Shown here: piece after piece, positions 1 through 64,000 of the stretch
How positions within the stretch are numbered: the first letter of the stretch is position 1
How the letters are laid out: every line of letters begins with the position of its first letter
Sequence record: MN022785.1
Length of the DNA stretch: 64,000 nucleotides
Source: Escherichia phage VEc20
Direction: 5' to 3' (one strand)
Program-made: the position numbers and the translations under genes
Notes under the pieces: model-generated
Database searches by the model: none
What the model saw: only the letters and a program-made list of their open reading frames with translations
Told to the model about the DNA's origin: nothing

Positions 1-954
1 GGATTATCATCAAATGCTGAAGTAACAGCAGGAGATTTGATGGAAGCTTGGGACTTCTTTGCTGACCGTGAATCTGTTGACGTTCAACTGTTTATTGCGG
101 GTTCTTGTGCTGGTGAATCTTTAGAAACAGCATCTACTGTCCAAAAACACGTCGTTTCAATTGGTGATGCTCGTCAAGATTGCTTAGTATTGTGCTCACC
201 ACCGCGTGAAACTGTAGTTGGAATTCCTGTAACCCGTGCTGTTGATAACTTAGTCAATTGGAGAACTGCAGCAGGTTCATACACTGATAATAACTTTAAT
301 ATCAGTTCAACCTACGCAGCAATTGATGGTAACTACAAATATCAGTATGACAAATATAATGATGTGAATCGTTGGGTCCCATTAGCAGCTGATATTGCTG
401 GATTGTGTGCAAGAACTGATAACGTATCTCAGACTTGGATGTCTCCAGCTGGTTATAATCGTGGCCAGATTCTTAACGTTATTAAACTTGCTATTGAAAC
501 TCGCCAGGCTCAGCGCGACCGTTTATACCAAGAAGCTATCAACCCAGTAACTGGTACAGGTGGTGATGGTTACGTATTGTATGGTGATAAAACAGCTACT
601 TCTGTTCCTTCTCCATTTGATCGTATTAACGTTCGTCGTCTGTTTAATATGTTGAAAACGAATATCGGACGTAGTTCAAAATATCGTTTGTTCGAATTAA
701 ACAACGCGTTTACTCGTTCATCATTCCGCACAGAAACTGCCCAATACTTACAGGGAATTAAAGCTCTCGGTGGAATTTATGAATATCGTGTAGTTTGCGA
801 TACAACAAATAACACTCCGTCAGTAATTGATAGAAATGAGTTTGTTGCAACATTCTACATCCAACCGGCTCGTAGTATAAATTATATCCAACTTAATTTC
901 GTCGCAACTGCTACTGGTGCAGATTTTGATGAGTTAACTGGTCTTGCAGGTTAA
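1..954 (+). CDS. 18: tail sheath protein, C-terminal part (5' end outside window)
   Basis: Frame 1 open from base 1 to TAA at 952-954; sits directly upstream of tail tube gene as in T4; assignment by synteny and memory. Confidence 0.8.
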   Translation, partial: GLSSNAEVTAGDLMEAWDFFADRESVDVQLFIAGSCAGESLETASTVQKHVVSIGDARQDCLVLCSPPRETVVGIPVTRAVDNLVNWRTAAGSYTDNNFNISSTYAAIDGNYKYQYDKYNDVNRWVPLAADIAGLCARTDNVSQTWMSPAGYNRGQILNVIKLAIETRQAQRDRLYQEAINPVTGTGGDGYVLYGDKTATSVPSPFDRINVRRLFNMLKTNIGRSSKYRLFELNNAFTRSSFRTETAQYLQGIKALGGIYEYRVVCDTTNNTPSVIDRNEFVATFYIQPARSINYIQLNFVATATGADFDELTGLAG

Positions 955-1599
955 TTGATTATGGGGCTTCGGCCCCTATTCTCGAGGAAACAAGTGATTA
1001 TTTCTAAGTTTGTTACAATAAAACCAAGAAATCATTCAAAAATGTGGTCGACAATTCTGGGATATAAAGTATCATATCATGATACAGTATCTGTTCCAAT
1101 AGAATTAATGCCAAAGAATAGTAATAAAATAGTTGACGCTAAATGTGATTTGTGTGGTATTAAATTTAGTAGAAGCATTCAGCTTTTAAATAGAACACCC
1201 ACACATGCATGTAGAAAATGTAGCATTAAACAAGTTGCTATTAAAAATTCGGAAGTTCAATCTGGAATAAGTAGACCATGGCAAAGAGGTGATAAACATC
1301 CTCGATGGACTGGTAAAAGAAAAGAGTTTGCATTATATGCTAGTAGAGTTCATTCTATAACTAAGTCAGCTAAAATAAGAAAAATTTGGTCAAAATGGCC
1401 GAATGCTGATAAAATAGGAGTGTGTGGCGTAGAAGGTGCTTACCAACTCGATCATAAAGTATCTATCAAATATGGATTTGATAATTTAATTCCGCCGGAA
1501 ATTATAGCAAGCGTAAAAAATTTAGAAATAATCACTTGGGAATCTAACCGAGAAAAGTCAAAAAGAAATAGCGTAGATCTTTGGGATTTACTAGAATGA
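955..1599 (+). CDS. HNH-family endonuclease-like protein with Cys-rich zinc-ribbon; true start uncertain (track start is TTG; ATG candidates at 961 and 1042)
   Basis: CDLCG...CRKCS zinc-ribbon-like motif and C-terminal DHKVSIKYGFDN...N...N HNH-like motif; AT-rich codon usage unlike flanking late genes. Confidence 0.5.
   Translation: MIMGLRPLFSRKQVIISKFVTIKPRNHSKMWSTILGYKVSYHDTVSVPIELMPKNSNKIVDAKCDLCGIKFSRSIQLLNRTPTHACRKCSIKQVAIKNSEVQSGISRPWQRGDKHPRWTGKRKEFALYASRVHSITKSAKIRKIWSKWPNADKIGVCGVEGAYQLDHKVSIKYGFDNLIPPEIIASVKNLEIITWESNREKSKRNSVDLWDLLE
963..976 (+). terminator. GC-rich tetraloop hairpin GGGGC-TTCG-GCCCC immediately after gene 18 stop
   Basis: perfect 5-bp GC stem with UUCG loop seen in sequence. 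Confidence 0.4.
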
Positions 1600-1684
1600 T
1601 TCTAAAGGCCTGTTTCGGCAGGCCATATAAATACACTATATCCTTAATTCTTTAATTCTATATGCCCTAGGTTAAACATAGGGA

Positions 1685-1692
1685 TATAAATA
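1685..1692 (+). promoter_or_regulatory. late promoter motif TATAAATA upstream of gene 19 (second copy near 1626-1633)
   Basis: exact TATAAATA about 15 nt upstream of ATG 1707. Confidence 0.55.
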
Positions 1693-1706
1693 CTACAGAG
1701 GCTAAT

Positions 1707-2198
1707 ATGTTTGTAGATGATGTAACACGAGCGTTTGAATCTGGTGATTTTGCTCGACCTAACTTATTCCAAGTAGAAATTTCTTATCTTGGACAAAATT
1801 TTACATTCCAATGTAAAGCCACTGCTTTACCAGCTGGTATTGTAGAAAAAATTCCAGTCGGATTTATGAACCGTAAAATTAACGTAGCAGGCGATCGTAC
1901 ATTCGATGACTGGACTGTTACAGTAATGAACGATGAAGCTCATGATGCTCGCCAGAAGTTTGTTGATTGGCAAAGCATTGCTGCTGGTCAAGGAAACGAA
2001 ATTACTGGTGGAAAACCTGCAGAGTATAAAAAGAGCGCTATTGTTCGTCAATATGCTCGTGATGCTAAAACAGTAACAAAAGAAATTGAAATTAAAGGTC
2101 TGTGGCCTACTAACGTGGGTGAACTTCAATTAGATTGGGATTCAAACAATGAAATCCAAACCTTTGAAGTAACTCTTGCTCTCGATTATTGGGAATAA
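1707..2198 (+). CDS. 19: tail tube protein
   Basis: 163 aa, length and position match T4 gp19; ATG start after late promoter. Confidence 0.85.
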   Translation: MFVDDVTRAFESGDFARPNLFQVEISYLGQNFTFQCKATALPAGIVEKIPVGFMNRKINVAGDRTFDDWTVTVMNDEAHDARQKFVDWQSIAAGQGNEITGGKPAEYKKSAIVRQYARDAKTVTKEIEIKGLWPTNVGELQLDWDSNNEIQTFEVTLALDYWE

Positions 2199-2230
2199 AA
2201 TGAATGGGGAGAAATCCCCATCCTGCTTAA

Positions 2231-3855
<1,625 letters not shown>

Positions 3856-3856
<1 letters not shown>

Positions 3857-4095
3857 TGGAAGGTTTAATTGAAGCTATTAAATCAAACGACCTCGTAGCC
3901 GCTCGTAAATTATTTGCTGAAGCCATGGCTGCAAGAACGACTGATTTAATTAAAGAAGAAAAAATCGCTATCGCTCGTAATTTCTTAATCGAAGGTGAAG
4001 AACCTGATGACGAGGATGATGACGAAGACGAAGATAGTGATGATAAAGACGACAAAAAAGACAAAGACTCTGACGAAGACGAGGATGATGAATAA
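3856..4095 (+). CDS. 67: prohead core protein with polyacidic C-terminus
   Basis: 79 aa, D/E-rich tail; ATG overlaps gene 20 stop (TAATG). Confidence 0.75.
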
Positions 4096-4520
4096 TGCTT
4101 CTGATCCCTGAAACTCATGAATTAGTTCTCGAGAATGTCGAAGCACTTATTCCTGAAGCACAGGGTCGCTTTGACGAATTGTCTTCTGCTTTAAATAAAG
4201 ACGATATAAATACAATTGTCGAGAATATGCTTGATGATGAAACTGATTTAGCGGTTGCATTAGCTTCTATTAATGAAAATATGCCGTTAAATGAATTTAT
4301 CGTTAAACATGTTTCCGCCCGTGGTGAAATTACTCGCACTAAAGACCGCAAAACGCGTGAACGTAATGCATTTCAAACCACTGGGCTGTCTAAAGCAAAA
4401 CGTAGACAAATTGCTCGTAAAGCTACCAAAACGAAGATTGCCAATCCAGCAGGTCAATCTCGTGCTCAGCGTAAGCGTAAAAAAGCTCTTAAACGCCGTA
4501 AAGCATTAGGATTAAGCTAA
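4095..4520 (+). CDS. 68: prohead core protein
   Basis: 141 aa, basic C-terminus; start overlaps gp67 stop; synteny. Confidence 0.7.
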
Positions 4521-5158
4521 TGAATGAACCCCAATTACTAATTGAAACTTGGGGTCAACCTGGCGAAATTATTGATGGCGTACCAATGCTTGAATCTCAC
4601 GATGGAAAAGACTTAGGTTTAAAACCGGGTTTATACATCGAAGGAATATTCATGCAAGCGGAAGTCGTCAATAGAAATAAACGTCTTTATCCAAAACGTA
4701 TATTAGAAAAAGCGGTAAAAGACTATATTAATGAGCAAGTTTTAACTAAACAAGCTCTCGGAGAATTAAATCATCCTCCACGCGCTAATGTTGACCCGAT
4801 GCAAGCCGCTATCATTATAGAAGATATGTGGTGGAAAGGAAATGACGTATACGGACGAGCTCGTGTTATTGAAGGTGACCATGGTCCTGGAGATAAATTA
4901 GCAGCTAATATTCGTGCCGGATGGATTCCAGGAGTTTCTTCTCGTGGATTAGGTTCATTGACTGACACGAATAAAGGTTATCGTATCGTAAACGAAGGAT
5001 TCAAATTAACTGTAGGTGTTGATGCAGTATGGGGTCCAAGTGCTCCAGATGCATGGGTAACTCCTAAGGAAATTACCGAATCACAGACGGCGGAAGCCGA
5101 TACAAGTGCCGATGACGCCTATATGGCTCTCGCAGAGGCCATGAAAAAAGCGTTATAA
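4520..5158 (+). CDS. 21: prohead core protease
   Basis: 212 aa; position between 68 and 22; resembles T4 gp21 from memory. Confidence 0.85.
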   Translation: MNEPQLLIETWGQPGEIIDGVPMLESHDGKDLGLKPGLYIEGIFMQAEVVNRNKRLYPKRILEKAVKDYINEQVLTKQALGELNHPPRANVDPMQAAIIIEDMWWKGNDVYGRARVIEGDHGPGDKLAANIRAGWIPGVSSRGLGSLTDTNKGYRIVNEGFKLTVGVDAVWGPSAPDAWVTPKEITESQTAEADTSADDAYMALAEAMKKAL

Positions 5159-5161
5159 ATA
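5154..5161 (+). promoter_or_regulatory. late promoter motif TATAAATA upstream of gene 22
   Basis: exact TATAAATA overlapping gene 21 stop, about 28 nt upstream of ATG 5189. Confidence 0.5.
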
Positions 5162-5188
5162 TTATTATCTAAACAACAGGACTACAAA

Positions 5189-5998
5189 ATGCTTAAAGAA
5201 CAACTGATTGCCGAAGCGCAGAAAATTGATGCTTCCGTTGCTCTTGATAGTATTTTCGAATCAGTTAATATTTCTCCGGAAGCAAAAGAAACTTTCGGCA
5301 CTGTATTCGAAGCTACCGTCAAGCAGCACGCCGTTAAATTAGCTGAATCTCATATCGCTAAAATTGCTGAAAAAGCAGAAGAAGAAGTAGAAAAAAATAA
5401 AGAAGAAGCAGAAGAAAAAGCTGAGAAGAAAATCGCTGAGCAAGCTTCTAAATTCCTTGACCATCTTGCAAAAGAATGGCTCACTGAAAATAAATTAGCA
5501 GTTGATAAAGGCATCAAAGCCGAACTGTTTGAATCCATGCTTGGTGGATTAAAAGAGCTCTTTGTTGAACACAACGTTGTTGTTCCAGAAGAATCAGTTG
5601 ATGTTGTAGCTGAAATGGAAGAAGAGCTGCAAGAACATAAAGAAGAATCAGCTCGTCTGTTCGAAGAACTCAATAAGCGTGACGCATATATCAATTATGT
5701 GCAGCGTGAAGTGGCATTGAGCGAAAGTACTAAAGATCTGACTGAGTCTCAAAAAGAAAAAGTCTCTGCTCTGGTCGAAGGTATGGATTATTCAGATGCA
5801 TTCTCAAGTAAATTGAGTGCAATCGTAGAAATGGTGAAGAAATCTAATAAAGATGAAAGCACTATTACTGAGAGTATAAATACTCCTGATACTGAAGCAG
5901 CCGGACTGAATTTCGTCACTGAAGCTGTAGAAGATAAAGCTGCACCTGGTGCAGAAGATATTGTAAGTGTATATGCGAAAGTCGCATCTCGTTTCTAA
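5189..5998 (+). CDS. 22: prohead core scaffold protein
   Basis: 269 aa, highly charged E/K-rich helical protein; synteny. Confidence 0.85.
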   Translation: MLKEQLIAEAQKIDASVALDSIFESVNISPEAKETFGTVFEATVKQHAVKLAESHIAKIAEKAEEEVEKNKEEAEEKAEKKIAEQASKFLDHLAKEWLTENKLAVDKGIKAELFESMLGGLKELFVEHNVVVPEESVDVVAEMEEELQEHKEESARLFEELNKRDAYINYVQREVALSESTKDLTESQKEKVSALVEGMDYSDAFSSKLSAIVEMVKKSNKDESTITESINTPDTEAAGLNFVTEAVEDKAAPGAEDIVSVYAKVASRF

Positions 5999-6016
5999 TT
6001 TTAAAGGTTAACACAA

Positions 6017-7582
6017 ATGACTATCAAAACTAAAGCTGAACTTTTGAACAAATGGAAGCCATTACTGGAAGGTGAAGGTTTACCGGAAATTGCTAATAGC
6101 AAACAAGCGATTATCGCTAAAATCTTTGAAAACCAGGAAAAAGATTTCCAGACAGCTCCGGAATATAAAGACGAAAAAATTGCTCAGGCATTTGGTTCTT
6201 TCTTAACAGAAGCTGAAATCGGTGGTGACCACGGTTACAATGCTACCAACATCGCTGCAGGTCAGACTTCTGGCGCAGTAACTCAGATTGGCCCAGCTGT
6301 TATGGGTATGGTACGTCGTGCTATTCCTAACCTGATTGCTTTCGATATTTGTGGTGTTCAGCCGATGAACAGCCCAACCGGTCAGGTATTCGCACTCCGC
6401 GCGGTATATGGTAAAGACCCAATCGCTGCCGATGCTAAAGAAGCATTCCACCCAATGTATGGTCCAGATGCAATGTTCTCTGGTCAGGGTGCTGCTAAGA
6501 AATTCCCAGCTCTGGCTGCTAGCACACAAACCACAGTAGGTGATATCTATACTCACTTCTTCCAGGACACTGGTACTGTGTATCTGCAAGCTTCTGCTCA
6601 AGTAACAATCGATGCTGGTGCGACTGATGCTGCTAAATTAGATGCTGAAATTAAGAAACAAATGGAAGCTGGTGCACTGGTAGAAATCGCTGAAGGTATG
6701 GCTACTTCTATCGCTGAACTTCAGGAAGGTTTCAATGGTTCTACCGATAACCCATGGAATGAAATGGGCTTCCGTATCGATAAGCAAGTTATCGAAGCTA
6801 AATCTCGTCAGCTGAAAGCTGCTTACTCTATTGAATTAGCACAAGACCTCCGCGCTGTTCACGGTATGGATGCTGATGCTGAACTGTCTGGTATTCTGGC
6901 TACCGAAATCATGCTGGAAATCAACCGTGAAGTTGTTGATTGGATTAACTACTCCGCACAGGTTGGTAAATCTGGTATGACCCTGACTCCGGGTTCTAAA
7001 GCTGGTGTATTTGACTTCCAGGACCCAATCGATATTCGTGGTGCTCGCTGGGCAGGTGAATCCTTTAAAGCTCTGTTGTTCCAGATTGACAAAGAAGCAG
7101 TTGAAATTGCTCGTCAAACCGGTCGCGGCGAAGGTAACTTCATTATCGCTTCTCGTAACGTAGTTAACGTACTGGCTTCTGTTGATACTGGCATTTCTTA
7201 TGCTGCTCAAGGTTTGGCAACCGGTTTTAATACTGATACTACTAAGTCAGTATTTGCAGGTGTTCTGGGTGGTAAATACCGTGTATATATCGACCAGTAT
7301 GCTAAACAGGATTATTTCACTGTAGGTTATAAAGGTCCGAACGAAATGGATGCTGGTATTTACTATGCTCCATATGTAGCTCTGACTCCGCTGCGTGGTT
7401 CCGATCCGAAGAACTTCCAACCGGTAATGGGATTCAAAACTCGTTACGGTATCGGTATCAACCCATTTGCAGAATCCGCTGTTCAGGCTCCGGCTTCTCG
7501 CATCCAGAGCGGTATGCCTTCTATTCTGAATAGCCTTGGTAAAAACGCTTACTTCCGCCGTGTATATGTTAAAGGTATCTAA
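6017..7582 (+). CDS. 23: major capsid protein
   Basis: 521 aa; N-terminus MTIKTKAELLNKWKPLLEGEG matches T4 gp23 from memory. Confidence 0.95.
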   Translation: MTIKTKAELLNKWKPLLEGEGLPEIANSKQAIIAKIFENQEKDFQTAPEYKDEKIAQAFGSFLTEAEIGGDHGYNATNIAAGQTSGAVTQIGPAVMGMVRRAIPNLIAFDICGVQPMNSPTGQVFALRAVYGKDPIAADAKEAFHPMYGPDAMFSGQGAAKKFPALAASTQTTVGDIYTHFFQDTGTVYLQASAQVTIDAGATDAAKLDAEIKKQMEAGALVEIAEGMATSIAELQEGFNGSTDNPWNEMGFRIDKQVIEAKSRQLKAAYSIELAQDLRAVHGMDADAELSGILATEIMLEINREVVDWINYSAQVGKSGMTLTPGSKAGVFDFQDPIDIRGARWAGESFKALLFQIDKEAVEIARQTGRGEGNFIIASRNVVNVLASVDTGISYAAQGLATGFNTDTTKSVFAGVLGGKYRVYIDQYAKQDYFTVGYKGPNEMDAGIYYAPYVALTPLRGSDPKNFQPVMGFKTRYGIGINPFAESAVQAPASRIQSGMPSILNSLGKNAYFRRVYVKGI

Positions 7583-7597
7583 TCTTTGACGATTTAA

Positions 7598-7613
7598 GGG
7601 ACCTTCGGGTCCC
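7598..7613 (+). terminator. hairpin GGGACC-TTCG-GGTCCC followed by T-run, downstream of gene 23
   Basis: perfect 6-bp stem, UUCG loop, T-rich tail. Confidence 0.55.
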
Positions 7614-7630
7614 TTTAGTTGTTTTTATGG

Positions 7631-7638
7631 TATAAATA
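7631..7638 (+). promoter_or_regulatory. late promoter motif TATAAATA upstream of gene 24
   Basis: exact TATAAATA about 28 nt upstream of ATG 7666. Confidence 0.55.
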
Positions 7639-7665
7639 AATCATATAAACCAAAAGGAAAGCGCA

Positions 7666-8949
7666 ATGGCTAAAATCAACGAACTTCTGCGCGAATCAAC
7701 CACAACGAATAGCAACTCAATCGGTCGCCCAAATCTCGTTGCTTTGACTCGCGCTACCACTAAATTAATATATTCTGACATTGTAGCAACGCAAAGAACT
7801 AATCAACCTGTTGCTGCTTTTTATGGTATCAAATACCTTAACCCAGACAATGAATTTACATTTAAAACTGGTGCTACTTACGCTGGCGAAGCTGGATATG
7901 TAGACCGAGAACAAATCACAGAATTAACAGAAGAGTCTAAATTAACTCTCAATAAAGGCGATTTATTCAAATATAATAATATCGTTTATAAAGTATTAGA
8001 AGATACTCCATTTGCTGATATTGAAGAAAGCGACTTAGAGTTAGCTCTTCAGATTGCAATTGTTCTTTTAAAGGTTCGTCTATTTTCTGACGCAGCGTCA
8101 ACAAGCAAATTTGAAAGCTCTGATAGTGAAATTGCGGATGCTAGATTCCAGATTAATAAATGGCAAACCGCAGTTAAATCTCGTAAACTTAAAACTGGCA
8201 TCACAGTTGAATTAGCGCAAGATTTAGAAGCAAATGGATTCGATGCTCCTAATTTCTTGGAAGATTTGCTTGCAACTGAAATGGCGGATGAAATAAATAA
8301 AGATATTTTACAGTCTTTGATTACAGTGTCAAAACGCTATAAAGTTACAGGAATTACTGATAATGGATTCATCGATTTGAGTTATGCATCTGCACCTGAA
8401 GCTGGTCGTTCATTATATCGAATGGTATGTGAAATGGTTTCACATATCCAAAAAGAATCAACTTATACAGCAACATTTTGTGTAGCTTCAGCTCGTGCTG
8501 CTGCGATTCTTGCTGCATCAGGTTGGTTAAAACATAAACCGGAAGATGATAAATATCTTTCACAAAATGCCTACGGGTTCTTAGCTAATGGTTTACCGCT
8601 TTATTGCGATACTAACAGCCCATTAGATTATGTAATCGTTGGTGTAGTAGAAAATATCGGTGAAAAAGAAATTGTTGGTTCAATTTTCTATGCTCCGTAT
8701 ACAGAAGGTCTTGACTTAGATGACCCTGAACATGTAGGTGCATTTAAAGTTGTTGTTGATCCAGAAAGCTTACAACCGTCTATCGGTTTATTAGTTAGAT
8801 ATGCTTTATCAGCAAATCCTTATACCGTAGCAAAAGATGAAAAAGAAGCAAGAATAATTGATGGTGGAGACATGGATAAAATGGCGGGTCGTTCAGATTT
8901 GTCTGTTTTATTAGGTGTTAAATTACCAAAAATTATTATTGATGAATAA
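7666..8949 (+). CDS. 24: capsid vertex protein (gp23 paralog)
   Basis: 427 aa; synteny; resembles T4 gp24. Confidence 0.9.
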   Translation: MAKINELLRESTTTNSNSIGRPNLVALTRATTKLIYSDIVATQRTNQPVAAFYGIKYLNPDNEFTFKTGATYAGEAGYVDREQITELTEESKLTLNKGDLFKYNNIVYKVLEDTPFADIEESDLELALQIAIVLLKVRLFSDAASTSKFESSDSEIADARFQINKWQTAVKSRKLKTGITVELAQDLEANGFDAPNFLEDLLATEMADEINKDILQSLITVSKRYKVTGITDNGFIDLSYASAPEAGRSLYRMVCEMVSHIQKESTYTATFCVASARAAAILAASGWLKHKPEDDKYLSQNAYGFLANGLPLYCDTNSPLDYVIVGVVENIGEKEIVGSIFYAPYTEGLDLDDPEHVGAFKVVVDPESLQPSIGLLVRYALSANPYTVAKDEKEARIIDGGDMDKMAGRSDLSVLLGVKLPKIIIDE

Positions 8950-8954
8950 AACAA

Positions 8955-8972
8955 AGGGACCGAAAGGTCCCT
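8955..8972. terminator. bidirectional hairpin between convergent genes 24 and rnlB
   Basis: AGGGACC-GAAA-GGTCCCT with flanking T-run. Confidence 0.5.
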
Positions 8973-8978
8973 TTTTAT

Positions 8979-9986
8979 TTAGCTCACCAACTCAATCCAA
9001 GCTGGACGAAGTACATCTTGTACCATTTTAACTAATTCCTTTTTAATCAAAGAAGGATTATCTGCTTGAGTTAGAGTAATACCTTCACGAGAAGTTTCTT
9101 CCAAAATATCTTGAACAGTTAGCCCCATCACCTTTCCAAAATCCTTTGGACCAATTTCGCCAATTTTAGAAATAACGTTATTTACGCGGTTTAGTGTAAC
9201 GTAACAAGCTAAAATTCCAACCAATTTGTTATCAGCTTCTGATAGTTCAACTTTAGCTTTAATAGGCTTATCAGACTTTTTCTTTTCACTAAATTTAGAG
9301 TTCTTGCATTTAATCGCTACACGAGCACCGTTTGGCAGCCATTTAGGGAAACAAGGCTTCAGAACATAACCTTCTGCAGTATTATCACCAATAACATTAG
9401 CATCAAATACACAATTATTTGCTTCGACAAGGTCTTCCGATGCCGTAACGTTATAAGCGGCTAAGACGGAATCAAGGTCGTTTGGAATCATGATAAGAGC
9501 ATCAAATGTTCCACGTCCAAGCATTGGTGCCATTTTAAAACCAAACGTATTACAGAAATCTTGCATTTCGTAATCACTCATGTAATAAGTATCACCGCTT
9601 TCCGTGTTTATGATGATATCGAATACATAGAAATCTTTTTCACCGTAGTCAACACCTTTCTGAATTCCACCACCAGCGAATTCACCAAAGACTTGATATG
9701 TCACCGGCATTGAAGTTGAAATACTGTCCATGACTTCTTGAACGCCTTTAATAGCTTTATCATACTTTTTGAGTACTATTTCATAGCCATAAAAATCTTC
9801 TGCTGGAAGAATAGGGCCAGTACGTTTAGCGCAAGTTACTTTATCACGCTCAATAATCAATGAGAAATTTGTACCATGAATCTTTTCACGAGCTACCCAC
9901 TCCCCACCAGTCAATCCCAAGCTATAAAGTTTTTCAATGAATTTAGAATTGTAATGATTTTCAAGACTGCTATATTTTTTAAACAT
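8979..9986 (-). CDS. rnlB: RNA ligase 2
   Basis: 335 aa; nucleotidyltransferase motif I KIHGTN; matches T4 Rnl2 from memory. Confidence 0.9.
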
Positions 9987-9995
9987 AATTAATCC

Positions 9996-10274
9996 TCAAA
10001 ATGTAATTTCTAACCAATCACCATCACGCTGATCACTATTGACTTTAAAGCTGAATCCTTCTTTTCTCAGCCAATCACCAATTTCTTCAGTAATCAATTT
10101 ATCACGAGCAATACAATAATAATTAAAATGTGTTTTACCTTGTTCAGCTGCTTTATTAGCAAGTTCCGAAAAATCTTTAATAAAACATTCTAGCTTAAAC
10201 TGTTTACTTTTGAATGCTTTTTCGCGTAATTGATTAGCAAAAGATTCATTTTCATAAAGATCATACTGTTCCAT
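9996..10274 (-). CDS. hypothetical small protein (24.2-like position)
   Basis: 92-aa ORF, same strand, tight packing. Confidence 0.5.
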   Translation of the reverse strand: MEQYDLYENESFANQLREKAFKSKQFKLECFIKDFSELANKAAEQGKTHFNYYCIARDKLITEEIGDWLRKEGFSFKVNSDQRDGDWLEITF

Positions 10275-10476
10275 TTTTCACCTTTTTATTGATATGTCTT
10301 TTTCTATAGACAACTTTTTCTCGAGTTTCAAATTTATTCTTAGCAGTCATAGCTCGAGCCCATAATACAGCCACTTCTTTTGCCTGTAAGTTTAATTCAC
10401 GAGCAATTTCAATGAATGACTTTCCAGACTCATGAAGAGTAAACACCACAACCTCAGTTCTCATAATCAATCTCAT
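10261..10476 (-). CDS. small putative helix-turn-helix DNA-binding protein (24.3-like position)
   Basis: 71 aa; segment SGKSFIEIARELNLQAKEVAVLW resembles a sigma-region-4/LuxR-type HTH. Confidence 0.45.
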   Translation of the reverse strand: MRLIMRTEVVVFTLHESGKSFIEIARELNLQAKEVAVLWARAMTAKNKFETREKVVYRKRHINKKVKNGTV

Positions 10477-10546
10477 GTTATCGAGTTGGTGCCATTATAT
10501 ACATCATTTTCTGATTGTGTTTTGTGTGCTTTCAAAATGAAGAAAG

Positions 10547-10559
10547 GGGCCGAAGCCCC
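10547..10559 (-). terminator. GC hairpin GGGGC-CGAA-GCCCC downstream of hoc
   Basis: seen in sequence. Confidence 0.4.
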
Positions 10560-10565
10560 TTATGA

Positions 10566-11984
10566 TTATGGATAGGTATAGATGATACCAGTTTCTAAAG
10601 CAGTTTTATGAATGATATATCCATTACGCGATTCTTGGACATCAACTTCTGGATAGTCTTTCATCATCTTCTGAAGAGTGTAACGATGCAGGTAGTATTT
10701 ACTATCTGGATCTTCAGTTTTCCAATCTTTACCTTCTTCAGTCATTTTTTGAATTTCATCCATAACCCACCAACCGCACCAGATGTAAGCTGAGCTACGG
10801 TGTGGAAGAGGATGAACATAAGGTAATTCACCTTCTGGTTCTGGAGCAACTTTATCAGTTACCTGAACTTGACCTTCTGCCGTAATAGTTTTGCTATCAT
10901 AATCAGCAGCAGTAACAGTTGCAGTAACTTCAATAGTTTGACTTCCAATAGATGAGGTATCAACAGTATATACGTTAGTTGACCCTTCCACAGGAGAAGA
11001 ATCTTTCTTCCATGAGTAAGTAATTTGTGCTGCTTCAGGTGCGCCATTAACATTAGCAGTAAATGTAGCCGAAGCATCTTGCTGAACATTAATAGAAGGA
11101 GGAGTCAATGTAACCTGTGGATTCATTGTCTTCTTATTAACTGTCAATGATACTTCATTGGAAGTAACTTCCTTTTCATTATAATTTTCTGCAGTTACTT
11201 GGGCTACGCATTTAATTCTTTTTACTCCACTTGTAGTTGGAGTATAGTTAAATGTAGAGTTAGTTTCTCCACCAACTTGTGAATCATCTACATACCACTG
11301 ATACGTAGCAGACGCTCCGTCAGGTTGAGAAGCTAATGCAGCAGTAAATTGAACCGGGGTTCCAATTACTCCAGCAGCAGGACTAGCAGGAGTTACTGCC
11401 AAGGTAGTTGTCTGTGTCTTTTTATTAACTGTCAATGATACTTCATTGGAAGTAACGCTCAGTGCATCATAATCTGTCGCAGTTACTTGAGCTACACACT
11501 TAATTTTTTTAACTCCGCTTGTAGTAGGAGTATAATTGAATGTAGCAGAAGTTGCTTCGCTCACAGGAGAACCGTCAACGTACCATTGATACGTAGCAGA
11601 TGCGCCCGATGGCTGTGAAGCTAAGGCAGCAGTAAATTCAACGGCTGTTCCGATTACTCCTTCTGGAGGACTATTAGGAGTTACAGCTAAGGTAGTTGTT
11701 TGTGTCTTATTTTGAACTGTGATAGTTGTACTAATTTCAGCTGTTTCAGCTTCAGAATCAGGAATAGTATTTGTTGCAACTACCTTAATAGTCTTTTGAC
11801 CAGCAGGTCCTTTTAATACATAATCAAAAGTTGCTGCTGATCCTTCTTGGGGAGCATTATCTACGCTCCAAGCATAGGTAATAGTTCCACCTCCAGTTTC
11901 ACCACTGGGTGTAGCAGTAAACTGCTTGGTTTCATCAATAACCCCTGTCGGTGTTTTAGGAGTTATATCAACTGTAAAAGTCAT
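10566..11984 (-). CDS. hoc: Hoc outer capsid decoration protein with four Ig-like domains plus C-terminal capsid-binding domain
   Basis: 472 aa; repeated Ig-like units with conserved W/Y/C pattern; two central units about 85% identical; synteny. Confidence 0.85.
   Translation of the reverse strand: MTFTVDITPKTPTGVIDETKQFTATPSGETGGGTITYAWSVDNAPQEGSAATFDYVLKGPAGQKTIKVVATNTIPDSEAETAEISTTITVQNKTQTTTLAVTPNSPPEGVIGTAVEFTAALASQPSGASATYQWYVDGSPVSEATSATFNYTPTTSGVKKIKCVAQVTATDYDALSVTSNEVSLTVNKKTQTTTLAVTPASPAAGVIGTPVQFTAALASQPDGASATYQWYVDDSQVGGETNSTFNYTPTTSGVKRIKCVAQVTAENYNEKEVTSNEVSLTVNKKTMNPQVTLTPPSINVQQDASATFTANVNGAPEAAQITYSWKKDSSPVEGSTNVYTVDTSSIGSQTIEVTATVTAADYDSKTITAEGQVQVTDKVAPEPEGELPYVHPLPHRSSAYIWCGWWVMDEIQKMTEEGKDWKTEDPDSKYYLHRYTLQKMMKDYPEVDVQESRNGYIIHKTALETGIIYTYP
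11120..11695 (-). repeat. tandem 288-bp duplication inside hoc (two adjacent Ig-domain coding units)
   Basis: near-identical 35-mer TTATTAACTGTCAATGATACTTCATTGGAAGTAAC at about 11134 and 11422; protein repeats QTTTLAVTP...VSLTVNKKT twice. Confidence 0.8.
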
Positions 11985-11993
11985 AAGTTATCC

Positions 11994-12674
11994 TTATTTT
12001 AATGTTACGAAAGAAGAATTACGTGTTTCACGAATTAGAACTGATCCGTCACGATTAATGTAGTAAATTAAGCTAAATAAAGTTTGGTGTGCCGACGCAT
12101 GTTCAAAACTAGTTGGATGAGATTTCCAATCAGGAGTTTCAGCGATCCATTGATAAATCCACCAAGGAACCGTACAGAATCCTGGATTTTTCCCCAATAA
12201 TTGAAGATTCGGGCTAAAGTTTTCCGGAAGAGTAAATACAGACGGCTTTTCAGATTCAATAATCTCAGCTACAGCTTGTTCGAATTTTTCTTCAACAAAA
12301 GGAGTATCTTCAATCAAAACATCAGTATTTTCAGGAATTTTATCCGTTTCTACCACTTCAATTTTAATATCAGATTTAACTGGAGAATCAATCAGAAGTG
12401 CTGCTTCTGGATTAACTTCTTCATCGTCATATTTTAACCCCTCTGCAGCATCAGCAGCATCAATTAAGTCTTTAATAGATAACCCATCAGTCTCTGGCAT
12501 AGGTTCACTAGCGAGCTTCTGGAGGGCTTCTTCAATATCAGCAACGATATTATCAAAAGATTTATTCTTTTTGACCTTTATACCAAACTGTTCAGCATAT
12601 TCAGCTAATTTAGCTTTAGCTTCTTTATTATCATCAAGAGCCTTCAGCTCTGCAATATAATCTTTATCTATCAT
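11994..12674 (-). CDS. inh: inhibitor of prohead protease
   Basis: 226 aa, acidic; position between hoc and segE; length matches T4 Inh from memory. Confidence 0.65.
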   Translation of the reverse strand: MIDKDYIAELKALDDNKEAKAKLAEYAEQFGIKVKKNKSFDNIVADIEEALQKLASEPMPETDGLSIKDLIDAADAAEGLKYDDEEVNPEAALLIDSPVKSDIKIEVVETDKIPENTDVLIEDTPFVEEKFEQAVAEIIESEKPSVFTLPENFSPNLQLLGKNPGFCTVPWWIYQWIAETPDWKSHPTSFEHASAHQTLFSLIYYINRDGSVLIRETRNSSFVTLK

Positions 12675-12723
12675 AATATTTCCTCAGTATAAATATAGAT
12701 ATATTTATTACTCGGAAAATAGT

Positions 12724-13341
12724 ATGTACCACTTTGTATATGAAACAACAAATCTAATAAATGGTAAAAAGTATATAGGAAAACACTCTACTGATGACTT
12801 GAATGATGGTTACCTTGGTTCCGGTAAGGCAATTCAGCAGGCTATAAAGAAATATGGTGAAAACAATTTCTCTAGAACAATACTAAAAGAGTTTAAAACT
12901 TCCGAAGAAGCGTACATGTATGAAGAAGAAATTATAACTCCTGAACTAATAAAAAGCAAAAATTATTATAATATGAAACCTGGTGGAATTGGTGGAATTG
13001 TTATGACTACAGAGGTTATAGCAAAGATGAAAGAATCTTCCGCTAAAAGATTTGAAAACTCACCAGGCACGGTATTAGGTAAAACTTGTTACACCAATGG
13101 AACTAAAAATATTTTTATTAAACCTGGAGAACTTGTTCCAGAAGGATTTGTAAAAGGGATGGTTCATCCTAATAGAAAGTCCAGAAAAGGATGTAAAGTC
13201 AAACCGACTACCACAGGAACTTTTTGGGTCAATAATGGCGCAATAAATAAATTAATACAACCAGACGGTATTATTCCCGACGGATTTATTAAAGGTCGTC
13301 TCATGAAAAGAGATTCTAAAGGCAAATTTAGTAAGGCATAA
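12724..13341 (+). CDS. segE: GIY-YIG homing endonuclease
   Basis: N-terminal HFVYETTN...KKYIGKH GIY-YIG motif; located between inh and uvsW as in T4. Confidence 0.75.
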   Translation: MYHFVYETTNLINGKKYIGKHSTDDLNDGYLGSGKAIQQAIKKYGENNFSRTILKEFKTSEEAYMYEEEIITPELIKSKNYYNMKPGGIGGIVMTTEVIAKMKESSAKRFENSPGTVLGKTCYTNGTKNIFIKPGELVPEGFVKGMVHPNRKSRKGCKVKPTTTGTFWVNNGAINKLIQPDGIIPDGFIKGRLMKRDSKGKFSKA

Positions 13342-13343
13342 TT

Positions 13344-14852
13344 ATGGATATTAAAGTACATTTTCACGACTTCAGTCATGTACGCATCGATTGTGAAGAG
13401 AGCACGTTCCACGAATTAAGAGATTTCTTTTCGTTTGAGGCCGATGGATATAGATTTAACCCTCGCTTCAGATATGGCAACTGGGATGGGCGAATCCGTC
13501 TTTTAGATTATAATCGTCTTCTTCCATTCGGCTTAGTCGGGCAAATTAAAAAGTTCTGCGATAACTTTGGCTATAAAGCCTGGATTGACCCACAGATTAA
13601 CGAAAAAGAAGAATTATCAAGAAAAGATTTTGATGAATGGCTTTCTAAATTAGAAATCTATTCAGGAAATAAAAGAATTGAACCGCATTGGTATCAAAAA
13701 GATGCAGTGTTCGAAGGATTAGTTAATCGTCGTAGAATTCTTAATCTTCCAACATCCGCTGGTAAATCGTTAATTCAAGCTTTGCTTGCGCGATATTATT
13801 TGGAAAATTATGAAGGTAAAATTCTTATCATTGTTCCAACAACTGCTCTAACAACTCAGATGGCTGATGACTTCGTTGACTATCGTTTATTCAGTCATGC
13901 AATGATAAAGAAAATTGGTGGCGGAGCATCAAAAGATGATAAATATAAAAATGATGCACCAGTCGTTGTTGGTACATGGCAAACTGTAGTAAAACAACCG
14001 AAAGAATGGTTCTCACAGTTTGGAATGATGATGAATGATGAATGCCATCTTGCTACAGGAAAAAGTATTTCATCTATCATATCAGGTTTAAATAACTGCA
14101 TGTTCAAATTTGGTCTATCTGGTTCATTACGTGATGGCAAAGCCAATATCATGCAGTATGTTGGAATGTTTGGTGAAATATTTAAGCCAGTAACGACTTC
14201 TAAGTTAATGGAAGATGGACAAGTAACTGAGCTAAAAATTAATAGTATTTTTCTTCGCTATCCCGATGAGTTCACTACTAAATTAAAGGGAAAAACTTAT
14301 CAAGAAGAAATAAAAATTATTACGGGGCTTAGTAAAAGAAATAAATGGATCGCTAAATTGGCTATTAAGCTTGCACAAAAAGATGAAAACGCTTTTGTCA
14401 TGTTTAAACATGTATCACATGGTAAAGCTATTTTCGATTTAATTAAAAATGAATACGATAAAGTTTATTACGTATCAGGGGAAGTTGATACCGAAACCCG
14501 CAATATAATGAAAACCTTAGCTGAAAATGGTAAAGGAATAATTATAGTAGCTAGTTATGGTGTATTTTCTACTGGTATTTCAGTTAAAAATCTGCATCAC
14601 GTTGTTTTAGCGCACGGTGTTAAATCAAAAATCATTGTATTACAAACAATCGGTCGTGTATTACGTAAGCATGGTTCTAAAACAATCGCAACAGTCTGGG
14701 ACCTCATAGATGACTGTGGTGTCAAGCCAAAATCTGCTAATACTAAAAAGAAATATGTTCACTTGAACTATCTTTTAAAACACGGCATTGATCGTATTCA
14801 GCGCTACGCAGATGAAAAATTTAATTACGTAATGAAAACAGTTAATTTATAA
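13344..14852 (+). CDS. uvsW: UvsW RNA-DNA and DNA-DNA helicase
   Basis: 502 aa; N-terminus MDIKVHFHDFSHVRIDC matches T4 UvsW; helicase motifs DECH. Confidence 0.9.
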   Translation: MDIKVHFHDFSHVRIDCEESTFHELRDFFSFEADGYRFNPRFRYGNWDGRIRLLDYNRLLPFGLVGQIKKFCDNFGYKAWIDPQINEKEELSRKDFDEWLSKLEIYSGNKRIEPHWYQKDAVFEGLVNRRRILNLPTSAGKSLIQALLARYYLENYEGKILIIVPTTALTTQMADDFVDYRLFSHAMIKKIGGGASKDDKYKNDAPVVVGTWQTVVKQPKEWFSQFGMMMNDECHLATGKSISSIISGLNNCMFKFGLSGSLRDGKANIMQYVGMFGEIFKPVTTSKLMEDGQVTELKINSIFLRYPDEFTTKLKGKTYQEEIKIITGLSKRNKWIAKLAIKLAQKDENAFVMFKHVSHGKAIFDLIKNEYDKVYYVSGEVDTETRNIMKTLAENGKGIIIVASYGVFSTGISVKNLHHVVLAHGVKSKIIVLQTIGRVLRKHGSKTIATVWDLIDDCGVKPKSANTKKKYVHLNYLLKHGIDRIQRYADEKFNYVMKTVNL

Positions 14853-14864
14853 GGGCTTCGGCCC
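14853..14864 (+). terminator. GC hairpin GGGC-TTCG-GCCC after uvsW
   Basis: seen in sequence. Confidence 0.35.
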
Positions 14865-14877
14865 TTTGGAGAAAAAG

Positions 14878-15108
14878 ATGTTACTAGAATTTAAACAATT
14901 TCTTTATGAAGCTTCTATTGATGAATTTATGGGTAAAATTGCCTCTTGTCAAACATTAGAAGGTTTAGAAGAACTTGAAGCTTATTATAAGAAAAGAGTT
15001 AAAGAAACTGAATTAAAAGATACTGATGACATCTCAGTCAGAGATGCTTTGGCAGGAAAAAGAGCTGAATTAGAAGATTCAGACGATGAAGTAGAAGAAA
15101 GCTTTTAA
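14878..15108 (+). CDS. uvsW.1: UvsW.1 small acidic protein
   Basis: 76 aa from ATG preceded by GGAG; matches T4 UvsW.1 from memory. Confidence 0.6.
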   Translation: MLLEFKQFLYEASIDEFMGKIASCQTLEGLEELEAYYKKRVKETELKDTDDISVRDALAGKRAELEDSDDEVEESF

Positions 15109-15163
15109 ATTAAAAAAGGCCCAACCAAAAAGGAAGGGCCAAAACTATAGACTAAAGGTCACA

Positions 15164-15331
15164 CTATAGCAAAAGTTGCGTTTCATTTAATTGTTCTTCC
15201 GAACTTTCTGAAACTGGTAGTTCTTTAATGTAATTATAGCAAGGCCCAGGATGTACAGGACCTTTGTCTGTTTCAACAACCAATGCAGAATCGATTGGAG
15301 TTTTACAGACAACACAAATCTTATCTGACAT
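15164..15331 (-). CDS. small Cys-containing protein (uvsY.-2-like position), below track size cutoff
   Basis: 55-codon ORF hand-translated: MSDKICVVCKTPIDSALVVETDKGPVHPGPCYNY...; CxxC...C pattern. Confidence 0.35.
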   Translation of the reverse strand: MSDKICVVCKTPIDSALVVETDKGPVHPGPCYNYIKELPVSESSEEQLNETQLLL

Positions 15332-15359
15332 GATTGTCTCCTCTGAATTATATATCTAT

Positions 15360-15584
15360 TTATACAACTCTCATATGCATATCAATGCCCATATCTTTAG
15401 AATAAAAATATTCATCAAGATATCCGGCAAATTTTCCTTTAATATAAAGAACATCTTCACCGCACGGGTGGTCAGCCAGGATACGAATATCCTGACGCTT
15501 GAGATTATACTTTTTCATTAAGAATTGAATTTCCGTTTCAAATTCTTCTTCATAATTAAAAGCATCATCAATGCTATATCTCAT
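15360..15584 (-). CDS. hypothetical protein (uvsY.-1-like position)
   Basis: 74-aa ORF, start overlaps uvsY stop. Confidence 0.5.
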   Translation of the reverse strand: MRYSIDDAFNYEEEFETEIQFLMKKYNLKRQDIRILADHPCGEDVLYIKGKFAGYLDEYFYSKDMGIDMHMRVV

Positions 15585-15997
15585 TATTTTCCAGCCTCAA
15601 ATGCTCGCATGTCTTGAATATGCTTAATAGCAAATCCACGTGATTTAATAGCATCAAGAGCTCCGCTACAGAAATCTAATAAAATCCCCCAATACTGTAA
15701 CGAGGTATCAACCTTTAAAACATCCTTATCAGCTGATAGAACTGTCTTCATTTCTGATTTCTCGTAACGATCCATACTAAATTCATCACCATCTCCTCGT
15801 CCCGAGTAGTAGTCTAATTTAGCTTTAAGAGCAACTTTTTTCTGTGCTTCAATTCTAAGCATTTCCTTTTTAATACTTGAATGCTTATTAAGCCATTTAC
15901 TATATAACATCACATTATTAGCTGCTTCATATTGTAATTTAGTCGAATCTATAAACACATCTTTCTTCAATTCTTCTTGAAGATCTTCTAATTTCAT
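15584..15997 (-). CDS. uvsY: UvsY recombination mediator
   Basis: 137 aa; synteny and resemblance to T4 UvsY. Confidence 0.85.
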   Translation of the reverse strand: MKLEDLQEELKKDVFIDSTKLQYEAANNVMLYSKWLNKHSSIKKEMLRIEAQKKVALKAKLDYYSGRGDGDEFSMDRYEKSEMKTVLSADKDVLKVDTSLQYWGILLDFCSGALDAIKSRGFAIKHIQDMRAFEAGK

Positions 15998-16035
15998 ACT
16001 GTTCTCTATTCAATTGTTATTGGATGGACTTAGAT

Positions 16036-16068
16036 TCATTATACCACGTTTATACGTGAAGCATTATA
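16036..16068 (-). promoter_or_regulatory. putative middle promoter (MotA box TGCTT plus -10 TATAAT) upstream of uvsY
   Basis: minus strand reads TAATGCTTCACGTATAAACGTGGTATAAT. Confidence 0.35.
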
Positions 16069-16462
16069 CTCTATTACTGGAAGCCAGTTGCAGTTTTATC
16101 TGCTCAATATCATCAGGGTTATCAATGACCGAAAAGCGTATTTCTACTATCAGAGTATAATCATCATAAACCGGTATTACATTAACTGCTAATTTATCAA
16201 TACGTGGCTCATAGTTTCTTACTGCGCTTTCGATGTTACGCTCAACCGTATCAGCAGTAAGAGGAGTCATATTTTCAAAAAGCTGATCTGATAAATCACA
16301 TCCAAATTCAGGGTCAAAAGGTCTCGACCCCTTTCTGGTTGTAATAATTCCTAAAAGACTGTTTTTAATTGACCTTAATCCAAGAGATCTGGAAACGTCT
16401 TTGTCCCAATCCATTTTCATTTCTGGGTCAATGTCAGAATAAAGCTTATTAATATTTGCCAT
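16064..16462 (-). CDS. 25: baseplate wedge protein
   Basis: 132 aa; synteny; resembles T4 gp25. Confidence 0.85.
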   Translation of the reverse strand: MANINKLYSDIDPEMKMDWDKDVSRSLGLRSIKNSLLGIITTRKGSRPFDPEFGCDLSDQLFENMTPLTADTVERNIESAVRNYEPRIDKLAVNVIPVYDDYTLIVEIRFSVIDNPDDIEQIKLQLASSNRV

Positions 16463-17088
16463 TACAATAGCTCAAAGAATTCTTTGAGTCCTCTTATTAC
16501 ATGAGCGTGAGATTTTCCACACTCTGGACACTTAATTGGAACAGCCAAATAAACAGTAGGCTTTAAAAGCATATCTTTTATAGCTACAATATCTGACTCT
16601 GTGATGATAGAATATAAATCTTCCAACTCTTTTTCATTCAAGTCTTCAATTGGAATGCTTTCCCCGTTAGCATGAATCGTTTCTATGCATGATACTATCA
16701 TGTGGGCTATATTTTTATCATCAAAAATTTTAGGGTAATGGAACTTAATTTTGATGTCACCCAGTGTATACCAGAGGTCTTCTGGTGCATCTATTTGTGT
16801 ATGTAATAGATTTATATGGGTTGGTATTTCAGTTCCACAGGTGCACTTCCAGGAGTTTTCGTGATTAACTTCGCCGAGAGAATGTGCCCATAAATGAATC
16901 AACAATAGTTCTGATTCTTGGCGGTTTAAATCTTTTGCATTTGTGCAGTCTTTGATTAGCTTTTTAACAATTACTTCTACGGAACCATTATTTTTGGCAG
17001 TAATAAGTTCTAGATATTCTTTAAGCGTGAATGCGCGACAATTGATTATTTTAGAACCAACTCTCACATCAAATTTGTATTCATACAT
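16462..17088 (-). CDS. 26: baseplate hub protein
   Basis: 208 aa; synteny. Confidence 0.8.
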
Positions 17089-17109
17089 ATTTAGCTCCTT
17101 TATTTATCA

Positions 17110-17121
17110 TATTTATAAATA
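17110..17121. promoter_or_regulatory. overlapping divergent late promoter motifs between genes 26 and 51
   Basis: TATTTATAAATA contains TATAAATA on both strands. Confidence 0.5.
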
Positions 17122-17138
17122 GAATAAAAGGAGCATCT

Positions 17139-17888
17139 ATGGCAAACATTATTCGTTGTAAATTACCAGATGGTGTTCATCGTTTTAAACCATTTACGGT
17201 AGAAGATTATCGAGATTTTTTGTTAGTTCGAAACGATATAGAACATCGGTCACCACAAGAACAAAAAGAAATAATTACTGATTTAATTGATGATTATTTT
17301 GGAGACTATCCGAAGACTTGGCAACCATTTATATTTTTGCAGGTATTTGTAGGGTCAATAGGTAAAACTAAAGTACCAGTCACATTCGTATGTCCAAAAT
17401 GTAAAAAAGAAAAGACAGTTCCATTTGAAATATATCAAAAAGAATTAAAGGAACCTGTTTTTGATGTAGCTAATGTTAAAATTAAATTAAAGTTTCCTTC
17501 TGAGTTTTATGAAAATAAAGCAAAGATGATTACTGAAAATATTCATTCCGTCCAAGTAGATGAAATTTGGTATGATTGGAAGGAAATTAGCGAGTCCAGT
17601 CAAATAGAACTAGTTGACGCCATCGAGATAGAAACATTAGAAAAAATTCTCGATGCAATGAATCCTATTAATTTAACTCTACATATGTCATGCTGTAATA
17701 AGTACATTAAAAAATACACTGATATAGTAGACGTGTTTAAGCTATTAGTTAACCCAGATGAGATATTTACTTTTTATCAAATTAATCACACACTCGTAAA
17801 AAGTAATTATAGCTTAAATTCAATAATGAAAATGATTCCTGCCGAGCGCGGATTCGTATTAAAACTGATTGAGAAGGATAAACAATAA
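17139..17888 (+). CDS. 51: baseplate hub assembly protein
   Basis: 249 aa; synteny. Confidence 0.8.
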
Positions 17889-19063
17889 TGAGTATGTTGC
17901 AACGCCCCGGATATCCAAATCTCAGCGTTAAATTATTTGATAGCTACGACGCTTGGAGTAATAATAGATTTGTTGAATTAGCTGCTACTATTACCACATT
18001 AACTATGCGGGATTCTCTTTATGGCCGAAATGAAGGAATGCTGCAGTTTTATGATTCTAAAAACATCCATACAAAAATGGATGGAAATGAAATAATTCAG
18101 ATTTCTGTAGCTAATGCAAATGATATTAATAATGTTAAAACACGAATTTATGGATGTAAGCATTTTTCCGTGTCAGTAGATTCAAAAGGTGATAACATCA
18201 TTGCTATTGAATTGGGAACTATTCATTCTATAGAAAATCTTAAATTTGGTAGACCATTTTTCCCTGATGCGGGTGAATCTATAAAAGAAATGCTTGGCGT
18301 CATTTATCAAGACCGTACATTATTAACTCCAGCGATAAATGCTATAAATGCTTATGTTCCTGATATTCCATGGACTAGCACATTTGAAAACTATTTGTCA
18401 TATGTCAGAGAAGTTGCTCTAGCTGTAGGAAGCGACAAATTTGTATTTGTGTGGCAAGACATCATGGGAGTTAACATGATGGACTATGATATGATGATAA
18501 ATCAAGAACCATATCCAATGATTGTCGGTGAGCCATCTTTAATAGGTCAATTTGTCCAAGAATTAAAATATCCATTAGCATATGATTTTGTTTGGTTGAC
18601 TAAATCGAATCCTCACAAACGTGACCCAATGAAAAACGCTACTATCTATGCGCATTCATTTTTAGATTCTTCATTGCCAATGATTACTACAGGAAAGGGT
18701 GAAAACTCTATTGTAGTGTCAAGGTCAGGTGCTTATTCTGAAATGACTTATAGGAATGGATATGAAGAAGCTATTCGTCTTCAAACTATGGCACAATATG
18801 ACGGCTATGCTAAATGTTCTACTGTCGGTAATTTTAACTTGACTCCTGGTGTTAAAATTATTTTTAATGATAGTAAAAACCAATTTAAAACAGAATTTTA
18901 CGTTGATGAAGTTATCCATGAATTATCCAATAATAATTCAGTAACTCATCTATATATGTTCACTAATGCAACGAAACTGGAAACAATAGACCCAGTTAAG
19001 GTTAAAAATGAATTTAAATCTGATACTACCACTGAAGAAAGTAGTTCTTCCAATAAGCAATAA
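17888..19063 (+). CDS. 27: baseplate hub protein
   Basis: 391 aa; synteny. Confidence 0.85.
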
Positions 19064-19541
19064 AGAAGTTTCTATTCCTAAAATGGGTCTTAAACATTAT
19101 AACATTTTAAAAGATGTTAAAGGTCCTGATGAAAATTTAAAACTTCTTATTGATTCTATTTGTCCGAATTTATCGCCGGCAGAAGTTGATTTCGTTTCTA
19201 TTCATTTATTGGAATTTAATGGAAAGATTAAATCTCGTAAAGAAATAGATGGCTATACTTATGACATTAATGATGTCTATGTATGCCAAAGATTGGAATT
19301 TCAATACCAAGGAAATACATTTTATTTTAGACCTCCTGGAAAATTTGAACAATTTTTAACGGTGAGCGATATGTTATCTAAATGCTTGCTTAAGGTCAAC
19401 GATGAAGTTAAAGAAATTAATTTTCTTGAGATGCCAGCATTCGTTTTAAAATGGGCAAATGATATTTTTACAACTTTAGCAATTCCTGGCCCTAATGGTC
19501 CAATAACTGGAATTGGCAATATTATTGGATTATTTGAATGA
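19008..19541 (+). CDS. 28: baseplate hub distal subunit
   Basis: 177 aa; overlaps gene 27 3' end; synteny. Confidence 0.75.
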
Positions 19542-21310
19542 AAAAGCCACAAGAAATGCAAACGATGCGTAGAAAAGTTATTTCAGATAATAAACCAACA
19601 CAGGAAGCGGCTAAATCCGCTTCCAACACTTTATCTGGGCTTAATGACATTTCTACAAAATTGGATGATGCTCAAGCTGCTTCTGAATTAATTGCTCAAA
19701 CTGTCGAAGAAAAATCGAATGAAATAATTGGAGCAATTGACAATGTAGAAAGTGCAGTGAGTGATACTACTGCTGGTTCTGAGTTAATTGCTGAAACTGT
19801 CGAAATTGGCAACAATATTAATAAAGAAATCGGTGAATCACTCGGAAGCAAATTAGATAAATTAACAAGTTTACTAGAGCAAAAAATCCAGACAGCTGGA
19901 ATTCAACAGACTGGAACTAGTTTAGCCACTGTTGAAAGCGCTATTCCTGTTAAAGTCGTTGAGGATGATACTGCCGAATCTGTGGGTCCTTTATTACCAG
20001 CTCCCGAAGCAGTTAATAATGATCCTGACGCTGATTTTTTCCCTACCCCTCAACCAGTTGAACCCAAACAAGAATCGCCAGAAGAAAAACAGAAAAAAGA
20101 AGCATTTAACTTAAAATTATCTCAAGCTTTAGATAAATTAACAAAGACTGTTGATTTTGGATTTAAGAAATCCATTTCAATTAGTGATAAAATATCAAGC
20201 ATGTTATTTAAGTACACCATAAGTGCTGCTATTGAAGCTGCTAAAATGACTGCAATGATATTGGCTGTTGTTGTTGGAATAGACCTTTTGATGGTTCATT
20301 TTAAATACTGGTCAGATAAATTTTCAAAAGCCTGGGATTTATTTAATACTGACTTTACTAAATTCTCTAGCGAAACCGGAACATGGGGTCCTTTATTACA
20401 GAGCATCTTTAGTTCTATTGATGAAATTAAAAAGTTTTGGGAAGCCGGAGATTGGGGTGGATTGACAGTAGCTATTGTTGAAGGGCTTGGAAGTGTTCTT
20501 TATAATTTAGGAGAGCTTATTCAATTAGGTATGGCTAAATTATCTGCAGCAATTCTTCGAGTCATTCCTGGCATGAAGGATACTGCTGATGAAGTAGAAG
20601 GAAGAGCATTAGAAAATTTCCAAAATTCTACTGGAGCATCTCTTAATAAAGAAGACCAAGAAAAAGTAGCAAATTATCAAGATAAACGAATGAATGATGA
20701 TCTTGGCCCAATAGCAAAAGGATTAGACAAAATTGCGAACTGGAAAACTCGTGCATCTAACTGGATTCGTGGTGTAGATAATAAAGAAGCATTGACTACT
20801 GACGAAGAACGTGCAGCAGAAGAAGAAAAATTAAAACAACTTTCACCGGAAGAAAGAAAAAATGCTTTAATGAAAGCTAATGAAGCTCGTGCTGCGATGA
20901 TTCGTTTTGAAAAATATGCTGATTCAGCTGATATGAGCAAAGACTCGACAGTTAAATCAATTGAAGCTGCTCATGAAGACCTTAAAAAACGAATGAATGA
21001 TCCGGATTTAAATAATTCACCAGCAGTTAAAAAAGAACTTGCTTCTAGATTTGCTAAAATTGATGCCACTTATCAAGAGCTCAAGAAAAATCAACCTGAA
21101 GCAAAACCTGAAACTTCTGCTAAATCACCAGAAGCAAAACAGGTCCAGGTGATTGAAAAGAACAAAGCACAGCAAGCTCCTGTTCAACAAGCATCTCCTT
21201 CAATCAATAATACTAATAATGTTATTAAGAAAAATACTGTCGTTCATAATATGACACCCGTAACGAGCACGACTGCTCCTGGTGTATTTGATGCGACTGG
21301 AGTTAATTAA
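19538..21310 (+). CDS. 29: tail tube tape-measure/hub protein
   Basis: 590 aa; synteny. Confidence 0.85.
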   Translation: MKKPQEMQTMRRKVISDNKPTQEAAKSASNTLSGLNDISTKLDDAQAASELIAQTVEEKSNEIIGAIDNVESAVSDTTAGSELIAETVEIGNNINKEIGESLGSKLDKLTSLLEQKIQTAGIQQTGTSLATVESAIPVKVVEDDTAESVGPLLPAPEAVNNDPDADFFPTPQPVEPKQESPEEKQKKEAFNLKLSQALDKLTKTVDFGFKKSISISDKISSMLFKYTISAAIEAAKMTAMILAVVVGIDLLMVHFKYWSDKFSKAWDLFNTDFTKFSSETGTWGPLLQSIFSSIDEIKKFWEAGDWGGLTVAIVEGLGSVLYNLGELIQLGMAKLSAAILRVIPGMKDTADEVEGRALENFQNSTGASLNKEDQEKVANYQDKRMNDDLGPIAKGLDKIANWKTRASNWIRGVDNKEALTTDEERAAEEEKLKQLSPEERKNALMKANEARAAMIRFEKYADSADMSKDSTVKSIEAAHEDLKKRMNDPDLNNSPAVKKELASRFAKIDATYQELKKNQPEAKPETSAKSPEAKQVQVIEKNKAQQAPVQQASPSINNTNNVIKKNTVVHNMTPVTSTTAPGVFDATGVN

Positions 21311-21318
21311 GGAATAAT

Positions 21319-22413
21319 ATGGCAATTGTTAAAGAAATAACTGCTGATTTAATTAAAAAGTCCGGTGAGAAAATTTCAGCCGGACAGAGTACTAAATCAG
21401 AAGTAGGAACTAAAACATACACTGCCCAGTTTCCAACTGGGCGTGCTAGTGGTAATGACACTACAGGGGACTTCCAGGTAACAGATCTATATAAGAATGG
21501 ATTATTATTTACTGCATACAATATGTCATCTAGGGATTCTGGAAGTCTTAGATCGATGAGATCTAACTACTCTTCTTCATCTTCGAGTATTTTACGTACA
21601 ACAAGAAACACTATTAGTAGTACAGTATCAAAACTATCAAATGGATTAATATCAAATAATAATTCAGGAACAATAAGTAAAGCTCCTATCGCAAACATTC
21701 TTTTACCGAGATCTAAATCTGATGTTGATACATCATCACATAGATTTAATGATGTTCAAGAAAGCCTTATCAGTAGAGGTGGAGGTACTGCTACTGGAGT
21801 GCTAAGTAATATTGCTTCAACTGCAGTATTTGGGGCGTTGGAAAGTATAACACAAGGTATAATGGCTGATAATAATGAACAGATTTATACGACAGCCAGA
21901 AGTATGTATGGTGGTGCTGAAAATAGAACTAAAGTGTTTACATGGGATTTGACTCCACGTTCAACAGAAGATTTAATGGCTATTATTAATATCTATCAAT
22001 ATTTTAACTATTTTTCTTATGGTGAAACGGGTAAATCTCAATATGCTGCTGAAATAAAGGGGTATTTAGATGATTGGTATCGTTCTACGTTAATTGAACC
22101 TTTATCTCCGGAAGACGCAGCTAAAAATAAAACACTATTTGAGAAAATGACATCGAGTTTAACTAACGTTCTAGTGGTTTCAAACCCGACAATTTGGATG
22201 GTGAAAAACTTTGGTGCAACATCTAAGTTTGATGGAAAAACGGAAATATTTGGCCCATGCCAAATACAGAGCATCAGATTTGATAAAACACCTAATGGTA
22301 ACTTTAACGGATTAGCTATTGCTCCAAACCTCCCTAGTACATTTACTCTCGAGATTACTATGAGAGAAATTATCACGTTAAACCGTGCTTCTTTATATGC
22401 GGGGACTTTTTAA
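21319..22413 (+). CDS. 48: baseplate-tail tube junction protein
   Basis: 364 aa; synteny. Confidence 0.8.
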   Translation: MAIVKEITADLIKKSGEKISAGQSTKSEVGTKTYTAQFPTGRASGNDTTGDFQVTDLYKNGLLFTAYNMSSRDSGSLRSMRSNYSSSSSSILRTTRNTISSTVSKLSNGLISNNNSGTISKAPIANILLPRSKSDVDTSSHRFNDVQESLISRGGGTATGVLSNIASTAVFGALESITQGIMADNNEQIYTTARSMYGGAENRTKVFTWDLTPRSTEDLMAIINIYQYFNYFSYGETGKSQYAAEIKGYLDDWYRSTLIEPLSPEDAAKNKTLFEKMTSSLTNVLVVSNPTIWMVKNFGATSKFDGKTEIFGPCQIQSIRFDKTPNGNFNGLAIAPNLPSTFTLEITMREIITLNRASLYAGTF

Positions 22414-23378
22414 TGTATTCTTTAGAGGAATTTAATAATCAAGCAATAAACGCAGATTTCCAACGTAATAATATGTTTAGCTGCGTTTTTGCAACAACTC
22501 CATCAACTAAAAGCTCTTCGTTGATAAGTTCAATTAGCAACTTTTCTTATAATAACTTGGGCCTAAATTCAGATTGGTTAGGATTAACTCAAGGTGATAT
22601 TAATCAGGGAATTACCACGCTAATTACAGCTGGCACACAAAAACTGATAAGAAAATCAGGGGTTAGTAAATATCTTATTGGTGCCATGAGTCAACGTACA
22701 GTTCAAAGTTTATTAGGCTCATTTACAGTTGGTACATATTTAATTGACTTCTTTAACATGGCATATAACTCATCTGGATTGATGATATATTCTGTAAAAA
22801 TGCCAGAGAACAGATTATCCTATGAAACTGACTGGAACTATAATTCTCCTAATATTCGTATAACCGGAAGAGAATTAGACCCTTTGGTTATTTCATTTAG
22901 AATGGATTCAGAAGCTTGTAACTATCGTGCAATGCAAGACTGGGTTAACTCTGTTCAAGACCCAGTAACTGGACTGCGTGCTTTGCCGCAAGATGTCGAG
23001 GCAGATATTCAGGTTAATCTTCATTCTCGCAATGGATTACCACATACTGCGGTGATGTTCACTGGATGCATTCCAGTGTCCGTAAGCGCTCCTGAGTTAT
23101 CATATGATGGAGATAACCAAATAACTACATTTGATGTTACTTTTGCGTATAGAGTGATGCAGGCTGGAGCAGTTGATAGACAAGCTGCCCTTGAATGGCT
23201 TGAATCTGCTACTATAAATGGTATTCAAAGCGTTCTCGGAAATAGTGGAGGTGTTACTGGACTATCTAATTCGCTTTCACGACTTAGTAGATTAGGGGGA
23301 ACTGCAGGAAGCATTTCAAACATTAATACTATGACAGGAATTGTCAATTCGCAAAGTAAAATATTAGGAGCAATATAA
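22413..23378 (+). CDS. 54: baseplate tail tube initiator
   Basis: 321 aa; synteny. Confidence 0.8.
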   Translation: MYSLEEFNNQAINADFQRNNMFSCVFATTPSTKSSSLISSISNFSYNNLGLNSDWLGLTQGDINQGITTLITAGTQKLIRKSGVSKYLIGAMSQRTVQSLLGSFTVGTYLIDFFNMAYNSSGLMIYSVKMPENRLSYETDWNYNSPNIRITGRELDPLVISFRMDSEACNYRAMQDWVNSVQDPVTGLRALPQDVEADIQVNLHSRNGLPHTAVMFTGCIPVSVSAPELSYDGDNQITTFDVTFAYRVMQAGAVDRQAALEWLESATINGIQSVLGNSGGVTGLSNSLSRLSRLGGTAGSISNINTMTGIVNSQSKILGAI

Positions 23379-23382
23379 CAAC

Positions 23383-23400
23383 GGGGACCTTTCGGTCCCC
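23383..23400. terminator. hairpin GGGGACC-TTTC-GGTCCCC between convergent gene 54 and alt operon
   Basis: perfect 7-bp stem followed by T-run. Confidence 0.5.
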
Positions 23401-23406
23401 ATATTT

Positions 23407-23697
23407 TTATTTGCGGAATGAAATGAAAGCAGAAACTGAAGCAACTAAACTGTCTTCAATATAAACTTCAATTTTTACCGGAGCTTCTGACTCAAATTTA
23501 CCTGTTACTACACCCTGAAAAATACTTTCAGTCTGTTCTGGCTTTGAAAAATTTTCAGAAGGAAAAATTCCGAACTTTTTATCTGTTCCAAAAATTTTAA
23601 TAAATTCATCGTAAACCGCTTCGTTAAAAGCATTATCAGCAGGAATAACGCCTTCAACTACAAGTTCTTGACCTAAAAAGCGTAAAGAAGATTTCAT
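23407..23697 (-). CDS. hypothetical protein (alt.-3-like position)
   Basis: 96-aa ORF; GAGGA about 6 nt upstream of ATG. Confidence 0.5.
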   Translation of the reverse strand: MKSSLRFLGQELVVEGVIPADNAFNEAVYDEFIKIFGTDKKFGIFPSENFSKPEQTESIFQGVVTGKFESEAPVKIEVYIEDSLVASVSAFISFRK

Positions 23698-23704
23698 TTT
23701 GTGT

Positions 23705-23758
23705 TCCTCATGTTATGTCAGTAAGACTACTATAACACAACACGAGGGACTTGTAAAC
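23705..23758 (-). repeat. copy A of a perfect 54-bp repeat carrying a sigma70-type early promoter and Shine-Dalgarno leader
   Basis: identical 54-mer also at 37981-38034; minus strand reads GTTTAC-18nt-TATAGT (TGn-extended) then GAGGA. Confidence 0.8.
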
Positions 23759-24115
23759 TACATTTTGAACTTTTTAGTACGCGGAATAGGCATGCGTCGA
23801 TTTTATACTGTTTCATTGTTTGAAGAGCAGTATCAAAAACAGCATTAATGACACCAATTGGATTTCCACTCAAGTTTTTAAGCTTAACTAATGATAGTTT
23901 CTCATTAACACCTATCATTACGATATGCATCATTTTATCGCCTGGTTTAACGTTTTATTTGTATCACCGTCAGAGGTGTATGTACAAAATCTAAATCCAG
24001 GAAGTACGCTTTCTTCACCGGCTTGAATAGCAAAAATTTGAGGTATTTTATGCTTAGGATTTAAGTTAACAACCGGCGCCGAAGCGCCGTCAAATAATTC
24101 TGTAATAAGTTCCAT
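23730..24115 (-). pseudogene. truncated, frameshifted paralog of the Alt N-terminal region (two ORFs of 61 and 67 aa)
   Basis: the two ORFs align to Alt residues about 1-60 and 64-120 but are in different frames, overlapping by 4 nt. Confidence 0.55.
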
Positions 24116-24118
24116 GAT

Positions 24119-26215
24119 TTATCCTTGAACGAACTTGTAAGGCATGTTTGTAATATCTATGCAAGACGCAATAATTCCAAGAGATGATTCGACTTTCTGT
24201 TTAACATTTGATGAAACAAATGATGCAAAATCAACTCTATCTTCTATTTCAATATCACCAGTCATTGCAACTACTTCACCAGTTTCCATTAGACGGTCAC
24301 CGTCATAAATTACTGATTCGGTGAGTTCTTCCGTAGTCATAACTTCAGCTTGAATGAGTTTTGTATTATTAGATGTTGTTCCGTCGTTATTAGAAGCATC
24401 AGTTATTTTATTGACTTTGACCATCAATCCACGCGGTAGAATAACTTCAGCTTCTGTTGCTATTCCGAGACTTCCTGGATATACAACATTAACTTTATGA
24501 GCTCCATCAATTGCCCATCCTATTTGAACTTTAACGTATTCAGGATTTTCTTTATACGCTCTTATTTCGTTTGGATTAATAGTTATTCCTTCTTCATTTT
24601 TATCAACTGTTAATTCATTGCGAGCTTCTGGTTCTAAAAGACCAATACCAGCATGTGTAATTCCAAAACGTCCAAAAATGATAGGAGTTAAAGAAGTAGA
24701 TACAAAATTTCTGAAATAGAATACTTTATTTTTAACTAGTGCTTCGTATATAGGAGCAGTCATACTTTGAGCACGATAAACTGTAATGCCTTCTGGTATA
24801 CGATCACCATTTTCAAAAGCAGAATCTAAATTAGTTATAGCAGCTTCAATTTCTTTTTCACTCATTACTTCATAACGTTCTGGATCATAACGACCCAAAA
24901 GAAGATTATTGATGTCAGTATATCCTGAACCGCAATACTCTCTAATGCCACGCTTTTGTGATGGAGTATATTTAGAACCATCACGGGCAATAGTAATATC
25001 AATCATTGGACCTGCACCAATTCCAGAGAAACTATAAATCATTCTTTTGAGGAATTTAGTTTTTGTCGCGTTCCAGGAATTTTTAGTTATTTCTTCCCAG
25101 ACTTCATCTGGCTGTCCTTTACGGGTTTTATTATGTTTATCAAGCCAAGTATCTTTATATTCTTCAAATAATTGATTAACAGCTGCTGCGTATTTCTCTA
25201 AACATTTTATTGAAGTAGTCGGTTCATTTTTAATCGCATTAAGAATTACATCTTTAATTTTTTCAGAAACTTCATTAACCTCACTTTTTGAAAAGAATTT
25301 ATAGTCATAATGAAGTTCATCTGCAGTTCCTTCGGCAATGATTTTTGCTGCCTTAGTTTTAGAAGCTAATGAATTAATTCCAATTTTCATTTCTTCTGCT
25401 TCGGGAATTAAAGGTGCAGTAGCTGGTTTATTAAAATTAGCTGCTGTAGATTCATACTTCTGGAATAATTCACTTTCAAATCTAGAAGACTCTAATGATT
25501 GACTTTGTGCAATTGCTCTACGGGAAATTTTAACTTTAACGATTACAGCTTGGTCAGAACGTTTATCATTTTCTTGTGCAATAGATGCTGCAATTGCCTC
25601 ATTTTTAGTTACTTGAGCTCCAGTATCTTTATTGATATAAACATCACCGACCTTCGATTCAACTTTAGTAAAGAGCTCGGTACTAATTTCCGGAACCCCT
25701 GGAATGTCTTCTAGTGATACATTTTTGCGATGTATAAGAATATATGCATACTTTTTATCATAATCCCAGAGTTCCTTAAGAAGGACGTATCTGCCACCTG
25801 AACGACTACGGATAAGTCTATCAGCAATAACTTGAATTTGTCGAGCTTGACCAGCAGTTTTAGACTTAAGAATACGGAGCATACAGGCATCAATTTTATA
25901 CTGACGCATTGTTTGCATTGCAACAGTAAAAACCGAATTGATATAATTAATTGGGCTTGGACCAAGACCTTTCAATTTAGCAATTGAACCTTTAGCGGTT
26001 AATGTAAAAGGAACAATATGCATCATTTTATCGCCCATCTTTAAATCACGATTAGTATCACCTCCAGATGTATAGGTACATAAACGAAAGCCTGGTTGTT
26101 CAATTGCATCATCAACATGAACTGAAAAAATTTGTGGTATTTTCTTCTTTGGATTTAAGTTTGTAATCGGAAGAGTAGTATCTTCGTCAAATAATTCTGT
26201 AATTAGTTCCATCAT
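24119..26215 (-). CDS. alt: Alt ADP-ribosyltransferase (virion-packaged)
   Basis: 698 aa; N-terminus MELITELF...; resembles T4 Alt from memory; synteny. Confidence 0.85.
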   Translation of the reverse strand: MMELITELFDEDTTLPITNLNPKKKIPQIFSVHVDDAIEQPGFRLCTYTSGGDTNRDLKMGDKMMHIVPFTLTAKGSIAKLKGLGPSPINYINSVFTVAMQTMRQYKIDACMLRILKSKTAGQARQIQVIADRLIRSRSGGRYVLLKELWDYDKKYAYILIHRKNVSLEDIPGVPEISTELFTKVESKVGDVYINKDTGAQVTKNEAIAASIAQENDKRSDQAVIVKVKISRRAIAQSQSLESSRFESELFQKYESTAANFNKPATAPLIPEAEEMKIGINSLASKTKAAKIIAEGTADELHYDYKFFSKSEVNEVSEKIKDVILNAIKNEPTTSIKCLEKYAAAVNQLFEEYKDTWLDKHNKTRKGQPDEVWEEITKNSWNATKTKFLKRMIYSFSGIGAGPMIDITIARDGSKYTPSQKRGIREYCGSGYTDINNLLLGRYDPERYEVMSEKEIEAAITNLDSAFENGDRIPEGITVYRAQSMTAPIYEALVKNKVFYFRNFVSTSLTPIIFGRFGITHAGIGLLEPEARNELTVDKNEEGITINPNEIRAYKENPEYVKVQIGWAIDGAHKVNVVYPGSLGIATEAEVILPRGLMVKVNKITDASNNDGTTSNNTKLIQAEVMTTEELTESVIYDGDRLMETGEVVAMTGDIEIEDRVDFASFVSSNVKQKVESSLGIIASCIDITNMPYKFVQG

Positions 26216-26250
26216 ATCCTCTCTAGTGTTTATTCTATTTATAAAATTAA

Positions 26251-26265
26251 AGGCCCGAAGGCCTT
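26251..26265 (-). terminator. GC hairpin AGGCC-CGAA-GGCCT
   Basis: seen in sequence. Confidence 0.35.
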
Positions 26266-26453
26266 TAGTAATCTAGTGGTAAGAGAGTACGATATATTTC
26301 AAACTTTGGTCCTTTTTCATAGGCATCAAATGTTTCTGTAAATTTATTATAAGCGTATGCATCTACAAATTCGAGAATGACTTGTGATACAGAAGTAGAA
26401 ACATCTCCACCTTCTTTTTGAGCAATGACAATTGTTTCTAAGTAAGCTTTCAT
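26265..26453 (-). CDS. hypothetical small protein
   Basis: 62-aa ORF; start overlaps ligase stop. Confidence 0.45.
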   Translation of the reverse strand: MKAYLETIVIAQKEGGDVSTSVSQVILEFVDAYAYNKFTETFDAYEKGPKFEIYRTLLPLDY

Positions 26454-27913
26454 AGACCAGTTACCTCATGAAAATCACCAAATACATCCTCGAATGTATT
26501 AGCTTTAGTTTTATCTTCACGTAAACGAATCGCAATCGGAAGAAATAATTTAACGTAATCAGTGCGGCCATCAGATTTTAACCAACCGTTGCATTCGCAC
26601 TCTAGAATTTTTCCAATATAATAATTTTGGTTTTCCATAATGCGAGTACGGTCAAGTTCATGTGATTTTACACCGGCTTTATCTTTTAAGCCTGAACCAG
26701 CATTTACCTTAATTTTTCCACACTCTGACTCAAGAATAAATCCACCCGCTTTAGTAGGGTCTTTACGGTGAGGATAAATTCCTACAATTTTTAAATCAAC
26801 ATCAATTACTTCTTTAAATTTATAGAGATTTTTTGAACGAGCATTTTCCCATAATCCATCGATATTTTTGAGAATAATACCTTCAAGACCTTGGTCAATA
26901 TACTTTTTATAAATTACCTTAGCTTCATCTAGGTTATTTACTACCTGGTTTTCAATTAAAATTACTTTATCATAGCCTGATGTCATTTGTTCTAGTTTAG
27001 AAAAACGTACATCATATTTTAAACGAAACGCCGGAAGACCGTATATTTCTACCAACGGGACATAATCCCAGACCTGAAACTTCATGCATTGAGCTTCTTT
27101 TTCGGAAATGGTTCCCTTTAAAGATTTATTAGCGATTCCATTAGAAGTAGTACGTGATTCAGCTACTTCGGCGAATTCTTTGGCTTTACTAATTTCAGGA
27201 TAAGCATCAAAAAGAAAATCTAGGCCTTCTGGCTCCTTTTTAACTTGCTCATGGTATACCAATTCGCCATCAATTAACACGCCTTCTGGATGAATCTGGC
27301 GGGCTTCAGCGGTCATTTTGATTAATTCTTCCTTAAGAAGATCTAATCCTAGATATTCATTACCGGCTCGTGATAAAAGACGAACATCATCTAATTCATC
27401 ACCTCTGACTTCGGCAAAGCACCGAGCCCCATCAGCTTTTAACTGGGCAAAGGCTGGAAATTTGATATTCTTATTAATGCCTTTTTCATCATAAGAACTT
27501 GCCAGCATTTGAGGTTGTTCAGGAATTAAACCTGGCCAAACTTTGTTTGCAATAGATACTGAAGCACCACATTCAAGGTCTCGCATCATCACTCGACGCA
27601 AAACTTCAACATCATCTTTTTTACCATCGGTGATATATCCAGTTAATTCCTCAATTGCTGCATTTCCAGTCAATTTCCGAGTAGCTAATGTGAATTCAAT
27701 GAAGTCAAGCATATCGGTAAGAGTCAACATTCCAAAACTCTGGGTAGCAATACCAGGTTTAGGCCATTTCTTGATATAATACTGCAGCCCACGAGAATAA
27801 GTCAGACGATATACTCGTTTAAGCAATTCATTATCTTTATTCTTTTCAAGAATTGCTTGCTTCTGCTTAGTTGAACCAATAGATGCTATTTCGTTCAGAA
27901 TTTTAAGAATCAT
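26450..27913 (-). CDS. 30: ATP-dependent DNA ligase
   Basis: 487 aa; adenylation motif KADGAR; N-terminus matches T4 ligase from memory. Confidence 0.9.
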   Translation of the reverse strand: MILKILNEIASIGSTKQKQAILEKNKDNELLKRVYRLTYSRGLQYYIKKWPKPGIATQSFGMLTLTDMLDFIEFTLATRKLTGNAAIEELTGYITDGKKDDVEVLRRVMMRDLECGASVSIANKVWPGLIPEQPQMLASSYDEKGINKNIKFPAFAQLKADGARCFAEVRGDELDDVRLLSRAGNEYLGLDLLKEELIKMTAEARQIHPEGVLIDGELVYHEQVKKEPEGLDFLFDAYPEISKAKEFAEVAESRTTSNGIANKSLKGTISEKEAQCMKFQVWDYVPLVEIYGLPAFRLKYDVRFSKLEQMTSGYDKVILIENQVVNNLDEAKVIYKKYIDQGLEGIILKNIDGLWENARSKNLYKFKEVIDVDLKIVGIYPHRKDPTKAGGFILESECGKIKVNAGSGLKDKAGVKSHELDRTRIMENQNYYIGKILECECNGWLKSDGRTDYVKLFLPIAIRLREDKTKANTFEDVFGDFHEVTGL

Positions 27914-28179
27914 TGTTCATCCTTCAGAGTTTGGTTTACAGCTCTATTATAAATCAATTCATCATTAAGCTCAGTCAAAGACTTATGATATGTGGTTCTA
28001 ACTTTATTTCCTTGCATCCAGTGCTTGATATAAATGAAACCTTGCTCTACGCATTTTTTAAAAATTCGTTCGTCTTTTTGAGCTCGGAATTCTGGATTGC
28101 ATCTAAAAAATTGATTTACGTGACCGTAATCACGTGTAGTATTACCTTCATTTTCATAAATAGTGTGAACAACAAACAT
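27910..28179 (-). CDS. hypothetical protein
   Basis: 89-aa ORF, overlapping stop/start with neighbours. Confidence 0.5.
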   Translation of the reverse strand: MFVVHTIYENEGNTTRDYGHVNQFFRCNPEFRAQKDERIFKKCVEQGFIYIKHWMQGNKVRTTYHKSLTELNDELIYNRAVNQTLKDEQ

Positions 28180-29018
28180 TAGAATGCTCCTTGGAAAATA
28201 TTATCACCACAAGTAGGTCTATTATACAAATACTCTATACCGCCGGGTTTAATATAGTTCCATGTCTGAAACGGATGTGTCTGATATGGATGATATAGAT
28301 GATTATAAGGATTAAATCCAGGAGTTCTCCAGGTAGTGTTCCAACGAAAAGAATCGTTTTTAATCATCTTTTCAATTACATCTTTTATAGCTTTTTCACT
28401 ATCAAAACTTTCTTTATTTTCCTTTGGTGAAAAAAGCTTATTCTCTACATCGTTCCATGTATAAACTCGCTGAGCAGTTTTTGGAATACTGTCACGTTCC
28501 CCTCGAGCCATCCAATAAACAGGAACACTTAATATTTCACTCGCGTGATCGCAGTGGTGAGCGAGATCGTCAATATAACAAATTACGTTATATTTCTCTT
28601 TTGCCTTTTTGAACAACTCTTCTTTTGAAGAATCATGACCACACATCAGTACTTCTGAGAAGGCACCAGGAAAAAGAGCATTCAAATTAAATTGACGATT
28701 CAGCAGAGCGTCAATAGAATCACCCAGCGCTGTAACAGCTACAAAATTATAATCTTCTTTTAATTTGTTAATTACACACAGAGCATCTTTATATGGAGAC
28801 AAGTAACGAATAAAATCTGAACGATTGTATTTTTCAATTAACTTGACACCAAGTTCTTCATCACAATTAAAAAGTTTACCAGGAGAAATAAATTTTTCAT
28901 CTTGGATCATTTTTAAAATATGTTCCAACGGAAGATTATATTTCTGAGCAAAATAAGGAAGGCCTGATTGCCAGCTTAAACACACTCCATCAATATCAGT
29001 TAAAATAGTAGGCTTCAT
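28179..29018 (-). CDS. HAD-superfamily phosphatase-like protein
   Basis: motif I ILTDIDGV near N-terminus and motif IV YIDD; 279 aa. Confidence 0.55.
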   Translation of the reverse strand: MKPTILTDIDGVCLSWQSGLPYFAQKYNLPLEHILKMIQDEKFISPGKLFNCDEELGVKLIEKYNRSDFIRYLSPYKDALCVINKLKEDYNFVAVTALGDSIDALLNRQFNLNALFPGAFSEVLMCGHDSSKEELFKKAKEKYNVICYIDDLAHHCDHASEILSVPVYWMARGERDSIPKTAQRVYTWNDVENKLFSPKENKESFDSEKAIKDVIEKMIKNDSFRWNTTWRTPGFNPYNHLYHPYQTHPFQTWNYIKPGGIEYLYNRPTCGDNIFQGAF

Positions 29019-29479
29019 AGAGAGTCTCTTAATAGGTTTAACACATCAATAAATTCAGCTTCGGTTAGTATTGTATCATCTTTTGTTAGACCACTAGCCA
29101 TGCTGTGCTTCAAAACTTTTCCTTTCGAGGCTTGTAACGCATCACGAAAGCCCTTGTTTTGGATCGCTGCTTCAAAATATGCATTTGTGTATAATTCTTT
29201 CCACGCCGGGGAGTATCTTGAAAATGGAACTCCAAGCCAGAAGAGGGTTCCACGGTCTTGAGCTCTTGCATAAGACCTTCCAGCTTGTTGGGCGGCAAGC
29301 CCGGATAACCCAAATATACGACGTTGTTGTTCAACGTTTTTCACCTTGCATCCTTGGAGGAATCCTTCAAGACCTCCAAATTGAATACCATCCATAACGA
29401 AAGGCCAATGGGCGAAATTACTTAATGCACATGATGGCCACCTAAAATTGCTTCTAATCTCTAACTCAGACATTTTCAA
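29015..29479 (-). CDS. NADAR (YbiA-like) domain protein
   Basis: ALSNFAHWPFVMDGIQFGGLEGFLQGCK resembles the NADAR/YbiA signature FSNFA.WP..DG....SEH.FQA.K. Confidence 0.55.
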   Translation of the reverse strand: MKMSELEIRSNFRWPSCALSNFAHWPFVMDGIQFGGLEGFLQGCKVKNVEQQRRIFGLSGLAAQQAGRSYARAQDRGTLFWLGVPFSRYSPAWKELYTNAYFEAAIQNKGFRDALQASKGKVLKHSMASGLTKDDTILTEAEFIDVLNLLRDSL

Positions 29480-29672
29480 TGCTTATAATTTCAACATCAG
29501 CCCAATGACCATAGCAAGGAAGACGAAATTCAACTGGCCAGTTAGGGTCCTTTTCTAATATAATAGACTCAACTCGTGGTTCTTCACGTTCATCAGTATA
29601 TGGATTTTTATCTGTTACTTTATATGTGACCTTAATGTACTGAATTCCAAAAATCTTATTAATTATATTCAT
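29466..29672 (-). CDS. hypothetical protein
   Basis: 68-aa ORF. Confidence 0.45.
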   Translation of the reverse strand: MNIINKIFGIQYIKVTYKVTDKNPYTDEREEPRVESIILEKDPNWPVEFRLPCYGHWADVEIISIENV

Positions 29673-29866
29673 ACTAATTCCTTTAATCCGTAGATAGGAG
29701 ATAATTCATCACCCATACGAAGGTCTTCATTTCCATCTACCCAGGAAACAATATAAGCCTCTTTTATTTGAATACCACTCCATTTAAATGGAGGTAGAAC
29801 CTTAGAAATTAATCCAGGTATACCAACTCCCTTTAATTCAACAGTTTGACCTAAAAAGAATTTCAT
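29669..29866 (-). CDS. hypothetical protein
   Basis: 65-aa ORF. Confidence 0.45.
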   Translation of the reverse strand: MKFFLGQTVELKGVGIPGLISKVLPPFKWSGIQIKEAYIVSWVDGNEDLRMGDELSPIYGLKELV

Positions 29867-30153
29867 TAGAACCTCATCTGAAAACCGTGCGATTTAACAT
29901 TACCGCCGCCAATATCAGAGATATTAATTTCGCGCGCAATTGAAGGGTCAATGTCAATTTCACGATTGAGTTTAGTGATAGCTAAAGTATCGCGCCCATT
30001 TACAGTACGAAACTCTAAAGGACAAACCACATCAACGTAGTTTTTAATCGATTCACTGGTAGGCTGCAAATGAGCAGGAAGGTCTTTAGGCGCCTTTGAG
30101 AAAACCACTTCACAGAAATTTTTGCGGGTATCAAAATAAGTAGTCATAAACAT
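29866..30153 (-). CDS. hypothetical protein
   Basis: 95-aa ORF. Confidence 0.5.
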   Translation of the reverse strand: MFMTTYFDTRKNFCEVVFSKAPKDLPAHLQPTSESIKNYVDVVCPLEFRTVNGRDTLAITKLNREIDIDPSIAREINISDIGGGNVKSHGFQMRF

Positions 30154-30170
30154 AGTATTTTCCTCAGTAA

Positions 30171-30185
30171 GGGGCCGAAGCCCCT
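30171..30185 (-). terminator. GC hairpin GGGGC-CGAA-GCCCC
   Basis: seen in sequence. Confidence 0.35.
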
Positions 30186-30194
30186 CATTTTATT

Positions 30195-30572
30195 TTAAAT
30201 ATCAAATTCGTTAAGAACTACATCAAAGATTGCTTCAAGATGCTCAGGTTTAGCTCTGTTACTCAGAATATGACGAATCCAAGTTTTAACCAGAAGCTTG
30301 CGATTAACGCCATTCCAGCAAGGATGAGTCCCTAAATCGCGTTGACGAAAATCATCATCCAAAGCAATTTTGAAGTTGGAACCTTCCATTGTGATTGAAA
30401 CCGTGATGCCATTTTCAAATCGCATATAAACGTAGTTAGGAGTCATATACTGTTCAATTTCGCATACTGATCCATTTTGATGTTTCCAAAGGCAGATGGT
30501 ATCAATAGAACCTGCAATACCATTAGAAACATATTTACGTTCAAAGTTAATGTAGTTCATTTTATTCTCCAA
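30195..30572 (-). CDS. hypothetical protein
   Basis: 125-aa ORF. Confidence 0.5.
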   Translation of the reverse strand: MENKMNYINFERKYVSNGIAGSIDTICLWKHQNGSVCEIEQYMTPNYVYMRFENGITVSITMEGSNFKIALDDDFRQRDLGTHPCWNGVNRKLLVKTWIRHILSNRAKPEHLEAIFDVVLNEFDI

Positions 30573-30627
30573 GATGTTTAATTGCGGTACAGGTATATAA
30601 TATCATGTCCTGTACCAAAGTAAACAA

Positions 30628-30960
30628 TTATTTTACTACTTTCCAATGCTGCATGTCAAGTTTACCAACTTTTTTCATCTTCTCAATTAAGCGTTCGGCA
30701 CGTTGGCGAGCTGTAACATAATACCATTCACCTAATTCATTTTGTTCAATTTTTCCAACGATTACTGTATTCAATTCATAAATCCAACCAGTAAAGAAAT
30801 TATGAACTTGAATTGTAAAGGTGAAATCTGTTCCCATACCTTCTGTTGTTTCTACTTCAATAATATCACCTTCAACTGCCATTAAGAACCACATAGTTTC
30901 ATCATATTTACCATTGAAGCATTTAGTTTTAACTGCAGCGTTCAGATTAATCGTTTTCAT
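30628..30960 (-). CDS. hypothetical protein
   Basis: 110-aa ORF. Confidence 0.5.
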   Translation of the reverse strand: MKTINLNAAVKTKCFNGKYDETMWFLMAVEGDIIEVETTEGMGTDFTFTIQVHNFFTGWIYELNTVIVGKIEQNELGEWYYVTARQRAERLIEKMKKVGKLDMQHWKVVK

Positions 30961-31046
30961 TTTATTCTCCTTTGTTTGTGTAAGATAATACTATCACAAA
31001 GGAACCATACTGTAAACAACTTTATGCAATCTTTGGAAAATAAAAA

Positions 31047-31066
31047 AGGACTCCCGAAGGAGTCCT
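31047..31066 (-). terminator. hairpin AGGACTCC-CGAA-GGAGTCCT
   Basis: perfect 8-bp stem. Confidence 0.4.
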
Positions 31067-31070
31067 CAAC

Positions 31071-31289
31071 TTATGCTTTCTGCTTACCAAAACGAGAAGC
31101 ATCATCTCGAAGAACCGCACGTGCTCGGCGCATGATCTTCTCAACAGTTTGATTGATACGAGAGTTCGACCCACGCTTGTAGCCAGCGCGTTTAGAATCA
31201 CCAACTTTCTTTTCAACTGCTTTCTTTGCTTTAGCTTGTTTTGCCATTATAAATTCTCTTTTAAATGAAAATGCAGGACTTATTGGCAT
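31071..31289 (-). CDS. small basic protein (likely start at internal ATG, MAKQAKAKK...)
   Basis: K/R-rich 58-72 aa ORF. Confidence 0.4.
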   Translation of the reverse strand: MPISPAFSFKREFIMAKQAKAKKAVEKKVGDSKRAGYKRGSNSRINQTVEKIMRRARAVLRDDASRFGKQKA

Positions 31290-31645
31290 TGCCTGCGCAA
31301 GCCCTCAAGGGGAACATAGGTTTTTGGATATTTAACGACCAGGATAACCATAAACCCGTCATCATACCTTATAGCTCTTATCTGTTGCACACCGTTAGCT
31401 TAAAGGTTCCGGGTTCGATTTCTCGAGGATAAGATATATACTGATGGATATATAGGCCTTGAGGCGTACTCCCGATTGGCCATCACCTCGGGGTAGCATG
31501 CACTTGCCGCTATAAGAATAACATTCAAGAGGTACACCGTAAAACTGCCGGGGTCTTAAAACTATAATGATTCGCAAATCATTAATCAGACAGTTCGACG
31601 GCTCCTCGATTTTAGCTCACACTAAGGCAGTGAATCTCCAGTAAA

Positions 31646-31894
31646 TTACTTCAGTGTTACCACAAAGTGACGAACTGCTTTTCGTGCAGCAGAAGCCAAA
31701 GGCTTAGCATATTTAAGTTCATCTTTTTCCTGAAGCTCAGCAGCTAATGCAGTTTGAGCAGGATTCAGATGTTTGAAATAACGCAGGATTTCAAGAGCTT
31801 CGGCTTCAACATCAATAGATGCGCCATAGTTTTCGTGACCATTATTCCATGCGTTTCGTTGCAGTTCAAGAGCGTGTTGTAATTGTTTAATCAT
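31646..31894 (-). CDS. rIII: probable RIII lysis-inhibition accessory protein
   Basis: 82 aa, immediately downstream of gene 31 on the same strand as in T4; length matches T4 RIII from memory. Confidence 0.55.
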   Translation of the reverse strand: MIKQLQHALELQRNAWNNGHENYGASIDVEAEALEILRYFKHLNPAQTALAAELQEKDELKYAKPLASAARKAVRHFVVTLK

Positions 31895-32041
31895 TTAAAA
31901 ATTCTCGTTAGAGATTAAAACTCGGTAGTCACGTTCTTCTGAATTTCATCTTCTTTCGACAGATCTCTCAGTTGTAGACTACCACATAGAATTGTTCGGT
32001 TAACTTATTATTCCGACACCCAATTCATATTATTATTTATA

Positions 32042-32377
32042 TCACTTATAAAGACACGGAATAGCTTTATAGTGACAGGTAACAAATTTTTGTTTAATTT
32101 CTTTTGGCTGCTTAAGACCCAGAGCTACAAAAGGATGCGGAACATTTCGAATTTGACCAACTGGGAGAGAAGTCAAATCACCAACTTCGCAGAAACCTTC
32201 AGGAACATCAGGACCGACAGAGTGAATTACACACAGTTCAGGAACTTCACCTTGAACACGTTTACCGATAATAAGTCCTGATTCTGTAACTTCTTCATCA
32301 CCGGCTTGTGAAGGTTCAGAAACTAAAATAACATATTCACCGACAGCGCGAATTGGTAGCTGTTGTACTTCAGACAT
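32042..32377 (-). CDS. 31: GroES-like co-chaperonin for capsid protein folding
   Basis: 111 aa; [22 protein letters not shown]... matches T4 gp31 from memory. Confidence 0.9.
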
Positions 32378-32433
32378 CGTTTTTCCTTTTTGTTAACAGA
32401 TGAGTTAATAATAACAAATAATTCTTAAAGCAT

Positions 32434-32742
32434 TTATTTACCAATAAATTGGAGCAAATGCTCAACTTTCATACCATTAACAGAAATCAATTTGTCAATA
32501 GAAAAACCTCGCCAAGCGCCAAGTTCAACATCAAATACTGGAATCATATCCGTAGATTCTTTCCGAGTAGATTCAGTCAATTTACCGGTTTGCATGGTTG
32601 GCATAAAGTCTGCATCACGAGTACCTTTCATAGTACGAATAGTACCATCAGACTTTTCAAAAACTACGTTTGAAACACCCATGGACAATTTAGTTTTCAA
32701 AATTTCACGAATTGCTACTTTCTGCTCAGTTGTTAGTTTCAT
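32434..32742 (-). CDS. hypothetical protein
   Basis: 102-aa ORF. Confidence 0.5.
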   Translation of the reverse strand: MKLTTEQKVAIREILKTKLSMGVSNVVFEKSDGTIRTMKGTRDADFMPTMQTGKLTESTRKESTDMIPVFDVELGAWRGFSIDKLISVNGMKVEHLLQFIGK

Positions 32743-32979
32743 TTATTTACCTATCACAGTTTTAATATGAGTTGTTCCACGTTCTTTAAGGGTGGAAAGT
32801 AATTTTTGGCATTTTTCTAAATCAGATTTCCAACTATGTGGTCTATCAATACAAACCCAGTTTGACTTATAATACTGCTTCCATTTAGAGAAAAAATACT
32901 TCTTATACTCTACAGCAAATGAAATGTTCTCGTTGGAATAAGAACTAATTGCTGTGAGCTGTACCAAACGAAATTTCAT
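32743..32979 (-). CDS. hypothetical protein
   Basis: 78-aa ORF. Confidence 0.45.
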   Translation of the reverse strand: MKFRLVQLTAISSYSNENISFAVEYKKYFFSKWKQYYKSNWVCIDRPHSWKSDLEKCQKLLSTLKERGTTHIKTVIGK

Positions 32980-33560
32980 TATTCACCACAGAATTCGTTG
33001 ATATTTTCCCAGTTTAACTTATTCAAGTTTTTCTTAGGAACATTAAACACTTCAATACCTGCATTTCGCAGAATATCATCCCAGCCAGGTTTATTTTTAT
33101 CGTATGTTTCACAATAAACCAGCTTTTTAATTCCAGATTGAGCTATCGCTTTTGCGCAATCTGGACATGGAGAAAGTGTTACATACATAGTAGCACCTTC
33201 AATAGAAGAACCATTTCGTGCAGCAAACAAAATTGCATTTAGTTCAGCATGAATTTCATTTTTAGATGACCATTCCGAGTGAGCACTACGATGTTCTTTC
33301 GCCAAGACAAAACGATCAGTTGAACCAAATGATACACATTCGGGCTTATGGCCTTGAATGATAGTGTGTTTAGGCTTATTCAACAACCAACCTTGCTCAG
33401 CAGCATAATCACAGCAATTTACTCCACCTGCGGGTGAACCATTATACCCAGTAGAAATAATACGTCCATTCTTTTCAATTACTGCTCCTACCTTCCAGGA
33501 ACAACATTTTGATTCCTGCGATACTAAATATGCAATTTGAAGTACTGTACTCGCTTTCAT
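32979..33560 (-). CDS. cd: dCMP deaminase
   Basis: 193 aa; zinc-binding motifs HAE and PCxxC (SPCPDCAKAI). Confidence 0.9.
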   Translation of the reverse strand: MKASTVLQIAYLVSQESKCCSWKVGAVIEKNGRIISTGYNGSPAGGVNCCDYAAEQGWLLNKPKHTIIQGHKPECVSFGSTDRFVLAKEHRSAHSEWSSKNEIHAELNAILFAARNGSSIEGATMYVTLSPCPDCAKAIAQSGIKKLVYCETYDKNKPGWDDILRNAGIEVFNVPKKNLNKLNWENINEFCGE

Positions 33561-33895
33561 TTCATAATCACCAGATAAGCAGATTTAGCAGTTTCAACAC
33601 GATAAATTTCGTGACGAAGTTTAGTTATACTTTTAATAACAGAACTAATTATATTCTGCCCATCTTTAAAGCGGTTTTTCTTATCAATAAAAACTGCGCC
33701 AGTCATCTTTTTGTGAAGCTCAACTGGATACTTCGTCACAATAATAGCATCATACACAGAAGGATGAATACTATTCACCAGAGTATCATTCATTAAAGTT
33801 ATTCTAATGAACTGTGCTGTTTCAGAATCAAGCGCTCTATGATCGCCAGTATCATTTTCAAGACAATTATCAATTATATCAGTTAAATTCATCAT
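33557..33895 (-). CDS. hypothetical protein
   Basis: 112-aa ORF. Confidence 0.5.
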   Translation of the reverse strand: MMNLTDIIDNCLENDTGDHRALDSETAQFIRITLMNDTLVNSIHPSVYDAIIVTKYPVELHKKMTGAVFIDKKNRFKDGQNIISSVIKSITKLRHEIYRVETAKSAYLVIMK

Positions 33896-34128
33896 AGTAC
33901 GCCATACACCCTTTGTGCTTCAACTAATCCATCAAAATCCAGTTTAAGATGCGATATTTGATCGCCATCACCTGGATTCACAATTACTAATACTGAACGA
34001 GGAGTTTCGGTAATAACACGAACCGATGTTTCAGGAAATCGTTCAGAAACCTTATTTACCAATTCCTGAGCAAATAGTTTAACTTTTTCTTGGAATTCTT
34101 TAACAGTAATTGGTTTTTCACTTAGCAT
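33892..34128 (-). CDS. hypothetical protein
   Basis: 78-aa ORF. Confidence 0.45.
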   Translation of the reverse strand: MLSEKPITVKEFQEKVKLFAQELVNKVSERFPETSVRVITETPRSVLVIVNPGDGDQISHLKLDFDGLVEAQRVYGVL

Positions 34129-34649
34129 GTTGATCCCAGCTCCTTACTTTCAACGTTTTTAACTAATTTGACAGAAACTAATTCAGCATCTTGAGTAATC
34201 ATTACCGGGCCTTCTTCATACTCTTCAAGATATTCTAGAGCTTTCTTTTTAGCTTCTTCCTTCGTATCAGTTTGAGCATAGATATAAAACATACAACCAG
34301 TAATACCTACTACTTTCCACTTAATTTCTTTATCAGTTTTAATTTCAAATTTACTGACAGAATCATCTTTTTGAACTTCTTCGAAAAAAGAATATTCTAA
34401 CATATAAGCAATTGAAAATAACGGGCTAACTTTATAAGATTCGCCCATTACATCAACAGCTTTATACCAACAATCATCAATTTCGCGTTTAATGCTAATA
34501 ACATTTTTCGCAGGATCTATTTTTACTTTAAATGAATTTTCCCCAATAAACTGGGCAATTCGTTTATTAGCCCCGCAAGTTTCATTAAAAATATCTTTAT
34601 ATCCAGCTTTAAAGCGATAAACCTTATCTTCTTCAAACCATTCGCTCAT
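34122..34649 (-). CDS. hypothetical protein
   Basis: 175-aa ORF. Confidence 0.5.
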   Translation of the reverse strand: MSEWFEEDKVYRFKAGYKDIFNETCGANKRIAQFIGENSFKVKIDPAKNVISIKREIDDCWYKAVDVMGESYKVSPLFSIAYMLEYSFFEEVQKDDSVSKFEIKTDKEIKWKVVGITGCMFYIYAQTDTKEEAKKKALEYLEEYEEGPVMITQDAELVSVKLVKNVESKELGSTC

Positions 34650-34711
34650 TTCAATTTCCTCATTTGTTTTGGTAGAGCTATAATATCACAACTCTACCGT
34701 AAAGTAAACTA

Positions 34712-35017
34712 TTAAATTGCTTTGAATTCTGATGTCTGTGATTCAAAGCGAATATCGCCTTTGATGACTAGCTCAGCATCAAGACCGAATACAACAATGA
34801 TATGCGCTGAACCTGGATACAACGTGATGGCAACAGAATCCACCTGGTCTGGAAGCAAAGTATTCAATACATGAGTCACTTGAGCGTGGATTCGAAGTTC
34901 AGCTGCATTATCAAGCTTTTCAAACATGTTATTAGCGATAATTTGGCTAAACACTACTTCTACGATTTTAGAGTAAGTCGGAAACATATTTACCTCACAT
35001 AATTTTCTTCGAGCCAA
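34712..35017 (-). CDS. hypothetical protein
   Basis: 101-aa ORF. Confidence 0.45.
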   Translation of the reverse strand: MARRKLCEVNMFPTYSKIVEVVFSQIIANNMFEKLDNAAELRIHAQVTHVLNTLLPDQVDSVAITLYPGSAHIIVVFGLDAELVIKGDIRFESQTSEFKAI

Positions 35018-35190
35018 TCAATAACATCCAAAGCGTTATCAAAAGTTGAACCATCTACTTTGTCTTCTGTTTCATAATCAAGAACATCTAGGCCTACTCT
35101 TCCGTCAACAATAGGCCATAAACAAAATAGATATTTCTTTTCTTTTTCAATTTTATCACAAAGACGATAAATCTTTTCTATATTATTCAT
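34990..35190 (-). CDS. hypothetical protein
   Basis: 66-aa ORF. Confidence 0.4.
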   Translation of the reverse strand: MNNIEKIYRLCDKIEKEKKYLFCLWPIVDGRVGLDVLDYETEDKVDGSTFDNALDVIDWLEENYVR

Positions 35191-35379
35191 AAGTTTTCCA
35201 TGGTAAAGGCAGTTTAGTTTTCTTTACTGTTAGTTCAATATCAGGATTCTTTTCTCTTAATTTAAGGCATTCCTCCCAAGCTCTGATTTCACTAGTGAAT
35301 ACACAAAATTGCCCATTACTAGTACCAACTAAACCACTATTTACAATAACAATAGACCAAGTTTCATGATGCCACGCCA

Positions 35380-35380
<1 letters not shown>
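35183..35380 (-). CDS. hypothetical protein
   Basis: 65-aa ORF. Confidence 0.4.
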
Positions 35381-36605
<1,225 letters not shown>

Positions 36606-36608
36606 TTA

Positions 36609-36839
36609 TTATTTCTCAACCAATGATTGAATATAATCATGCAGGTCTTTAGATGCTTTACCCCACTTATTTTGGTATTCATTTTTAAGATTAGCCCGAG
36701 ATTGAGCTAATAAAACATCATTAGTTGGAGGTAAAGATTCTAACCGTTGAATCTGGCGTCCATAAATCATTGCAGCCATCTCGGATTCATAAATCAATCC
36801 TTTGAGATGTTCAAATTGATGCCATGAAATCATTTGCAT
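36609..36839 (-). CDS. hypothetical protein
   Basis: 76-aa ORF. Confidence 0.45.
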   Translation of the reverse strand: MQMISWHQFEHLKGLIYESEMAAMIYGRQIQRLESLPPTNDVLLAQSRANLKNEYQNKWGKASKDLHDYIQSLVEK

Positions 36840-37129
36840 TTATCCTCTTTTAGCTCTTGACGATAATAACATATCATAGTTTTTTGGTCATGTACATATC
36901 GTTTTACATCATTAAGCCAAATACGAAATTCCTGGGAATCTTCAAATGGCATACCGACCCAAGCTTTACCATCAATAACTTTAACTTGCCAAGATAGTTT
37001 AGCTTCATCATATGACTTTATTTGTACAGGCCAATTAGGATGAACTGTTTCTTTCTTTACTTCTAGAGGCTTTGTCGAACAACCAACTAGAAGACCAATA
37101 GATAATATTACTGCTGATAGTTTAATCAT
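36830..37129 (-). CDS. predicted lipoprotein
   Basis: N-terminus MIKLSAVILSIGLLVGC: hydrophobic core followed by lipobox L-V-G-C; Ser at +2. Confidence 0.55.
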   Translation of the reverse strand: MIKLSAVILSIGLLVGCSTKPLEVKKETVHPNWPVQIKSYDEAKLSWQVKVIDGKAWVGMPFEDSQEFRIWLNDVKRYVHDQKTMICYYRQELKEDKCK

Positions 37130-37479
37130 TTAGAAAGGTCCTGGATGTCTTCTGCGAACTTGTTGAAGGAGTTGTTGATTTGTTTTTCAACCAATCCTGG
37201 CTTATGAGCCACCACATCCGCCTTCTTTGCGTCTTTGCGCAGTTTTTCATTTTCACGCTCAATAGCAGCAATTGCCTCACGATTTTTATTATTCATCGCA
37301 TCAATATAATTATACTGAATTCGCAAATTGTTTAATGCTAAAGCGTTTTCATTGGCCGTTTTTGTAATTTCTACAACAGACGTTTCTAATCTTTCAATTT
37401 TATTTTTTAAAATTAAAGAAGTTCCGCCCAATGCAATTACAATTAATAGCAAACCTGTTGTCGTATTACTTAATTGCAT
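37126..37479 (-). CDS. predicted membrane-anchored coiled-coil protein
   Basis: single N-terminal hydrophobic helix GLLLIVIALGGTSLIL, then charged helical region. Confidence 0.5.
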   Translation of the reverse strand: MQLSNTTTGLLLIVIALGGTSLILKNKIERLETSVVEITKTANENALALNNLRIQYNYIDAMNNKNREAIAAIERENEKLRKDAKKADVVAHKPGLVEKQINNSFNKFAEDIQDLSK

Positions 37480-37976
37480 AAAGTTTTAATAACCTCTATA
37501 ATATCGTCTTGAGAAAGACCGTTAATTAAAATATGATGTTCCGCCGGAGATTTAGAAATTTTAAAGCATGCCGCAACATCTTCTGCCATATCTGATGCAC
37601 TACGATTTGGATTACTAATCCCAAGGCGGTGTTTTCCCGTTAAAGGATTAACGATGATATAGCATTTACAGTTGTTAATATGAACATTAGGTTGAGTCTG
37701 ATTAATGAACACATCACAATCATATTTCGCAAGCTGATTTTCTAAAAAGACTTTCATCTCCTCAACCGCATCAGGAAGCATATCACGGGCTTGCTCAAGA
37801 CGACGATTTCGATATTCTTTAATGGTCGTTTTCCGCTTGACTTGCTTAGCTAAATCTTTCTTAAGATCGGTGATATATCCAACTCGACGATTTCCTTTGA
37901 ATACAGAAATCCCATCTGTAGTATCACCGTATGCTTCAACGACCATTTCAGTAGTAATAAGTTGTAAATCCATCAT
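37470..37976 (-). CDS. alc: probable Alc (inhibitor of host transcription elongation)
   Basis: about 167 aa, immediately downstream of rnlA as in T4. Confidence 0.65.
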   Translation of the reverse strand: MMDLQLITTEMVVEAYGDTTDGISVFKGNRRVGYITDLKKDLAKQVKRKTTIKEYRNRRLEQARDMLPDAVEEMKVFLENQLAKYDCDVFINQTQPNVHINNCKCYIIVNPLTGKHRLGISNPNRSASDMAEDVAACFKISKSPAEHHILINGLSQDDIIEVIKTLCN

Positions 37977-37980
37977 AAAG

Positions 37981-38034
37981 TCCTCATGTTATGTCAGTAA
38001 GACTACTATAACACAACACGAGGGACTTGTAAAC
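37981..38034 (-). repeat. copy B of the perfect 54-bp promoter/leader repeat
   Basis: identical to 23705-23758; GAGGA 4 nt upstream of alc ATG. Confidence 0.8.
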
Positions 38035-38037
38035 AGC

Positions 38038-39625
<1,588 letters not shown>

Positions 39626-39633
39626 AATAAAAT

Positions 39634-39647
39634 GGGCCTTGCGGCCC
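39634..39647 (-). terminator. GC hairpin GGGCC-TTGC-GGCCC
   Basis: seen in sequence. Confidence 0.35.
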
Positions 39648-39652
39648 ACTCC

Positions 39653-40822
39653 TTAAAAATATTTTTTAAAACTCATCATAACTTTATCATCAACATCATT
39701 ATCAATCTGTGCTACAAGGTAAGATGACAGTTCTACTTCTTGCGGCGCGGATTGAACATTATCAGAATTAAGGTATTCACGAATCCAAGGATATGGATGT
39801 TTAACCGGAGCATCGGTAATTGGGCATGGAAGACCGCACTGTTTCATACGAGATACAGTTAAGTAATCAATAAAGCTCCACATGCTATTTGTATTTAATC
39901 CAGGAACATCACCATCTTTAAATAAATGAACTGCCCAATCTTTTTCTTGGCGGTTAACTTCCATGAAAATATCAACTGCTTCTTGTTCACACTCTTGAGC
40001 AATTTTAACCCATTCATCGCCATCAGTGCCAAGTTGAAGTTGACGAATAATATATTGAGTGCCTTTAAGGTGAAGCTGCTCATCACGTGCAATGAACTTC
40101 ATAATCTTGGCATTACCTTCCATGATTTCCATATTCTTGTGGAAGTTAAAGGTACATGCGAAAGATACATAAAAACGAATAGCTTCTAAGGCATTAATAA
40201 CGTGCAAACAGAGGTAAAGAGATTTCATTAGCTCTCGTTTGGCGTATTCAACGACTTTACCAAGTTCATCTTTGCGCCAACCTTCAGACAAAATTCCTTC
40301 GTATTCTTCTTTAGCGTTTTCCCAATAACGAGTTTTAATCAGAACATCATCATAATAACGTCCAATGGATTCAGCACGTTTCATAATAGCTTCATCTAGT
40401 ACAATCTCATCAAATACCTTTGACGGATCAGTATAAAGATTTCGCATGATATGTGTATATGAACGGCTGTGAATAGTTTCACTAAAAGTCCATGTAGCAA
40501 CCCATGTATCAAGGCTTGGGTCTGAAATTAATGACATAAGTACAGCAGACGGTGCACGACCCTGAATGCTATCCAAAAGTGATTGATACTTCAGGTTATT
40601 AGTAAAAATATTTTGCTGATACTGAGGAAGCTTATTAAACTGTGCAGCATCCATCATTAAGTTTACTTCTTCAGGACGCCAGAAAAATGATAAAGATTTC
40701 TCAATAAGTTCTTCAAATACTCTATGCCGTTGAATATCATATCGAGCTAAACCCAATCCAGAACCAAAAAACATCGGCTCAGTCAAAATATTAACAGGGG
40801 ATGTATTAAAAACTGTACTCAT
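39653..40822 (-). CDS. nrdB: ribonucleotide reductase small subunit, uninterrupted (no intron)
   Basis: continuous 389-codon ORF; resembles T4 NrdB. Confidence 0.9.
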   Translation of the reverse strand: MSTVFNTSPVNILTEPMFFGSGLGLARYDIQRHRVFEELIEKSLSFFWRPEEVNLMMDAAQFNKLPQYQQNIFTNNLKYQSLLDSIQGRAPSAVLMSLISDPSLDTWVATWTFSETIHSRSYTHIMRNLYTDPSKVFDEIVLDEAIMKRAESIGRYYDDVLIKTRYWENAKEEYEGILSEGWRKDELGKVVEYAKRELMKSLYLCLHVINALEAIRFYVSFACTFNFHKNMEIMEGNAKIMKFIARDEQLHLKGTQYIIRQLQLGTDGDEWVKIAQECEQEAVDIFMEVNRQEKDWAVHLFKDGDVPGLNTNSMWSFIDYLTVSRMKQCGLPCPITDAPVKHPYPWIREYLNSDNVQSAPQEVELSSYLVAQIDNDVDDKVMMSFKKYF

Positions 40823-41460
40823 TTAGAATCCTTAAATTTACATTTATCATAATGCCATCTTAGAGCATTGCCTTTATTAACTTTCTTGCCACAATGCGGA
40901 CAAGGCGGATACTCTATACTTTGCTTAGTTCTCAAAGAAATCAAATCGCGAGTTTCTTTAGTATGAGGAACATCTCTTGTCGGAGAGATTGTACCATACA
41001 TCGGATTAAGCACGCCGACTTTAGCAGCAGCTATATTCTTTTTAGCTTCTTCGGTTTTAGGTTTTCTCATGCGAGCTAAATGCTCTTTGGTAAATTTCCT
41101 TCCTTTAAGAGCTCTACTTATCTTTTCCCTGGTTTCTATAGAAACTTCACGTCCTATAGCAGCTTCAGATAAACGTCGTCTACCTAATTCGTATAGTTGA
41201 GAAGAAATTTTATATGAGCGATTTTTACCAGTCAAGCACATTAAACCAAAAGCTTTCTTTAATCCTGGGGTGTCATATATTTTGCATAAAAGCCAATGAG
41301 CTATAAAATGCTCTCTACCTGTTAATTCAACTAAATTTTCTTTATCATCAGAACCTCCCATGCATCTAGGGATTATATGATGAGTCTCTTTATATCCTAA
41401 TAAAGGTTCCCGAGCCTGAGCTCGGGAAATTAGGTCATTATAGATTTTTTGATAATTCAT
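40819..41460 (-). CDS. mobE: free-standing HNH homing endonuclease between nrdA and nrdB
   Basis: HNH motif HHIIPRCMGGSDDKENLVELTGREHFIAHW; repeated ETREKIS-like NUMOD-type motifs; position as T4 mobE. Confidence 0.7.
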   Translation of the reverse strand: MNYQKIYNDLISRAQAREPLLGYKETHHIIPRCMGGSDDKENLVELTGREHFIAHWLLCKIYDTPGLKKAFGLMCLTGKNRSYKISSQLYELGRRRLSEAAIGREVSIETREKISRALKGRKFTKEHLARMRKPKTEEAKKNIAAAKVGVLNPMYGTISPTRDVPHTKETRDLISLRTKQSIEYPPCPHCGKKVNKGNALRWHYDKCKFKDSK

Positions 41461-43724
41461 TACAATTTACACGCTGCACAATCTTCAGCTTTTGGAGTTT
41501 CTATTTCATAATCATCAGTACCAGAACCATCGCGGGTATTATGATAATAGAAATTTTTTCCGCCAAAATACCAAAAATACAAAAGGTCATCAATCATTAT
41601 TGACATTGGAACCTTGCCTTTAGGGAAGATTTGGGGGTCATAGTATGTATTCGCCGAAGCTGATTGACAAACCCATTTCAGCATAATAGCTACCTGCGTA
41701 AGATAAGGTTTATTACCTTTCTTAGCTAATTTCCATGTATAGTCGTAAAGGTCTATGTTATGCTCAATATTGGGCACGACCTGATTAAAGGAGCCCTCTT
41801 TTGATTCTTTAACAGAGACTGGTCCACGTGGAGGCTCGATACCGTTTGTACTGTTAGAAACTTGGGAAGATGACTCACATGGCATAAGTGCTGATAATGT
41901 GCTATTACGGATGCCAAAGAGCTTAAGGTCTTCCCGCAGCGACGACCAGTCACAAACGTATTTTGGAGCTGCGATTTGGTCAATCTTTTTATTGTACCAG
42001 TCGATAGGTAATTCGCCTCGAGACCAACGAGTGTCTGAATAATATTCGCAAGGTCCTTTTTCTTTGGCGAGCTTAATGGATGCTTTAATGAGTCCATACT
42101 GTAATCTCTCAAATAGTTCATGTGTTAAATCGTTAGCATCTTCATAAGAAGCAAAGTTACTTGCCAGCCAAGCTGCATAGTTAGTAACACCTACACCGAG
42201 GTTACGACGCTTTTTAGCTTTTTCTGCTTCAGGAACTGGATATCCTTGGTAATCCAAAAGATTATCAAGAGCACGAACTTGGACTTCTGCCAATTCATTA
42301 ATTTTATCTTGGTCTTGCCAATCAAAATTATCCAGTACGAATGCAGAAAGAGTACACAATCCAATTTCAGCATCAGGACTATTCACATCATTTGTTGGAA
42401 TAGCAATTTCACAGCACAAGTTACTCTGACGAATAGGTGCCTTTTCACGAATAAACGGAGTATAGTTATTCGTATTATCAATGAACTGCACATAAATCCT
42501 TGCTGTTCCTGAACGTTCAGTCATGAGCAATTCAAATAGTTCACGGGCTTTAATACGCTTTTTACGAATATTAGGGTCTTTTTCTGCGGCTTCGTATAAT
42601 TCACGGAAACGGTCTTGGTCTTTAAAATAAGAATAATAAAGCTCGCCACCCATTTCATGCGGACTGAACAAAGTAATGTAATCGTTCTTTCCGAATCGTT
42701 CCATCATCAAATCATTCAGCTGAACACCATAATCCATATGACGAATGCGGTTTTCTTCTACGCCTTTGTTATTTTTCAAAACGAGAAGATTTTCAACTTC
42801 CAAATGCCAAATAGGATAATAAGCAGTAGCAGCGCCGCCACGAATTCCACCCTGTGAACATGATTTAACTGCAGTCTGAAAATGTTTCCAAAAAGGAATA
42901 ACACCAGTATGACGTACTTCACCCATGTCAATCTTAGAACCTTCAGCACGAATCATACCAACGTTAATACCAATTCCAGCGCGTTTAGAGATATATTCAA
43001 CAATTGAAGCAGAAGCTTTATTAATTGACTTCAATGAATCACCAGCTTCAATAACAACACATGAACTAAACTGTCGAGTCGGAGTACGGCAACCAGCCAT
43101 AATAGGAGTTGGCAATGAAATCTGTCGAGTAGATACCGCTTCATAAAAACGAATAACATGTTTTAATCTATCAACAGGTTCATCTTGATGCAATGCCATT
43201 CCAATAGTCATAAATGCAAACTGTGGAGTTTCATAAATTTGACCAGTGGTTTTATCTTTAACTAGATATTTTTCTTTTAATTGCATCGCCCCGGAATAAG
43301 TAAATTCCATATCCCGCTCGTGCTTAATTTTTGATTCTAAAAATGTAATTTCTTCTGCTGAATATTTTGACAATAATTCAGGGTCGTATTTACCTTCATT
43401 TACACAGTAAGAAATATGGTCAATAAATGAACGTGGTTCATACTGCCCATAAACATGCTTACGAAGAGCAAACATTAAACAGCGTGCAGCTACATATTGA
43501 TAATCAGGCTCTTCAACCGAAATAGAATTCGCAGCGGCCTTAATGACAATAGTCTGAATATCATCAGTTGTCATTCCATCACGGAGATAAGATTTAATAT
43601 TTTCATATAATTCATAAGGATCTACTGATGTTCCCTCAGCTGCCCAAGATAAAACTTTAATAATTTTTTGCGGGTCAAAGCTCTGAGAAACACCACTACT
43701 TTTGATAACATTAATTAATTGCAT
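41460..43724 (-). CDS. nrdA: ribonucleotide reductase large subunit
   Basis: 754 aa; synteny and resemblance to T4 NrdA. Confidence 0.9.
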   Translation of the reverse strand: MQLINVIKSSGVSQSFDPQKIIKVLSWAAEGTSVDPYELYENIKSYLRDGMTTDDIQTIVIKAAANSISVEEPDYQYVAARCLMFALRKHVYGQYEPRSFIDHISYCVNEGKYDPELLSKYSAEEITFLESKIKHERDMEFTYSGAMQLKEKYLVKDKTTGQIYETPQFAFMTIGMALHQDEPVDRLKHVIRFYEAVSTRQISLPTPIMAGCRTPTRQFSSCVVIEAGDSLKSINKASASIVEYISKRAGIGINVGMIRAEGSKIDMGEVRHTGVIPFWKHFQTAVKSCSQGGIRGGAATAYYPIWHLEVENLLVLKNNKGVEENRIRHMDYGVQLNDLMMERFGKNDYITLFSPHEMGGELYYSYFKDQDRFRELYEAAEKDPNIRKKRIKARELFELLMTERSGTARIYVQFIDNTNNYTPFIREKAPIRQSNLCCEIAIPTNDVNSPDAEIGLCTLSAFVLDNFDWQDQDKINELAEVQVRALDNLLDYQGYPVPEAEKAKKRRNLGVGVTNYAAWLASNFASYEDANDLTHELFERLQYGLIKASIKLAKEKGPCEYYSDTRWSRGELPIDWYNKKIDQIAAPKYVCDWSSLREDLKLFGIRNSTLSALMPCESSSQVSNSTNGIEPPRGPVSVKESKEGSFNQVVPNIEHNIDLYDYTWKLAKKGNKPYLTQVAIMLKWVCQSASANTYYDPQIFPKGKVPMSIMIDDLLYFWYFGGKNFYYHNTRDGSGTDDYEIETPKAEDCAACKL

Positions 43725-44041
43725 AAGTCCTCAACTTGAAAATCGTCTTTAAACAATCGGTTAACTATATGAGCTATTATATCACCATGACACGGCTTTG
43801 GTTTACATGTGCATCCTAGCCTCATTCCGCGTAAAGGCTCTAAATGTGCTTTAGTTATTTCTCCGGATTTAATTCGACGTATAAAATCTTTTTTGAATAA
43901 TTCAATGGCAGCCTCCCGGCTGCCAGCATCTTTACCGACGTAATTTCCCCAAAATGTACCGCGGTGAATATTAATATCAAAGTCGGATTTATATTTATTC
44001 ACTACCTGGCATAGACGGCCCGCGCGACGATAATTCGTCAT
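43715..44041 (-). CDS. hypothetical protein with Cys/His motif
   Basis: 108 aa; [13 protein letters not shown] motif. Confidence 0.5.
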
Positions 44042-44270
44042 ATTGTTTTTCCGTTAAAACAGTAATATCATAGTAACAATCAGAAGAAGTTTTAACTGTA
44101 GAAATTTTATTATCAAAATACTCACGAGTCATTTTATGAGTATAATATTTTTTACCATAAATGATAATAGGCTGATTTGGTCCTGGAACTTCTAACTCGC
44201 TTGGGTTAGGAAGTGTAAAAAGAATGGCACCAGAAGTATCTTTAAATCGTAAAATCATATATCCTCTCAA
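43995..44270 (-). CDS. hypothetical protein
   Basis: 91-aa ORF. Confidence 0.45.
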
Positions 44271-44281
44271 TTAAATTAAAA

Positions 44282-44593
44282 TTATACCGCCATTTTTCCT
44301 TTCAAGACACCGTGGGATTGATAATCTTTGAGAACGAAATCTTTAGGCCTAAGTTTAAGAACATATTTTAATTGTTCTTTAGTAGAAAGATATCGGAATT
44401 TATAAGGTAGACCACTTATTACCAGCTCACAAAGCTCTTTAGGTTCACGCCTCAAAATTTCTTTACATTGTTCTACGTGATTCATATAGATATGAGTATT
44501 ACCACCAGAAAATATCAAATCTCCTGGAATAAGATTACACATCTTAGCTACAATATGCGTCAAGGCAGCGTACGAGGCAATGTTGAACGGTAG
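44282..44593 (-). CDS. td: thymidylate synthase, exon 2
   Basis: in-frame continuation LPFNIASYA... after intron; exon1+exon2 = 286 codons. Confidence 0.9.
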   Translation of the reverse strand, partial: LPFNIASYAALTHIVAKMCNLIPGDLIFSGGNTHIYMNHVEQCKEILRREPKELCELVISGLPYKFRYLSTKEQLKYVLKLRPKDFVLKDYQSHGVLKGKMAV

Positions 44594-45609
44594 CATTATG
44601 TTCAGATAAGGTCGTTAATCTTATCCCGGAATTATATCCAGCTGCATGTCACCATGCAGAGCAGACTATATCTCCAACTTGTTAAAGCAAGTTGTCTATC
44701 GTTTCGAGTCACTTGACCCTACTCCCTAAAGGGATAGTCGTTAGGCATTTATGTAGAACCAATTCCACTTATCAGATTTTACACGGTAAGTAACTAATCC
44801 TGATGAAATTTCAAAATGTCTAGCCGCATCGGCTGCACATTCAAAAATAATCCCATCGCATGAAATCTTTTTGATGTTAGCTGGCTTTTTGCCTTTCATC
44901 TTTTCAGATAGTTTAGTTTTAGTTTTTTCTGAATGTTTGTGATTAAAGAACGGGTTATTTTCACCTGAACGTTTTCGGCACTTTCCACAAGTATCGGCCG
45001 AAGATGGTATGCGAACACCGCATTTACAAAACTTGTGGTTTTCTGGATTCCATCGGCCATTTTTACTTCCGTGTTTACCATAAAGAGCTTTCCGACCATC
45101 AGGACCAAGCTTAAGCATCTTAGCTTTAACAGTTTCAGCTCGTTTCTTAGCAATTTCTTCTTTTAATGGATGATTTGAAAGCACATCGCCAAAAGACGCA
45201 TCAGCAATATTATATCCATTAATTTTAGAATTTAGCTCTTTAATCCAAAAATTTTCTCGTTCAATAATCAAATCTTTCTCATATGGAATTTCTTCCAGTA
45301 CAGAGCATTCAAAAACATTACCATGTTTATTAAAAGACCTTTGAAATTTTATAGAAGAGTGAACACCGTTTTCAAGGTCTTTAAAATGTCTCTTCCATCT
45401 TTTCTCAAAATCTTTAGCACTTCCAACATACACTTTACCGTTTAAAGTGTTTTTAATCTGATAAATTCCGCTTTTCATAAACACCTCTTTTTATATAGAA
45501 GTATTTATTAAAGGGTAGTCCTACAATTTAGCACGGGATTGTCTACTAGAGAGGTCCCCCGTTTAGATAGATTACAAGTATAAGTCACCTTATACCTAGG
45601 CCTAAATTA
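44594..45609 (-). mobile_element. td group I self-splicing intron (1016 nt) carrying I-TevI
   Basis: 5' intron sequence TAATTTAGGCCTAGGTATAAGGTGACTTATACTTGTAATCTATCTAAACGGGG... matches T4 td intron from memory; ends in G before exon 2; length 1016 as in T4. Confidence 0.9.
44741..45478 (-). CDS. I-TevI: intron-encoded GIY-YIG homing endonuclease
   Basis: MKSGIYQIKNTLNGKVYVGSAKDFEKRWKRHF... matches I-TevI from memory; 245 aa. Confidence 0.9.
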   Translation of the reverse strand: MKSGIYQIKNTLNGKVYVGSAKDFEKRWKRHFKDLENGVHSSIKFQRSFNKHGNVFECSVLEEIPYEKDLIIERENFWIKELNSKINGYNIADASFGDVLSNHPLKEEIAKKRAETVKAKMLKLGPDGRKALYGKHGSKNGRWNPENHKFCKCGVRIPSSADTCGKCRKRSGENNPFFNHKHSEKTKTKLSEKMKGKKPANIKKISCDGIIFECAADAARHFEISSGLVTYRVKSDKWNWFYINA

Positions 45610-46158
45610 ACCCAAGAAAACATCTACACTGCGTTGATACCACTGCAAATCCAAATAGCCATTACGCACATTAAACTGATAGAACATATGACAAGGCGGT
45701 AATGCCATATATTTAAGTTCAGCTGGATTCCACGCAGAAACAATTTGTCGCCTATCATTCGGCAGTTTTTTAATACGATCAATAACTTCTACAATTTGGT
45801 CTACACCGCCAAAATCACGCCACTGTTTTCCATAAATTGGACCAAGTTCACCGCTATGGTATCCTAAATCTTTTGCTTGATTTTCGTAATTTTCATCCCA
45901 GACTGTTTTGCCTTGAATTAATGAATCATGCTGAATTAATCGTAAATCATTGACATTTGTGCTTCCTGATAAAAACCAAAGTAGCTCAGCAATGCATGCA
46001 TTCCAGGCGAGCTTTTTAGTTGTTACTGCAGGAAAACCTTTACTTAAATCCCAGCGTAATTTAGTACCGAACAAAGCAATTGTTCCTGTGCCTGTTCGAT
46101 CATCGGTTTCATAGCCATTTTCAAAAATGTCTTTAATTAAATCTTGGTATTGTTTCAT
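45610..46158 (-). CDS. td: thymidylate synthase, exon 1
   Basis: 183 codons ending ...VDVFLG at the 5' splice site. Confidence 0.9.
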
Positions 46159-46203
46159 TTAGTACCTTATATAAATTATAATACATTTTATGAAGCTAAA
46201 TAA

Positions 46204-46563
46204 TCAATACGGTTTAGCATCAAATTTTCTTTCGATTTCAGGAGTGAAATATAATTCTTTACCGCGTTTAGAAAAGCGACCAATAATATGATAATTATTC
46301 TCATCAAACGTGATATTACCAATATCCATAGCTTTCAACCAAATATCGATATTTCTATCCAGCTTTATGTCAAAATTCCAATACGGAGAACTATTACCGA
46401 AAATACTGCAAGCGGATTCAGTGAAACAACTGCTATAAATCTTGTCTTTAGGAACTACTAATTGATAGACACCTTTAATAAACTGAGGACCTTGCCATTT
46501 TGGCTGTTTTGCGTCTTTTTCTAATAGAATAGGATAATAATTAAAGTTCATATTTTCCGCCAC
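46204..46563 (-). CDS. hypothetical protein inserted between frd and td
   Basis: 119-aa ORF occupying a junction that I recall as a direct frd/td overlap in T4. Confidence 0.5.
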   Translation of the reverse strand: MAENMNFNYYPILLEKDAKQPKWQGPQFIKGVYQLVVPKDKIYSSCFTESACSIFGNSSPYWNFDIKLDRNIDIWLKAMDIGNITFDENNYHIIGRFSKRGKELYFTPEIERKFDAKPY

Positions 46564-46571
46564 GCGTTATT

Positions 46572-47398
<827 letters not shown>

Positions 47399-47408
47399 AT
47401 TATTTTCC

Positions 47409-47651
47409 TTAAATAGACTTTTTCACAATTTTCCAATCAGCTTTAAACTGCTCGACGTCAGAATGGTAAATCCAGAATCCTGCGCTTTCTCCGTCTTCAT
47501 AAAGAGGACATCCATCACATTCATCTTCCCATCCCATGCCACGTAAAAGGTGTTCAGCTTTTTCAACAAGTTCAGAATCTTTACCGATGATATTAAAATA
47601 CCATTTACCTCTAACTTCTGAATCTTTGATGCTCTGGCGTTGTAATCTCAT
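47409..47651 (-). CDS. hypothetical protein
   Basis: 80-aa ORF. Confidence 0.45.
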   Translation of the reverse strand: MRLQRQSIKDSEVRGKWYFNIIGKDSELVEKAEHLLRGMGWEDECDGCPLYEDGESAGFWIYHSDVEQFKADWKIVKKSI

Positions 47652-47807
47652 TTTATTCTCCTTAGCAAGCTTTAATCAAAAGATATAAACAGACCAACAT
47701 AACTGCTGCCATAATATAAGGTGCGAACATTTTCTTTTCTCCATTAGTTTTGATAGGGTAATAGTATCACACTACTACCCTTCTGTAAACTACTTTTTGA
47801 AAGTTTT

Positions 47808-48155
47808 TCACAAAAGTTCAATGATTTCATCTACATTGTTTTCGTCAACAATGCAGTGAATTTTTGTTACGCCAGAAACTTTGTCTTTGACTTCATCTTC
47901 TTCAGAAGTCGGTTCTTTATACTCACGAAAACAATGAAATTCGTCTTCACAAACGTTAAAGTAAAAATGCTTTCCATTTGCGCATTCAATGTGTTTTATT
48001 ACTCTAAATCCATCAACAAAGAAAGCTTCTTTAACTTCAAACCATCCGCCATTTTCTTGAATAATTTTAACTATTGCTGAATTAGAACGTGGGCGATAAT
48101 TAATAAATGTATCAATAAGTCTTGGAACAAGTTCATACTTTTTACCGATATACAT
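47808..48155 (-). CDS. hypothetical protein
   Basis: 115-aa ORF. Confidence 0.5.
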   Translation of the reverse strand: MYIGKKYELVPRLIDTFINYRPRSNSAIVKIIQENGGWFEVKEAFFVDGFRVIKHIECANGKHFYFNVCEDEFHCFREYKEPTSEEDEVKDKVSGVTKIHCIVDENNVDEIIELL

Positions 48156-48199
48156 TATGTTTTCCTCATTTTAACGGGGCTGTAATAGCCCCTTGATAA

Positions 48200-48490
48200 T
48201 TATTGTTCAATCAATCCCATGTAAAATTCTGCGTCTTCAGAATCCATACCATCACAATATTCATTAGCCATAAAGCGGGTGAGGTCTTCAAGAGGACCTT
48301 CAATAACGATTTGAATACTCCAAAACTTAGAATCTTGCACGCTTGTGATACTAAGTTCAGGATAACGATTACGAATAATTTCTTCGATATATTCAAAATC
48401 AACGATGTCAATATCAACTTTAGCCATATTATTTTCCTCTTTAATCATCAGCAGTATTGCCGATAGTTGTATAGTACCATGGAAGGACAA
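48200..48490 (-). CDS. hypothetical acidic protein
   Basis: 96-aa ORF. Confidence 0.45.
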
Positions 48491-48530
48491 GGATGTAAAC
48501 CGTTTTGTGAAAAAATTTTTGAAATAAAAA

Positions 48531-48549
48531 GGGGACCTCTAGGGTCCCC
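48531..48549 (-). terminator. hairpin GGGGACC-TCTAG-GGTCCCC downstream of gene 32
   Basis: perfect 7-bp stem. Confidence 0.45.
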
Positions 48550-48571
48550 AATTAATTAGTAATATAATCTA

Positions 48572-49477
48572 TTAAAGGTCATTCAAAAGGTCATCTAGGT
48601 CCGTGTCATCAGCACTAGATGAACTGCCAGAGCTTGAGCTCATAAAATCATCTTCAGTTTTTGTATTGAAGTCATCAACATTGAATGCATCCAAATCATC
48701 AGCAACTTTATCAGCTTTCTTAGCAGCAGTTGCAGCAGCACCGCCCATCACAGCAGTTCCCATAACTTGACCGAATTTAGTATTCAGTTCTTCAAATGAT
48801 TTGAATTTATCTTTAGAAGTCATTTCAGAAAGGTCAACCATTTGTTCGAACAGTTCTTTCTGGAAAGATTCATCATCAATGTTTGGAATCGCAGATTGAT
48901 TCAGGAATTTAGATTCATCGTAGTTACTAAATCCGGAAACTTGTTTAACTTTCAGTACAAAGTTAGCACCTTCCCACGGACAAGTTACATCAACCGGAGT
49001 TTCACCCATTTCAACATCAACCGCAATCATTGCATTGATTTTATCCCAGATTTTCTTACCGAAACGATATTTAAATACTTTACCTTCATTTTCTGGAGCA
49101 GCTGGGTCTTTTACAACAAGAATATTAGCCCAGTAAGAAGTTTTACGTTTAACAAGACTGTACTCTTTATTGTCAGTGTTGTACAGATCATTTTTACTGA
49201 TGTACTGACATACTGGGCAAGAATCGTAATCACCATGGGTAGATGAACATGTTTCAATATACCATTTACCATTTTTCTTGAAACCGTGATTTACAAGAAT
49301 TGCGAATGGTGCTTGTTCATCATTTTTAGACGGAAGAAAACGAATTACTGCTTGACCGTTACCCGCATTATCGAGTTTCAGTTTCCACTCGCCTTTATCT
49401 TCAGAAGAAAAACCTTTATTGCCATTCAGTTTAGCCATTTGTGCAGCAAGTTCAGCAGTAGATTTACGTTTAAACAT
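48572..49477 (-). CDS. 32: single-stranded DNA-binding protein
   Basis: 301 aa; [23 protein letters not shown]... matches T4 gp32 from memory; acidic C-terminus. Confidence 0.95.
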
Positions 49478-49560
49478 TTTATTTCCTTTTTAATTTAATT
49501 TAATTAACAGTTGGTGCTATGACACTTTACCTCATAGCTGGCATAATTCGCAATACTCTG
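49478..49560 (-). promoter_or_regulatory. gene 32 mRNA leader / translational autoregulatory operator
   Basis: minus strand reads ...AATTAAATTAAATTAAAAAGGAAATAAAATG, the A/U-rich UUAAA-repeat leader known for T4 gene 32. Confidence 0.55.
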
Positions 49561-50164
49561 GGTCTTCGAGAGGTATCCAACCTAAGTTGAAATACTTTAC
49601 CATCGATTTAGCAGTTGTATCAGTTATATTTATATTACCTTTAACTCTTCGCCATCCAGGAGTTTTACCGTACAGATTAGAGGATAATAATAACACATAA
49701 TTCTCGTAAGCAATATGAGATAATTTCCAAGACTCTATATTAGCTCGTGATGTTTTCCAAGGTCTAAAATCGTCACGGTTCATATAATTAGCCAATCTCA
49801 TATGCTCTCTAACTTCCGGGTCTTTGGCTGGATGAGTTTCACCACTCACACCAAATCCACCACCAGCATATACCAGATTAAAATAGTCTGGATTATCTCT
49901 TGCATTTACTTCAAGTTGGTATTTTCGTTCTGCTTCAATAACATCCAAGTCATCATCAATTTGAATTATTTTAACGCTCGGTTTTTGAAGCATTAGCGCA
50001 TTCAAAAATCTTTTTTGTTTACATGAGCTCCAGTATTCCTTTCCGGAAGAGTCATATATTATTCCGTTCTCAAATGAGCAATTTAATTTACTACCGATAT
50101 AATAGTATGGCGGAGTCTTATTTTTGACACGGTCTTCAAATGTAAACCAATATACTATATTCAT
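49532..50164 (-). CDS. segG: GIY-YIG homing endonuclease-like protein between 32 and 59
   Basis: N-terminal NIVYWFTF...YYYIGSK GIY-YIG motif; position as T4 segG. Confidence 0.6.
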   Translation of the reverse strand: MNIVYWFTFEDRVKNKTPPYYYIGSKLNCSFENGIIYDSSGKEYWSSCKQKRFLNALMLQKPSVKIIQIDDDLDVIEAERKYQLEVNARDNPDYFNLVYAGGGFGVSGETHPAKDPEVREHMRLANYMNRDDFRPWKTSRANIESWKLSHIAYENYVLLLSSNLYGKTPGWRRVKGNINITDTTAKSMVKYFNLGWIPLEDPEYCELCQL

Positions 50165-50165
50165 A

Positions 50166-50819
50166 TCAATACTTGCAAGATTTCACAATTTCAATGAAAA
50201 CATTTTTAGCTTTCTGTGAATCAATATTTAAAATTTTTCTATAAGCCTTTAACTTTATAGAATAATTATTCCAGACTAAATTATCAGTCTGTTCATCGTG
50301 TTTATCAATTATATTTAAAAACGAATCAAGCAAGATAAACGTTTCAAACGAAATTATGTTCGATTGAAGTAGTTTAAAAATATAACTTGATTGAACTTTT
50401 GGATTATATTCAAAAATTTCTTTAAAAGCAGAAACTTCAACTTTTTTACTGAAATAGTAAATGTTGCGAATATCTTCTTCAAACTTAAATTTAATTTGCT
50501 TCAAGCGTCCGATATATTCACGATAAAACACAAGTGCATCAGCGTCAGAGATGTCGCCAATCCAAGCATCCTGGTTAGCAACCAGATTGCTTATAAAGAT
50601 TAAAGCAAGTTCCTTTAATTTATATTTTTCTGATAACTTCTGGAAAAAATACTTATCCCTTCGCTTTTGATAAGCGGCATCAGACACCCGCATGCACCAA
50701 TTATACTTAATTACATCATACTTTCCATTCATATGTTGTTTTATCATTAAGTATAATTTATAAACTGATTTACCATCAATATATCTTTCACCACCAGCAG
50801 GCATGCGGAGTTTAATCAT
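50166..50819 (-). CDS. 59: helicase loader
   Basis: 217 aa; matches T4 gp59 from memory. Confidence 0.9.
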   Translation of the reverse strand: MIKLRMPAGGERYIDGKSVYKLYLMIKQHMNGKYDVIKYNWCMRVSDAAYQKRRDKYFFQKLSEKYKLKELALIFISNLVANQDAWIGDISDADALVFYREYIGRLKQIKFKFEEDIRNIYYFSKKVEVSAFKEIFEYNPKVQSSYIFKLLQSNIISFETFILLDSFLNIIDKHDEQTDNLVWNNYSIKLKAYRKILNIDSQKAKNVFIEIVKSCKY

Positions 50820-51154
50820 AGTAGAAAATCTAATGTATTAGTTTTTTCACAACGAACAACAGAAGGACGTAAAAGATTTTCGTCAATAGCTTCTGACTGA
50901 ATTTTTTCAATTATACCCGAAGGAATAAATTTAGCAAATTGAGTTTCAGGAATAGAATTTTCTTCCAAGAATGCTGTTGTAGCTTCAAGATAACTCATTC
51001 CAAACTCTTCTACCATTTTTTCAATAATAAATCCATTTTCTTGACGATCAAGAAGCTTTGCTATTTCATCCTTTTCTTTCTTGATTGAAAGTTCTTTTTC
51101 TGAAAGACCGGTCTCATCGACCGGACGAATATCATTTAGAGAAAACTGTGTCAT
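50816..51154 (-). CDS. 33: late transcription co-activator
   Basis: 112 aa from MTQFSLNDIRPV; matches T4 gp33 from memory. Confidence 0.85.
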   Translation of the reverse strand: MTQFSLNDIRPVDETGLSEKELSIKKEKDEIAKLLDRQENGFIIEKMVEEFGMSYLEATTAFLEENSIPETQFAKFIPSGIIEKIQSEAIDENLLRPSVVRCEKTNTLDFLL

Positions 51155-51401
51155 AAAGTTCAACTACCTCTTCAGTTTCAGCTTCAAACACATCACGGTT
51201 ATCTTTATGATACAAAGCTAACAAACGATTAAACATCTTACCATCAACGCCAAGTTCATCTTTAGCACGAATTCGAATATCTTTAATCAGTTCATTATAA
51301 CCGGAAATTTTCAGTTTATGATCAGATGCTTCTTTAATAAATTTAGCCAAGTCTTCGCCATGGATAGCTTCATCAAATTCAACCATTTCTTTTTTAGCCA
51401 T
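51132..51401 (-). CDS. dsbA: dsDNA-binding protein
   Basis: 89 aa; synteny. Confidence 0.8.
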   Translation of the reverse strand: MAKKEMVEFDEAIHGEDLAKFIKEASDHKLKISGYNELIKDIRIRAKDELGVDGKMFNRLLALYHKDNRDVFEAETEEVVELYDTVFSK

Positions 51402-51409
51402 TATTCACC

Positions 51410-52327
51410 TCAAAATTCATTAATGCTATTAGTTAATTTAGAAAGACCCGCTTTTACAAAATATGAATAAATTTTGCCACGCGGTGGTAATTTATATGAA
51501 TTATAGTAATTCACAATGTTTGAAGCAATATTATCAGGAATATAATCAAAATCAATTAGAACTAAATTTTCTTTATAACGATTATATTCAGATTCTGTGA
51601 GAAGCACCTTAGCTTGCTCACGGTCATTAGCAATAGCTTCAACGATTGAAGTTTTCATTGAAGGAGTTCGTTCACCTTCAACTCTGGTAAACCAAAAGTC
51701 AGATCGTACTTTAACTGAAGCAACGTTATCCTTTTTGTCGCCCTTAAGGATTTTAGTCATACAGTCAATTTCAGCAGAACCGCTTTTAATTTTAACCCAT
51801 TTCTTATGCATCGGTGACCATTGCTTAACATTTGGATATTTGTGAAGCTGTGTAAAGTCACCATCCGATGAAATGATTAAAATCTTATGTCCTTCTAAAG
51901 AGAACTTTTTAACAAGAACAGCAATGTGGTCATCTGCTTCATACTTATCAATATCCATAACAATGTATGGCATATAAGCTTTCAATTCATCTATAACTTT
52001 ATGGCTGGATTCAAAATAACCTTCCCAGTCCCAAGTAGATTCTTCTCGTGCTTTTCCACGGTTTTTCTTGTAATAATACGCGAAATCACGACGCCAATAT
52101 CCAGATTTCGCGTTATCAATACACAGTACAATTTTAGTGTATCCAAGTGTTTTTGCTTTTTTGACATTAAACTTAATTGAGTTCAATATCAAATGACGAA
52201 CCATTGATAAATTAATTTTTTCTTTATCTGGGAAGTTTACCAGAGCAGTTGAAAGAGCAATTTGACTAAAGTCAATAAAGCAAATTCCTTCTTTGTAATC
52301 TTCATCCAGCATCATTTCTAAATCCAT
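51410..52327 (-). CDS. rnh: RNase H (5'-3' exonuclease)
   Basis: 305 aa from MDLEMMLDEDYKEG; matches T4 RNase H from memory. Confidence 0.9.
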   Translation of the reverse strand: MDLEMMLDEDYKEGICFIDFSQIALSTALVNFPDKEKINLSMVRHLILNSIKFNVKKAKTLGYTKIVLCIDNAKSGYWRRDFAYYYKKNRGKAREESTWDWEGYFESSHKVIDELKAYMPYIVMDIDKYEADDHIAVLVKKFSLEGHKILIISSDGDFTQLHKYPNVKQWSPMHKKWVKIKSGSAEIDCMTKILKGDKKDNVASVKVRSDFWFTRVEGERTPSMKTSIVEAIANDREQAKVLLTESEYNRYKENLVLIDFDYIPDNIASNIVNYYNSYKLPPRGKIYSYFVKAGLSKLTNSINEF

Positions 52328-52389
52328 ATGAACCTCGTTCAATTAGTGAGATTTCTATTATATACTATCTAAATCTTAAAGTAAACAGG

Positions 52390-52397
52390 TATAAATA
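52390..52397 (+). promoter_or_regulatory. late promoter motif TATAAATA upstream of gene 34
   Basis: exact TATAAATA about 35 nt upstream of ATG 52432. Confidence 0.55.
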
Positions 52398-52431
52398 CTT
52401 ATTATTGAAAACACAATAGGAGCCCGGGAGA

Positions 52432-55400
52432 ATGGCCGAGATTAAAAGAAAGTTCAGAGCAGAAGATGGTCTGGACGCAGGTGGCGATAAAATAATCAAC
52501 GTAGCTTTAGCTGATCGTACCGTAGGAACTGACGGTGTTAACGTTGATTACTTAATTCAAGAAAACACAGTTCAGCAATATGATCCAACTCGTGGATATT
52601 TAAAAGATTTTGTAATCATTTATAATAATCGTTTTTGGGCAGCAACGGATAATATTCCAAAACCTGCTGGAAATTTTAATAGAATTCGTTGGAAAGCATT
52701 ACGTACTGATGCCGTATATACAACCGTATCATCTGGACCATATCAATTAAAATCCGGAGAAGCAATTTCAGTAGATACATCAGTTGGCAATGACATTGAG
52801 TTTACTTTACCAGCTTCTCCGCTTGATGGAGAAACCGTAATAATTCAAGATATCGGTGGAAAACCTGGCATAAATCAGGTTAAAATAAATTCTTCAAATC
52901 AGAGTATTGTCAATTTTAGAGGTGAACAGGTACGTTCAGTTTTAATGACTCATCCAAAGTCACAGATGGTATTCATTTTTAATAATCGTTTGTGGCAAAT
53001 GTATATTGCTGATTATAGCAGAGAAGCTGCGATTGTTACTCCATCGACTGCATATCAAGCACAATCTAATGATTTTATCGTACGTAGATTTACTTCTGCC
53101 GCGCCGATTAATGTTAAGCTCCCAAGATTTGCCAATCATGGAGATATCATTAATTTCGTTGATTTAGATAAATTAAATCCACTTTATCATACAATTGTTA
53201 CGACATATGATGAAACGACGTCAGTGCAAGAAGTTGGAACTCATTCCATTGAAGGCCGTACATCGATTGACGGTTTCTTGATGTTTGATGATAATGAGAA
53301 ATTGTGGAGATTGTTTGACGGGGATAGTAATGCGCGTTTACGCATTATAACAACTAATTCTAATATTCGTCCAAATGAAGAAGTCATGGTATTTGGCGCG
53401 AATAATGGAACAACCCAAACAATTGAACTTCAGCTTCCAACCGATATTTCCATTGGTGATACTGTTAAAATTTCCATGAATTACATGAGAAAAGGACAAA
53501 CAGTTAAAATCAAAGCTGCCGGTGAAGATAAAATTGCTTCTTCAGTTCAATTGCTGCAATTCCCAAAACGCTCAGAATATCCGCCTGAAGCTGAATGGGT
53601 AACAGTTCAAGAATTAGTTTTTAATGGTGAAACTAATTATGTACCAGTTTTGCAACTTGCTTATATAGAAGATTCTAATGGAAAATACTGGGTTGTACAG
53701 CAAAACGTTCCGACAGTTGAAAGAGTCGATTCTTTAAATAATTCTACTAGAGCAAGATTAGGCGTAATTGCTTTAGCTACGCAAGCTCAAGCAAATGTCG
53801 ATTTAGAAAATTCTCCACAAAAAGAATTAGCAATTACTCCAGAAACGTTAGCTAATCGTACTGCTACTGAAACTCGCAGAGGTATTGCAAGAATAGCAAC
53901 TACTGCTCAAGTGAATCAGAACACCACATTCTCTTTTGCAGATGACCTTATCATCACTCCTAAAAAGCTGAATGAAAGAACTGCTACAGAAACTCGTAGA
54001 GGTGTCGCTGAAATTGCTACGCAGCAGGAAACTAATACAGGTACTGATGATACTACAATCATCACTCCTAAAAAGCTTCAAGCTCGTCAAGGTTCTGAAT
54101 CATTATCTGGTATTGTAACTTTTGTATCTACCGCAGAAGCTACTCCAGCTTCTAGCCGTGAATTAAATGGTACGAATGTTTATAATAAAAACACTAATAA
54201 TTTAGTTGTTTCACCTAAAGCTTTGGATCAGTATAAAGCTACTCCAACGCAACAAGGCGCAGTAATTTTAGCAGTTGAAAGTGAAGTAATTGCTGGACAA
54301 AGCCAAGAAGGATGGGCAAATGCGGTTGTAACGCCAGAAACGTTACATAAAAAGACATCAACTGATGCAAGAATTGGTTTAATTGAAATTGCTACACAAA
54401 GCGAAGTTAATACAGGAACTGATTATACTCGTGCAGTCACTCCTAAAACTTTAAATGACCGTAGAGCAACTGAAAGTTTAAGTGGTATAGCTGAAATTGC
54501 TACACAGGTTGAATTCGACGCAGGCGTCGACGATACTCGTATCTCTACACCATTAAAAATTAAAACCAGATTTAATAGTACTGATCGTACTTCTGTTGTT
54601 GCTCTATCTGGATTAGTTGAATCAGGAACTCTCTGGGACCATTATACCCTTAATATTCTTGAAGCAAATGAGACACAGCGTGGTACACTTCGTGTAGCTA
54701 CACAAGTTGAAGCTGCTGCAGGAACATTAGATAATGTTTTGATAACTCCTAAAAAGCTTTTAGGTACTAAATCTACTGAAGCACAGGAAGGTGTCATTAA
54801 AGTTGCAACTCAGTCTGAAACTGTGGCTGGAACGTCAGCAAATACTGCTGTATCTCCAAAAAATTTAAAATGGATTGTGCAGAGTGAACCTACTTGGGCA
54901 GCTACTACTGCAATAAGAGGTTTTGTTAAAACTTCATCTGGTTCAATTACATTCGTTGGTAATGATACGGTAGGTTCAACACAGCCATTAGAATCATATG
55001 AGAAAAATGGTTATGCAGTATCACCATATGAATTAAATCGCGTATTAGCAAATTATTTGCCATTAAAAGCAAAAGCTGTAGATAGTAATTTATTAGATGG
55101 TCTAGATTCGCTCCAGTTCATTCGTAGGGACATTGCACAAACAGTTAATGGTTCACTAACCTTAACCCAACAAACGAATCTGAGTGCCCCTCTTGTATCA
55201 TCTAGTACTGCTACATTCGGTGGATCAGTTTCAGCAAATAGTACATTAACTATTTCTAATACTGGAACGGCAACTCGTCTGATTTTTGAGAAAGGACCTC
55301 AAACTGGAACAAACCCAGCTCAAACGATGACAGTCAGAGTGTGGGGAAATCAATTTAGTGGGGAATCAGACACAACACGTTCTACCGTATTTGAAGTTAG

Positions 55401-56301
55401 TGATGAAACGTCTAGTCATTTTTATTCTCAGCGTAATAAAGCTGGAAATATAACATTTAATATCAACGGTACAGTAACACCGATAAATGTTAATGCTTCA
55501 GGAACATTGAATGCAAATGGTGTAGCAACATTTGGTAATTCAGTCACTGCAACTGGTGAAATTATTTCTCGAAGCGCAAATGCTTTCCGTGCTATTAACG
55601 GAAATTATGGTTTCATTGTTCGCAATGATGGGTCAGTAACGAATTTTATGCTTACTGCATCGGGTGATCAAACTGGCGTATTTAATGGATTGCGTCCTTT
55701 AGCTATTAATAATGCATCTGGCCAAGTAACGATTGGTGAAAGCTTAATCATTGCAAAAGGTGCTACTATAAGTTCAGGCGGTTTAACTGTTAACTCGAGA
55801 ATTCGTTCTCAGGGTACTAAAACCTCTGATTTATATACCCGTGCGCCAACATCTGATACAGTAGGATTCTGGTCAATCGATATTAATGATTCAGCCACTT
55901 ATAACCAGTTCCCGGGTTATTTTAAAATGGTTGAAAAAACTAATGAAGTGACTGGACTTCCATACTTAGAACGTGGTGAAGAAGTTAAATCTCCTGGTAC
56001 ATTGACTCAGTTTGGTAACACACTTGATTCACTTTACCAAGATTGGATTACTTATCCAACGACCCCAGAAGCACGTACCACTCGCTGGACACGTACATGG
56101 CAGAAAACCAAAAACTCTTGGTCAAGTTTTGTTCAGGTATTTGACGGAGGTAACCCTCCTCAACCTTCAGATATAGGAGCGATCCCATCTGATAATGGAA
56201 TAATAGGTAATCTTACTATTCGCGATTTCTTGCGAATTGGTAATGTTCGCATTATTCCTGACCCAGTGAATAAAACTGTTAAATTTGAGTGGATTGAATA
56301 A
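52432..56301 (+). CDS. 34: long tail fibre proximal subunit
   Basis: 1289 aa; internal ITPKKL...ATETRRG.AEIAT repeats; matches T4 gp34 size and N-terminus. Confidence 0.9.
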   Translation: MAEIKRKFRAEDGLDAGGDKIINVALADRTVGTDGVNVDYLIQENTVQQYDPTRGYLKDFVIIYNNRFWAATDNIPKPAGNFNRIRWKALRTDAVYTTVSSGPYQLKSGEAISVDTSVGNDIEFTLPASPLDGETVIIQDIGGKPGINQVKINSSNQSIVNFRGEQVRSVLMTHPKSQMVFIFNNRLWQMYIADYSREAAIVTPSTAYQAQSNDFIVRRFTSAAPINVKLPRFANHGDIINFVDLDKLNPLYHTIVTTYDETTSVQEVGTHSIEGRTSIDGFLMFDDNEKLWRLFDGDSNARLRIITTNSNIRPNEEVMVFGANNGTTQTIELQLPTDISIGDTVKISMNYMRKGQTVKIKAAGEDKIASSVQLLQFPKRSEYPPEAEWVTVQELVFNGETNYVPVLQLAYIEDSNGKYWVVQQNVPTVERVDSLNNSTRARLGVIALATQAQANVDLENSPQKELAITPETLANRTATETRRGIARIATTAQVNQNTTFSFADDLIITPKKLNERTATETRRGVAEIATQQETNTGTDDTTIITPKKLQARQGSESLSGIVTFVSTAEATPASSRELNGTNVYNKNTNNLVVSPKALDQYKATPTQQGAVILAVESEVIAGQSQEGWANAVVTPETLHKKTSTDARIGLIEIATQSEVNTGTDYTRAVTPKTLNDRRATESLSGIAEIATQVEFDAGVDDTRISTPLKIKTRFNSTDRTSVVALSGLVESGTLWDHYTLNILEANETQRGTLRVATQVEAAAGTLDNVLITPKKLLGTKSTEAQEGVIKVATQSETVAGTSANTAVSPKNLKWIVQSEPTWAATTAIRGFVKTSSGSITFVGNDTVGSTQPLESYEKNGYAVSPYELNRVLANYLPLKAKAVDSNLLDGLDSLQFIRRDIAQTVNGSLTLTQQTNLSAPLVSSSTATFGGSVSANSTLTISNTGTATRLIFEKGPQTGTNPAQTMTVRVWGNQFSGESDTTRSTVFEVSDETSSHFYSQRNKAGNITFNINGTVTPINVNASGTLNANGVATFGNSVTATGEIISRSANAFRAINGNYGFIVRNDGSVTNFMLTASGDQTGVFNGLRPLAINNASGQVTIGESLIIAKGATISSGGLTVNSRIRSQGTKTSDLYTRAPTSDTVGFWSIDINDSATYNQFPGYFKMVEKTNEVTGLPYLERGEEVKSPGTLTQFGNTLDSLYQDWITYPTTPEARTTRWTRTWQKTKNSWSSFVQVFDGGNPPQPSDIGAIPSDNGIIGNLTIRDFLRIGNVRIIPDPVNKTVKFEWIE

Positions 56302-56309
56302 GAGGTATT

Positions 56310-57425
56310 ATGGAAAAATTTATGGCAGAGTTTGGACAAGGATATGTCCAAACGCCATTTTTATCGGAAAGCAATTCAGTAAGATATAAAATAAGCATAG
56401 CGGGTTCTTGCCCGCTTTCTACTGCGGGGCCATATGTTAAATTTCAGGATAATCCCGTTGGAAATCAAACATTTAGTGCAGGTCTTCATTTAAGAGTTTT
56501 TGACCCTTCTACGGGAGCATTAGTTGATAGCAAGTCATATGCTTTTTCTGCTTCAAACAATACAACATCTGCCGCTTTTGTCAGTTTCATGAATTCTTTG
56601 TCAAACAATAGACTTGTTGCTATATTAACTAGCGGAAAGGTTAATTTTCCTCCTGAAGTGGTATCTTGGTTAAGGGGAGCAGGAACTTCAGTTTTTCCAT
56701 CAGATTCAGTATTGTCAAGATTTGACGTGTCATATGCTGCTTTTTATACTTCTTCTAAAAGAGCTATTGCATTAGAGCATGTTAAACTAAGTAATAGAAA
56801 AAGCACAGATGATTATCAAACTATTTTAGATGTTGTATTTGATAGTTTAGAAGACGTCGGAGCTACAGGATTTCCTAAAAGAACATACGAAAGCGTTGAG
56901 CAATTTATGTCTGCGGTTGGAGGAACTAATAATGAAATTGCGCGATTGCCAACTTCAGCTGCTATAAGTAAACTTTCTGACTACAATTTAATTCCTGGTG
57001 ATGTTCTTTATCTTAAAGCACAACTATATGCTGATGCTGATTTACTTGATCTTGGAACTACAAATATATCTATTCGTTTTTATGATGCATCAAATGGATA
57101 TATTTCCTCGACCCAAGCTGAGTTTACTGGGCAAGCTGGGTCTTGGGAATTAAAAGAAGATTATGTAGTTGTTCCTGAAAATGCAGTAGGATTTACGATA
57201 TATGCACAAAGAACTGCCCAAGCAGGTCAAGGCGGCATGAGAAATTTAAGCTTTTCTGAAGTATCAAGAAATGGCGGCATTTCAAAACCTGCCGAATTTG
57301 GCGTCAACGGTATTCGCGTTAATTATGTCTGCGAATCGGCTTCACCTCCAGATATAATGGTACTTCCTACACAAGCCTCTTCTAAAACTGGCAAAGTGTT
57401 TGGGCAAGAATTTAGAGAAGTTTAA
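56310..57425 (+). CDS. 35: long tail fibre hinge protein
   Basis: 371 aa; synteny. Confidence 0.85.
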   Translation: MEKFMAEFGQGYVQTPFLSESNSVRYKISIAGSCPLSTAGPYVKFQDNPVGNQTFSAGLHLRVFDPSTGALVDSKSYAFSASNNTTSAAFVSFMNSLSNNRLVAILTSGKVNFPPEVVSWLRGAGTSVFPSDSVLSRFDVSYAAFYTSSKRAIALEHVKLSNRKSTDDYQTILDVVFDSLEDVGATGFPKRTYESVEQFMSAVGGTNNEIARLPTSAAISKLSDYNLIPGDVLYLKAQLYADADLLDLGTTNISIRFYDASNGYISSTQAEFTGQAGSWELKEDYVVVPENAVGFTIYAQRTAQAGQGGMRNLSFSEVSRNGGISKPAEFGVNGIRVNYVCESASPPDIMVLPTQASSKTGKVFGQEFREV

Positions 57426-57430
57426 ACTGA

Positions 57431-57448
57431 GGGAGCCTTCGGGTTCCC
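57431..57448 (+). terminator. hairpin GGGAGCC-TTCG-GGTTCCC plus T-run after gene 35
   Basis: seen in sequence. Confidence 0.5.
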
Positions 57449-57456
57449 TTTTTCTT

Positions 57457-57464
57457 TATAAATA
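57457..57464 (+). promoter_or_regulatory. late promoter motif TATAAATA upstream of gene 36
   Basis: exact TATAAATA about 24 nt upstream of ATG 57488. Confidence 0.55.
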
Positions 57465-57487
57465 ATATTAAAATAAAGGGGCATATA

Positions 57488-58138
57488 ATGGCTGATTTAA
57501 AAGTAGGTTCAACTGTAGGTGGATCTGTCATTTGGCATCAAGGAAATTTTCCATTGAATTCAGCCGGTGACGATGTACTCTACAAATCATTTAAAATATA
57601 TTCAGAATATAATAAACCACAGGCAGCTGATAACGATTTCGTTTCTAAAGCTAATGGTGGTACTTACACCGGTCCAATTACTATTAATTACGGGGTAAAT
57701 AGTTATCTTCAATTAAGTAATAATGAAACCCCCATTCGAATTCGTTCTGGTGGCGGTACCGGTAATACTCTTGTAGTTGGCGGCTCTTCCGGCGGTATTA
57801 GTTTTAGACCTGCAGGTAGTGAAATCACTACTGGACAAATTACTATTACACCAGAAGGTTTGACAACATTTACCAGGGCTGTAACGGCTCCATCGGTAAC
57901 TGTTACATCTACTCCTTCCGCAGCATCTGATGTTACTCGTAAAGATTATGTTGATGGAGCAATAAATACTGTTACAGCAAATGCAAACTCTAGGGTATTA
58001 CGCTCTGGAGACACTATGACAGGAAATTTAACTGCGCCAAACCTTTTTTCACAGAATCCTGCATCTCAACCTTCACACGTTCCACGATTTGACCAAATCG
58101 TAATTAAGGATTCTGTTCAAGATTTCGGCTATTATTAA
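57488..58138 (+). CDS. 36: long tail fibre distal connector
   Basis: 216 aa; synteny. Confidence 0.85.
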
Positions 58139-58146
58139 GAGGACTT

Positions 58147-61100
58147 ATGGCTACTTTAAAACAAATACAATTTAAAAGAAGCAAAACTGCAGGTCAACGT
58201 CCTGCTGCTTCAGTATTAGCCGAAGGTGAATTGGCTATAAACTTAAAAGATAAAACAATTTTCACAAAAGATGACTTAGGTAGTGTTATAGAATTAGGTT
58301 TAAAATATGGAGGAACAATTGATGGTTCTTTAACTGTTAATGGAAACATAATTGGAAATTTAACAGGTAACGCTGCAACTGCAACGAAATTAAAAACAGC
58401 ACGAAAAATTAATGGTATATCCTTTGATGGGTCAAAAGATATCACGCTAACTCCATCTGACATAAATGTCAATAGCACAACGTTTATAAAAAATAACGGC
58501 GAATTACCTGTTGATGCTAATTTAGATGAGTATGGGCCTGTTGAAGAATATCTTGGAGTTTGGTCGAAAGCAACTTCAACCAACGCTCAACCAGCAAATA
58601 AATTTCCAGAAGAAAATGCTGTAGGTGTTCTAGAAGTATTTGTGGCCGGTCAATTTGCTGGTACTCAGAGATATACAACTAGATACGGAAATGTTTATAT
58701 TCGTTCCTTGACTGCTACATGGAACGGAGTAAACGGTCCGTGGAGTGCGTGGCGAAATATTCAATCTGGTACTCGTCCACTGTCAACAACGATTGATCTT
58801 AATGATCTAGGAGGCGCTGAACACCTTGGTTTGTGGCGAAATAGTTCAAATTCCATTGCTACCTTTGACAGAAATTTCCCAGAAGAAGGATCGTCAGCTC
58901 AAGGACTTTTAGAAGTATATGAAGGTGGAAACTATTCTCGCACACAGAGATATACGACCAGATTTGGTGTTGTTTATACTCGCTGTCTTGCTGCTGCATG
59001 GGATGCATCTGCACCTAAATGGGGACCGTGGCAACAAGTCGGTAATGTCACACCGGCGACTTTCTATGACGGAGACCTGAATGATTTTAAAGCTCCTGGG
59101 TTATATAACATTTTAGGCACTGATGCCGTTATTAACTGTCCTACCGGTGAAGGTTTGCCGACTGTTATTGTTGGTTTGCTGGAAGTTAAACAGCGTGCTT
59201 CTGGCGGTGCTATTTTCCAAAAATTTACTACTGCCGGAACGGGTGCAACTACTCGCGATCGTATTTTTGAGCGTGCATATACTGGTGGTGTGTGGGGTGC
59301 ATGGAACGAAGTATATACATCTTATTCCCTGCCAATTACTTTGGGTATGGGTGGTATTAAATCTAACTTAGCAGAGTTAGACTGGCAAACATTTGATTTT
59401 GTTCCTGGTAGTATGTTTAGCGTTCCTTTGAACAAAATAAAGAACATGCCAGCTAATATGGATTGGGGTACGATTGACGGAAACTTAATTATGTTTTCTG
59501 TTGGTCCTAGCGAGCACACCAGCACAGGACGTACTGTTCAGGTTTGGCGTGGTACTGTATCCCAGACAAACTACCGTTATTTTGTCGTTCGTGTATTCGG
59601 TAATTCAGGAAATAGAACTTGCACAGTTCGTCGCGTTGTTCTTGAAGATGGTCGCCACAAATGGACAGCGCAACAAGATTTTAATGGCGCAGTTAACTTC
59701 GGTGCTCCTACCAATTTTAACTCTACTGTTAACCTTAATAACACTACCACTTTTAAAACAGAAGTTAAATTTCGCTCATTGAATGCATTCCGTATGTATG
59801 GCGGAAAATTTGGTACAATTTTCCGTAATGATGGAGAGAGTCTTTATATTCTTTCCACCGACGAAGATGATCAAGATGGAAACTTTAATAAAAATAGACC
59901 TTTCCGCTATCAATTAAAAACTGGCGATGTTACTTTGGGTGGCACTAGTGGTGCTAACGTTTTAAAATTAAAACGTGATTCTCTCACCGCATTTTTTGGT
60001 GGTGATATTAACATGAAAGGCTTGATGACTTTTGACGCCGGACGTTTAGGATCACGAGATTATTTTAAATTTAACCATTGGGGTGATAGTAATAATGCGC
60101 GCGATAACATTATTCAGTTAGAAGACAGCAAAGGCGTTCATTTTTCCACTGAACGTACTTTAGCGACAGGTGCAATTAAAACTAAATTTTTTGGTGAAAC
60201 CTTCACTGACGGTACATTATACCTAAATCAGATGAATAATAGCTCTGAACGATTCTCTATCAACAATTGGGGAAATTCAGAAGTTGGACGCGCGGCAATC
60301 TTAGAAATCAGCGATTCACAAGGTTATCACTTCTATACGGAACGTAGAACAGATGACAGTTTGGTGTTTGATATATCCGGTGCGTTGACCGTGCGTGGAC
60401 CTAACGGAATAACCGTCAAAAACTCAACTGGTGCACGCCATATCTGGTTTAGAGATGATAGCGAAACAGAAAAGGCTGTTATTTGGGTGACCGATGATGG
60501 TATTTTACATATACGAAATAATCGTGGGGGTTCATTTAGTCATCACTTCCAAGGTGCAATGATTAAAGCGGGAGAGCGTGTTCCTTATGCCGGAGATCAA
60601 GGGCTTATTCGCGGTGAAGTTTCTGGTGGTGCATGGGTAGACTGGCGAGATCGTCCGGCTGGATTGTTGGTAGACTGTCAGGACTCACGAAGTCAAGCAT
60701 ATAACATTTGGAAAGCTACTCATTGGGGCGAACAGCACCTTGCGGCGATGGGTGTTCATGCTGGCGGTGGTAATCCTCATGTTGTATTGCATGTGGGTGG
60801 GAGTGATTATGCATTTGCATCTAACGGTGATTTTACTGCTGGTGCTGCTGTATATTGTAACGACGTTTATATTCGTTCTGACCGTCGTCTGAAAAATAAT
60901 GTTGAAGACTACGAAGAGAATGCGGTGGATAAGGTAAATAAACTCAAAGTTAAAACCTATGATAAAGTTAAATCTCTTTCTGACCGCGAAGTTATCGGCC
61001 ATGAGATTGGTATTATCGCACAGGATTTGCAAGAAGTATTACCGGAAGCTGTTAGCACTTCTAGTGTCGGATCTCAGGATAACCCAGAAGAAATTTTAAC

Positions 61101-61230
61101 AATTTCTAACTCTGCTGTGAACGCGCTTTTAATTAAGGCTATCCAAGAAATGAGCGAAGAAATTAAAGAATTAAAAACGCCTTTCTTCACTAAAATTGCT
61201 CGCAAAATTAGTAATTATTTTAAATTCTAA
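58147..61230 (+). CDS. 37: long tail fibre distal subunit with C-terminal intramolecular chaperone domain
   Basis: 1027 aa; last 117 aa carry S-D-R-R-L-K...[15 protein letters not shown]...LLIKAIQEM signature. Confidence 0.9.
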
Positions 61231-61236
61231 CAACAA

Positions 61237-61249
61237 GGGGCTTTGCCCC
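61237..61249 (+). terminator. GC hairpin GGGGC-TTTG-CCCC between genes 37 and 38
   Basis: seen in sequence. Confidence 0.4.
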
Positions 61250-61262
61250 TTTGGAGAAAATT

Positions 61263-62063
61263 ATGGCAGTAGTTGGAGTTCCTGGCTGGATTGGAAGTTC
61301 AGCCGTAAATGAAACGGGTCAGCGCTGGATGAGTCAAGCAGCTGGTCAATTAAGATTGGGTGTTCCTTGCTGGATGAGTCAATTTGCAGGTCGCTCAAGA
61401 GAAATTATTCATACACTTGGAGCAGACCATAACTTCAATGGTCAATGGTTCCGAGATAGATGTTTTGAGGCCGGTAGTGCACCTATAGTGTTTAATATTA
61501 CAGGTGATTTAGTATCATATTCTAAAGATGTTCCTTTATTCTTCATGTACGGGGATACGCCTAATGAATATGTTGTTCTTAATATTCATGGTGGTGTTCA
61601 TATGTGGGGTCGTGGTGGTAATGGTGGATACACTCACTCGGGAGGCGACGGTAACGGTACACAAGGTGGTCATGTTATTCAAAATGATATCGGTGGACGG
61701 CTTCGTATTTGGAACTACGGTGTTATAGCTGCTGGCGGTGGCGGCGGTGGTGGTATTGCATATCGTCCACACTCAGGGGCAAACTGGCAAGATATCGGTG
61801 GCGGTGGTGGTCGACCTTTCGGTGGCGCTGGCGGTGGCGGTTATTCCGGTGGTGCTGCTTCGTATGAAGGTCCGGGTGGTGGTTATGACTATGGTAACGC
61901 ACACTCCGGCGCTGGTGGTAATGCTGGTGCTGCTGGTCAGAATGCATGGTCTGACGGCGGTAAAGTTCTTAAAGTTGGTGTTGGTGGTGCGTCTGGTCAT
62001 GCAGTGTTTGGATCTTCTCCAACTTGGGGTGTTGTTGGAACAATTTACGGACCAAGAGTATAA
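61263..62063 (+). CDS. 38: gp38 tail-fibre adhesin with glycine-rich motifs (T2/T6 type)
   Basis: [30 protein letters not shown]-terminus; central poly-Gly islands separated by short variable segments; GGAG before ATG. Confidence 0.8.
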
Positions 62064-62093
62064 TGTGAATAAATACCCTTAAAAGGAGGGTCT

Positions 62094-62750
62094 ATGGCAG
62101 CACCTAGAATATCATTTTCGCCCTCTGATATTCTGTTGGGTGTTCTAGATCGCTTGTTCAAAGATAACGCTACCGGGAAGGTTCTTGCTTCCCGGGTAGC
62201 TGTCGTAATTCTTTTGTTTATAATGGCGATTGTTTGGTATAGGGGAGATAGTTTCTTTGAGTACTATAAGCAATCAAAGTATGAAACATACCGTGAAATT
62301 ATTGAAAAGGAAAGAAATGCACGCTTTGAATCTGTCGCCCTGGAACAACTCCAGATAGTTCATATATCATCTGAGGCAGACTTTAGTGCGGTGTATTCTT
62401 TCCGCCCTAAAAACTTAAACTATTTTGTTGATATTATAGCATATGAAGGAAGATTACCTTCAACAATAACTGAAAAATCACTTGGAGGATATCCTGTTGA
62501 TAAAACTATGGATGAATATACAGTTCATTTAAATGGACGTCATTATTATTCCAACTCAAAATTTGCTTTTTTACCAACTAAAAAGCCTACTCCCGAAATA
62601 AACTACATGTACAGTTGTCCATATTTTAATTTGGATAATATCTATGCTGGAACGATAACCATGTACTGGTATAGAAATGATCATATAAGTAATGACCGCC
62701 TTGAATCAATATGTGCTCAGGCGGCCAGAATATTAGGAAGGGCTAAATAA
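62094..62750 (+). CDS. t: holin
   Basis: 218 aa; N-terminal TM segment VAVVILLFIMAIVWY; matches T4 holin T from memory. Confidence 0.9.
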   Translation: MAAPRISFSPSDILLGVLDRLFKDNATGKVLASRVAVVILLFIMAIVWYRGDSFFEYYKQSKYETYREIIEKERNARFESVALEQLQIVHISSEADFSAVYSFRPKNLNYFVDIIAYEGRLPSTITEKSLGGYPVDKTMDEYTVHLNGRHYYSNSKFAFLPTKKPTPEINYMYSCPYFNLDNIYAGTITMYWYRNDHISNDRLESICAQAARILGRAK

Positions 62751-63023
62751 TTATTTGTTCGTATACATCTCTAAATATCGATATACACTCTCAAAACCCT
62801 CGTTGAATTCGTCGATGAGGGTTTTCTTATCTTCTTGAGTTAATTCAGAAACAATTTTACGGAATGAATTCTGATTTAACTTTCTACCTTCATGCGTTAC
62901 TCCAATCTCATTCAGAAATGCAATAAAATTAGCACGATTTTCAACAATATCTTCTCTGGAAAATTTAATCAAAATAGACGCAACAGTAATAATTTCACGA
63001 ACTGTATCAATGTTTTTATTCAT
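62751..63023 (-). CDS. asiA: anti-sigma70 factor
   Basis: 90 aa; MNKNIDTVREIITVASILIKF... matches T4 AsiA from memory. Confidence 0.9.
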   Translation of the reverse strand: MNKNIDTVREIITVASILIKFSREDIVENRANFIAFLNEIGVTHEGRKLNQNSFRKIVSELTQEDKKTLIDEFNEGFESVYRYLEMYTNK

Positions 63024-63035
63024 TAACTATACCAC

Positions 63036-63188
63036 TCAATTAGTTGACTTTGTTATAATATCATCAGACACTTGATTTGTAAACTGGTCTGTGTTATTTT
63101 CTTCAAAAATTTTTTCTACGAATTCCTTGAACGACTCACGTTCCTGAGCTACATTATGCTCGATTACCTTTTCAAGATTATGACTCAT
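63036..63188 (-). CDS. small acidic protein, below track cutoff
   Basis: 50-codon ORF hand-translated (MSHNLEKVIEHNVAQERE...). Confidence 0.3.
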   Translation of the reverse strand: MSHNLEKVIEHNVAQERESFKEFVEKIFEENNTDQFTNQVSDDIITKSTN

Positions 63189-63463
63189 TCGAAATAATCT
63201 TCAATTTCGTAATCATGGACATAAATCATTATAGTTTTTAATACATCATCAATACTTTTTCCTGGAGCTGGAATTACGTAAAAATATCCTGCTTTTGAGA
63301 GGTCTTTATAAGTTCCAACCAAGAAATCATTATTCTCGAGATGTAATTCTTCAACTAATTCATTAACAATTGAATGGTATAAATTTGGTAGAAACTTATA
63401 TAGCTTTTCTAGAATATCAATTTTGATTGTATATTGAACCACAGATTGAGAATCAATAATCAT
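63185..63463 (-). CDS. arn: possible Arn anti-restriction protein
   Basis: 92 aa, acidic, located beyond asiA as in T4; length matches T4 Arn from memory, sequence not verified. Confidence 0.4.
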   Translation of the reverse strand: MIIDSQSVVQYTIKIDILEKLYKFLPNLYHSIVNELVEELHLENNDFLVGTYKDLSKAGYFYVIPAPGKSIDDVLKTIMIYVHDYEIEDYFE

Positions 63464-63546
63464 AGACCTTCCCCTTATGTTTCTGTTTGCGATTAGATTC
63501 TTTAAACGCTTTCTTCTTATCCTTATGAACAGAAGCTTTATTAAAA

Positions 63547-63765
63547 TTATGTTTTGCGACTAAATTGTTCATAGTGCTGAATTACCTCTCTCAAACATTT
63601 GCATGTGAATGAAAACTTTTTAGCTACACCACATTCAAATATATGTTCTCTTAAATCACGTGTGTCAGTATATCCCATCTCAACAATAAAATGTCGTATT
63701 AGATTTTTATCTTTATCATTGAGAGAATTAAAATAATCGGATTTTGAATTAATTTCCCTGGCCAA
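63547..63765 (-). CDS. hypothetical protein with CxxC...C motif
   Basis: 72-aa ORF. Confidence 0.4.
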   Translation of the reverse strand: MAREINSKSDYFNSLNDKDKNLIRHFIVEMGYTDTRDLREHIFECGVAKKFSFTCKCLREVIQHYEQFSRKT

Positions 63766-63994
63766 ATTGAATCACCTTCAGTTGACGTTTTAGTTCTTTT
63801 ATCATTTCTTCATTCATCGCAATATAAAGATCGCGTAAAGCGGGTTTTAACATTCCATTTACTGGAGAACTAAATGGACATACATAATCTTTTCCTACGA
63901 GCTTTTTAGTGAATTCCATATTACAGAACTGAAATGCCGGTTCATTAGCATAAATTCCCCAATTGGTTGACATCATTTTATTGGCATATTCCAA
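63749..63994 (-). CDS. hypothetical protein
   Basis: 81-aa ORF. Confidence 0.4.
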   Translation of the reverse strand: MEYANKMMSTNWGIYANEPAFQFCNMEFTKKLVGKDYVCPFSSPVNGMLKPALRDLYIAMNEEMIKELKRQLKVIQFGQGN

Positions 63995-64000
63995 TGCTTG

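Follow-up and report, generated by a model that had tools for sequence, protein, structure and literature searches.

A putative free-standing homing endonuclease gene of an uncharacterized H-N-N HNH family at the sheath/tube junction of Escherichia phage VEc20

The DNA analyzed here is a 64,000-nucleotide stretch of the Escherichia phage VEc20 genome (record MN022785.1), referred to below as the window. It opens within the tail sheath gene 18, which is separated from the tail tube gene 19 by an insert that encodes a protein of two domains (Table 1). Across positions 600-2200, the window was 99.6% identical to Tequatrovirus phages such as JK08 and AV119 and 98.4% identical to T6.

Table 1. Features at the left end of the window, from the tail sheath gene to the tail tube gene
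Feature	Position	Strand	Basis and remarks
Gene 18 (tail sheath), 3' part	1..954	+	TAA stop at 952-954; ORF listing and annotation of matching records
Gene 18 substitution patch relative to T4	871..903	+	Core is the I-N codon pair ATA AAT, 877-882
Insert proper	955..1598	+	Junction comparison
Hairpin GGGGC-UUCG-GCCCC with a C(UUCG)G tetraloop, just 3' of gene 18	963..976	+	Sequence and RNA fold
Shine-Dalgarno GAGG (984-987) and probable GTG start (994-996)	984..996	+	Sequence, T6 CDS annotation, and N-termini of homologues
Gene encoding a 201-aa protein of two domains, a putative free-standing HNH homing endonuclease	994..1599	+	TGA stop at 1597-1599; PHROG 5104
N-terminal domain, residues 1-90, with Cys4 treble-clef zinc site	994..1263	+	Conserved cysteines and DUF4379-like matches
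C-terminal HNH (beta-beta-alpha-metal) nuclease domain, residues 109-201	1318..1596	+	Core of strands and helix at 1441-1557
Hairpin GGCCUGU-UUCG-GCAGGCC, resident after gene 18 in empty genomes	1607..1624	+	Here 3' of the insert; identical in T4 and all genomes compared
Two T4-type late promoter motifs TATAAATA ahead of gene 19	1626-1633, 1685-1692	+	Outside the insert; identical to T4
Gene 19 (tail tube)	1707..2198	+	ORF listing and annotations; gene 20 is next

An earlier note on this DNA had described an extra gene between genes 18 and 19 and had given the two as adjacent in T4; both statements agree with the junctions that were compared. In T4 strain 147, genes 18 and 19 are adjacent: gene 18 ends in GGTTAA, and only TACGGTGC separates this end from ATTCTAAAGGCC.... 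In the window, 644 nt at 955-1598 stand where the empty T4-type site has these 8 nt, and the coordinates noted for the extra gene match the indel almost to the base. The bounds of the insert were taken from comparison of the junction with T4, KIT03, G50, and IMG/VR contigs. The 206 nt 3' of the insert, which include the 1607-1624 hairpin and both TATAAATA motifs, matched T4 with no mismatch. The ORF was absent from most close relatives, T4 included, and the empty Tequatrovirus-type junction had one and the same sequence in all eight cases read, the genomes being otherwise 95-99% identical.

The 963-976 hairpin was present in 6/6 insert-bearing Tequatrovirus junctions read and in 0/8 empty ones. 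Since in empty genomes the second hairpin follows gene 18 directly, we counted the first one as part of the insert. The 644-nt cassette comprises its own UUCG hairpin, a GAGG ribosome site, a GTG start, and 201 codons. Read from TTG 955, the ORF at 955-1599 on the positive strand would encode 214 aa. GTG 994 (201 aa), and not TTG 955, is most probably the true start, because GAGG lies at 984-987, T6 and CE1 annotate this start, and the corresponding position is where homologues of other genera begin, with (M/V)-I-I-S-K and in several cases likewise with a GTG codon. Database entries also carry a call at ATG 961 (212 aa, P0001). With the start at GTG 994, the 963-976 hairpin falls in the spacer 3' of gene 18, outside the coding sequence, and the overlap between this hairpin and the 5' end of the ORF, as described in the earlier note, probably does not exist.

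Rfam gave no match in the spacer region. Sequestration of the ribosome site by the spacer hairpin was considered and rejected, the fold being no better than that of shuffled sequence (z = -0.28). A motif scan found no late promoter motif between gene 18 and the ORF. The ORF is presumably expressed by read-through of late gene 18 transcripts. The homologous genes of Mokit and CHI14 have their own TATAAATA just upstream.

The GC content of the ORF was 0.320 (GC3, 0.178); genes 18 and 19 had GC contents of 0.40 and 0.38, respectively. The description of the ORF as strongly AT-rich was correct in that its GC content lies below that of its neighbors but overstated, since 7% of same-size windows across the 64 kb (mean GC, 0.362; standard deviation, 0.034) had a GC content equal to or lower than that of the ORF. 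Base composition is weak evidence here.

The encoded protein matched PHROG 5104, labeled "unknown function," with an E value of 5e-82. A word-indexed search returned 46 close homologues, and an exhaustive profile search returned 6533 clusters at E <= 0.001. The Cys4 zinc segment proposed from the sequence stood up to this comparison: C51, C54, C73, and C76 (201-aa numbering; codons at 1144, 1153, 1210, and 1219) were conserved among 44 close homologues, as was a C-terminal block. Searches of PDB sequences with phmmer and hmmsearch returned solely zinc-finger and DUF4379-like matches to the N-terminal domain. The window protein scored 14 bits against DUF4379 (PF14311), below the gathering cutoff of 24.5; below-threshold matches were found in 17/44 members, the best member reaching E = 8e-4, and the family profile matched DUF4379-containing mS66 chains at E = 2.6e-4. 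These matches support a distant relationship of the N-terminal domain to the DUF4379 treble-clef. We presume this zinc domain to be the DNA-recognition part of the protein.

The C-terminal motif comprises D153/H154 (1450-1455), N176 (1519-1521), and N185 (1546-1548), and these four were the sole invariant residues across 128 diverse representatives. AlphaFold predicted the structure confidently, with a pLDDT of 88, for both the whole protein and residues 95-201. In the predicted C-terminal domain, one strand ends in D-H, a second strand starts with N-L, and a following helix bears N185. This beta-hairpin followed by an alpha-helix is the beta-beta-alpha-metal fold, and the His after Asp at the end of strand 1, the Asn, and the helix Asn follow the residue pattern of the HNH superfamily. 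The best structural matches of the domain were the HNH endonucleases 5h0o (GVE2 HNH) and 4h9d (Gme HNH); a Foldseek search against PDB gave no significant match. The HNH-like C-terminal motif reported from the sequence is thus conserved, and the predicted fold that bears it is nearest to solved HNH endonucleases.

Profile searches for HNH families gave a mixed outcome. Pfam HNH models had no match to the window protein at E <= 10; among relatives, 1/44 members matched HNH_4 (E = 0.078), and none of 10 distant members matched a Pfam HNH model at E <= 0.01. NCBIfam and PADLOC scans returned no HNH or defense-system match. PHROG families of nucleases did match a minority of the 128 members: 33 matched "endonuclease VII," 21 "homing endonuclease," and 11 "HNH endonuclease." By hhalign, the DH/N/N residues fell in register with the HNH core of Cas9 (P = 0.0066; the Cas9 sequence was entered by hand).

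The blank Pfam searches, together with a C-terminal domain without the zinc cysteines of many HNH domains, would suit a catalytically dead domain in a protein that merely binds DNA or regulates. We find this most improbable: none of the 128 diverse sequences departs from D-H, N, and N, and cysteine-less H-N-N domains such as that of Cas9, with whose hand-entered sequence the residues are in register, are active. We conclude that the protein is a putative enzyme in which a linker joins the zinc domain, presumed to bind DNA, to an H-N-N HNH nuclease domain without zinc cysteines.

The 64-kb window contained no second copy or paralogue of the gene. A weak paralogue match at 44744-45490 proved to be the GIY-YIG enzyme I-TevI. 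In more distant proteins, found in other contexts, the same nuclease domain follows different N-termini.

We evaluated how the gene is distributed among T4-like phages. Out of about 520 Tequatrovirus records, 69 to 73 (about 13%), including T6, PST, and PP01, carried the allele found in the window. A second allele was present in 48 records (9%), including RB3, RB5-RB10, Sf22, and HP3. The 18/19 site was occupied in about 22% of the records and empty in about 78%, T4 among them. At the DNA level, the two alleles are nearly the same over their first ~70 nt and their last ~230 nt, but the N-terminal domains between are only 38% identical. Since the ends are shared and the N-terminal domain is swapped, the alleles are mosaic.

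Beyond Tequatrovirus, all family members from the T4-like genomes examined lay between the sheath and tube genes. The order sheath/ORF/tube was found in Karamvirus KMB20, Gelderlandvirus STP4-a, Klebsiella phage Roth21, Acinetobacter phage Mokit, Serratia phage CHI14, Sinorhizobium phage phiM7, Shewanella phage Thanatos-2, and about 30 IMG/VR contigs. The taxa with this order comprise Karamvirus, Gelderlandvirus, Jiaodavirus, Hadassahvirus, Winklervirus, Emdodecavirus, and Thanatos-2, at least seven genera. In KMB20, two different family members stand in tandem between genes 18 and 19. Scanning IMG/VR for an exact pattern at the right junction yielded five loci, too few for statistics, and protein-guided locus retrieval took its place.

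The phylogeny of the ORF, judged by identity comparisons, was incongruent with that of gp19. The window phage and RB10 have identical gp19 (100%) and N-terminal domains of the ORF that are only 38% identical; RB10 and Roth21 are 67% identical in gp19 and 62% identical in the N-terminal domain. Over the whole ORF, STP4-a is 44% identical to CHI14 and 70% identical to Thanatos-2, the corresponding gp19 values being 87% and 72%. Presence and absence of the gene were polymorphic at one precise site among close relatives. Incongruence with gp19, mosaicism of the alleles, tandem copies in KMB20, and empty junctions of one sequence together favor repeated horizontal movement into one conserved site over vertical descent followed by loss.

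The same data bear on the possibility that the ORF is an old resident accessory gene, inherited vertically with many losses (T4 included) and not mobile, with a nuclease that would benefit the phage by such means as late DNA processing or the exclusion of competitors. The recurrence of one position in at least seven distant genera is what such a gene would show, as are catalytic residues kept everywhere, and hence purifying selection on the enzyme, and a late promoter of its own in some genera (Mokit and CHI14). We nevertheless judge it unlikely, given the ORF identities at odds with gp19 in both STP4-a pairs, the 38% identity of N-terminal domains despite identical gp19, the mosaic alleles, the double occupancy in KMB20, the single sequence of the eight empty junctions read in genomes otherwise 95-99% identical, and the dispensability of the gene in about 78% of Tequatrovirus records.

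The gene order terL - sheath - ORF - tube - portal also raises the question of a packaging-associated HNH enzyme, as in HK97-like and GVE2-like phages, that would have been kept in the morphogenesis cluster for its work with the large terminase, whose gene lies two genes upstream. Both 5h0o and 4h9d, the nearest structures, are small stand-alone HNH nicking enzymes that we take to belong to the terminase-associated group. A packaging role is nonetheless very hard to credit, for T4-type headful packaging relies on the terminase's own nuclease, T4 and most of its relatives are without the gene, and a variable zinc domain swapped between alleles fits site-specific recognition better.

The insert is probably a free-standing homing endonuclease gene of an uncharacterized H-N-N HNH family, with the sheath/tube junction as its home. 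The earlier note had spoken of a recent mobile invasion. The polymorphic presence of the gene does make it look mobile, and the ORF, with its HNH-like predicted fold, is not universal among relatives. The comparison gives no support for recency: because the family occupies the same site across very distant T4-like phages, its association with the sheath/tube junction is old.

We compared the gene 18 sequence flanking the insert with that of T4. The last 954 nt of gene 18 contained 34 mismatches, 14 of which fell in 33 nt (871-903) and 20 in the other 921; the Poisson probability of this cluster is 5.5e-14. Eleven of the changes in this patch are synonymous, and the other three make one T-to-Q codon. 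The patch lies 52-84 nt from the insert, and the 51 nt between them have two mismatches relative to T4. The ATA at 877 is the only ATA among the 18 Ile codons in the part of gene 18 within the window, and gene 19 has none. In Klebsiella phages, the 50-nt bin with the same codons differed by 12-13 nt between two insert-bearing genomes and three empty ones, as against 0-2 nt among the insert-less phages themselves.

At the I-N of the gp18 motif S-I-N-Y/F-I, the codon pair ATA AAT was found in 15/16 genomes with close relatives of the ORF, which were Tequatrovirus, Jiaodavirus, Karamvirus, Gelderlandvirus, Acinetobacter, and Shewanella phages. In insert-less genomes, the pair was ATT/ATC AAC in 55/63 cases and ATA AAT in the other 8. 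Across all deduplicated loci, ATA AAT was present in 20/36 insert-bearing and 8/63 insert-less genomes (Fisher p = 1.4e-5, uncorrected for phylogeny), and physical linkage alone would yield some patch-insert association within a genus. The element common to patches across genera was ATAAATT(A/T)T. The CHI14-type subfamily was without the patch-insert association, and phage sb2 has an intact RB10-type gene beside a T4-like patch.

Co-conversion from a divergent donor was rejected as the sole cause of the patch: the 51 nt leading to the insert are near-T4, and Roth21 and coliphage RB10 have the patch in common but not the patch-to-stop sequence. As the patch-to-stop sequence is not common between genera, the patch is a discrete feature and not simply the place where a co-conversion tract stops. 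An ATA AAT-type patch is also present in about 69 empty records, which are explicable as resistant empties or as short conversion tracts.

The patch, on this sequence evidence, is a probable candidate for part of the recognition site of the endonuclease, with ATA AAT as the variant that would protect its carrier. The most likely candidate for the recognition region is the gene 18 codons for S-I-N-Y-I (874-888 in the window). An alternative candidate target is the empty junction itself, TAATACGGTGCATTCT.

The patch may instead be an expression signal. Read on from the preceding AGT codon, positions 876-883 are TATAAATT, which agrees with the T4 late promoter consensus TATAAATA at 7 of 8 positions, and such a near-consensus promoter, lying inside the end of gene 18 about 110 nt 5' of the ORF start, would supply a late promoter to an ORF that has no other such motif between it and gene 18. 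It would also agree with the lack of the patch in CHI14-type genes, which have their own TATAAATA upstream. A promoter role becomes less likely because most other genera have TCG as the Ser codon and read GATAAATT, with GCG, AGC, or TCA also occurring. The element shared across genera is moreover ATAAATT(A/T)T and not the promoter octamer, Mokit has the patch plus a canonical late promoter, and patch-bearing empty sites are common. We regard the promoter explanation of the patch as rather unlikely and prefer the candidate recognition site.

The proposed mechanism is modeled on the T4 Seg and Mob endonucleases (PMC2988022, PMC2790892). The ORF would be transcribed late by read-through from gene 18, and low translation would be expected from its weak GTG start. 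In a mixed infection, the zinc domain would bind a specific site on the co-infecting insert-less genome, and the HNH domain would nick or cut that DNA; HNH monomers usually nick. Recombinational repair would then copy the cassette and flanking gene 18 sequence from the insert-bearing genome. AT(T/C) AAC would be recognized in empty genomes, and ATA AAT would protect the carriers of this subfamily. Homing itself, that is, cleavage and unidirectional inheritance, is inferred by analogy with these enzymes.

A full-text search of the literature found no description of this 18/19 gene. Gene 18/19 terms do not occur in the Edgell review, and a 2023 paper on nuclease boundaries mentions neither the sheath nor this site. 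A few GenBank records label homologues as "HNH endonuclease," "homing endonuclease," or "type II restriction endonuclease." What is new is an odd synonymous pair, ATA AAT, common to insert-bearing genomes of several genera. We tentatively suggest, as a possible reading, that one lineage keeps the sheath/tube home site across subfamilies (Tevenvirinae, Twarogvirinae, Emdodecavirus, Shewanella phages, and many uncultured ones), and that susceptibility may be set largely by a synonymous switch of two sheath gene codons, with AT(T/C) AAC as the sensitive and ATA AAT as the immune form.

If this reading is true, the database would hold all stages of a homing cycle, namely, sensitive empty, occupied, resistant empty, domain-swapped, and tandem-invader sites, and a natural system of gene drive and resistance alleles would be readable from genome sequences. 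PHROG 5104 can now be read as a putative H-N-N nuclease with a treble-clef zinc DNA-binding domain. Fidelity to one site in the late structural operon explains the "hypothetical protein" that recurs between sheath and tube in hundreds of genomes of therapeutic phages, and the gene 18 S-I-N-Y-I codons offer a specific candidate target with a candidate immunity variant. Elements of this sort shape which alleles of the sheath/tube flanks win mixed infections, which bears on phage cocktails. What the locus adds to known systems is a target hypothesis with sharp bounds and the strictness with which distant phages keep the family at one site.

Homing endonucleases with free-standing genes are well known from T-even phages, and the category is thus not a new one. 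The element is of the same kind as the T4 mob genes and F-CphI, in a family without a curated model. Its parts resemble several known proteins. The N-terminal domain is akin to DUF4379 (PF14311; kinetoplastid mitoribosomal mS66), every Pfam match being below the gathering score. The nuclease domain shares with the hand-entered HNH domain of Cas9 the register (Y)-x-(L/V)-D-H ... N-(L/K) ... N-R-x-K; the similarity is confined to the catalytic core of about 40 residues, and the context is wholly different. Unlike the single-domain enzymes 4h9d and 5h0o, to which its identity is 11-20%, the window protein adds a 90-residue zinc domain and a linker.

F-CphI is ORF177 of cyanophage S-PM2 and belongs to the DHHRN family, in which a central DHDH lies between CX2-4C and CX2C, with a conserved Arg and a distal Asn (PMC6083498). 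Like the gene in the window, that of F-CphI is free-standing in a T4-like phage, and its product has a C-terminal beta-beta-alpha-metal domain related to endonuclease VII, the PHROG annotation matched by 33 of the 128 members of the window family. Membership of the DHHRN family was rejected, DHDH and CX2C being absent: the window family has DH(K/I)(V/I)S with no second His, W-x-x-N replaces CX2C, and the nuclease domain is without zinc cysteines.

The T4 free-standing HNH homing endonucleases are MobA-E, of which MobE has been characterized (PMC2790892). The window protein differs from them in having no Pfam HNH match and no sequence similarity to any other gene of the window, and in its architecture: the DNA-binding domain comes first and the nuclease last, and the binding part is a Cys4 treble-clef (DUF4379-like). 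As with the mob genes, a free-standing gene with an HNH-type motif lies between two conserved, essential T-even genes and is optional among close relatives, and by analogy it would be expected to act on the insert-less genome with co-conversion of the flanks.

Judging from Enterobacter phage KMB20, the spacers between genes 18, 19 and 20 appear to be a landing strip where additional genes settle. This phage carries two distinct endonuclease-family members in tandem ahead of the tube gene, the second of which overlaps the start of gene 19, and it has another ORF in the spacer from tube to portal. In Sinorhizobium phage phiM7, the 'tail protein' found downstream of the endonuclease homologue is approximately four times the size of gp19.

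Positions of features in the VEc20 window and in comparison loci
Feature	Locus	Position	Strand	Details
Intercistronic hairpins	window	963-976, 1607-1624		
T4_baseplate ORF	window	16465-17103	-	Pfam PF12322, E = 6e-63
T4_baseplate ORF	window	17055-17885	+	Pfam PF12322, E = 6e-55
249-aa ORF	window	44744-45490	-	domains: GIY-YIG, I-TevI zinc finger, I-TevI DNA-binding; lowest E = 2e-31
Tandem family members (T6-like, CHI14-like)	L004 (KMB20)	2501-3100, 3210-3902		between sheath and tube
Unannotated 193-aa ORF	L004 (KMB20)	4398-4979		between tube and portal
'Tail protein' (annotation), 703 codons	L008 (phiM7)	3139-5250		expected tail tube position
Sheath reading frame; endonuclease gene region	L019 (sb2)	233-994; 1155-1808		
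Large terminase, two ORFs	L024 (Thanatos-2)	1-1980		
Polymorphism beside P0046	L020 vs L021	around 4868-6060		four small ORFs

Each intercistronic hairpin of the window carries a UUCG tetraloop, and a stem-loop also follows gene 18 in the homologous spacers of STP4-a, KMB20, Roth21, Mokit, CHI14 and phiM7. Each coding unit retains a downstream hairpin of its own.

The association between the insert and the patch of gene 18 substitutions relative to T4 has one clear exception, Shigella phage sb2, which combines a T4-like patch with an intact RB10-type endonuclease gene. The sheath frame in the sb2 record stops prematurely, about 150 nt early, which reflects either a frameshift or a sequencing error.

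The large terminase of Shewanella phage Thanatos-2 appears to be encoded by two consecutive ORFs, each matching Terminase_6N, and the first additionally matches a Tn7 TnsA-like N-terminal nuclease domain; the gene has possibly been split or invaded. The distant relative P0046, which joins DUF7487 to the nuclease domain of the family, adjoins a presence/absence polymorphism between two otherwise identical phage-like contigs (L020, about 190 kb; L021, 53 kb). A ribosomal protein S21 gene is located close by.

Elsewhere in the window, the two T4_baseplate ORFs have back-to-back starts on opposite strands and overlap by approximately 50 nt. They match the same Pfam family and presumably correspond to hub genes 26 and 51, which are paralogues. 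The domain matches of the 249-aa ORF identify it as I-TevI, and VEc20 therefore has the td intron endonuclease.

Follow-up and report, generated by a model that had tools for sequence, protein, structure and literature searches.

Tandem domain-2 units in the hoc gene of Escherichia phage VEc20, an allele already annotated in phage RB30

Known Hoc proteins and the hoc locus of the window

Hoc of phage T4 (NP_049793, 376 aa; PDB 5vf3/8t1x and others) consists of three Ig-like domains and a capsid-binding domain and forms a 180-Å fibre (PMC10385173). The capsid-binding domain, residues 281–376, is used to define Hoc homologues, among which the number of Ig domains varies up to ten, the count in Hoc of Serratia phage Muldoon (PMC10385173). 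A longer T-even Hoc is on record for phage RB30 (AY101183.1, AAM52483.1, 472 aa), where the gene entry has a repeat_region feature of 578 nt and the annotation 'intragenic repeat led to appearance of additional immunoglobulin-like domain'. In a literature search no paper on the duplication of domain 2 in T-even hoc was found, this GenBank feature note being the only specific account among the sources searched.

The DNA analysed here, 64,000 nt of Escherichia phage VEc20 (MN022785.1), is referred to as the window. An earlier note on it had described a tandem duplication in hoc that gives a 472-aa protein with four Ig-like domains. The sole long open reading frame over the flagged interval is the uninterrupted 472-aa frame listed in Table 1, and its translation matched T4 Hoc (PDB 5vf3_Z, 376 aa) at E=1.5e-219 in a phmmer search against PDB sequences. 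Gene order in the window is as in T4, rnlB-24.2-24.3-hoc-inh-segE-uvsW, and the window ORFs of rnlB, 24.2, 24.3, inh, segE and uvsW had 82–99.6% amino acid identity to their T4 counterparts. The features that mark a Hoc protein were present: a place in the late structural region with 24.3 on one side and inh on the other, as in T4, an Ig-like string at the N-terminus (PKD / I-set-like; Pfam and AlphaFold2 model), and residues 377–472, which are almost identical to the capsid-binding domain of T4 Hoc. Because of this near identity the protein would be expected to bind the capsid as in T4-type phages, with one Hoc monomer at the centre of each gp23 hexamer and dispensable for growth. A GC-rich hairpin followed by a T-run, directly 3' of the hoc stop, is a probable intrinsic terminator, judging from its sequence; phage NBG2 has a 'terminator' feature in the corresponding place.

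Table 1. Features of the hoc region, in window coordinates
Feature	Position	Strand	Basis
hoc CDS, 472 aa + stop, two-unit (A-B) allele	10566..11984	-	ORF, phmmer, T4 synteny
Ig-like domain 1, aa 1–92	11709..11984	-	aligns to T4 Hoc 1–92; beta-sandwich, pLDDT 86–94 (AlphaFold2)
Repeat unit A, aa 93–188, A-type domain 2, extra relative to T4	11421..11708	-	codon phase
Repeat unit B, aa 189–284, B-type domain 2, counterpart of T4 domain 2	11133..11420	-	aligns to T4 Hoc 93–188
Ig-like domain 3, aa 285–380	10845..11132	-	aligns to T4 Hoc 189–284
C-terminal capsid-binding domain, aa 381–472, + stop	10566..10844	-	almost identical to T4 Hoc 285–376
35-nt stretch, 3' end of unit A, identical to unit B 3' end	11422..11456	-	hoc nt 529–563 = 817–851
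35-nt stretch, second copy, 3' end of unit B	11134..11168	-	hoc nt 817–851
GC-rich hairpin + T-run directly 3' of hoc stop (AAGGGGCTTCGGCCCCTTTCTT), probable intrinsic terminator	10540..10561	-	sequence reading

The window gene is orthologous to T4 hoc and occupies the same genomic position. Domains 1 and 3 and the capsid-binding domain of the two proteins align end to end, and T4 domain 2 corresponds to unit B; T4 has a single domain-2 unit and three Ig-like domains, whereas the window has two units and four. RB30 Hoc resembles that of the window in the gene concerned, its length, the 288-nt units, their A-B order and their junctions, with 91% DNA and 92% protein identity, but RB30 is without segE (PMC2330249), which the window has. 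Escherichia phages UGKSEcP1 and UGKSEcP2 (568/570 aa; locus L022) share with the window the unit family, linkers, flanking domains and neighbourhood; they differ in having one more unit (A-B-C type order), hence five Ig-like domains, and segE is missing between inh and uvsW in L022, unlike in the window.

More distant are the Hoc proteins of T4-like phages of Klebsiella, for example that of phage Marfa (L006, 471 aa); they have a conserved C-terminal anchor, a variable Ig count and KKT-type linkers as in the window, with ~47–50% identity to the window protein. The doubled unit in this group is domain-3-like, its two copies being 57% identical in L005, and represents an independent event. Among the Klebsiella/Enterobacter loci L005, L006, L007 and L011, Hoc lengths of 282, 377 and 471–472 aa form a parallel series; the doubled unit belongs to the 472-aa forms, and the middle domain is missing from the 282-aa protein. 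The series reflects an independent Ig gain or loss at KKT linkers.

Several observations were made on the genes around hoc. The GIY-YIG homing endonuclease gene segE (12724–13341, plus strand; 99.5% amino acid identity to T4) lies between inh and uvsW, ~750 nt from hoc, and inh, segE and uvsW are 98–99.6% identical to T4, with ~79–82% for hoc and rnlB. It is missing in UGKSEcP2 (L022, three-unit hoc) and in L023, and RB30, the classic carrier of a two-unit hoc, served as a segE-less recipient in published work (PMC2330249). Through homing accompanied by co-conversion, SegE could carry alleles of the adjoining hoc gene from one phage to another. The T4 gene segD, between genes 23 and 24, is missing in the window, where ~60 nt at 7593–7654 replace ~790 nt (T4 106521–107311). 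Mosaic patches with 62–77% DNA identity to T4 were seen at 9300–9800 (rnlB, minus strand) and ~10300–10400, between flanks of 97–100%; patches as sharp as these point to dense recombination breakpoints around hoc, typical of T-even mosaicism. The homologue of 24.3 (10261–10476, minus strand) has 71 aa here and 56 aa as annotated in T4, and the tblastn match extends upstream of the annotated T4 start, so T4 24.3 may have been annotated with too short a start, or the window ORF may be too long.

Tandem units and domain architecture of Hoc

The repeat was located using Tandem Repeats Finder, which gave a 288-nt period with 2.1 copies at 11127–11720 and 79% matches, and by an ungapped repeat search, which paired 11127–11414 with 11415–11702 at 79% identity. 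After alignment in codon phase (Table 1), units A and B had 78.8% DNA identity and shared 76 of 96 residues (79%) in protein. These three analyses bear out the two adjacent 288-bp units of the earlier note and its placement of the repeat at 11120–11695, although the boundaries were 7–13 nt off, and the DNA identity of about 85% given there proved too high. The peptide motifs that it quoted from the Ig-like units were found in the Hoc translation. When hoc was compared with itself, the check proposed for the repeat, a shift of the protein by 96 aa gave 104 self-matches and every other shift ≤58, a self-repeat far beyond chance.

In the phmmer alignment T4 Hoc 1–104 matched query 1–104, and T4 Hoc 93–376 matched query 189–472; since T4 Hoc aligns in these two pieces, exactly one 96-aa unit is extra in the window protein. 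T4 Hoc thus has no such set of four Ig units; it has 376 aa and three Ig-like domains, as the note had stated, and a single domain-2 unit. Units A and B were more alike than either was to domain 1 or 3. Their longest exact in-register homology is a run of 35 nt at the unit ends (Table 1); in RB30 and L001 this stretch differs at 2–4 synonymous sites.

Pfam matches above cut-offs were obtained on Hoc for PKD, Ig_2, Ig_3 and I-set, those of Ig_3 and I-set to domain 3 being at residues 289–373. A structure was predicted with AlphaFold2 from a 42-sequence alignment (mean pLDDT 84.7). The model has four beta-sandwich domains across residues 1–378, mostly with pLDDT >90, in which the strands of domain 3 run from 290 to 376, and an alpha/beta C-terminal domain of lower confidence. 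Using Foldseek, the nearest PDB folds to the whole model were strings of four Ig domains in ectodomains (ICAM-5 D1–D4, Dscam1 and Sidekick), with low TM-scores, as inter-domain geometry dominates and generic multi-Ig strings are returned; Hoc RB49 was absent from the top 50 PDB matches to the whole model. These neighbours support four Ig-like domains in the model and add nothing specific. The Pfam matches, the predicted structure and the phmmer alignment to 5vf3_Z together support a 472-aa Hoc with four Ig-like domains (domain 1, A, B and domain 3) where the 376-aa T4 protein has three, in agreement with the earlier claim, and the sequence comparison supports the fourth as a tandem copy of domain 2.

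Distribution, age and history of the array

A Megablast search with hoc against 50,697 phage records returned 656 matching records, the closest being hoc of phage vB_EcoM_G2133 (98.1% DNA identity). An even sample of 60 rows was drawn down the ranking of these 656 records, and 51 of the rows were full-length hoc. Approximately 22 of the 51 spanned ~1419 nt in one piece and ~28 gave two pieces over ~1131 nt, the pattern of a single-unit gene. The comparison of Hoc lengths across relatives, likewise proposed earlier as a check, returned distinct classes among the best 120 protein clusters: 376 aa in 79, 472 aa in 29 and 568–570 aa in 8, the last class having three units. With two in-frame tandem 288-nt units and 472 aa, the window gene belongs to the two-unit allele of RB30 type. 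This four-Ig allele is common, previously annotated, old and ordinary, and neither new nor specific to this phage; it was already on record, because the RB30 hoc annotation, in an entry that was among the sampled records, names both the repeat and the added Ig-like domain.

Three database entries deserve a separate remark. MG010123.1 ('Staphylococcus phage SAJK-IND', 32 kb) and PV654520.1 ('Pseudomonas phage vB_PSGBLB0006') contain a Tequatrovirus hoc at 92% and 89% DNA identity, respectively, and are probably mislabelled or contaminated. In the phage T2 record AP018813.1 the match to hoc covers no more than 1117 nt, and its annotation is divided among several pieces of capsid protein; this suggests a frameshifted or split gene.

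For the analysis of unit types, 166 units were cut from 121 Hoc proteins and clustered, the proteins being cluster representatives picked by likeness to the query and hence a biased, non-independent sample. A scan of IMG/VR gave 21 loci only, with four close ones and a truncated fragment (L013), so that the unit analysis rests on the protein clusters and a handful of DNA loci. Within this sample, units clustered by position and not by genome. The A type took in every first-of-three unit (8 of 8), 28 of the 30 first-of-two units and 15 single ones; the B type accounted for 23 second-of-two, 6 second-of-three and 50 single units, and C and D types occupied later array positions. The orders seen were A-B (22 clusters, window included), A-C, A-D, A-B-C, A-D-C and A-B-D. 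Where a multi-unit array had an A-type unit it stood first (36/36), and in none did it stand second or third. The single unit of T4 resembles B, except that its C-terminal patch (TATDYDALSV) is A-like. Unit A of the window has 100% amino acid identity to the lone domain 2 of the Hoc protein P0112 and 94.8% DNA identity to the sole unit of the 376-aa gene in L023, and unit B has 98.6% DNA identity to the single unit of L024 and 91% to the T4 unit.

A further five-Ig Hoc, P0046 (567 aa), combines a T4-like domain 1 and a single A-like unit with two far more divergent middle units (KKENNSAVAVTP... and KKANSSTLKITP...) and, after these, a divergent domain 3. Its make-up shows that distant unit types, too, go into arrays.

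Synonymous divergence was calculated by the Nei-Gojobori method. Between A and B, dS was 0.71 overall and ~1.0 in core framework codons, compared with 0.03–0.44 for orthologous hoc segments of the window and eight other phages. As the value for the two units lies above those for orthologues, their split should be at least as old as the sampled phage diversity; on this measure the A/B split is old and this genome is not where the duplication arose. Seen against T4, the polarity may be the reverse of a gain, the three-Ig form of T4 itself being a loss derivative. Identity between A and B was 74–83% in any genome combination, equal within and between genomes, so this comparison gave no signal that the two units evolve in concert or undergo gene conversion. 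The unit ends were an exception, with a dS of 0.27 over 18 codons, a small sample.

Several pairs of Hoc proteins differ by one unit on otherwise similar backgrounds. P0031 (two units) and P0041 (one) have 5 amino acid differences, the first unit being the missing one; P0019 (two) and P0113 (one) have 7, with the second missing; and P0006 (three) and P0026 (two) have 5, with the third missing. The window Hoc has 9 differences from the A-only P0092 and 9 from the B-only P0079. Such near-identical backgrounds one unit apart indicate, at the level of sequence, recurrent gain or loss of units by recombination among Tequatroviruses.

The reading that best explains the whole is that the window carries a two-unit (A-B) hoc allele whose units are old paralogues of domain 2, polymorphic by recombination, and we put its probability at roughly 85%. 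All domain junctions read ...ACAGTT(A/C)A(A/T)AA(A/T/G) followed directly by AAGACA..., encoding TV(Q/N)(N/K) before the boundary and KT after it. In a one-unit gene such as that of T4, the linkers between domains 1 and 2 and between domains 2 and 3 share ~15–16 of 19 nt, including an exact AAGACA. The original duplication would have come about by unequal recombination between these quasi-repeated inter-domain linkers, as a crossover there is expected to yield an in-frame duplication of 288 nt with the novel junction SLTVNK-KTQTTT, as observed. Units A and B would then be old paralogues of domain 2, and the number of units in Tequatroviruses would since have been polymorphic (one, two or three), with their order conserved. 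The earlier note had spoken of in-frame domain accretion by slipped or unequal recombination. Codon phase confirms that the addition is in frame, and unequal homologous recombination at the linkers fits the junctions better than slippage, which is unlikely for a 288-nt unit. When phages co-infect, homologous recombination between them may have kept the units in flux, together with out-of-register exchange at the conserved unit ends, for which the 35-nt identical run is a candidate substrate. T-even phages recombine heavily in mixed infection. An example is the SegE-driven exchange adjoining hoc (PMC2330249).

A different order of events was also considered, in which A and B were divergent single-copy alleles of domain 2 in different Tequatrovirus lineages, joined by one out-of-register linker crossover in a mixed infection (domain 1 and A from one parent, B, domain 3 and the C-terminal domain from the other), the product then spreading by recombination. 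A is indeed the sole domain 2 in the 376-aa P0112 and P0092 (0–1 amino acid differences), as B is in P0079 (1 difference); moreover, domain 1 of the window is closest to the A-only gene L023 (98.9% DNA identity), and its B unit and tail to the B-only gene L024 (98.6% and 95%). Yet the fixed order, with A always first and three-unit arrays of A-B-C or A-D-C, fits positional paralogues with losses at least as well, and single-unit genes on array-like backgrounds are equally well explained as deletion derivatives. We consider this joining of alleles improbable; it departs from duplication in place solely in whether the units diverged before or after they were joined, and the data are compatible with both.

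A recent tandem duplication private to this phage lineage, by slippage or unequal crossing-over and followed by rapid divergence, would account for units that are adjacent, in frame, equal in length and less similar to domains 1 or 3 than to one another. Against it, the dS between A and B lies above that of all the orthologous hoc segments compared here, each unit is nearer to units of other phages (94.8% for A, 98.6% for B) than to its neighbour (78.8%), and the A-B arrangement is found in hundreds of records and in RB30. The synonymous divergence and the closer relatives in other genomes effectively refute this history, which we regard as very improbable. Although errors of assembly are classically associated with tandem repeats, a mis-assembled repeat or read-through fusion hiding a T4-like gene of 376 aa was rejected as having almost no probability, because the copies differ at 21% of positions and so reflect no mistaken collapse or expansion, the ORF is uninterrupted, and the 1419-nt gene occurs in many independently sequenced genomes and in the stand-alone RB30 gene record.

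The additional Ig-like domain and its meaning

Amino acid differences between units A and B fell mostly in loops, outside the predicted strands (15/20; Fisher p=0.006). The framework dN between the units was 0.01, and as read from these comparisons the framework of the Hoc unit is under strong purifying selection. Loop-biased differences together with a purified framework suggest that both units are kept as folded Ig modules with different loops. For the variable loop patches dN/dS was ~1–1.1, but these patches were chosen after the fact from the differences themselves, and positive selection was discarded as an interpretation for that reason.

The T4 Hoc fibre binds bacterial surfaces (PMC10385173), and its Ig domains bind mucin glycans, fucosylated ones (PMC9271167). 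By analogy with this binding, the added module of the window Hoc should contribute one more weak binding surface with variable loops for glycans or bacterial surfaces, and would lengthen the fibre by ~4–4.5 nm beyond the 18 nm of T4, giving a longer and more multivalent adhesive fibre. One could go further and regard the domain-2 array as a recombination-driven, tunable adhesin cassette, in which A, B, C and D have different loop-encoded binding specificities and units are gained, lost or swapped via their conserved ends at an appreciable rate. The position-specific types, the concentration of differences in loops and the backgrounds one unit apart are compatible with such a cassette, which we hold to be a speculative and rather unlikely extension. 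If it were true, fibre length and valency would be tuned to mucosal or bacterial surfaces, and hoc would be a contingency locus on the phage capsid.

As a discovery the four-Ig allele matters little, in view of the explicit GenBank annotation and of its frequency, roughly two in five of the Tequatrovirus hoc genes sampled. What the present analysis adds is only a modest refinement, namely the order of unit types, an estimate of their age and indications of recurrent unit gain and loss. Annotators of hoc should expect genes of 1131, 1419 or ~1707 nt. The unit-type order and the evidence for gain and loss could guide comparative binding experiments, and natural Hoc fibres with three, four or five Ig domains are relevant to work on display, vaccines and mucus adherence.

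What the first reader, a model, noticed from the sequence alone, without database searches (positions are those of the whole stretch)
23705..23758. Perfect 54-bp promoter/leader cassette present twice (23705-23758 and 37981-38034), resembling mobile PeSL-type regulatory elements
The 54-mer TCCTCATGTTATGTCAGTAAGACTACTATAACACAACACGAGGGACTTGTAAAC occurs identically 14.3 kb apart, both times at a gene junction just upstream of a minus-strand start codon (alt.-3-like ORF; alc). Read on the minus strand it is GTTTAC-18 nt-TGnTATAGT followed by GAGGA, a complete sigma70-type early promoter with ribosome-binding leader. It also has internal inverted symmetry (CCTCATG/CACGAGG, TGTTAT/ATAACA). Copy A overlaps the 3' end of a truncated alt paralog, consistent with insertion. 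Intergenic identity over 54 bp is unexpected unless the unit is recently duplicated or mobile; promoter-early stem-loop cassettes have been proposed to drive modular shuffling in T4-type phages.
Basis: partly seen in the sequence, partly recalled or inferred. Interest (0 to 1): 0.7.

Follow-up and report, generated by a model that had tools for sequence, protein, structure and literature searches.

The report
Duplicated T4 early promoter-hairpin cassette
A 54-base early promoter-plus-leader unit sits in front of two genes (alc and alt.-3) of a T4-like phage. It is a fixed, genus-wide feature, not a mobile element, and it seems built so that only RNA started at its own promoter exposes the ribosome-binding site.

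Summary
Two exact 54-nt copies lie at 23705-23758 and 37981-38034 (minus strand), upstream of alt.-3 and alc, in a Tequatrovirus about 98% identical to T4.

Each copy is a strong sigma70 early promoter (GTTTACA-17 nt-TGtTATAGT) with a leader and SD. Spacer nt 12-26 pair with leader+SD nt 39-53. RNA reading through from upstream folds into a -23/-24 kcal/mol hairpin that buries the SD. RNA started at the cassette's own promoter begins in the loop and is unstructured.

At alc, this complementarity persists with different sequences in at least 10 other T4-like lineages (cognate -18.6 vs swapped -9.6 kcal/mol, p<1e-5). The architecture fits published PeSL elements (stem-loop overlapping -10). It resembles the T4 e/soc/49/I-TevI hairpins, but with an early promoter.

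It is not mobile. In 499 Tequatrovirus records there are 997 copies. All 15 genomes examined, T4 included, carry them at these two junctions. No copy was found elsewhere.

Outgroups show that alt.-3 originally had a different promoter, which the alc cassette overwrote in the genus ancestor. The copies now differ by 0-5 nt and are identical in 3 of 15 genomes. The alt paralog was truncated by a separate 1,699-bp deletion, not by cassette insertion. Novelty is modest.

The parts
23705..23758 (-). Copy A of the 54-nt cassette (promoter + leader + SD), upstream of alt.-3
   Evidence: Exact match. Same position in all Tequatrovirus genomes sampled.
37981..38034 (-). Copy B of the 54-nt cassette, between rnlA and alc
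   Evidence: Exact match. Same position in T4 and relatives.
23752..23758 (-). Copy A -35 element GTTTACA (T4 early-promoter type)
23729..23737 (-). Copy A extended -10: TG-T-TATAGT
   Evidence: TTTACA-17-TATAGT, TG present.
23722..23722 (-). Copy A predicted transcription start (A, 7 nt after -10). It lies in the hairpin loop.
   Evidence: Inferred from promoter geometry. Not measured.
23733..23747 (-). Copy A 5' arm of the hairpin (cassette nt 12-26; promoter spacer plus first 2 nt of -10)
   Evidence: -23.0 kcal/mol, z -4.07, 0 of 200 shuffles as stable.
23706..23720 (-). Copy A 3' arm of the hairpin (nt 39-53; leader plus SD GAGG)
23705..23709 (-). Copy A Shine-Dalgarno GAGGA, 7 nt before the alt.-3 ATG (23695-23697)
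23407..23697 (-). alt.-3 (96 aa), the gene served by copy A
   Evidence: Early RNA and early protein in T4.
38028..38034 (-). Copy B -35 element GTTTACA
38005..38013 (-). Copy B extended -10: TG-T-TATAGT
37998..37998 (-). Copy B predicted transcription start
   Evidence: Inferred. RNA from this base onward is unstructured (-1.8 kcal/mol, z -0.4).
38009..38023 (-). Copy B 5' arm of the hairpin
   Evidence: -24.4 kcal/mol, z -4.61, 0 of 200 shuffles as stable.
37982..37996 (-). Copy B 3' arm of the hairpin, including the SD
37470..37976 (-). alc (inhibitor of host transcription), the gene served by copy B. The start annotated in T4 corresponds to the second ATG, at 37971-37973.
   Evidence: Early RNA and early protein in T4.
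38038..39198 (-). rnlA (RNA ligase 1), source of read-through RNA into copy B. Its stop codon is at 38038-38040, 3 nt before the -35.
   Evidence: No terminator-like site lies between rnlA and alc.
23730..24115 (-). alt.-1/alt.-2, the remnant of a second alt gene. The alt.-2 frame runs into copy A and stops at the TAG inside TATAGT.
23769..23777 (-). Junction of the 1,699-bp deletion in the alt paralog (9-bp microhomology CTAAAAAGT)
   Evidence: blastn against the intact paralog of phage SH7.

Best explanation
The 54-nt unit is a self-contained T4-type immediate-early expression cassette of the PeSL kind. It holds a strong sigma70 promoter (GTTTACA, 17-nt spacer, TG-extended TATAGT), a predicted start at nt 37, a short leader and the SD GAGGA.

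How it most likely works: the promoter spacer (nt 12-26) is complementary to the leader+SD (nt 39-53). RNA that enters from upstream (from rnlA, or from the alt paralog) contains both arms. It folds into a 15-bp hairpin that hides the SD, so alc and alt.-3 are poorly translated from long transcripts. RNA polymerase starting at the cassette's own promoter begins in the loop, the 5' arm is missing, and the SD is free. Protein output is therefore tied to the early promoter. It is on within the first minutes and stops when early promoters shut off. The same hairpin may also attenuate or stabilise the upstream RNA.

Origin: the cassette is native to the rnlA-alc junction. In the ancestor of Tequatrovirus a copy overwrote the different native alt.-3 promoter. 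This probably happened by short-patch ectopic gene conversion whose ends fell in the blocks that both promoters already shared (GTTTACA and ATGAGGA), which would explain the sharp 54-nt edges. Since then the two copies have drifted by 0-5 nt under selection that keeps the stem.

Shown here: sequence anatomy, fold energies, covariation, distribution, and outgroup states.

Inferred: the start site, translational masking in vivo, and the conversion mechanism.
For: Promoter:
- Motif match at both copies.
- alc and alt.-3 are early RNA and early protein in T4. Upstream rnlA is early RNA with late protein, and alt.-1/-2 are middle RNA.

Hairpin:
- Read-through RNA folds at -24.4 kcal/mol (z -4.6) and -23.0 kcal/mol (z -4.1), with 0 of 200 dinucleotide shuffles as stable. 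RNA from the predicted start folds at only -1.8 kcal/mol (z -0.4).
- alc loci of other genera have the same design with different sequences, for example CTCCATTTGGTT/AACCAAATGGAG, ATCCTCATTTTGTTG/CAACAAAATGAGGAT, AACCTCTCATTTT/AAAATGAGAGGTT and CCTCGTTTGTT/AACAAACGAGG, with z -3.5 to -7.
- Alignment-free covariation test: cognate spacer-leader duplexes average -18.6 kcal/mol, swapped ones -9.6 (sd 3.9). Permutation p<1e-5. The cognate leader is the best partner in 10 of 12 lineages.
- Within Tequatrovirus, variation clusters in the loop (27C, 29A, 32A, 33A, 34A). Most stem changes keep pairing: G16.U49 to A-U; C15-G50 to U.G to U-A; U25.G40 to U-A. All variants fold at -19.6 to -27.9 kcal/mol.
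- In T4 the sense RNA is much more stable than the antisense (-24.4 vs -15.4). The same holds for 7 of 8 other early-promoter hairpins. This points to an RNA-level structure.

Precedents: T4 e, soc, 49 and I-TevI, and PeSL stem-loops overlapping -10.

Origin:
- All non-Tequatrovirus alt.-3 promoters examined (15 loci, 6 distinct sequences) carry a small spacer palindrome and a free SD.
- The cassette spacer is 65-79% identical to alc-class spacers and 44-58% identical to alt.-3-class spacers (Mann-Whitney p=0.004).
- The JS98 alc spacer pairs with the Tequatrovirus leader at -22 kcal/mol.
- The flanks at alt.-3 are orthologous with JS98 right up to GTTTAC and again from GAGGA onward.
- An independent exchange between the same two promoters is seen in a Dhakavirus-like contig.
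Against: - No transcript 5' ends or translation data specific to long versus short RNAs were available. The start site and the masking are predictions.
- In some lineages (L034/L051, L042), and at several other T4 early promoters, the hairpin ends just 5' of the SD instead of covering it. SD masking therefore cannot be the universal role of these hairpins.
- Across genera there is no sense/antisense stability asymmetry (15 of 31, p=0.32), so an RNA-level structure is not proven outside T4.
- In T4-type genomes the alt.-2 reading frame runs through the 5' arm of copy A. If alt.-2 is translated, ribosomes could open the hairpin.
- Overall identity of the cassette to outgroup alc and alt.-3 promoters is similar (76% vs 73%). 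The direction of transfer rests on the spacer and on the structural class.
Confidence: 0.6

Rival explanations
1. A mobile PeSL regulatory cassette, recently duplicated or transposed, that drives modular shuffling of neighbouring genes and truncated the alt paralog on insertion.
For: - PeSL architecture is met.
- Copy A adjoins an indel, the alt paralog being intact or truncated.
- Promoter-to-promoter exchange has occurred at least twice: in the Tequatrovirus ancestor, and in the chimera.
Against: - 997 places in 499 records, about 2 per genome.
- In all 15 genomes examined the copies sit at the same two junctions with conserved flanks.
- No third copy and no variable position were seen. There are no hits in other genera or in E. 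coli.
- The flanking genes are the same in sister genera, which already have promoters at both junctions. A promoter was replaced; nothing was inserted and no gene was shuffled.
- The paralog truncation is an unrelated 1,699-bp microhomology deletion.
Confidence: 0.07
2. The hairpin is chiefly a transcription terminator or attenuator, or a 3'-end stabiliser, for RNA coming from upstream. This is the function proposed for PeSL stem-loops. It would insulate alc and alt.-3 transcriptionally rather than translationally.
For: - Arbiol et al. showed that one RB49 PeSL stem-loop lowers downstream lacZ expression as strongly as rrnB T1.
- Hairpins at several T4 early promoters, and at L034/L042 alc promoters, do not include the SD.
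- This role is not exclusive of SD masking.
Against: - No U-tract follows the stem at either copy (GGACUUUAUGAUGG; GGAACACAAAAUG).
- The terminator scan found nothing at either copy.
- In 10 of the 12 lineages tested, the 3' arm is positioned on the SD itself.
Confidence: 0.2
3. The inverted repeat acts at the DNA level. It would be either an operator for a dimeric phage or host protein, or a cruciform that modulates promoter opening.
For: - The dyad symmetry is centred on the -10/start region.
- Across genera the stems are mostly perfect Watson-Crick and equally stable on both strands.
- How T4 early promoters are shut off is not fully understood.
Against: - Arm sequences differ completely between lineages while complementarity is kept. 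This is the signature of base pairing, not of a protein recognition sequence.
- In T4 three G.U pairs make the sense RNA 9 kcal/mol more stable than the antisense, and on DNA they would be mismatches.
- Loop lengths of 12-20 nt are unfavourable for cruciform extrusion (general knowledge).
Confidence: 0.08
4. There are simply two ordinary conserved promoters. Their identity is a by-product of a single old duplication in a genus with low divergence, and the hairpin is incidental.
For: - The copies differ by a mean of about 1.9 nt (3.5%), similar to ordinary within-genus divergence, and are identical in only 3 of 15 genomes.
- No ongoing homogenisation is needed to explain the data.
Against: - The hairpin is statistically strong.
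- It covaries across genera.
- Substitutions within the genus avoid or compensate stem positions.
Confidence: 0.05

Closest known systems
PeSL (promoter-early stem-loop) cassettes of T4-type phages (Arbiol et al. 2010, PMC2839356; Comeau et al. 2014, PMC4122927)
   Same: - Sigma70-like early promoter matching the PST/T4 consensus TTTACW-N17-TAYWAT.
- A stable stem-loop overlapping the -10 box, one of the two commonest published positions.
- SD and start codon at the 3' end.
- Belongs to a dispersed family of related promoters. Exchange between family members has occurred.
   Different: - Only two copies, at fixed junctions between conserved genes in every genome examined.
- No gene gain, loss or swap is associated with it, and no mini-circle evidence exists.
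- The stem is not the G-run/C-run type, and it covers the SD.
- The papers interpret the stem-loop as a terminator/attenuator. The main text of Arbiol 2010 does not mention translation.
- I could not see their figures, so I cannot say whether these two T4/PST sites are in their lists.
T4 RBS-sequestering hairpins with an internal promoter: genes e, soc, 49, I-TevI (reviewed in Uzan & Miller 2010, PMC3014915)
   Same: - Long transcripts from upstream fold so that the SD is paired.
- A promoter sits within the 5' part of the structure, so its own transcripts lack the inhibitory arm and are translatable.
- Conserved in related phages.
   Different: - Those cases use late (gp55) promoters to delay translation until late infection.
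- Here the internal promoter is an early sigma70 promoter, so the logic is reversed: translation is restricted to the earliest transcripts.
- Repression has been shown experimentally for e and I-TevI, but not here.
Repeated early-promoter sequences flanking the internal-protein (IP) loci of T-even phages (Repoila et al. 1994, as cited in PMC2839356 and PMC4122927)
   Same: Conserved T4 early-promoter-based repeats in T-even genomes that act as patches of homology for recombination.
   Different: - Those repeats flank highly variable genes and are credited with shuffling them.
- The alc and alt.-3 copies flank conserved genes 14.3 kb apart, with essential genes between them, so only non-crossover exchange is viable.
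- The original paper was not available to me.

Membership tests
PeSL cassette | Sigma70-like early promoter (PST/T4 type TTTACW-N17-TAYWAT) | tested here: met
   TTTACA-17-TATAGT with TG at both copies. Consensus taken.
PeSL cassette | Stable stem-loop associated with the promoter (between -35 and -10, overlapping -35 or -10, or adjacent) | tested here: met
   A 15-bp stem, nt 12-26 with 39-53, spans -10 and the start site. Energies are -23/-24 kcal/mol, z about -4 to -4.6. Subclass definition.
PeSL cassette | AT-rich tract upstream of -35 | tested here: inconclusive
   The alc copy is preceded by TTTTTGAAAAATTATAAAAAATTTAT inside rnlA. The alt.-3 copy is preceded by CTAAAAAGTTCAAAATGTA. Both are AT-rich, but they lie outside the repeat and are unrelated to each other.
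PeSL cassette | SD and start codon of the downstream gene at the 3' end | tested here: met
   GAGGA, then ATG after 4-7 nt (alc) or 7 nt (alt.-3).
PeSL cassette | Preferential location in hyperplastic regions, next to indels or replacements between close relatives | tested here: not met
   Both junctions and their flanking genes are conserved across Tequatrovirus and four sister genera. The one nearby indel, in the alt paralog, has microhomology endpoints unrelated to the cassette.
PeSL cassette | Mediates recombination (modular shuffling, mini-circles) | tested here: inconclusive
   No shuffling of neighbouring genes was seen. Promoter-to-promoter replacement is inferred in the Tequatrovirus ancestor and in a Dhakavirus-like contig. 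Mini-circle formation is not testable with these tools.
PeSL cassette | Stem-loop acts as a terminator/attenuator | not testable with these tools
   There is no U-tract and no hit in the terminator scan. Function needs experiment.
T4 promoter-in-hairpin translational control (e/soc/49/I-TevI type) | SD and/or AUG paired in a helix on upstream-initiated RNA | tested here: met
   GAGG (nt 50-53) is paired in the minimum-energy and centroid structures of both copies, also within 141-nt contexts.
T4 promoter-in-hairpin translational control (e/soc/49/I-TevI type) | Proximal promoter placed so that its transcripts lack the 5' arm | tested here: met
   By geometry, -10 is at nt 25-30 and the predicted +1 at nt 37, in the loop. 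RNA from +1 folds at -1.8 kcal/mol. The start site is predicted, not measured.
T4 promoter-in-hairpin translational control (e/soc/49/I-TevI type) | The proximal promoter is a late (TATAAATA, gp55) promoter | tested here: not met
   The promoter is an early sigma70 type. The genes are early in RNA and protein. The cassette works like this class but is not a member in the strict sense.
T4 promoter-in-hairpin translational control (e/soc/49/I-TevI type) | Demonstrated repression of translation on long transcripts | not testable with these tools
   Needs reporter or ribosome-profiling experiments.
Intrinsic (Rho-independent) terminator | G+C-rich stem followed by a U-run | tested here: not met
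   The scan found no terminator-like site at either copy. The sequences after the stem are CUUUAUGAUGG and ACACAAAAUG.
Mobile element (MITE-like or transposed cassette) | Variable copy number or position among close relatives, with target-site features | tested here: not met
   About two copies per genome in 499 records, all in Tequatrovirus and none elsewhere. The same two junctions are used in all 15 genomes examined.
Rfam RNA families | Match to a curated covariance model | tested here: not met
   No family matched either copy at E<=1 over window 22500-39500.

The most novel reading that the evidence does not exclude
The cassette may be the clearest example of a general and so far undescribed rule in T4-type phages. 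Most early promoters would be built inside RNA hairpins (5' arm in the -35/-10 spacer, 3' arm in the leader/SD). These would silence or insulate the downstream cistron on read-through RNA, so that synthesis of immediate-early proteins is hard-wired to promoter-proximal transcripts and ends when early promoters shut off. Such cassettes would replace one another by short-patch gene conversion. In T4, 10 of 18 canonical early promoters show such a hairpin. If true, this would give a sequence-level basis for the classical immediate-early versus delayed-early distinction.
Probability: 0.3. Interest if true: 0.6.

Novelty: new member of a known kind. Interest (0 to 1): 0.38.

Why it matters
As given, the finding is largely explained. 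It is a genus-wide, fixed pair of PeSL-type early promoters that T4 itself carries, not a jumping element.

Three points are of some value:
- Outgroups give a clean, datable example of one promoter overwriting another 14 kb away, with the tract ends in shared -35 and SD blocks.
- There is strong cross-genus covariation showing that the alc early promoter is embedded in a hairpin that covers its own ribosome-binding site. This suggests a way to restrict Alc (host-transcription shut-off) and Alt.-3 synthesis to the first minutes of infection.
- The same design appears at about half of T4's canonical early promoters. The PeSL literature read these stem-loops as terminators.

These points are directly testable in the best-studied phage, using simple reporter and 5'-end mapping experiments.

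Tried and rejected
- Homology beyond the 54 nt. A faint resemblance of the first codons of alt.-3 and alc (ELVVEG / EMVVEAYG) is not significant, so it was dropped.
- A degenerate IUPAC scan of viral contigs for cassette variants returned 0, although an exact sub-pattern gave 6.
- MAFFT plus RNAalifold on 16 alc promoters gave no structure because the arms were misaligned. I replaced it with an alignment-free test of cognate versus swapped duplexes.
- Sense versus antisense stability across genera showed no asymmetry. Only the T4 set is informative.
- Whole-cassette identity to outgroup promoters does not resolve the donor locus (76% vs 73%). The spacer alone and the structural class do.
- Rfam gave nothing at either copy.
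- Host origin: no match in 5,426 E. coli genomes.
- Literature: Miller et al. 2003 and Repoila et al. 1994 are not held. No T4 5'-end map was found. The PeSL 2014 supplements are not held. I therefore cannot say whether these two sites, or the two-copy repeat, were noted before.
- T4 RefSeq annotates no promoter at either site. Phage Lutter carries computational promoter features at both.
- Intrinsic terminator and RNase III-site readings were considered. There is no U-run, and the 15-bp stem with wobbles is short for RNase III (the latter from general knowledge, not tested).
Full report
OBSERVATION

The 54-mer TCCTCATGTTATGTCAGTAAGACTACTATAACACAACACGAGGGACTTGTAAAC occurs exactly twice in the window, at 23705-23758 and 37981-38034. 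No shuffled control gave a match. It is the only long exact non-coding repeat in the 64 kb.

The window is a Tequatrovirus, about 98% identical to T4. Copy A lies between the alt.-2 ORF and alt.-3. Copy B lies between rnlA and alc. All these genes are on the minus strand.

On the minus strand the unit reads GTTTACAAGTCCCTCGTGTTGTGTTATAGTAGTCTTACTGACATAACATGAGGA. I number it 1-54 from the first G. The consensus scan calls both copies TTTACA-17-TATAGT with a TG extended -10.

The repeat edges are sharp, and the flanks are statistically unrelated.

The identity is far beyond promoter consensus. Among 24 canonical T4 early-type promoters the median pairwise identity over 54 nt is 46% and the 95th percentile is 57%. 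This pair is 98% identical in T4 and 100% here.

DISTRIBUTION

T4 itself has both copies at the same junctions. Its alc copy matches 54/54 and its alt.-3 copy 53/54.

A blastn search of the 54-mer against 50,697 phage records found 499 records and 997 places. That is essentially two per genome. All are Tequatrovirus, and there are no hits elsewhere. There was no match in 5,426 E. coli genomes.

In all 15 genomes where I extracted both copies, they sit at the same two junctions with the same flanks. The copies are identical to each other in only 3 of these 15 and differ by 1-5 nt in the rest, a mean of about 1.9 nt or 3.5%.

THE ALT PARALOG

Many Tequatrovirus genomes (T6, SH7 and others) have an intact second alt gene. 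Its TAG stop overlaps the G of GTTTAC.

The window and T4 carry a 1,699-bp internal deletion of that gene between 9-bp repeats (CTAAAAAGT; junction at 23769-23777). The deletion keeps the gene's last 19 nt.

The cassette therefore did not truncate the paralog. The overlap of the alt.-2 frame with the cassette is a by-product of the frameshift.

ANATOMY AND LIKELY MECHANISM

Nt 12-26 (the promoter spacer plus the first two bases of -10) are complementary to nt 39-53 (the leader plus the SD GAGG). This gives 15 pairs, three of them G.U. The loop, nt 27-38, holds the rest of -10 and the predicted start at A37.

RNA that contains the whole cassette folds strongly:
- alc copy: -24.4 kcal/mol, z -4.6
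- alt.-3 copy: -23.0 kcal/mol, z -4.1
- none of 200 dinucleotide shuffles is as stable

The hairpin persists in 141-nt contexts. RNA starting at the predicted +1 folds at only -1.8 kcal/mol, z -0.4.

Read-through RNA from rnlA or from the alt paralog should therefore have the SD buried. RNA from the cassette's own promoter should have it free. No terminator-like site lies at either copy or between rnlA and alc, so read-through is expected.

Published T4 time-resolved omics fit this picture. They class alc and alt.-3 as early RNA and early protein, rnlA as early RNA with late protein, and alt.-1/-2 as middle RNA. This is consistent, but not decisive.

COVARIATION

I collected 41 alc loci from T4-like viral contigs, plus annotated loci from Gaprivervirus VR7, Dhakavirus JS98, Mosigvirus JK42 and Karamvirus KaAlpha.

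Nearly all have GTTTACA-spacer-TAnnAT upstream of alc. In most lineages the spacer is complementary to the leader/SD, with quite different sequences:
- CTCCATTTGGTT / AACCAAATGGAG
- ATCCTCATTTTGTTG / CAACAAAATGAGGAT
- ATCCTCATCAG / CTGATGAGGAT
- CTCCTCAG / CTGAGGAG
- AACCTCTCATTTT / AAAATGAGAGGTT
- CCTCTCGTTTTTG / CAAAAACGAGAGG
- CCTCGTTTGTT / AACAAACGAGG

The z-scores run from -3.5 to -7.

MAFFT misaligned the arms, so I used an alignment-free test. Each lineage's spacer was paired with its own leader, and then with the leaders of other lineages:
- cognate pairs average -18.6 kcal/mol
- swapped pairs average -9.6 kcal/mol (sd 3.9)
- permutation p<1e-5
- the cognate leader is the best partner in 10 of 12 lineages

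Within Tequatrovirus, substitutions concentrate in the loop. Most stem changes keep or improve pairing: G.U to A-U at nt 16, C-G to U.G to U-A at 15/50, and U.G to U-A at nt 40. There are three exceptions (16T, 40T, 12A). All variants fold at -19.6 to -27.9 kcal/mol.

In T4 the sense RNA is 9 kcal/mol more stable than the antisense. The same holds for 7 of 8 other early-promoter hairpins. That favours an RNA structure over a DNA one. Across other genera the stems are mostly perfect and show no strand asymmetry (15 of 31, p=0.32).

CAVEATS

In two alc lineages (L034/L051 and L042), and at several other T4 early promoters, the hairpin ends just 5' of the SD. SD masking therefore cannot be its only role.

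Some lineages lack the long hairpin at alc: Mosigvirus-like, L053/L055, VR7-like, L052, L038 and Ac42.

ORIGIN OF THE SECOND COPY

Sister genera already have early promoters at both junctions, but the two differ from each other.

All 15 alt.-3 loci from non-Tequatrovirus contigs (6 distinct promoter sequences) carry only a small covarying palindrome inside the spacer, and their SD is free, with z between -1.7 and +0.6. The palindromes are:
- CCACA-AGGA-TGTGG
- GCAC-AAGGAA-GTGC
- CACA-TGGA-TGTG
- TCCAC-ATGGAA-GTGGA
- GCACA-TGGAAG-TGTGT

Only Tequatrovirus has the long-hairpin cassette at alt.-3.

Three results point to alc as the donor:
- The cassette spacer is 65-79% identical to alc-class spacers and 44-58% identical to alt.-3-class spacers (p=0.004).
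- The JS98 alc spacer pairs with the Tequatrovirus leader at -22 kcal/mol.
- At the alt.-3 locus the flanks remain orthologous with JS98 right up to GTTTAC (...TTCAAAATGTAG) and again from GAGGA onward (...AACAAAATGAAATC).

The simplest reading is that, in the genus ancestor, the alc cassette overwrote the native alt.-3 promoter. The tract ends fell in the blocks both promoters already shared (GTTTACA and ATGAGGA), which explains the sharp 54-nt edges.

The two copies are direct repeats 14.3 kb apart, with ligase and gene 31 between them. Only non-crossover exchange would be viable (inference).

An independent exchange between the same two promoters is visible in a Dhakavirus-like contig. Its alc promoter is alc-type up to -10. 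It is then 30/31 identical to its own alt.-3 leader through the ATG, after which it resumes alc coding.

The present 0-5 nt difference between copies matches ordinary within-genus divergence, so ongoing homogenisation is not required. Shared variants (16A and 27C at both loci) hint at it but do not prove it.

COMPARISON WITH KNOWN SYSTEMS

Arbiol et al. 2010 define PeSLs as follows:
- a sigma70-like early promoter
- an AT-rich upstream tract
- a stable stem-loop whose commonest positions are between -35 and -10 or overlapping -10
- an SD and ATG at the 3' end

Comeau et al. 2014 give TTTACW-N17-TAYWAT as the promoter consensus for PST/T4.

The cassette meets these architectural criteria. It does not show the behaviour that gives PeSLs their interest, namely location in hyperplastic regions, association with gene swaps, and mini-circles.

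Those authors read the stem-loop as a terminator/attenuator. The main text of the 2010 paper does not mention translation.

Functionally, the closest precedent is the T4 e/soc/49/I-TevI design. There the SD is paired on long early transcripts, and a late promoter inside the 5' arm makes translatable RNA. Here the internal promoter is early, which inverts the timing logic. The cassette therefore works like that class without being a strict member.

It is not an intrinsic terminator, because there is no U-run. It is not a known Rfam family, and it is not a mobile element.

GENERALITY

A scan of the whole T4 genome found 18 canonical early promoters that are followed by an SD, an ATG and an ORF. 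Ten of them have a significant hairpin spanning -10 and the start site (z <= -3.4). The alc cassette is the strongest.

A second, older paralogous pair (72% identical) shows compensatory stem changes.

The 54-mer is thus the most extreme and the only near-identical member of a family design.

VERDICT

- The promoter/leader and PeSL-like reading is supported.
- Mobility, recent duplication and insertion into the alt paralog are not supported.
- The best explanation is an insulated immediate-early expression cassette native to alc, copied over the alt.-3 promoter in the Tequatrovirus ancestor. Confidence is about 0.6 for the translational-gating step and higher for the promoter identity and the origin.
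- Novelty is modest. It is a new member of a known kind, with a testable twist on the role of PeSL stem-loops.

Noticed in passing
T4 genome OZ035787.1 (L057-L060), minus strand; e.g. promoters at 93375, 135562, 130754, 138556, 37204, 143116: 10 of 18 canonical T4 early promoters have a significant hairpin (z <= -3.4). Its 5' arm lies in the -35/-10 spacer and its 3' arm in the initial transcribed region. Some cover the SD and others stop just before it.
   Followed up: partly
OZ035787.1 minus strand, 130754 and 93375: A second, older pair of paralogous early-promoter cassettes, 72% identical over 54 nt, with compensatory stem changes (GTTGACAAGATTA/TAATCTTGTCAAC vs GCTGACAAGACTA/TAGTCTTGTCGGT).
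   Followed up: partly
L039 about 640-700 (alc locus) and L066 about 440-500 (alt.-3 locus), contig IMGVR_UViG_2706795356_000001: A Dhakavirus-like phage whose alc promoter is chimeric. The 5' half is alc-type. The leader through the ATG is 30/31 identical to its own alt.-3 leader. This is an independent exchange between the same two promoters.
   Followed up: yes
L013:1142-1198, L012:2105-2168, L014:965-1022, L015:3302-3360; also T4 OZ035787.1 promoters at 123737 and 75235: A small covarying palindrome inside the promoter spacer (for example CCACA-AGGA-TGTGG, GCAC-AAGGAA-GTGC, CACCA-AGGA-TGGTG). It recurs at alt.-3 promoters of sister genera and at two other T4 early promoters. It lies wholly upstream of the start site, and its role is unknown.
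   Followed up: partly
L014:965-1022 and L014:14331-14391 (Mosigvirus JK42): In Mosigvirus the alc and alt.-3 promoters are both of the spacer-palindrome class and are 81% identical to each other. This may be homogenisation in the opposite direction to Tequatrovirus.
   Followed up: partly
window 23769-23777 (junction); remnant 23730-24115: The second alt gene was truncated by a 1,699-bp deletion between 9-bp direct repeats CTAAAAAGT. Many Tequatrovirus genomes keep the intact 685-aa paralog.
   Followed up: yes
L012:17011-17320 (VR7) and L025/L026/L054: VR7-type phages have an extra small ORF (ORF243c, an alc N-terminal duplicate) between rnlA and alc. It is preceded by GGGG-TGTACAAG-CCCC plus a T-run, a terminator-like hairpin whose loop holds the -35.
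   Followed up: no
window 11127-11702: A tandem duplication of a 288-nt unit at 79% identity (repeat family D1).
   Followed up: no
window 23381-23402: A bidirectional terminator-like hairpin (GGGGACC-TTTC-GGTCCCC) between the convergent genes 54 and alt.-3.
   Followed up: no
window 38042-38056: A small stem-loop (UAUCC-CAGAA-GGAUA) in the last codons of rnlA, just upstream of copy B. It is not part of the repeat and is absent upstream of copy A.
   Followed up: no
Tequatrovirus alt.-3 copies in L009, L010, L063, L088: The alt.-3 copy has a second common haplotype (11T, 15T, 16A, or a subset) that strengthens the hairpin to between -24.1 and -27.9 kcal/mol. Variants 16A and 27C occur at both loci in different phages.
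   Followed up: partly

Follow-up and report, generated by a model that had tools for sequence, protein, structure and literature searches.

A probable decayed remnant of a second full-length Alt-family gene between alt and alt.-3 in Escherichia phage VEc20

The window analysed here, a 64,000-nucleotide stretch of Escherichia phage VEc20 (MN022785.1), is a segment of a T4-type (Tequatrovirus) genome whose gene order around the locus is that of T4 (29, 48, 54 / alt.-3, alt.-2, alt.-1, alt, alt.1, 30), with genes 29, 48 and 54 on the plus strand and alt.-3, a 67-aa ORF, a 61-aa ORF, alt, alt.1 and DNA ligase on the minus strand. The alt gene (24119..26215, minus strand) encodes an intact 698-aa ADP-ribosyltransferase with a Pfam PF03496 ADPrib_exo_Tox match at residues 379-628 (E=1.9e-36), carries the annotation alt in T4 and is the upstream, functional member of a tandem pair. 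Three nucleotides after its stop codon starts the stub studied here, which lies on the same strand between alt and alt.-3. It holds the alt.-1 ORF (61 aa, 23930..24115) and the alt.-2 ORF (67 aa, 23730..23933), both taken from the ORF list, which are read in different minus-strand frames and overlap by 4 nucleotides (ATGA), as the earlier note had described them. Next comes alt.-3 (23407..23697, minus strand), which encodes a 96-aa DUF5498 protein of unknown function (Pfam PF17602, E=5e-64); it adjoins intact paralogs as well as stubs, and is a conserved, expressed downstream neighbour outside the pseudogene. Between alt.-3 and gene 54 a terminator scan placed a bidirectional intrinsic terminator (23381..23402), a feature that the records of phages SP1 and e11/2 also annotate. 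Upstream of alt, a motif scan found the T4 late-promoter motif TATAAATA (26236..26243, minus strand) just after a terminator-like hairpin (26248-26267).

In BLASTP comparisons with the window's 698-aa Alt, the ORF at 23930-24115 aligned to residues 2-63 (58% identity, E=2e-22) and the ORF at 23730-23933 to residues 64-118 (58% identity, E=3e-20). The homology of both small ORFs to Alt is far beyond chance, as the earlier note had proposed from the letters; the absence of a significant alignment, which it had named as evidence against itself, is the reverse of what was found. Among the strings it listed as shared, ELITELFD, NLNPK.KIPQIF and MMHIV were recovered, while the last should read QTM.QYKIDAC, its leading M being present in Alt only. 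Nucleotide alignment of the stub to the alt 5' region gave an identity of about 73%, indicating that the stub is neither a recent nor a partial copy of alt, and the indel that the earlier note expected to find in such an alignment is a 1-nt loss in an A5 run, seen against the paralog described below. Pfam scanning of alt.-1, alt.-2 and a repaired 128-aa stub returned no domain, while Alt and the intact paralog both match PF03496. The stub thus retains homology to the Alt N-terminal module and is devoid of the ART catalytic domain with its R, S-T-S and E-x-E motifs; being frameshifted as well, the window locus cannot encode an enzyme.

A megablast of window 23380-24400 against 50,697 phage records matched 521 of them. 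The match was contiguous over the stub in about 90 of the 521, and the remaining records (roughly 400) matched only from the position of window 23769 and are annotated with two Alt-like ADP-ribosyltransferase genes. Where the window has the stub, a full-length Alt paralog of 685 aa that includes an ART domain is present in about 400 of about 500 Tequatrovirus genomes. In teqhad and RB27 it is a 2,058-nt gene between alt and alt.-3, the annotations of T6, phiD1, G29, JK08, Shfl2 and RB5 show this gene at the same length, and intact 685-aa / 2,058-nt orthologs occupy the locus in two IMG/VR genomes. Ten full-length genes were inspected, four translated whole to 685 aa and six annotated at 2,058 nt, and all ten were intact over the 116 N-terminal codons kept in the stub. 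Compared end to end, the paralog has 41% identity to Alt, and the YR, STS and EAE motifs of the two line up; with a PF03496 (ADPrib_exo_Tox) match over residues 416-620 as well, the paralog is a credible enzyme. Its N-terminus is the part best conserved between the paralogs (58% vs 41% overall). The window stub is 96-98% identical to this paralog in nucleotide sequence, versus only about 73% to alt, and gene conversion from alt as a recent source of the stub was rejected by the same figures.

A more distant T-even relative, L030 (IMGVR_UViG_2974573174_000001, 2601-4730), is 66% identical in the stub region, and a 1-nt deletion at nt 1143 (GG to G) breaks its ortholog of the second paralog into two ORFs of 392 and 327 aa. 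The second paralog is intact (707 aa) in L031 and L032. The split in L030 reflects either a sequencing error or another, independent pseudogenisation.

Alignment by blastn located both lesions of the stub. Over its first 363 nt the stub aligns to the 5' end of the teqhad paralog at 96% identity, interrupted by one gap only, the loss of one A from an A5 run that leaves the A4 run at window 23953-23956 (minus strand), also seen in the carrier alignment. The 398 nt that follow match, at 97% identity, the last 17 nt of the teqhad paralog, its stop codon, the spacer and alt.-3. These two segments overlap by exactly the 9-nt CTAAAAAGT at window 23769-23777, which is the sole copy remaining on the minus strand of the stub, while a repeat search found CTAAAAAGT twice in the intact paralogs of teqhad and RB27, at CDS nt 340 and 2039, that is, 1,699 bp apart. 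A 1,699-bp deletion between 9-bp direct repeats has removed paralog codons 117-685, including the middle part and the whole catalytic domain. CTAAAAAGT is one among many chance 9-10-nt direct repeats in the paralog gene (family D13, spacing 1699). A single leftover repeat copy is the classic signature of microhomology-mediated deletion, and we infer this mechanism for the stub. Since 1,699 is 3n+1, the stub runs out of frame past the old TAG stop of the full-length paralog (23758..23760, minus strand), which was placed by the blastn alignment and by the paralog C-terminus ...SKKFKM*.

Both small ORFs can be read in terms of the lost gene. The alt.-1 ORF consists of paralog codons 1-54 followed by 7 out-of-frame codons (TLNQAIK) and TGA. 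The alt.-2 ORF starts at a conserved Met-Met (paralog codons 62-63), goes on through codon 116 and ends in a tail of 12 junk codons that cross the deletion junction, pass the former stop codon and enter the former intergenic region, with a stop at 23730-23732.

To follow the stub through its carriers, 25 further deletion loci were aligned with the window (T4, 18 other INPHARED records with SG1 included, two from IMG/VR and three Logan contigs). The 26 carriers were picked for diversity and are a non-exhaustive sample that comes mainly from INPHARED phage records; scans of IMG/VR gave 2 loci for the junction pattern and 8 loci for the stub protein. A word-index protein search with the repaired 128-aa stub returned two proteins, of which P0001 (92 aa, phage SG1) led to the alternative-lesion alleles. 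The other, P0002, is an 84-aa predicted protein from an 806-nt ENA contig with 33 residues identical to stub codons 48-80 (GGDTNKNVKPGDKMMHIVMIGVNEKLSLVKLKN) between unrelated flanks, and may come from a chimeric or misassembled contig or from another rearranged remnant.

The deletion junction was identical in 26 of 26 carriers, and behind it stood seven distinct secondary lesions (E2*, E6*, −1 deletions at codons 27, 54, 93 and 114, and a stop-loss). AV121 has no lesion and retains one intact 128-aa ORF, SG1 and AV119 have E6* only, one Logan contig has E2*, and two Logan contigs have a −1 deletion in a T-run at codon 27. The A-run −1 deletion at codon 54 is present in 20 of the 26 carriers, 10 of which also have E6*, and absent from AV121, AV119, SG1 and the three Logan contigs. 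A further −1 deletion at codon 93 in CE1, 235Ecol030PP and PD112 cuts alt.-2 to 39 aa; F25 has a −1 deletion at codon 114 on top of the A-run deletion, and ACG-C40, also an A-run deletion carrier, has lost the stop codon. Counted by consequence, a stop at codon 6 occurs in 12 of 26 carriers, a stop at codon 2 in one and a different frameshift in two, while alt.-2 is shortened to 39 aa in three and altered at its C-terminus in two. Both ORFs are open in 9 of the 26, the sub-lineage that includes T4 and the window. Neither small ORF is conserved as such. The intact stub of AV121 and the variety of lesions behind one junction suggest that the deletion came first and was followed by several independent hits. 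A single origin of the deletion is parsimonious, although not proven, and recurrent deletion at the same CTAAAAAGT repeats is conceivable.

Selection on the stub was assessed from variant counts over the 348 nt before the junction in 10 intact paralogs and 26 stubs. The intact paralogs showed 34 variants, 33 of them synonymous and 1 nonsynonymous, versus 21 synonymous and 18 nonsynonymous in the stubs (Fisher p=2.5e-5, on raw counts). Stub variants that are also found in intact genes comprise 18 synonymous and 1 nonsynonymous, while the stub-specific variants comprise 3 synonymous and 17 nonsynonymous, near the neutral expectation; in the alt.-2 part alone, 5 of 5 stub-specific substitutions are nonsynonymous. 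Selection was relaxed, or collapsed, after the deletion.

Several signals bear on the expression of the locus. A consensus scan found a putative early-type alt.-3 promoter at 23729..23757 (minus strand), in which TTTACA is separated by 17 nt from TGtTATAGT (sigma-70/T4-early-type, 10 of 12 consensus matches plus TG). The alt.-2 stop codon falls inside the −10 hexamer of this candidate. We infer from its sequence that the element acts as the alt.-3 promoter, and this role, not coding, probably explains the conserved alt.-2 tail. From the late-promoter motif at 26236-26243 down to the terminator at 23381-23402, the terminator scan gave no other convincing minus-strand terminator, which would place the stub inside an alt-to-alt.-3 transcription unit, as a passenger presumably transcribed between its two neighbours. 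A regular-expression search for a MotA box (middle promoter) just upstream of the stub found no site, and an Rfam scan of 23000-26600 gave nothing above chance. The alt.-1 ORF is preceded by a good Shine-Dalgarno match, AAGGA, and alt.-2 is placed for ATGA coupling, so that some translation is likely in the open-ORF sub-lineage; candidate peptides for detection are IPQIFAIQAGEESVLPGFR for Alt.-1 and NLSGNPIGVINAVFDTALQTMK for Alt.-2. Proteins of 61-67 aa are often missed by shotgun proteomics, and non-detection of Alt.-1 and Alt.-2 is therefore weak evidence. In the T4 time-course omics data of Wolfram-Schauerte et al. 2022 (PMC9697503, Tables S2 and S3), alt.-1 and alt.-2 RNAs are classed as 'middle', as is alt, a class that, with no MotA box at the stub, is best explained by read-through from alt. 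The T4 Alt.-1 and Alt.-2 proteins are given there as 'NA = not detected' (Table S2), at a size of 61-67 aa that is easily missed, and the LFQ value of Alt.-1 (Y12C) is zero in 24 of 24 samples (PMC9697503). In the same data Alt was detected as a late protein, and Alt.-3 has an early transcript and is an early abundant protein (PMC9697503).

Taken together, these results make it very probable that the segment 23730-24115 no longer functions and is what remains, as a pseudogene, of a second full-length ADP-ribosyltransferase gene of the Alt family, produced by a deletion between repeats and by subsequent decay. The two lesions relative to intact orthologs, the seven secondary lesions in 26 carriers and the 3:17 ratio of synonymous to nonsynonymous stub-specific variants all bear out the pseudogene that the earlier note had offered as one of its options. 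In the proposed course of events, the ancestral state would have been a second full-length Alt-family gene between alt and alt.-3, as in most T4-type phages. Illegitimate recombination between the chance 9-bp repeats CTAAAAAGT in the lineage of T4 and VEc20 would then have removed 1,699 bp and left a 128-codon stub reading out of frame via the old stop codon into the old intergenic spacer, at which point selection on the stub would have ceased. Replication slippage in the A5 run may later have dropped one base, creating the overlapping ORFs alt.-1 and alt.-2, while other lineages would have gained different nonsense and frameshift mutations. The stub DNA would still be transcribed because of its place between alt and the conserved gene alt.-3, whose early-type promoter would lie in the 3' end of the stub. 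No protein function need be invoked for the stub.

That the 5' half was truncated repeatedly and independently raises the possibility that the decay was not neutral but reflects selection against an N-terminal-only Alt fragment. A fragment of this kind that retained the module for gp21 cleavage and for targeting to the prohead core could rival Alt for the roughly 40 places in each head, and its inactivation would then be favoured. First hits of four kinds occur among the carriers (E2*, E6*, and −1 deletions at codons 27 and 54), and the intact 128-aa stub survives in one of 26. We regard this reading as unlikely; if true, it would locate the packaging signal of Alt in its N-terminal ~116 residues or in fewer.

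Less probable still, by our estimate, is that Alt.-1 and/or Alt.-2 are functional small proteins in the sub-lineage of T4 and the window, for example a packaged N-terminal fragment or a competitor of Alt, as the earlier note had suggested in speaking of a packaged fragment or decoy. The two open ORFs in 9 of 26 carriers and their usable translation signals fit this proposal, as do the position of the Alt N-terminus as the most conserved part between the paralogs and the removal of a small N-terminal peptide of gpAlt by gp21 (PMC9958956). However, 15 of 26 carriers have lost Alt.-1 to E2*, E6* or another frameshift, Alt.-2 is truncated or altered in 5 of 26, and the 17:3 excess of nonsynonymous over synonymous stub-specific substitutions and the lack of Pfam domains also speak against it. 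Neither protein was detected in the T4 time course in which the 96-aa Alt.-3 was abundant (PMC9697503), although small proteins are easily missed. The comparative data lend no support to a packaged fragment or decoy.

It is highly improbable that the stub is the decayed copy from a tandem duplication confined to the 5' part of alt, the first of the origins named in the earlier note. The stub does match Alt residues 2-118 only, and the T4 GenBank record speaks of 'a duplication of the first part of gene alt'. By contrast, the stub resembles the 5' end of the full-length paralog at the same position far more closely than alt, its tail consists of the final 17 nt of the paralog with the stop codon and the spacer behind them, and the 9-bp direct repeat stands at both deletion ends in the intact genes. 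The parent is therefore a complete, old and diverged 685-aa paralog that is intact in most relatives. A partial duplication from which the full-length genes arose by secondary fusion is disfavoured by the 41% end-to-end homology to Alt, which in practice also excludes the formation of the 685-aa genes by insertion into a short ancestral gene. The earlier note had held that a single intact conserved ORF in related phages would overturn its proposal; such ORFs exist (the 685-aa gene, and the 128-aa ORF of AV121), and they dispose of the partial-duplication origin but leave the pseudogene standing.

A programmed −1 ribosomal frameshift at A-AAA-TGA that would fuse alt.-1 to alt.-2 and restore a 128-aa N-terminal module, the frameshift-dependent product of the earlier note, has a negligible chance of being real: alt.-2 does lie in the −1 frame relative to alt.-1, and slippage in the P-site is chemically possible with AAA as last sense codon, an A before it and a stop after it, but the canonical X-XXY-YYZ heptamer is absent, the A4 run is merely a mutated A5 run so that the site does not exist in intact genes, 10 of the 20 A-run carriers also have a stop at codon 6 and 4 of 20 have further downstream frameshifts, most carriers have upstream nonsense or downstream frameshifts, and the Rfam scan matched no structured element at the site.

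The neighbouring alt gene also varies. The alt allele encodes 698 aa in the window (24119-26215) versus 682 aa in T4 (L001, 4221-6269), and the alt alleles of the carriers come in at least three CDS lengths (2,049, 2,088 and 2,094 nt as annotated), the window ORF being 2,097 nt long. The presence of the stub beside different alt alleles suggests recombination around the locus. In ECML-134 (L042, JX128259, 1160-3220) a single, chimeric alt-family gene lies between alt.1 and alt.-3; over the first ~450 nt it has 99% identity to alt, and from there on 93-99% identity to the second paralog. It looks like the product of an unequal crossover between the conserved N-terminal modules that deleted the catalytic part of Alt, a loss opposite to that in T4 and the window.

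Stub ORFs of 61-128 aa are labelled 'RNA polymerase-ADP-ribosyltransferase' or 'ADP-ribosyltransferase' in several GenBank records despite having no catalytic domain, for example in AV121 (L010), ELT1 (L012), F25 (L014) and HMD-9 (L027), and the HMD-9 record gives alt.-3 the name 'tail length tape-measure protein'. Such labels are annotation errors and are likely to spread. The two small ORFs are better labelled pseudogene fragments of the second Alt paralog than hypothetical proteins or 'ADP-ribosyltransferase'. Most relatives of the reference phage T4 (T6, RB27, Shfl2 and others) still encode a fourth ADP-ribosyltransferase that is missing from T4 itself, a point that matters where findings on phage ADP-ribosylation are generalised from T4. 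The locus shows clearly how a gene of a lytic phage can undergo a microhomology deletion and then decay step by step, and its practical value lies mainly in annotation and in understanding the turnover of T-even accessory genes.

The feature is real, ordinary and already annotated in T4. The small ORFs of VEc20 are T4 alt.-1 and alt.-2 (UniProt P39495 and P39494; GenBank AF158101, 123065-123450), which agree with those of the window in position, lengths (61 + 67 aa), ATGA overlap, A-run frameshift and junction; a 433-nt region is 98.2-98.6% identical to T4, with a handful of substitutions between the two stubs, and 100% identical to several recent isolates. According to the T4 GenBank record, the beginning of alt was duplicated long ago, and alt.-1 and alt.-2 together are what the copy became once a stop codon had entered it. 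In Nolan et al. 2006 (PMC1524935), the only paper that a literature search on alt.-2 and the UniProt accessions turned up, both are entered among the paralogous duplications, as copies of alt. The present analysis refines the T4 note by deriving the stub from a truncated full-length gene instead of a partial duplication, with exact breakpoints and a decay series. Compared with T4 gpAlt, the packaged and injected R-S-E ADP-ribosyltransferase, the stub shares a homologous N-terminal module (58% over about 117 residues), but the two are paralogous and not orthologous, the stub has no catalytic domain, and nucleotide identity is about 73% at best. The full-length paralog, named 'alt.-2' in RB27, RB5 and RB51 and 'Alt-like RNA polymerase ADP-ribosyltransferase' in RefSeq (e.g. 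teqhad YP_010074398, T6 BBF63615), sits at the orthologous locus and is 96-97% identical to the window over the first 116 codons and over the last 17 nt plus spacer, whereas 1,699 bp of it (codons 117-685 with the PF03496 catalytic domain) are missing from the window, which also has a 1-nt frameshift.

What the first reader, a model, noticed from the sequence alone, without database searches (positions are those of the whole stretch)
28179..29479. Adjacent HAD-phosphatase-like and NADAR-domain genes next to ligase and alt: candidate ADP-ribose/NAD-derivative processing module
ORF 28179-29018 has HAD motif I (ILTDIDGV) and a YIDD motif IV. ORF 29015-29479, overlapping it by 4 nt, has the NADAR/YbiA signature (LSNFAHWP...DG...LEGFLQ..K). 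NADAR proteins are established to hydrolyse ADP-ribose conjugates, including ADP-ribosylated guanine made by DarT-type toxins. A phage NADAR plus a phosphatase, co-transcribed in the early region near Alt, could reverse host ADP-ribosylation-based immunity or clean up ADP-ribose products. I cannot tell whether these activities are already characterised for this phage.
Basis: partly seen in the sequence, partly recalled or inferred. Interest (0 to 1): 0.65.

Follow-up and report, generated by a model that had tools for sequence, protein, structure and literature searches.

The report
T4 adfN and its phosphatase neighbour
The two genes are real, but the NADAR gene is phage T4's already characterised anti-DarT factor AdfN, and the neighbouring phosphatase-like gene (30.2) travels with DNA ligase rather than with AdfN and is not needed for that counter-defence.

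Summary
The window is a Tequatrovirus (T4-like) genome. The two ORFs are T4 genes 30.2 (279 aa, 98% identical to T4) and 30.3 (152 aa from the ATG at 29473; 150/152 identical).

Gene 30.3 is adfN, "anti-DarT factor NADAR". Published work shows it removes ADP-ribose from guanine in DNA and is necessary and sufficient for T4/T2 resistance to DarTG1. Here I confirmed the NADAR fold, the catalytic E36/K43, the phage-subfamily H123 and the intact C-terminal helix. This half is correct but already known.

Gene 30.2 is an uncharacterised HAD phosphatase. All four catalytic motifs are invariant across the family, the model has a Rossmannoid core with a helical C1 cap, and the sequence links point to 5'(3')-deoxyribonucleotidases (NT5C).

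The "module" idea is not supported:
- 30.2 sits next to DNA ligase in 61 of 61 related loci, but has AdfN nearby in only 28.
- AdfN lies about 59 kb away in Klebsiella phage Mineola.
- Published T4 transposon sequencing on DarTG1 depletes 30.3 (log2FC -7.25) but not 30.2 (-0.12, p=0.61).

What remains open is the substrate of 30.2 and why it is tied to ligase.

The parts
29015..29473 (-). Gene 30.3 = adfN (anti-DarT factor NADAR), 152 aa. Catalytic E36 (29366-29368), K43 (29345-29347) and H123; C-terminal helix at residues 138-151 intact.
   Evidence: Pfam PF08010 Phage_30_3, E=7.7e-70. 150/152 identical to T4 gp30.3. AF2 pLDDT 93. The top three Foldseek PDB hits are the three NADAR structures 2b3w, 8bau and 8bat. 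The family profile hits YbiA at E=0.0056. Published function: PMC11825919.
28179..29018 (-). Gene 30.2, 279 aa. The N-terminal ~200 aa form a HAD phosphatase domain: motif I D8-x-D10-G-V, motif II T96, motif III K132, motif IV D150-D151, with a helical C1 cap at residues ~13-88. The C-terminal ~80 aa are a variable tail predicted to be disordered.
27910..28179 (-). Gene 30.1 (DUF3045), 89 aa, between 30.2 and the ligase gene. Its start shares 1 nt with the 30.2 stop (TAATG).
   Evidence: Pfam PF11243, E=4.3e-64. Present in 24 of 61 related loci.
26450..27913 (-). Gene 30, ATP-dependent DNA ligase: the constant genomic partner of the HAD gene.
   Evidence: Matches the T4 annotation. A ligase lies within 497 bp downstream of the HAD gene in 61 of 61 loci, and abuts or overlaps it in 21. 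The linkage also holds in divergent contigs.
29466..29672 (-). Gene 30.4, 68 aa, upstream of adfN. Its stop overlaps the adfN start by 8 nt (ATGTCTGA).
   Evidence: The T4 orthologue is mildly depleted on DarTG1 (log2FC -1.79, padj 0.014), most simply a polar or translational-coupling effect on adfN.
24119..26215 (-). alt, the packaged RNA-polymerase ADP-ribosyltransferase. It is a neighbour only and not part of the AdfN function.
   Evidence: It has no DarTG1 phenotype in T4 (log2FC -0.01).

Best explanation
These are two independent enzymes encoded in one tightly packed run of early-region genes. Genes 30.4, 30.3, 30.2, 30.1 and 30 have overlapping start and stop codons. I infer that they are co-transcribed; this was not tested.

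(1) Gene 30.3 is AdfN. It is a stand-alone NADAR-fold ADP-ribosylglycohydrolase of the phage gp30.3 subfamily (catalytic Glu36, Lys43, His123). During infection it hydrolyses the N-glycosidic bond between ADP-ribose and guanine that the host toxin DarT1 places on phage DNA, so replication can proceed in DarTG1 hosts. It does not bind the toxin and does not act on DarT2's thymidine adducts. This is shown for the T4 protein, which differs at 2 of 152 non-catalytic positions, and is inferred for this copy.

(2) Gene 30.2 is a Mg2+-dependent HAD phosphatase. Asp8 is the nucleophile, Asp10 the general acid/base, and T96, K132, D150 and D151 complete the site. Its helical C1 cap encloses the active site. 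By the general rule for HAD enzymes, a cap of this kind points to a small phospho-metabolite rather than a macromolecule. The nearest relatives by sequence profile are 5'(3')-deoxyribonucleotidases, so the most likely substrate is a (deoxy)nucleoside monophosphate. The HAD fold and motifs are shown here; the phosphatase chemistry, the cap rule and the substrate class are inferred or rest on my own knowledge.

Gene 30.2 belongs to the replication and nucleotide-metabolism gene set and is genomically tied to DNA ligase, not to AdfN. It is dispensable on E. coli K-12 and for DarTG1 counter-defence.
For: AdfN:
- Pfam PF08010 at E=7.7e-70.
- 150/152 identity to T4, with E36 and K43 kept.
- E36 and H123 invariant and K43 >=90% conserved in 50 relatives.
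- 7 of 50 relatives hit Pfam NADAR; the profile hits YbiA.
- High-confidence model whose only significant PDB matches are NADAR structures.
- Literature: deletion, complementation, E36A/K43A mutants and in-vitro de-ADP-ribosylation (PMC11825919); in-vitro guanine-ADPr specificity and the subfamily histidine (PMC11125620); T4 transposon sequencing on DarTG1.

gp30.2:
- Invariant D8, D10, G11, K132; >=90% T96, D150, D151. The D/D/R/K/D core persists in relatives at ~20-35% identity.
- Model pLDDT >90 over residues 1-200, with six cap helices between motifs I and II.
- The only PDB sequence hit of the family profile is mouse cdN 2jao (E=0.09).
- NT5C is the commonest Pfam hit among distant members (15 of 40, best 4.7e-9).
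- Ligase linkage holds in 61 of 61 loci and survives a change of gene order. Other contexts are dCMP deaminase, RNase H and clamp loader.
- Non-essential in T4: 72 of 72 TA sites were hit. No DarTG1 phenotype.
- Precedent for a phage mdN-like HAD acting as a dTMP phosphatase (PMC12697855).
Against: - For gp30.2 no enzymatic or genetic data exist. No paper in the library contains 'gp30.2'.
- The window protein itself hits no Pfam HAD or NT5C model at any useful threshold. The NT5C link is transitive and sub-threshold for most members.
- An invariant Arg108/Asn111 pair and the ~80-aa tail have no counterpart that I could assign.
- The ligase linkage is not explained by a simple nucleotidase role.
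- Conserved synteny among Straboviridae could account for part of that linkage without any functional coupling.
Confidence: 0.8

Rival explanations
1. The HAD phosphatase and AdfN form one co-evolving module: AdfN releases ADP-ribose (or a phosphorylated derivative) and gp30.2 dephosphorylates or detoxifies the product, so both contribute to resistance against ADP-ribosylation-based immunity.
For: - The genes overlap by 4 nt and are presumably co-transcribed.
- Both families are nearly universal in Straboviridae, with almost identical genus counts.
- When AdfN is near the HAD gene it is always just upstream.
- A distant HAD homologue in a Vibrio jumbo phage lies two genes from a nicotinamide phosphoribosyltransferase.
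- Redundancy with host or T4 Nudix enzymes could hide a phenotype.
Against: - 30.2 insertions are neutral on DarTG1 while 30.3 insertions are lost.
- Purified AdfN works alone in vitro.
- AdfN is within 6 kb in only 28 of 61 HAD loci. It sits in the tRNA cluster about 59 kb away in Mineola and next to gp47 in KVP40.
- None of the distant HAD contexts examined contains a NADAR gene.
- The closest enzyme relatives are nucleotidases, not sugar-phosphate or ADPr-phosphate phosphatases.
Confidence: 0.07
2. gp30.2 is a DNA-end-healing enzyme that serves the ligase. It would remove 3'-phosphates (or another blocking phosphate) at nicks so that gp30 can seal them, like the HAD phosphatase domain of T4 polynucleotide kinase or eukaryotic PNKP.
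For: - Ligase adjacency is invariant, 61 of 61, and holds even when gene order is reversed.
- Weak hit to the PHROG polynucleotide-kinase family (E=0.0036).
- One distant member hits Pfam HAD_PNKP.
- The invariant Arg108 could bind a backbone phosphate (speculative).
Against: - The ~75-residue helical C1 cap is typical of small-molecule HADs. From my own knowledge, macromolecule-directed HADs such as PNK are capless or minimally capped, and the PNK match covers only the core (126-129 residues).
- T4 already has PseT for this reaction.
- NT5C hits far outnumber PNKP hits (15 versus 1).
- 30.2 is fully dispensable whereas ligase is essential.
Confidence: 0.1
3. gp30.2 is a catalytically dead HAD-fold protein, or a decaying accessory gene with no function.
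For: It is non-essential in T4, matches no Pfam model directly, and has a variable tail that is often absent.
Against: All catalytic residues are invariant across about 1350 50%-identity clusters and more than 1400 phage genomes. That pattern indicates purifying selection on an active site.
Confidence: 0.03

Closest known systems
AdfN of phage T4 (gp30.3; Johannesman et al., Nat Commun 2025, PMC11825919)
   Same: It is the same gene in the same position, 150/152 residues identical. E36, K43, H123 and the C-terminal helix that RB69 lacks are all present.
   Different: Only Q22H and I125M, both at non-catalytic positions. Activity of this exact allele was not measured.
DarG1 / BC4488-type NADAR antitoxins and E. 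coli YbiA (PDB 8bat, 8bau, 2b3w)
   Same: Same NADAR alpha+beta fold and the same catalytic Glu/Lys motif (SNF...DG...sxEhxxQaxK). From the literature, the same chemistry on guanine-ADPr.
   Different: It is an orphan with no linked DarT. It belongs to the distinct gp30.3 subfamily, which has His instead of Asp or Glu in the last strand. Only 15-19% identical. It has its own Pfam family, PF08010, rather than PF08719.
5'(3')-deoxyribonucleotidases cdN/mdN (Pfam NT5C, PDB 2jao, 2i7d, 1q92) and the phage PBS1 dTMP phosphatase Dtm
   Same: HAD core with a helical C1 cap and a DxDGV motif I. Eight residues after the nucleophile, an aromatic residue (W16) aligns with the Phe of mouse cdN in the HMMER alignment. 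These are the best-fitting structures and the commonest Pfam hit among relatives. There is precedent for a phage enzyme of this fold dephosphorylating dTMP.
   Different: Only 14-21% identical. The window protein does not reach the NT5C threshold. It has an extra ~80-aa tail, an invariant Arg108/Asn111 pair, and strict linkage to DNA ligase. Its substrate is unknown.
Phosphatase domain of T4 polynucleotide kinase (PseT; PDB 1ltq, 5uj0)
   Different: PNK has essentially no cap and acts on DNA/RNA 3' ends, whereas gp30.2 has a large C1 cap. Sequence similarity is marginal.

Membership tests
NADAR superfamily (phage gp30.3 / AdfN subfamily) | NADAR alpha+beta fold | tested here: met
   The AF2 model has pLDDT 93.3. 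The top three Foldseek PDB hits are YbiA 2b3w (E=8.5e-5, TM 0.67), PnNADAR 8bau and Geobacter NADAR 8bat; nothing else scores below E=1.
NADAR superfamily (phage gp30.3 / AdfN subfamily) | Catalytic Glu and Lys in the (E)GFLQxxK motif, plus the subfamily-specific His in the last strand | tested here: met
   E36, K43 and H123 are present. E36 and H123 are invariant and K43 is >=90% conserved in 50 relatives. Their roles are taken from PMC11825919 and PMC11125620.
NADAR superfamily (phage gp30.3 / AdfN subfamily) | Sequence-profile membership | tested here: met
   PF08010 scores 233.5 bits against a cut-off of 36. 7 of 50 relatives also hit PF08719 NADAR. The family profile hits YbiA at E=0.0056.
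NADAR superfamily (phage gp30.3 / AdfN subfamily) | Full-length C-terminal helix required for full anti-DarTG1 activity (lost in RB69) | tested here: met
   The gene has no frameshift, and residues 138-151 are helical in the model. The requirement itself is from the literature.
NADAR superfamily (phage gp30.3 / AdfN subfamily) | Hydrolysis of guanine-ADP-ribose on DNA and protection from DarTG1 | not testable with these tools
   Shown for T4 and T2 proteins that are 98-99% identical. Not measured for this allele.
HAD (haloacid dehalogenase-like) phosphatase superfamily | Four catalytic motifs: I DxDx(T/V), II S/T, III K, IV (D/E)D | tested here: met
   D8-I-D10-G-V12, T96, K132 and D150-D151 are invariant or >=90% conserved in 39 relatives. 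D, D, K and D remain invariant in 40 distant relatives.
HAD (haloacid dehalogenase-like) phosphatase superfamily | Rossmannoid HAD core fold with a cap insertion | tested here: met
HAD (haloacid dehalogenase-like) phosphatase superfamily | Match to a curated HAD profile | tested here: inconclusive
   The window protein hits no Pfam or NCBIfam HAD model. 10 of 39 close and 12 of 40 distant relatives hit PF00702 below its threshold.
5'(3')-deoxyribonucleotidase family (Pfam NT5C) | Profile membership and a nucleotide-binding cap | tested here: inconclusive
   The window protein has no hit. 6 of 39 close and 15 of 40 distant relatives hit PF06941 (best 4.7e-9). The family profile hits mouse cdN at E=0.09, with W16 aligned to the cdN Phe eight residues after the nucleophile. 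The structural fit is good but not unique.
5'(3')-deoxyribonucleotidase family (Pfam NT5C) | dNMP phosphatase activity | not testable with these tools
   No biochemical data exist for gp30.2.
   AdfN lies within 6 kb in 28 of 61 HAD loci, whereas ligase does in 61 of 61. AdfN lies elsewhere in Mineola and KVP40. No NADAR gene is present in the distant contexts examined.
   This rests on published data read here, not a new experiment. In T4 HIDEN-SEQ, control versus DarTG1, 30.3 has log2FC -7.25 (padj 0) and 30.2 has -0.12 (p=0.61). DarTG2 gave a single hit, tk.4.

The most novel reading that the evidence does not exclude
gp30.2 may be a dedicated partner of the phage ATP-dependent DNA ligase that has so far gone unrecognised. 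It would be a capped HAD phosphatase whose substrate is tied to nick sealing or to a nucleotide by-product or alarm signal of phage DNA metabolism, for example a modified dNMP released during host-DNA breakdown. Its loss would then matter only on natural hosts that carry defences or stresses absent from E. coli K-12. The strict ligase linkage across Straboviridae, which persists when gene order changes, and the invariant Arg108/Asn111 pair are not explained by a generic nucleotidase role.
Probability: 0.15. Interest if true: 0.55.

Novelty: already known. Interest (0 to 1): 0.2.

Why it matters
The main claim, that a phage NADAR reverses host DNA ADP-ribosylation, is true and important. It was published in 2023-2025 for this very gene, so the finding adds nothing new there.

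The practical prediction for this window is that the phage carries an intact adfN allele and should plate on DarTG1 hosts.

What is left is modest. Gene 30.2 is one of many conserved T4 genes of unknown function. This analysis gives it a defensible enzyme class (NT5C-like HAD phosphatase), shows that its evolutionary partner is DNA ligase rather than AdfN, and defines a short list of substrates to test.

Tried and rejected
- Direct Pfam and NCBIfam scans of the 279-aa protein, also at E<=10, gave nothing useful. The only hits were chance-level ones to thiamine pyrophosphokinase.
- PDB sequence searches gave only marginal hits with the single sequence and with the profile.
- The AdfN single sequence gave nothing against PDB sequences. 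A family profile and a predicted structure were needed.
- The literature search for 'gp30.2' returned no paper. One broad search was uninformative, and several searches failed on term-length rules.
- I first read the absence of AdfN from 33 of 61 HAD loci as lack of co-occurrence. The genome-wide tblastn corrected this: both genes are near-universal in Straboviridae, but AdfN moves around the genome.
- A scan for loci of very distant HAD relatives failed because the alignment had no conserved block. I replaced it with individual contig look-ups.
- The promoter and terminator scan was at background level and was not used beyond noting the hairpin after alt.1.
- Reading the LB-versus-M9 sheet of the transposon data for 30.2 missed the relevant rows, and I did not pursue it further.
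- I considered and rejected the idea that the 279-aa ORF is a run-on artefact. The tail is 98% conserved with T4, and a GIEYLxNxPT-like motif recurs in relatives that are 46-49% identical.

Full report
**What the window is.** The region 27900-29700 is 99.8% identical to Escherichia phage EC128 and Yersinia phage fPS-90, and it matches 653 T4-like records. Gene order around the finding reproduces T4 exactly: cd, 31.2, 31.1, 31, rIII, 30.9 ... 30.4, 30.3, 30.2, 30.1, 30 (DNA ligase), alt.1, alt, all on the minus strand.

**Checking the observation.** The ORF at 28179-29018 encodes 279 aa, 98% identical to T4 gp30.2. It contains ILTDIDGV at residues 5-12 and YIDD at 148-151. The ORF at 29015-29479 is open from a TTG. 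T4 annotates the ATG at 29473, giving 152 aa that are 150/152 identical to T4 gp30.3. The two genes overlap by 4 nt (ATGA). Upstream, the 30.4 stop overlaps the 30.3 start by 8 nt. Downstream, 30.2/30.1 share 1 nt and 30.1/30 share 4 nt.

**The NADAR gene is adfN, and its function is published.**
- Pfam places the protein in PF08010 (Phage_30_3) at E=7.7e-70.
- Johannesman et al. (Nat Commun 2025, PMC11825919) mapped DarTG1 resistance of T-even phages to gene 30.3 and renamed it adfN.
- They showed that deleting it from T4 and T2 abolishes plating on DarTG1, and that expressing it rescues RB69, whose own allele is frameshifted and lacks the last helix.
- E36A and K43A mutants weaken the rescue, and purified protein removes ADP-ribose from DarT1-modified DNA. 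AdfN does not bind DarT1 and does not counter DarTG2.
- An independent biochemical study (PMC11125620) showed guanine-ADPr-specific hydrolysis by the T4 protein. It defined the phage gp30.3 subfamily by a histidine in the last strand.
- A transposon-sequencing preprint found 30.3 insertions lost on DarTG1.

**What I confirmed here for this allele.**
- E36, K43 and H123 are present. E36 and H123 are invariant and K43 is at least 90% conserved in 50 relatives.
- 7 of 50 relatives hit Pfam NADAR directly, and the family profile hits E. coli YbiA.
- The AF2 model (pLDDT 93) has the three solved NADAR structures as its top three PDB matches; YbiA (2b3w) is the only hit below E=0.001, and nothing else scores below E=1.
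- The C-terminal helix is intact.
- GenBank already annotates an identical protein as "NADAR domain containing protein" next to a "putative phosphatase".

**The HAD gene (30.2).** No curated profile recognises the protein directly, PHROGs files it as unknown, and no paper in the library mentions gp30.2.
- *Motifs.* An alignment of 39 relatives shows D8, D10, G11, K132 invariant and T96, D150, D151 at least 90% conserved. Those are the four HAD motifs. Also conserved are W16, S18, R108, N111 and R172.
- *Family size.* An exhaustive profile search finds about 1350 clusters at 50% identity, mostly stand-alone proteins of 190-220 aa. In 40 distant members the D/D/R/K/D core is still invariant.
- *Model.* Confidence is high for residues 1-200, with six helices between motifs I and II forming a C1 cap. 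Confidence is low for the ~80-residue tail.
- *Subfamily.* The best-fitting structures with the highest identity are 5'(3')-deoxyribonucleotidases. The only PDB sequence hit of the family profile is mouse cdN. NT5C is the commonest Pfam match among distant members (15 of 40, best 4.7e-9).
- *Precedent.* A phage enzyme of this fold, PBS1 Dtm, is a dTMP phosphatase.

From this I infer an active, capped, small-molecule phosphatase, most probably a nucleotidase. The substrate is not established.

**Is there a module?** Four lines of evidence say no.
1. In 61 viral loci carrying a 30.2 homologue, DNA ligase follows within 497 bp in all 61, and abuts or overlaps in 21. An AdfN homologue lies within 6 kb in only 28.
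2. Both families are near-universal in Straboviridae: 1452 and 1510 phage records, with nearly identical genus counts. In the two AdfN-distant genomes I examined, AdfN is present but lies elsewhere. In Klebsiella phage Mineola it sits in the tRNA cluster about 59 kb from the HAD-ligase pair, and in KVP40 it sits beside gp47. Genome-level co-occurrence is therefore confounded by shared ancestry, and adjacency is lineage-specific.
3. In more distant phages the HAD gene keeps its link to ligase, even with the order reversed. Elsewhere it sits by dCMP deaminase, RNase H or clamp loader. It is never beside a NADAR gene.
4. The T4 transposon data give a direct genetic test. On DarTG1 only two genes are significant:
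   - 30.3, log2FC -7.25;
   - 30.4, log2FC -1.79, most simply a polar effect because its stop overlaps the adfN start.

   By contrast, 30.2 (71 TA sites) has log2FC -0.12 with p=0.61, and alt and 30.1 are also neutral. Gene 30.2 is fully dispensable on K-12, with 72 of 72 TA sites hit, while ligase is essential.

**Verdict.** The NADAR interpretation is correct but already established experimentally for this gene. The HAD assignment is correct, and the protein remains uncharacterised. The proposed joint ADP-ribose-processing module is not supported. The only open question of some interest is what the ligase-linked HAD phosphatase does. I rate the whole finding as already known, with low overall interest.

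Noticed in passing
window 29466-29672 (gene 30.4) and its 8-nt overlap with the adfN start at 29466-29473: In published T4 transposon data, 30.4 is the only gene besides adfN significantly depleted on DarTG1 (log2FC -1.79, padj 0.014). Its stop overlaps the adfN start (ATGTCTGA). This is probably translational coupling or a polar effect, but a genuine helper role is not excluded.
   Followed up: partly
window 29110-29334, minus strand, inside adfN in another frame: This is the T4-annotated overlapping gene 30.3'. A stretch of 76 codons stays open in the +1 frame in the window, in T4 and in most relatives with ~85% identical AdfN; in one relative it is shortened to 61. Codon-order shuffles reach this length in about 3% of trials, so the evidence for a real product is weak.
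   Followed up: partly
window 28179-28420 (C-terminal ~80 aa of gp30.2): The tail is predicted disordered (pLDDT <50) and rich in aromatic and proline residues. It is absent from most relatives. A motif like G-x-G-(T)GIEYLxNxPT recurs in about ten relatives that are only 46-57% identical. It may be a docking peptide; its partner is unknown.
   Followed up: no
gp30.2 residues R108 and N111 (window about 28686-28696): The Arg is invariant and the Asn nearly so, even in relatives at ~20% identity, alongside the catalytic D/D/K/D. Neither belongs to the canonical HAD motifs, so they may bind a second anionic group of the substrate.
   Followed up: no
P0013 (metagenomic relative of gp30.2, 302 aa): This protein is a fusion of the HAD domain (without the tail) to a DUF3045/gp30.1 domain. 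It is either a real fusion that links 30.2 and 30.1 functionally, or a frameshift in a short contig.
   Followed up: no
AdfN relatives P0104-P0107, P0113-P0118, P0149, P0193: Many natural T-even relatives carry truncated AdfN (83-126 aa) or chimeras with gp30.7, gp30.8 or PF11097. Together with the published RB69 frameshift, this suggests adfN is often lost or recombined. Even so, 1503 of 1510 phage records keep at least 80% coverage.
   Followed up: partly
L065 (Vibrio phage 6E35-1b, 253 kb) 4004-4576: A distant gp30.2 homologue (35% identity over 151 aa) lies two genes from a nicotinamide phosphoribosyltransferase, on the opposite strand. This is the only NAD-related context seen for this HAD family.
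   Followed up: no
P0252 (591 aa) and P0309 (660 aa), L068: In these metagenomic proteins the gp30.2-type HAD domain is fused to large N-terminal regions with no Pfam match. P0252's N-terminus contains an FGDLDIII stretch that, by eye, resembles nucleotidyltransferase motifs.
   Followed up: no
window 26248-26267, minus strand: A terminator-like hairpin (TAAAGGCCTTCGGGCCTTTA followed by a T-rich run) lies just downstream of alt.1 and before alt. It is the only good candidate end for the 30.x-ligase-alt.1 transcription unit.
   Followed up: no
phrog_652 profile versus window 29015-29473: AdfN matches positions 126-272 of a 296-position PHROG profile, and some relatives are 201 aa long (P0131, P0133). 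Some family members therefore carry an N-terminal extension of ~50-125 aa of unknown nature.
   Followed up: no
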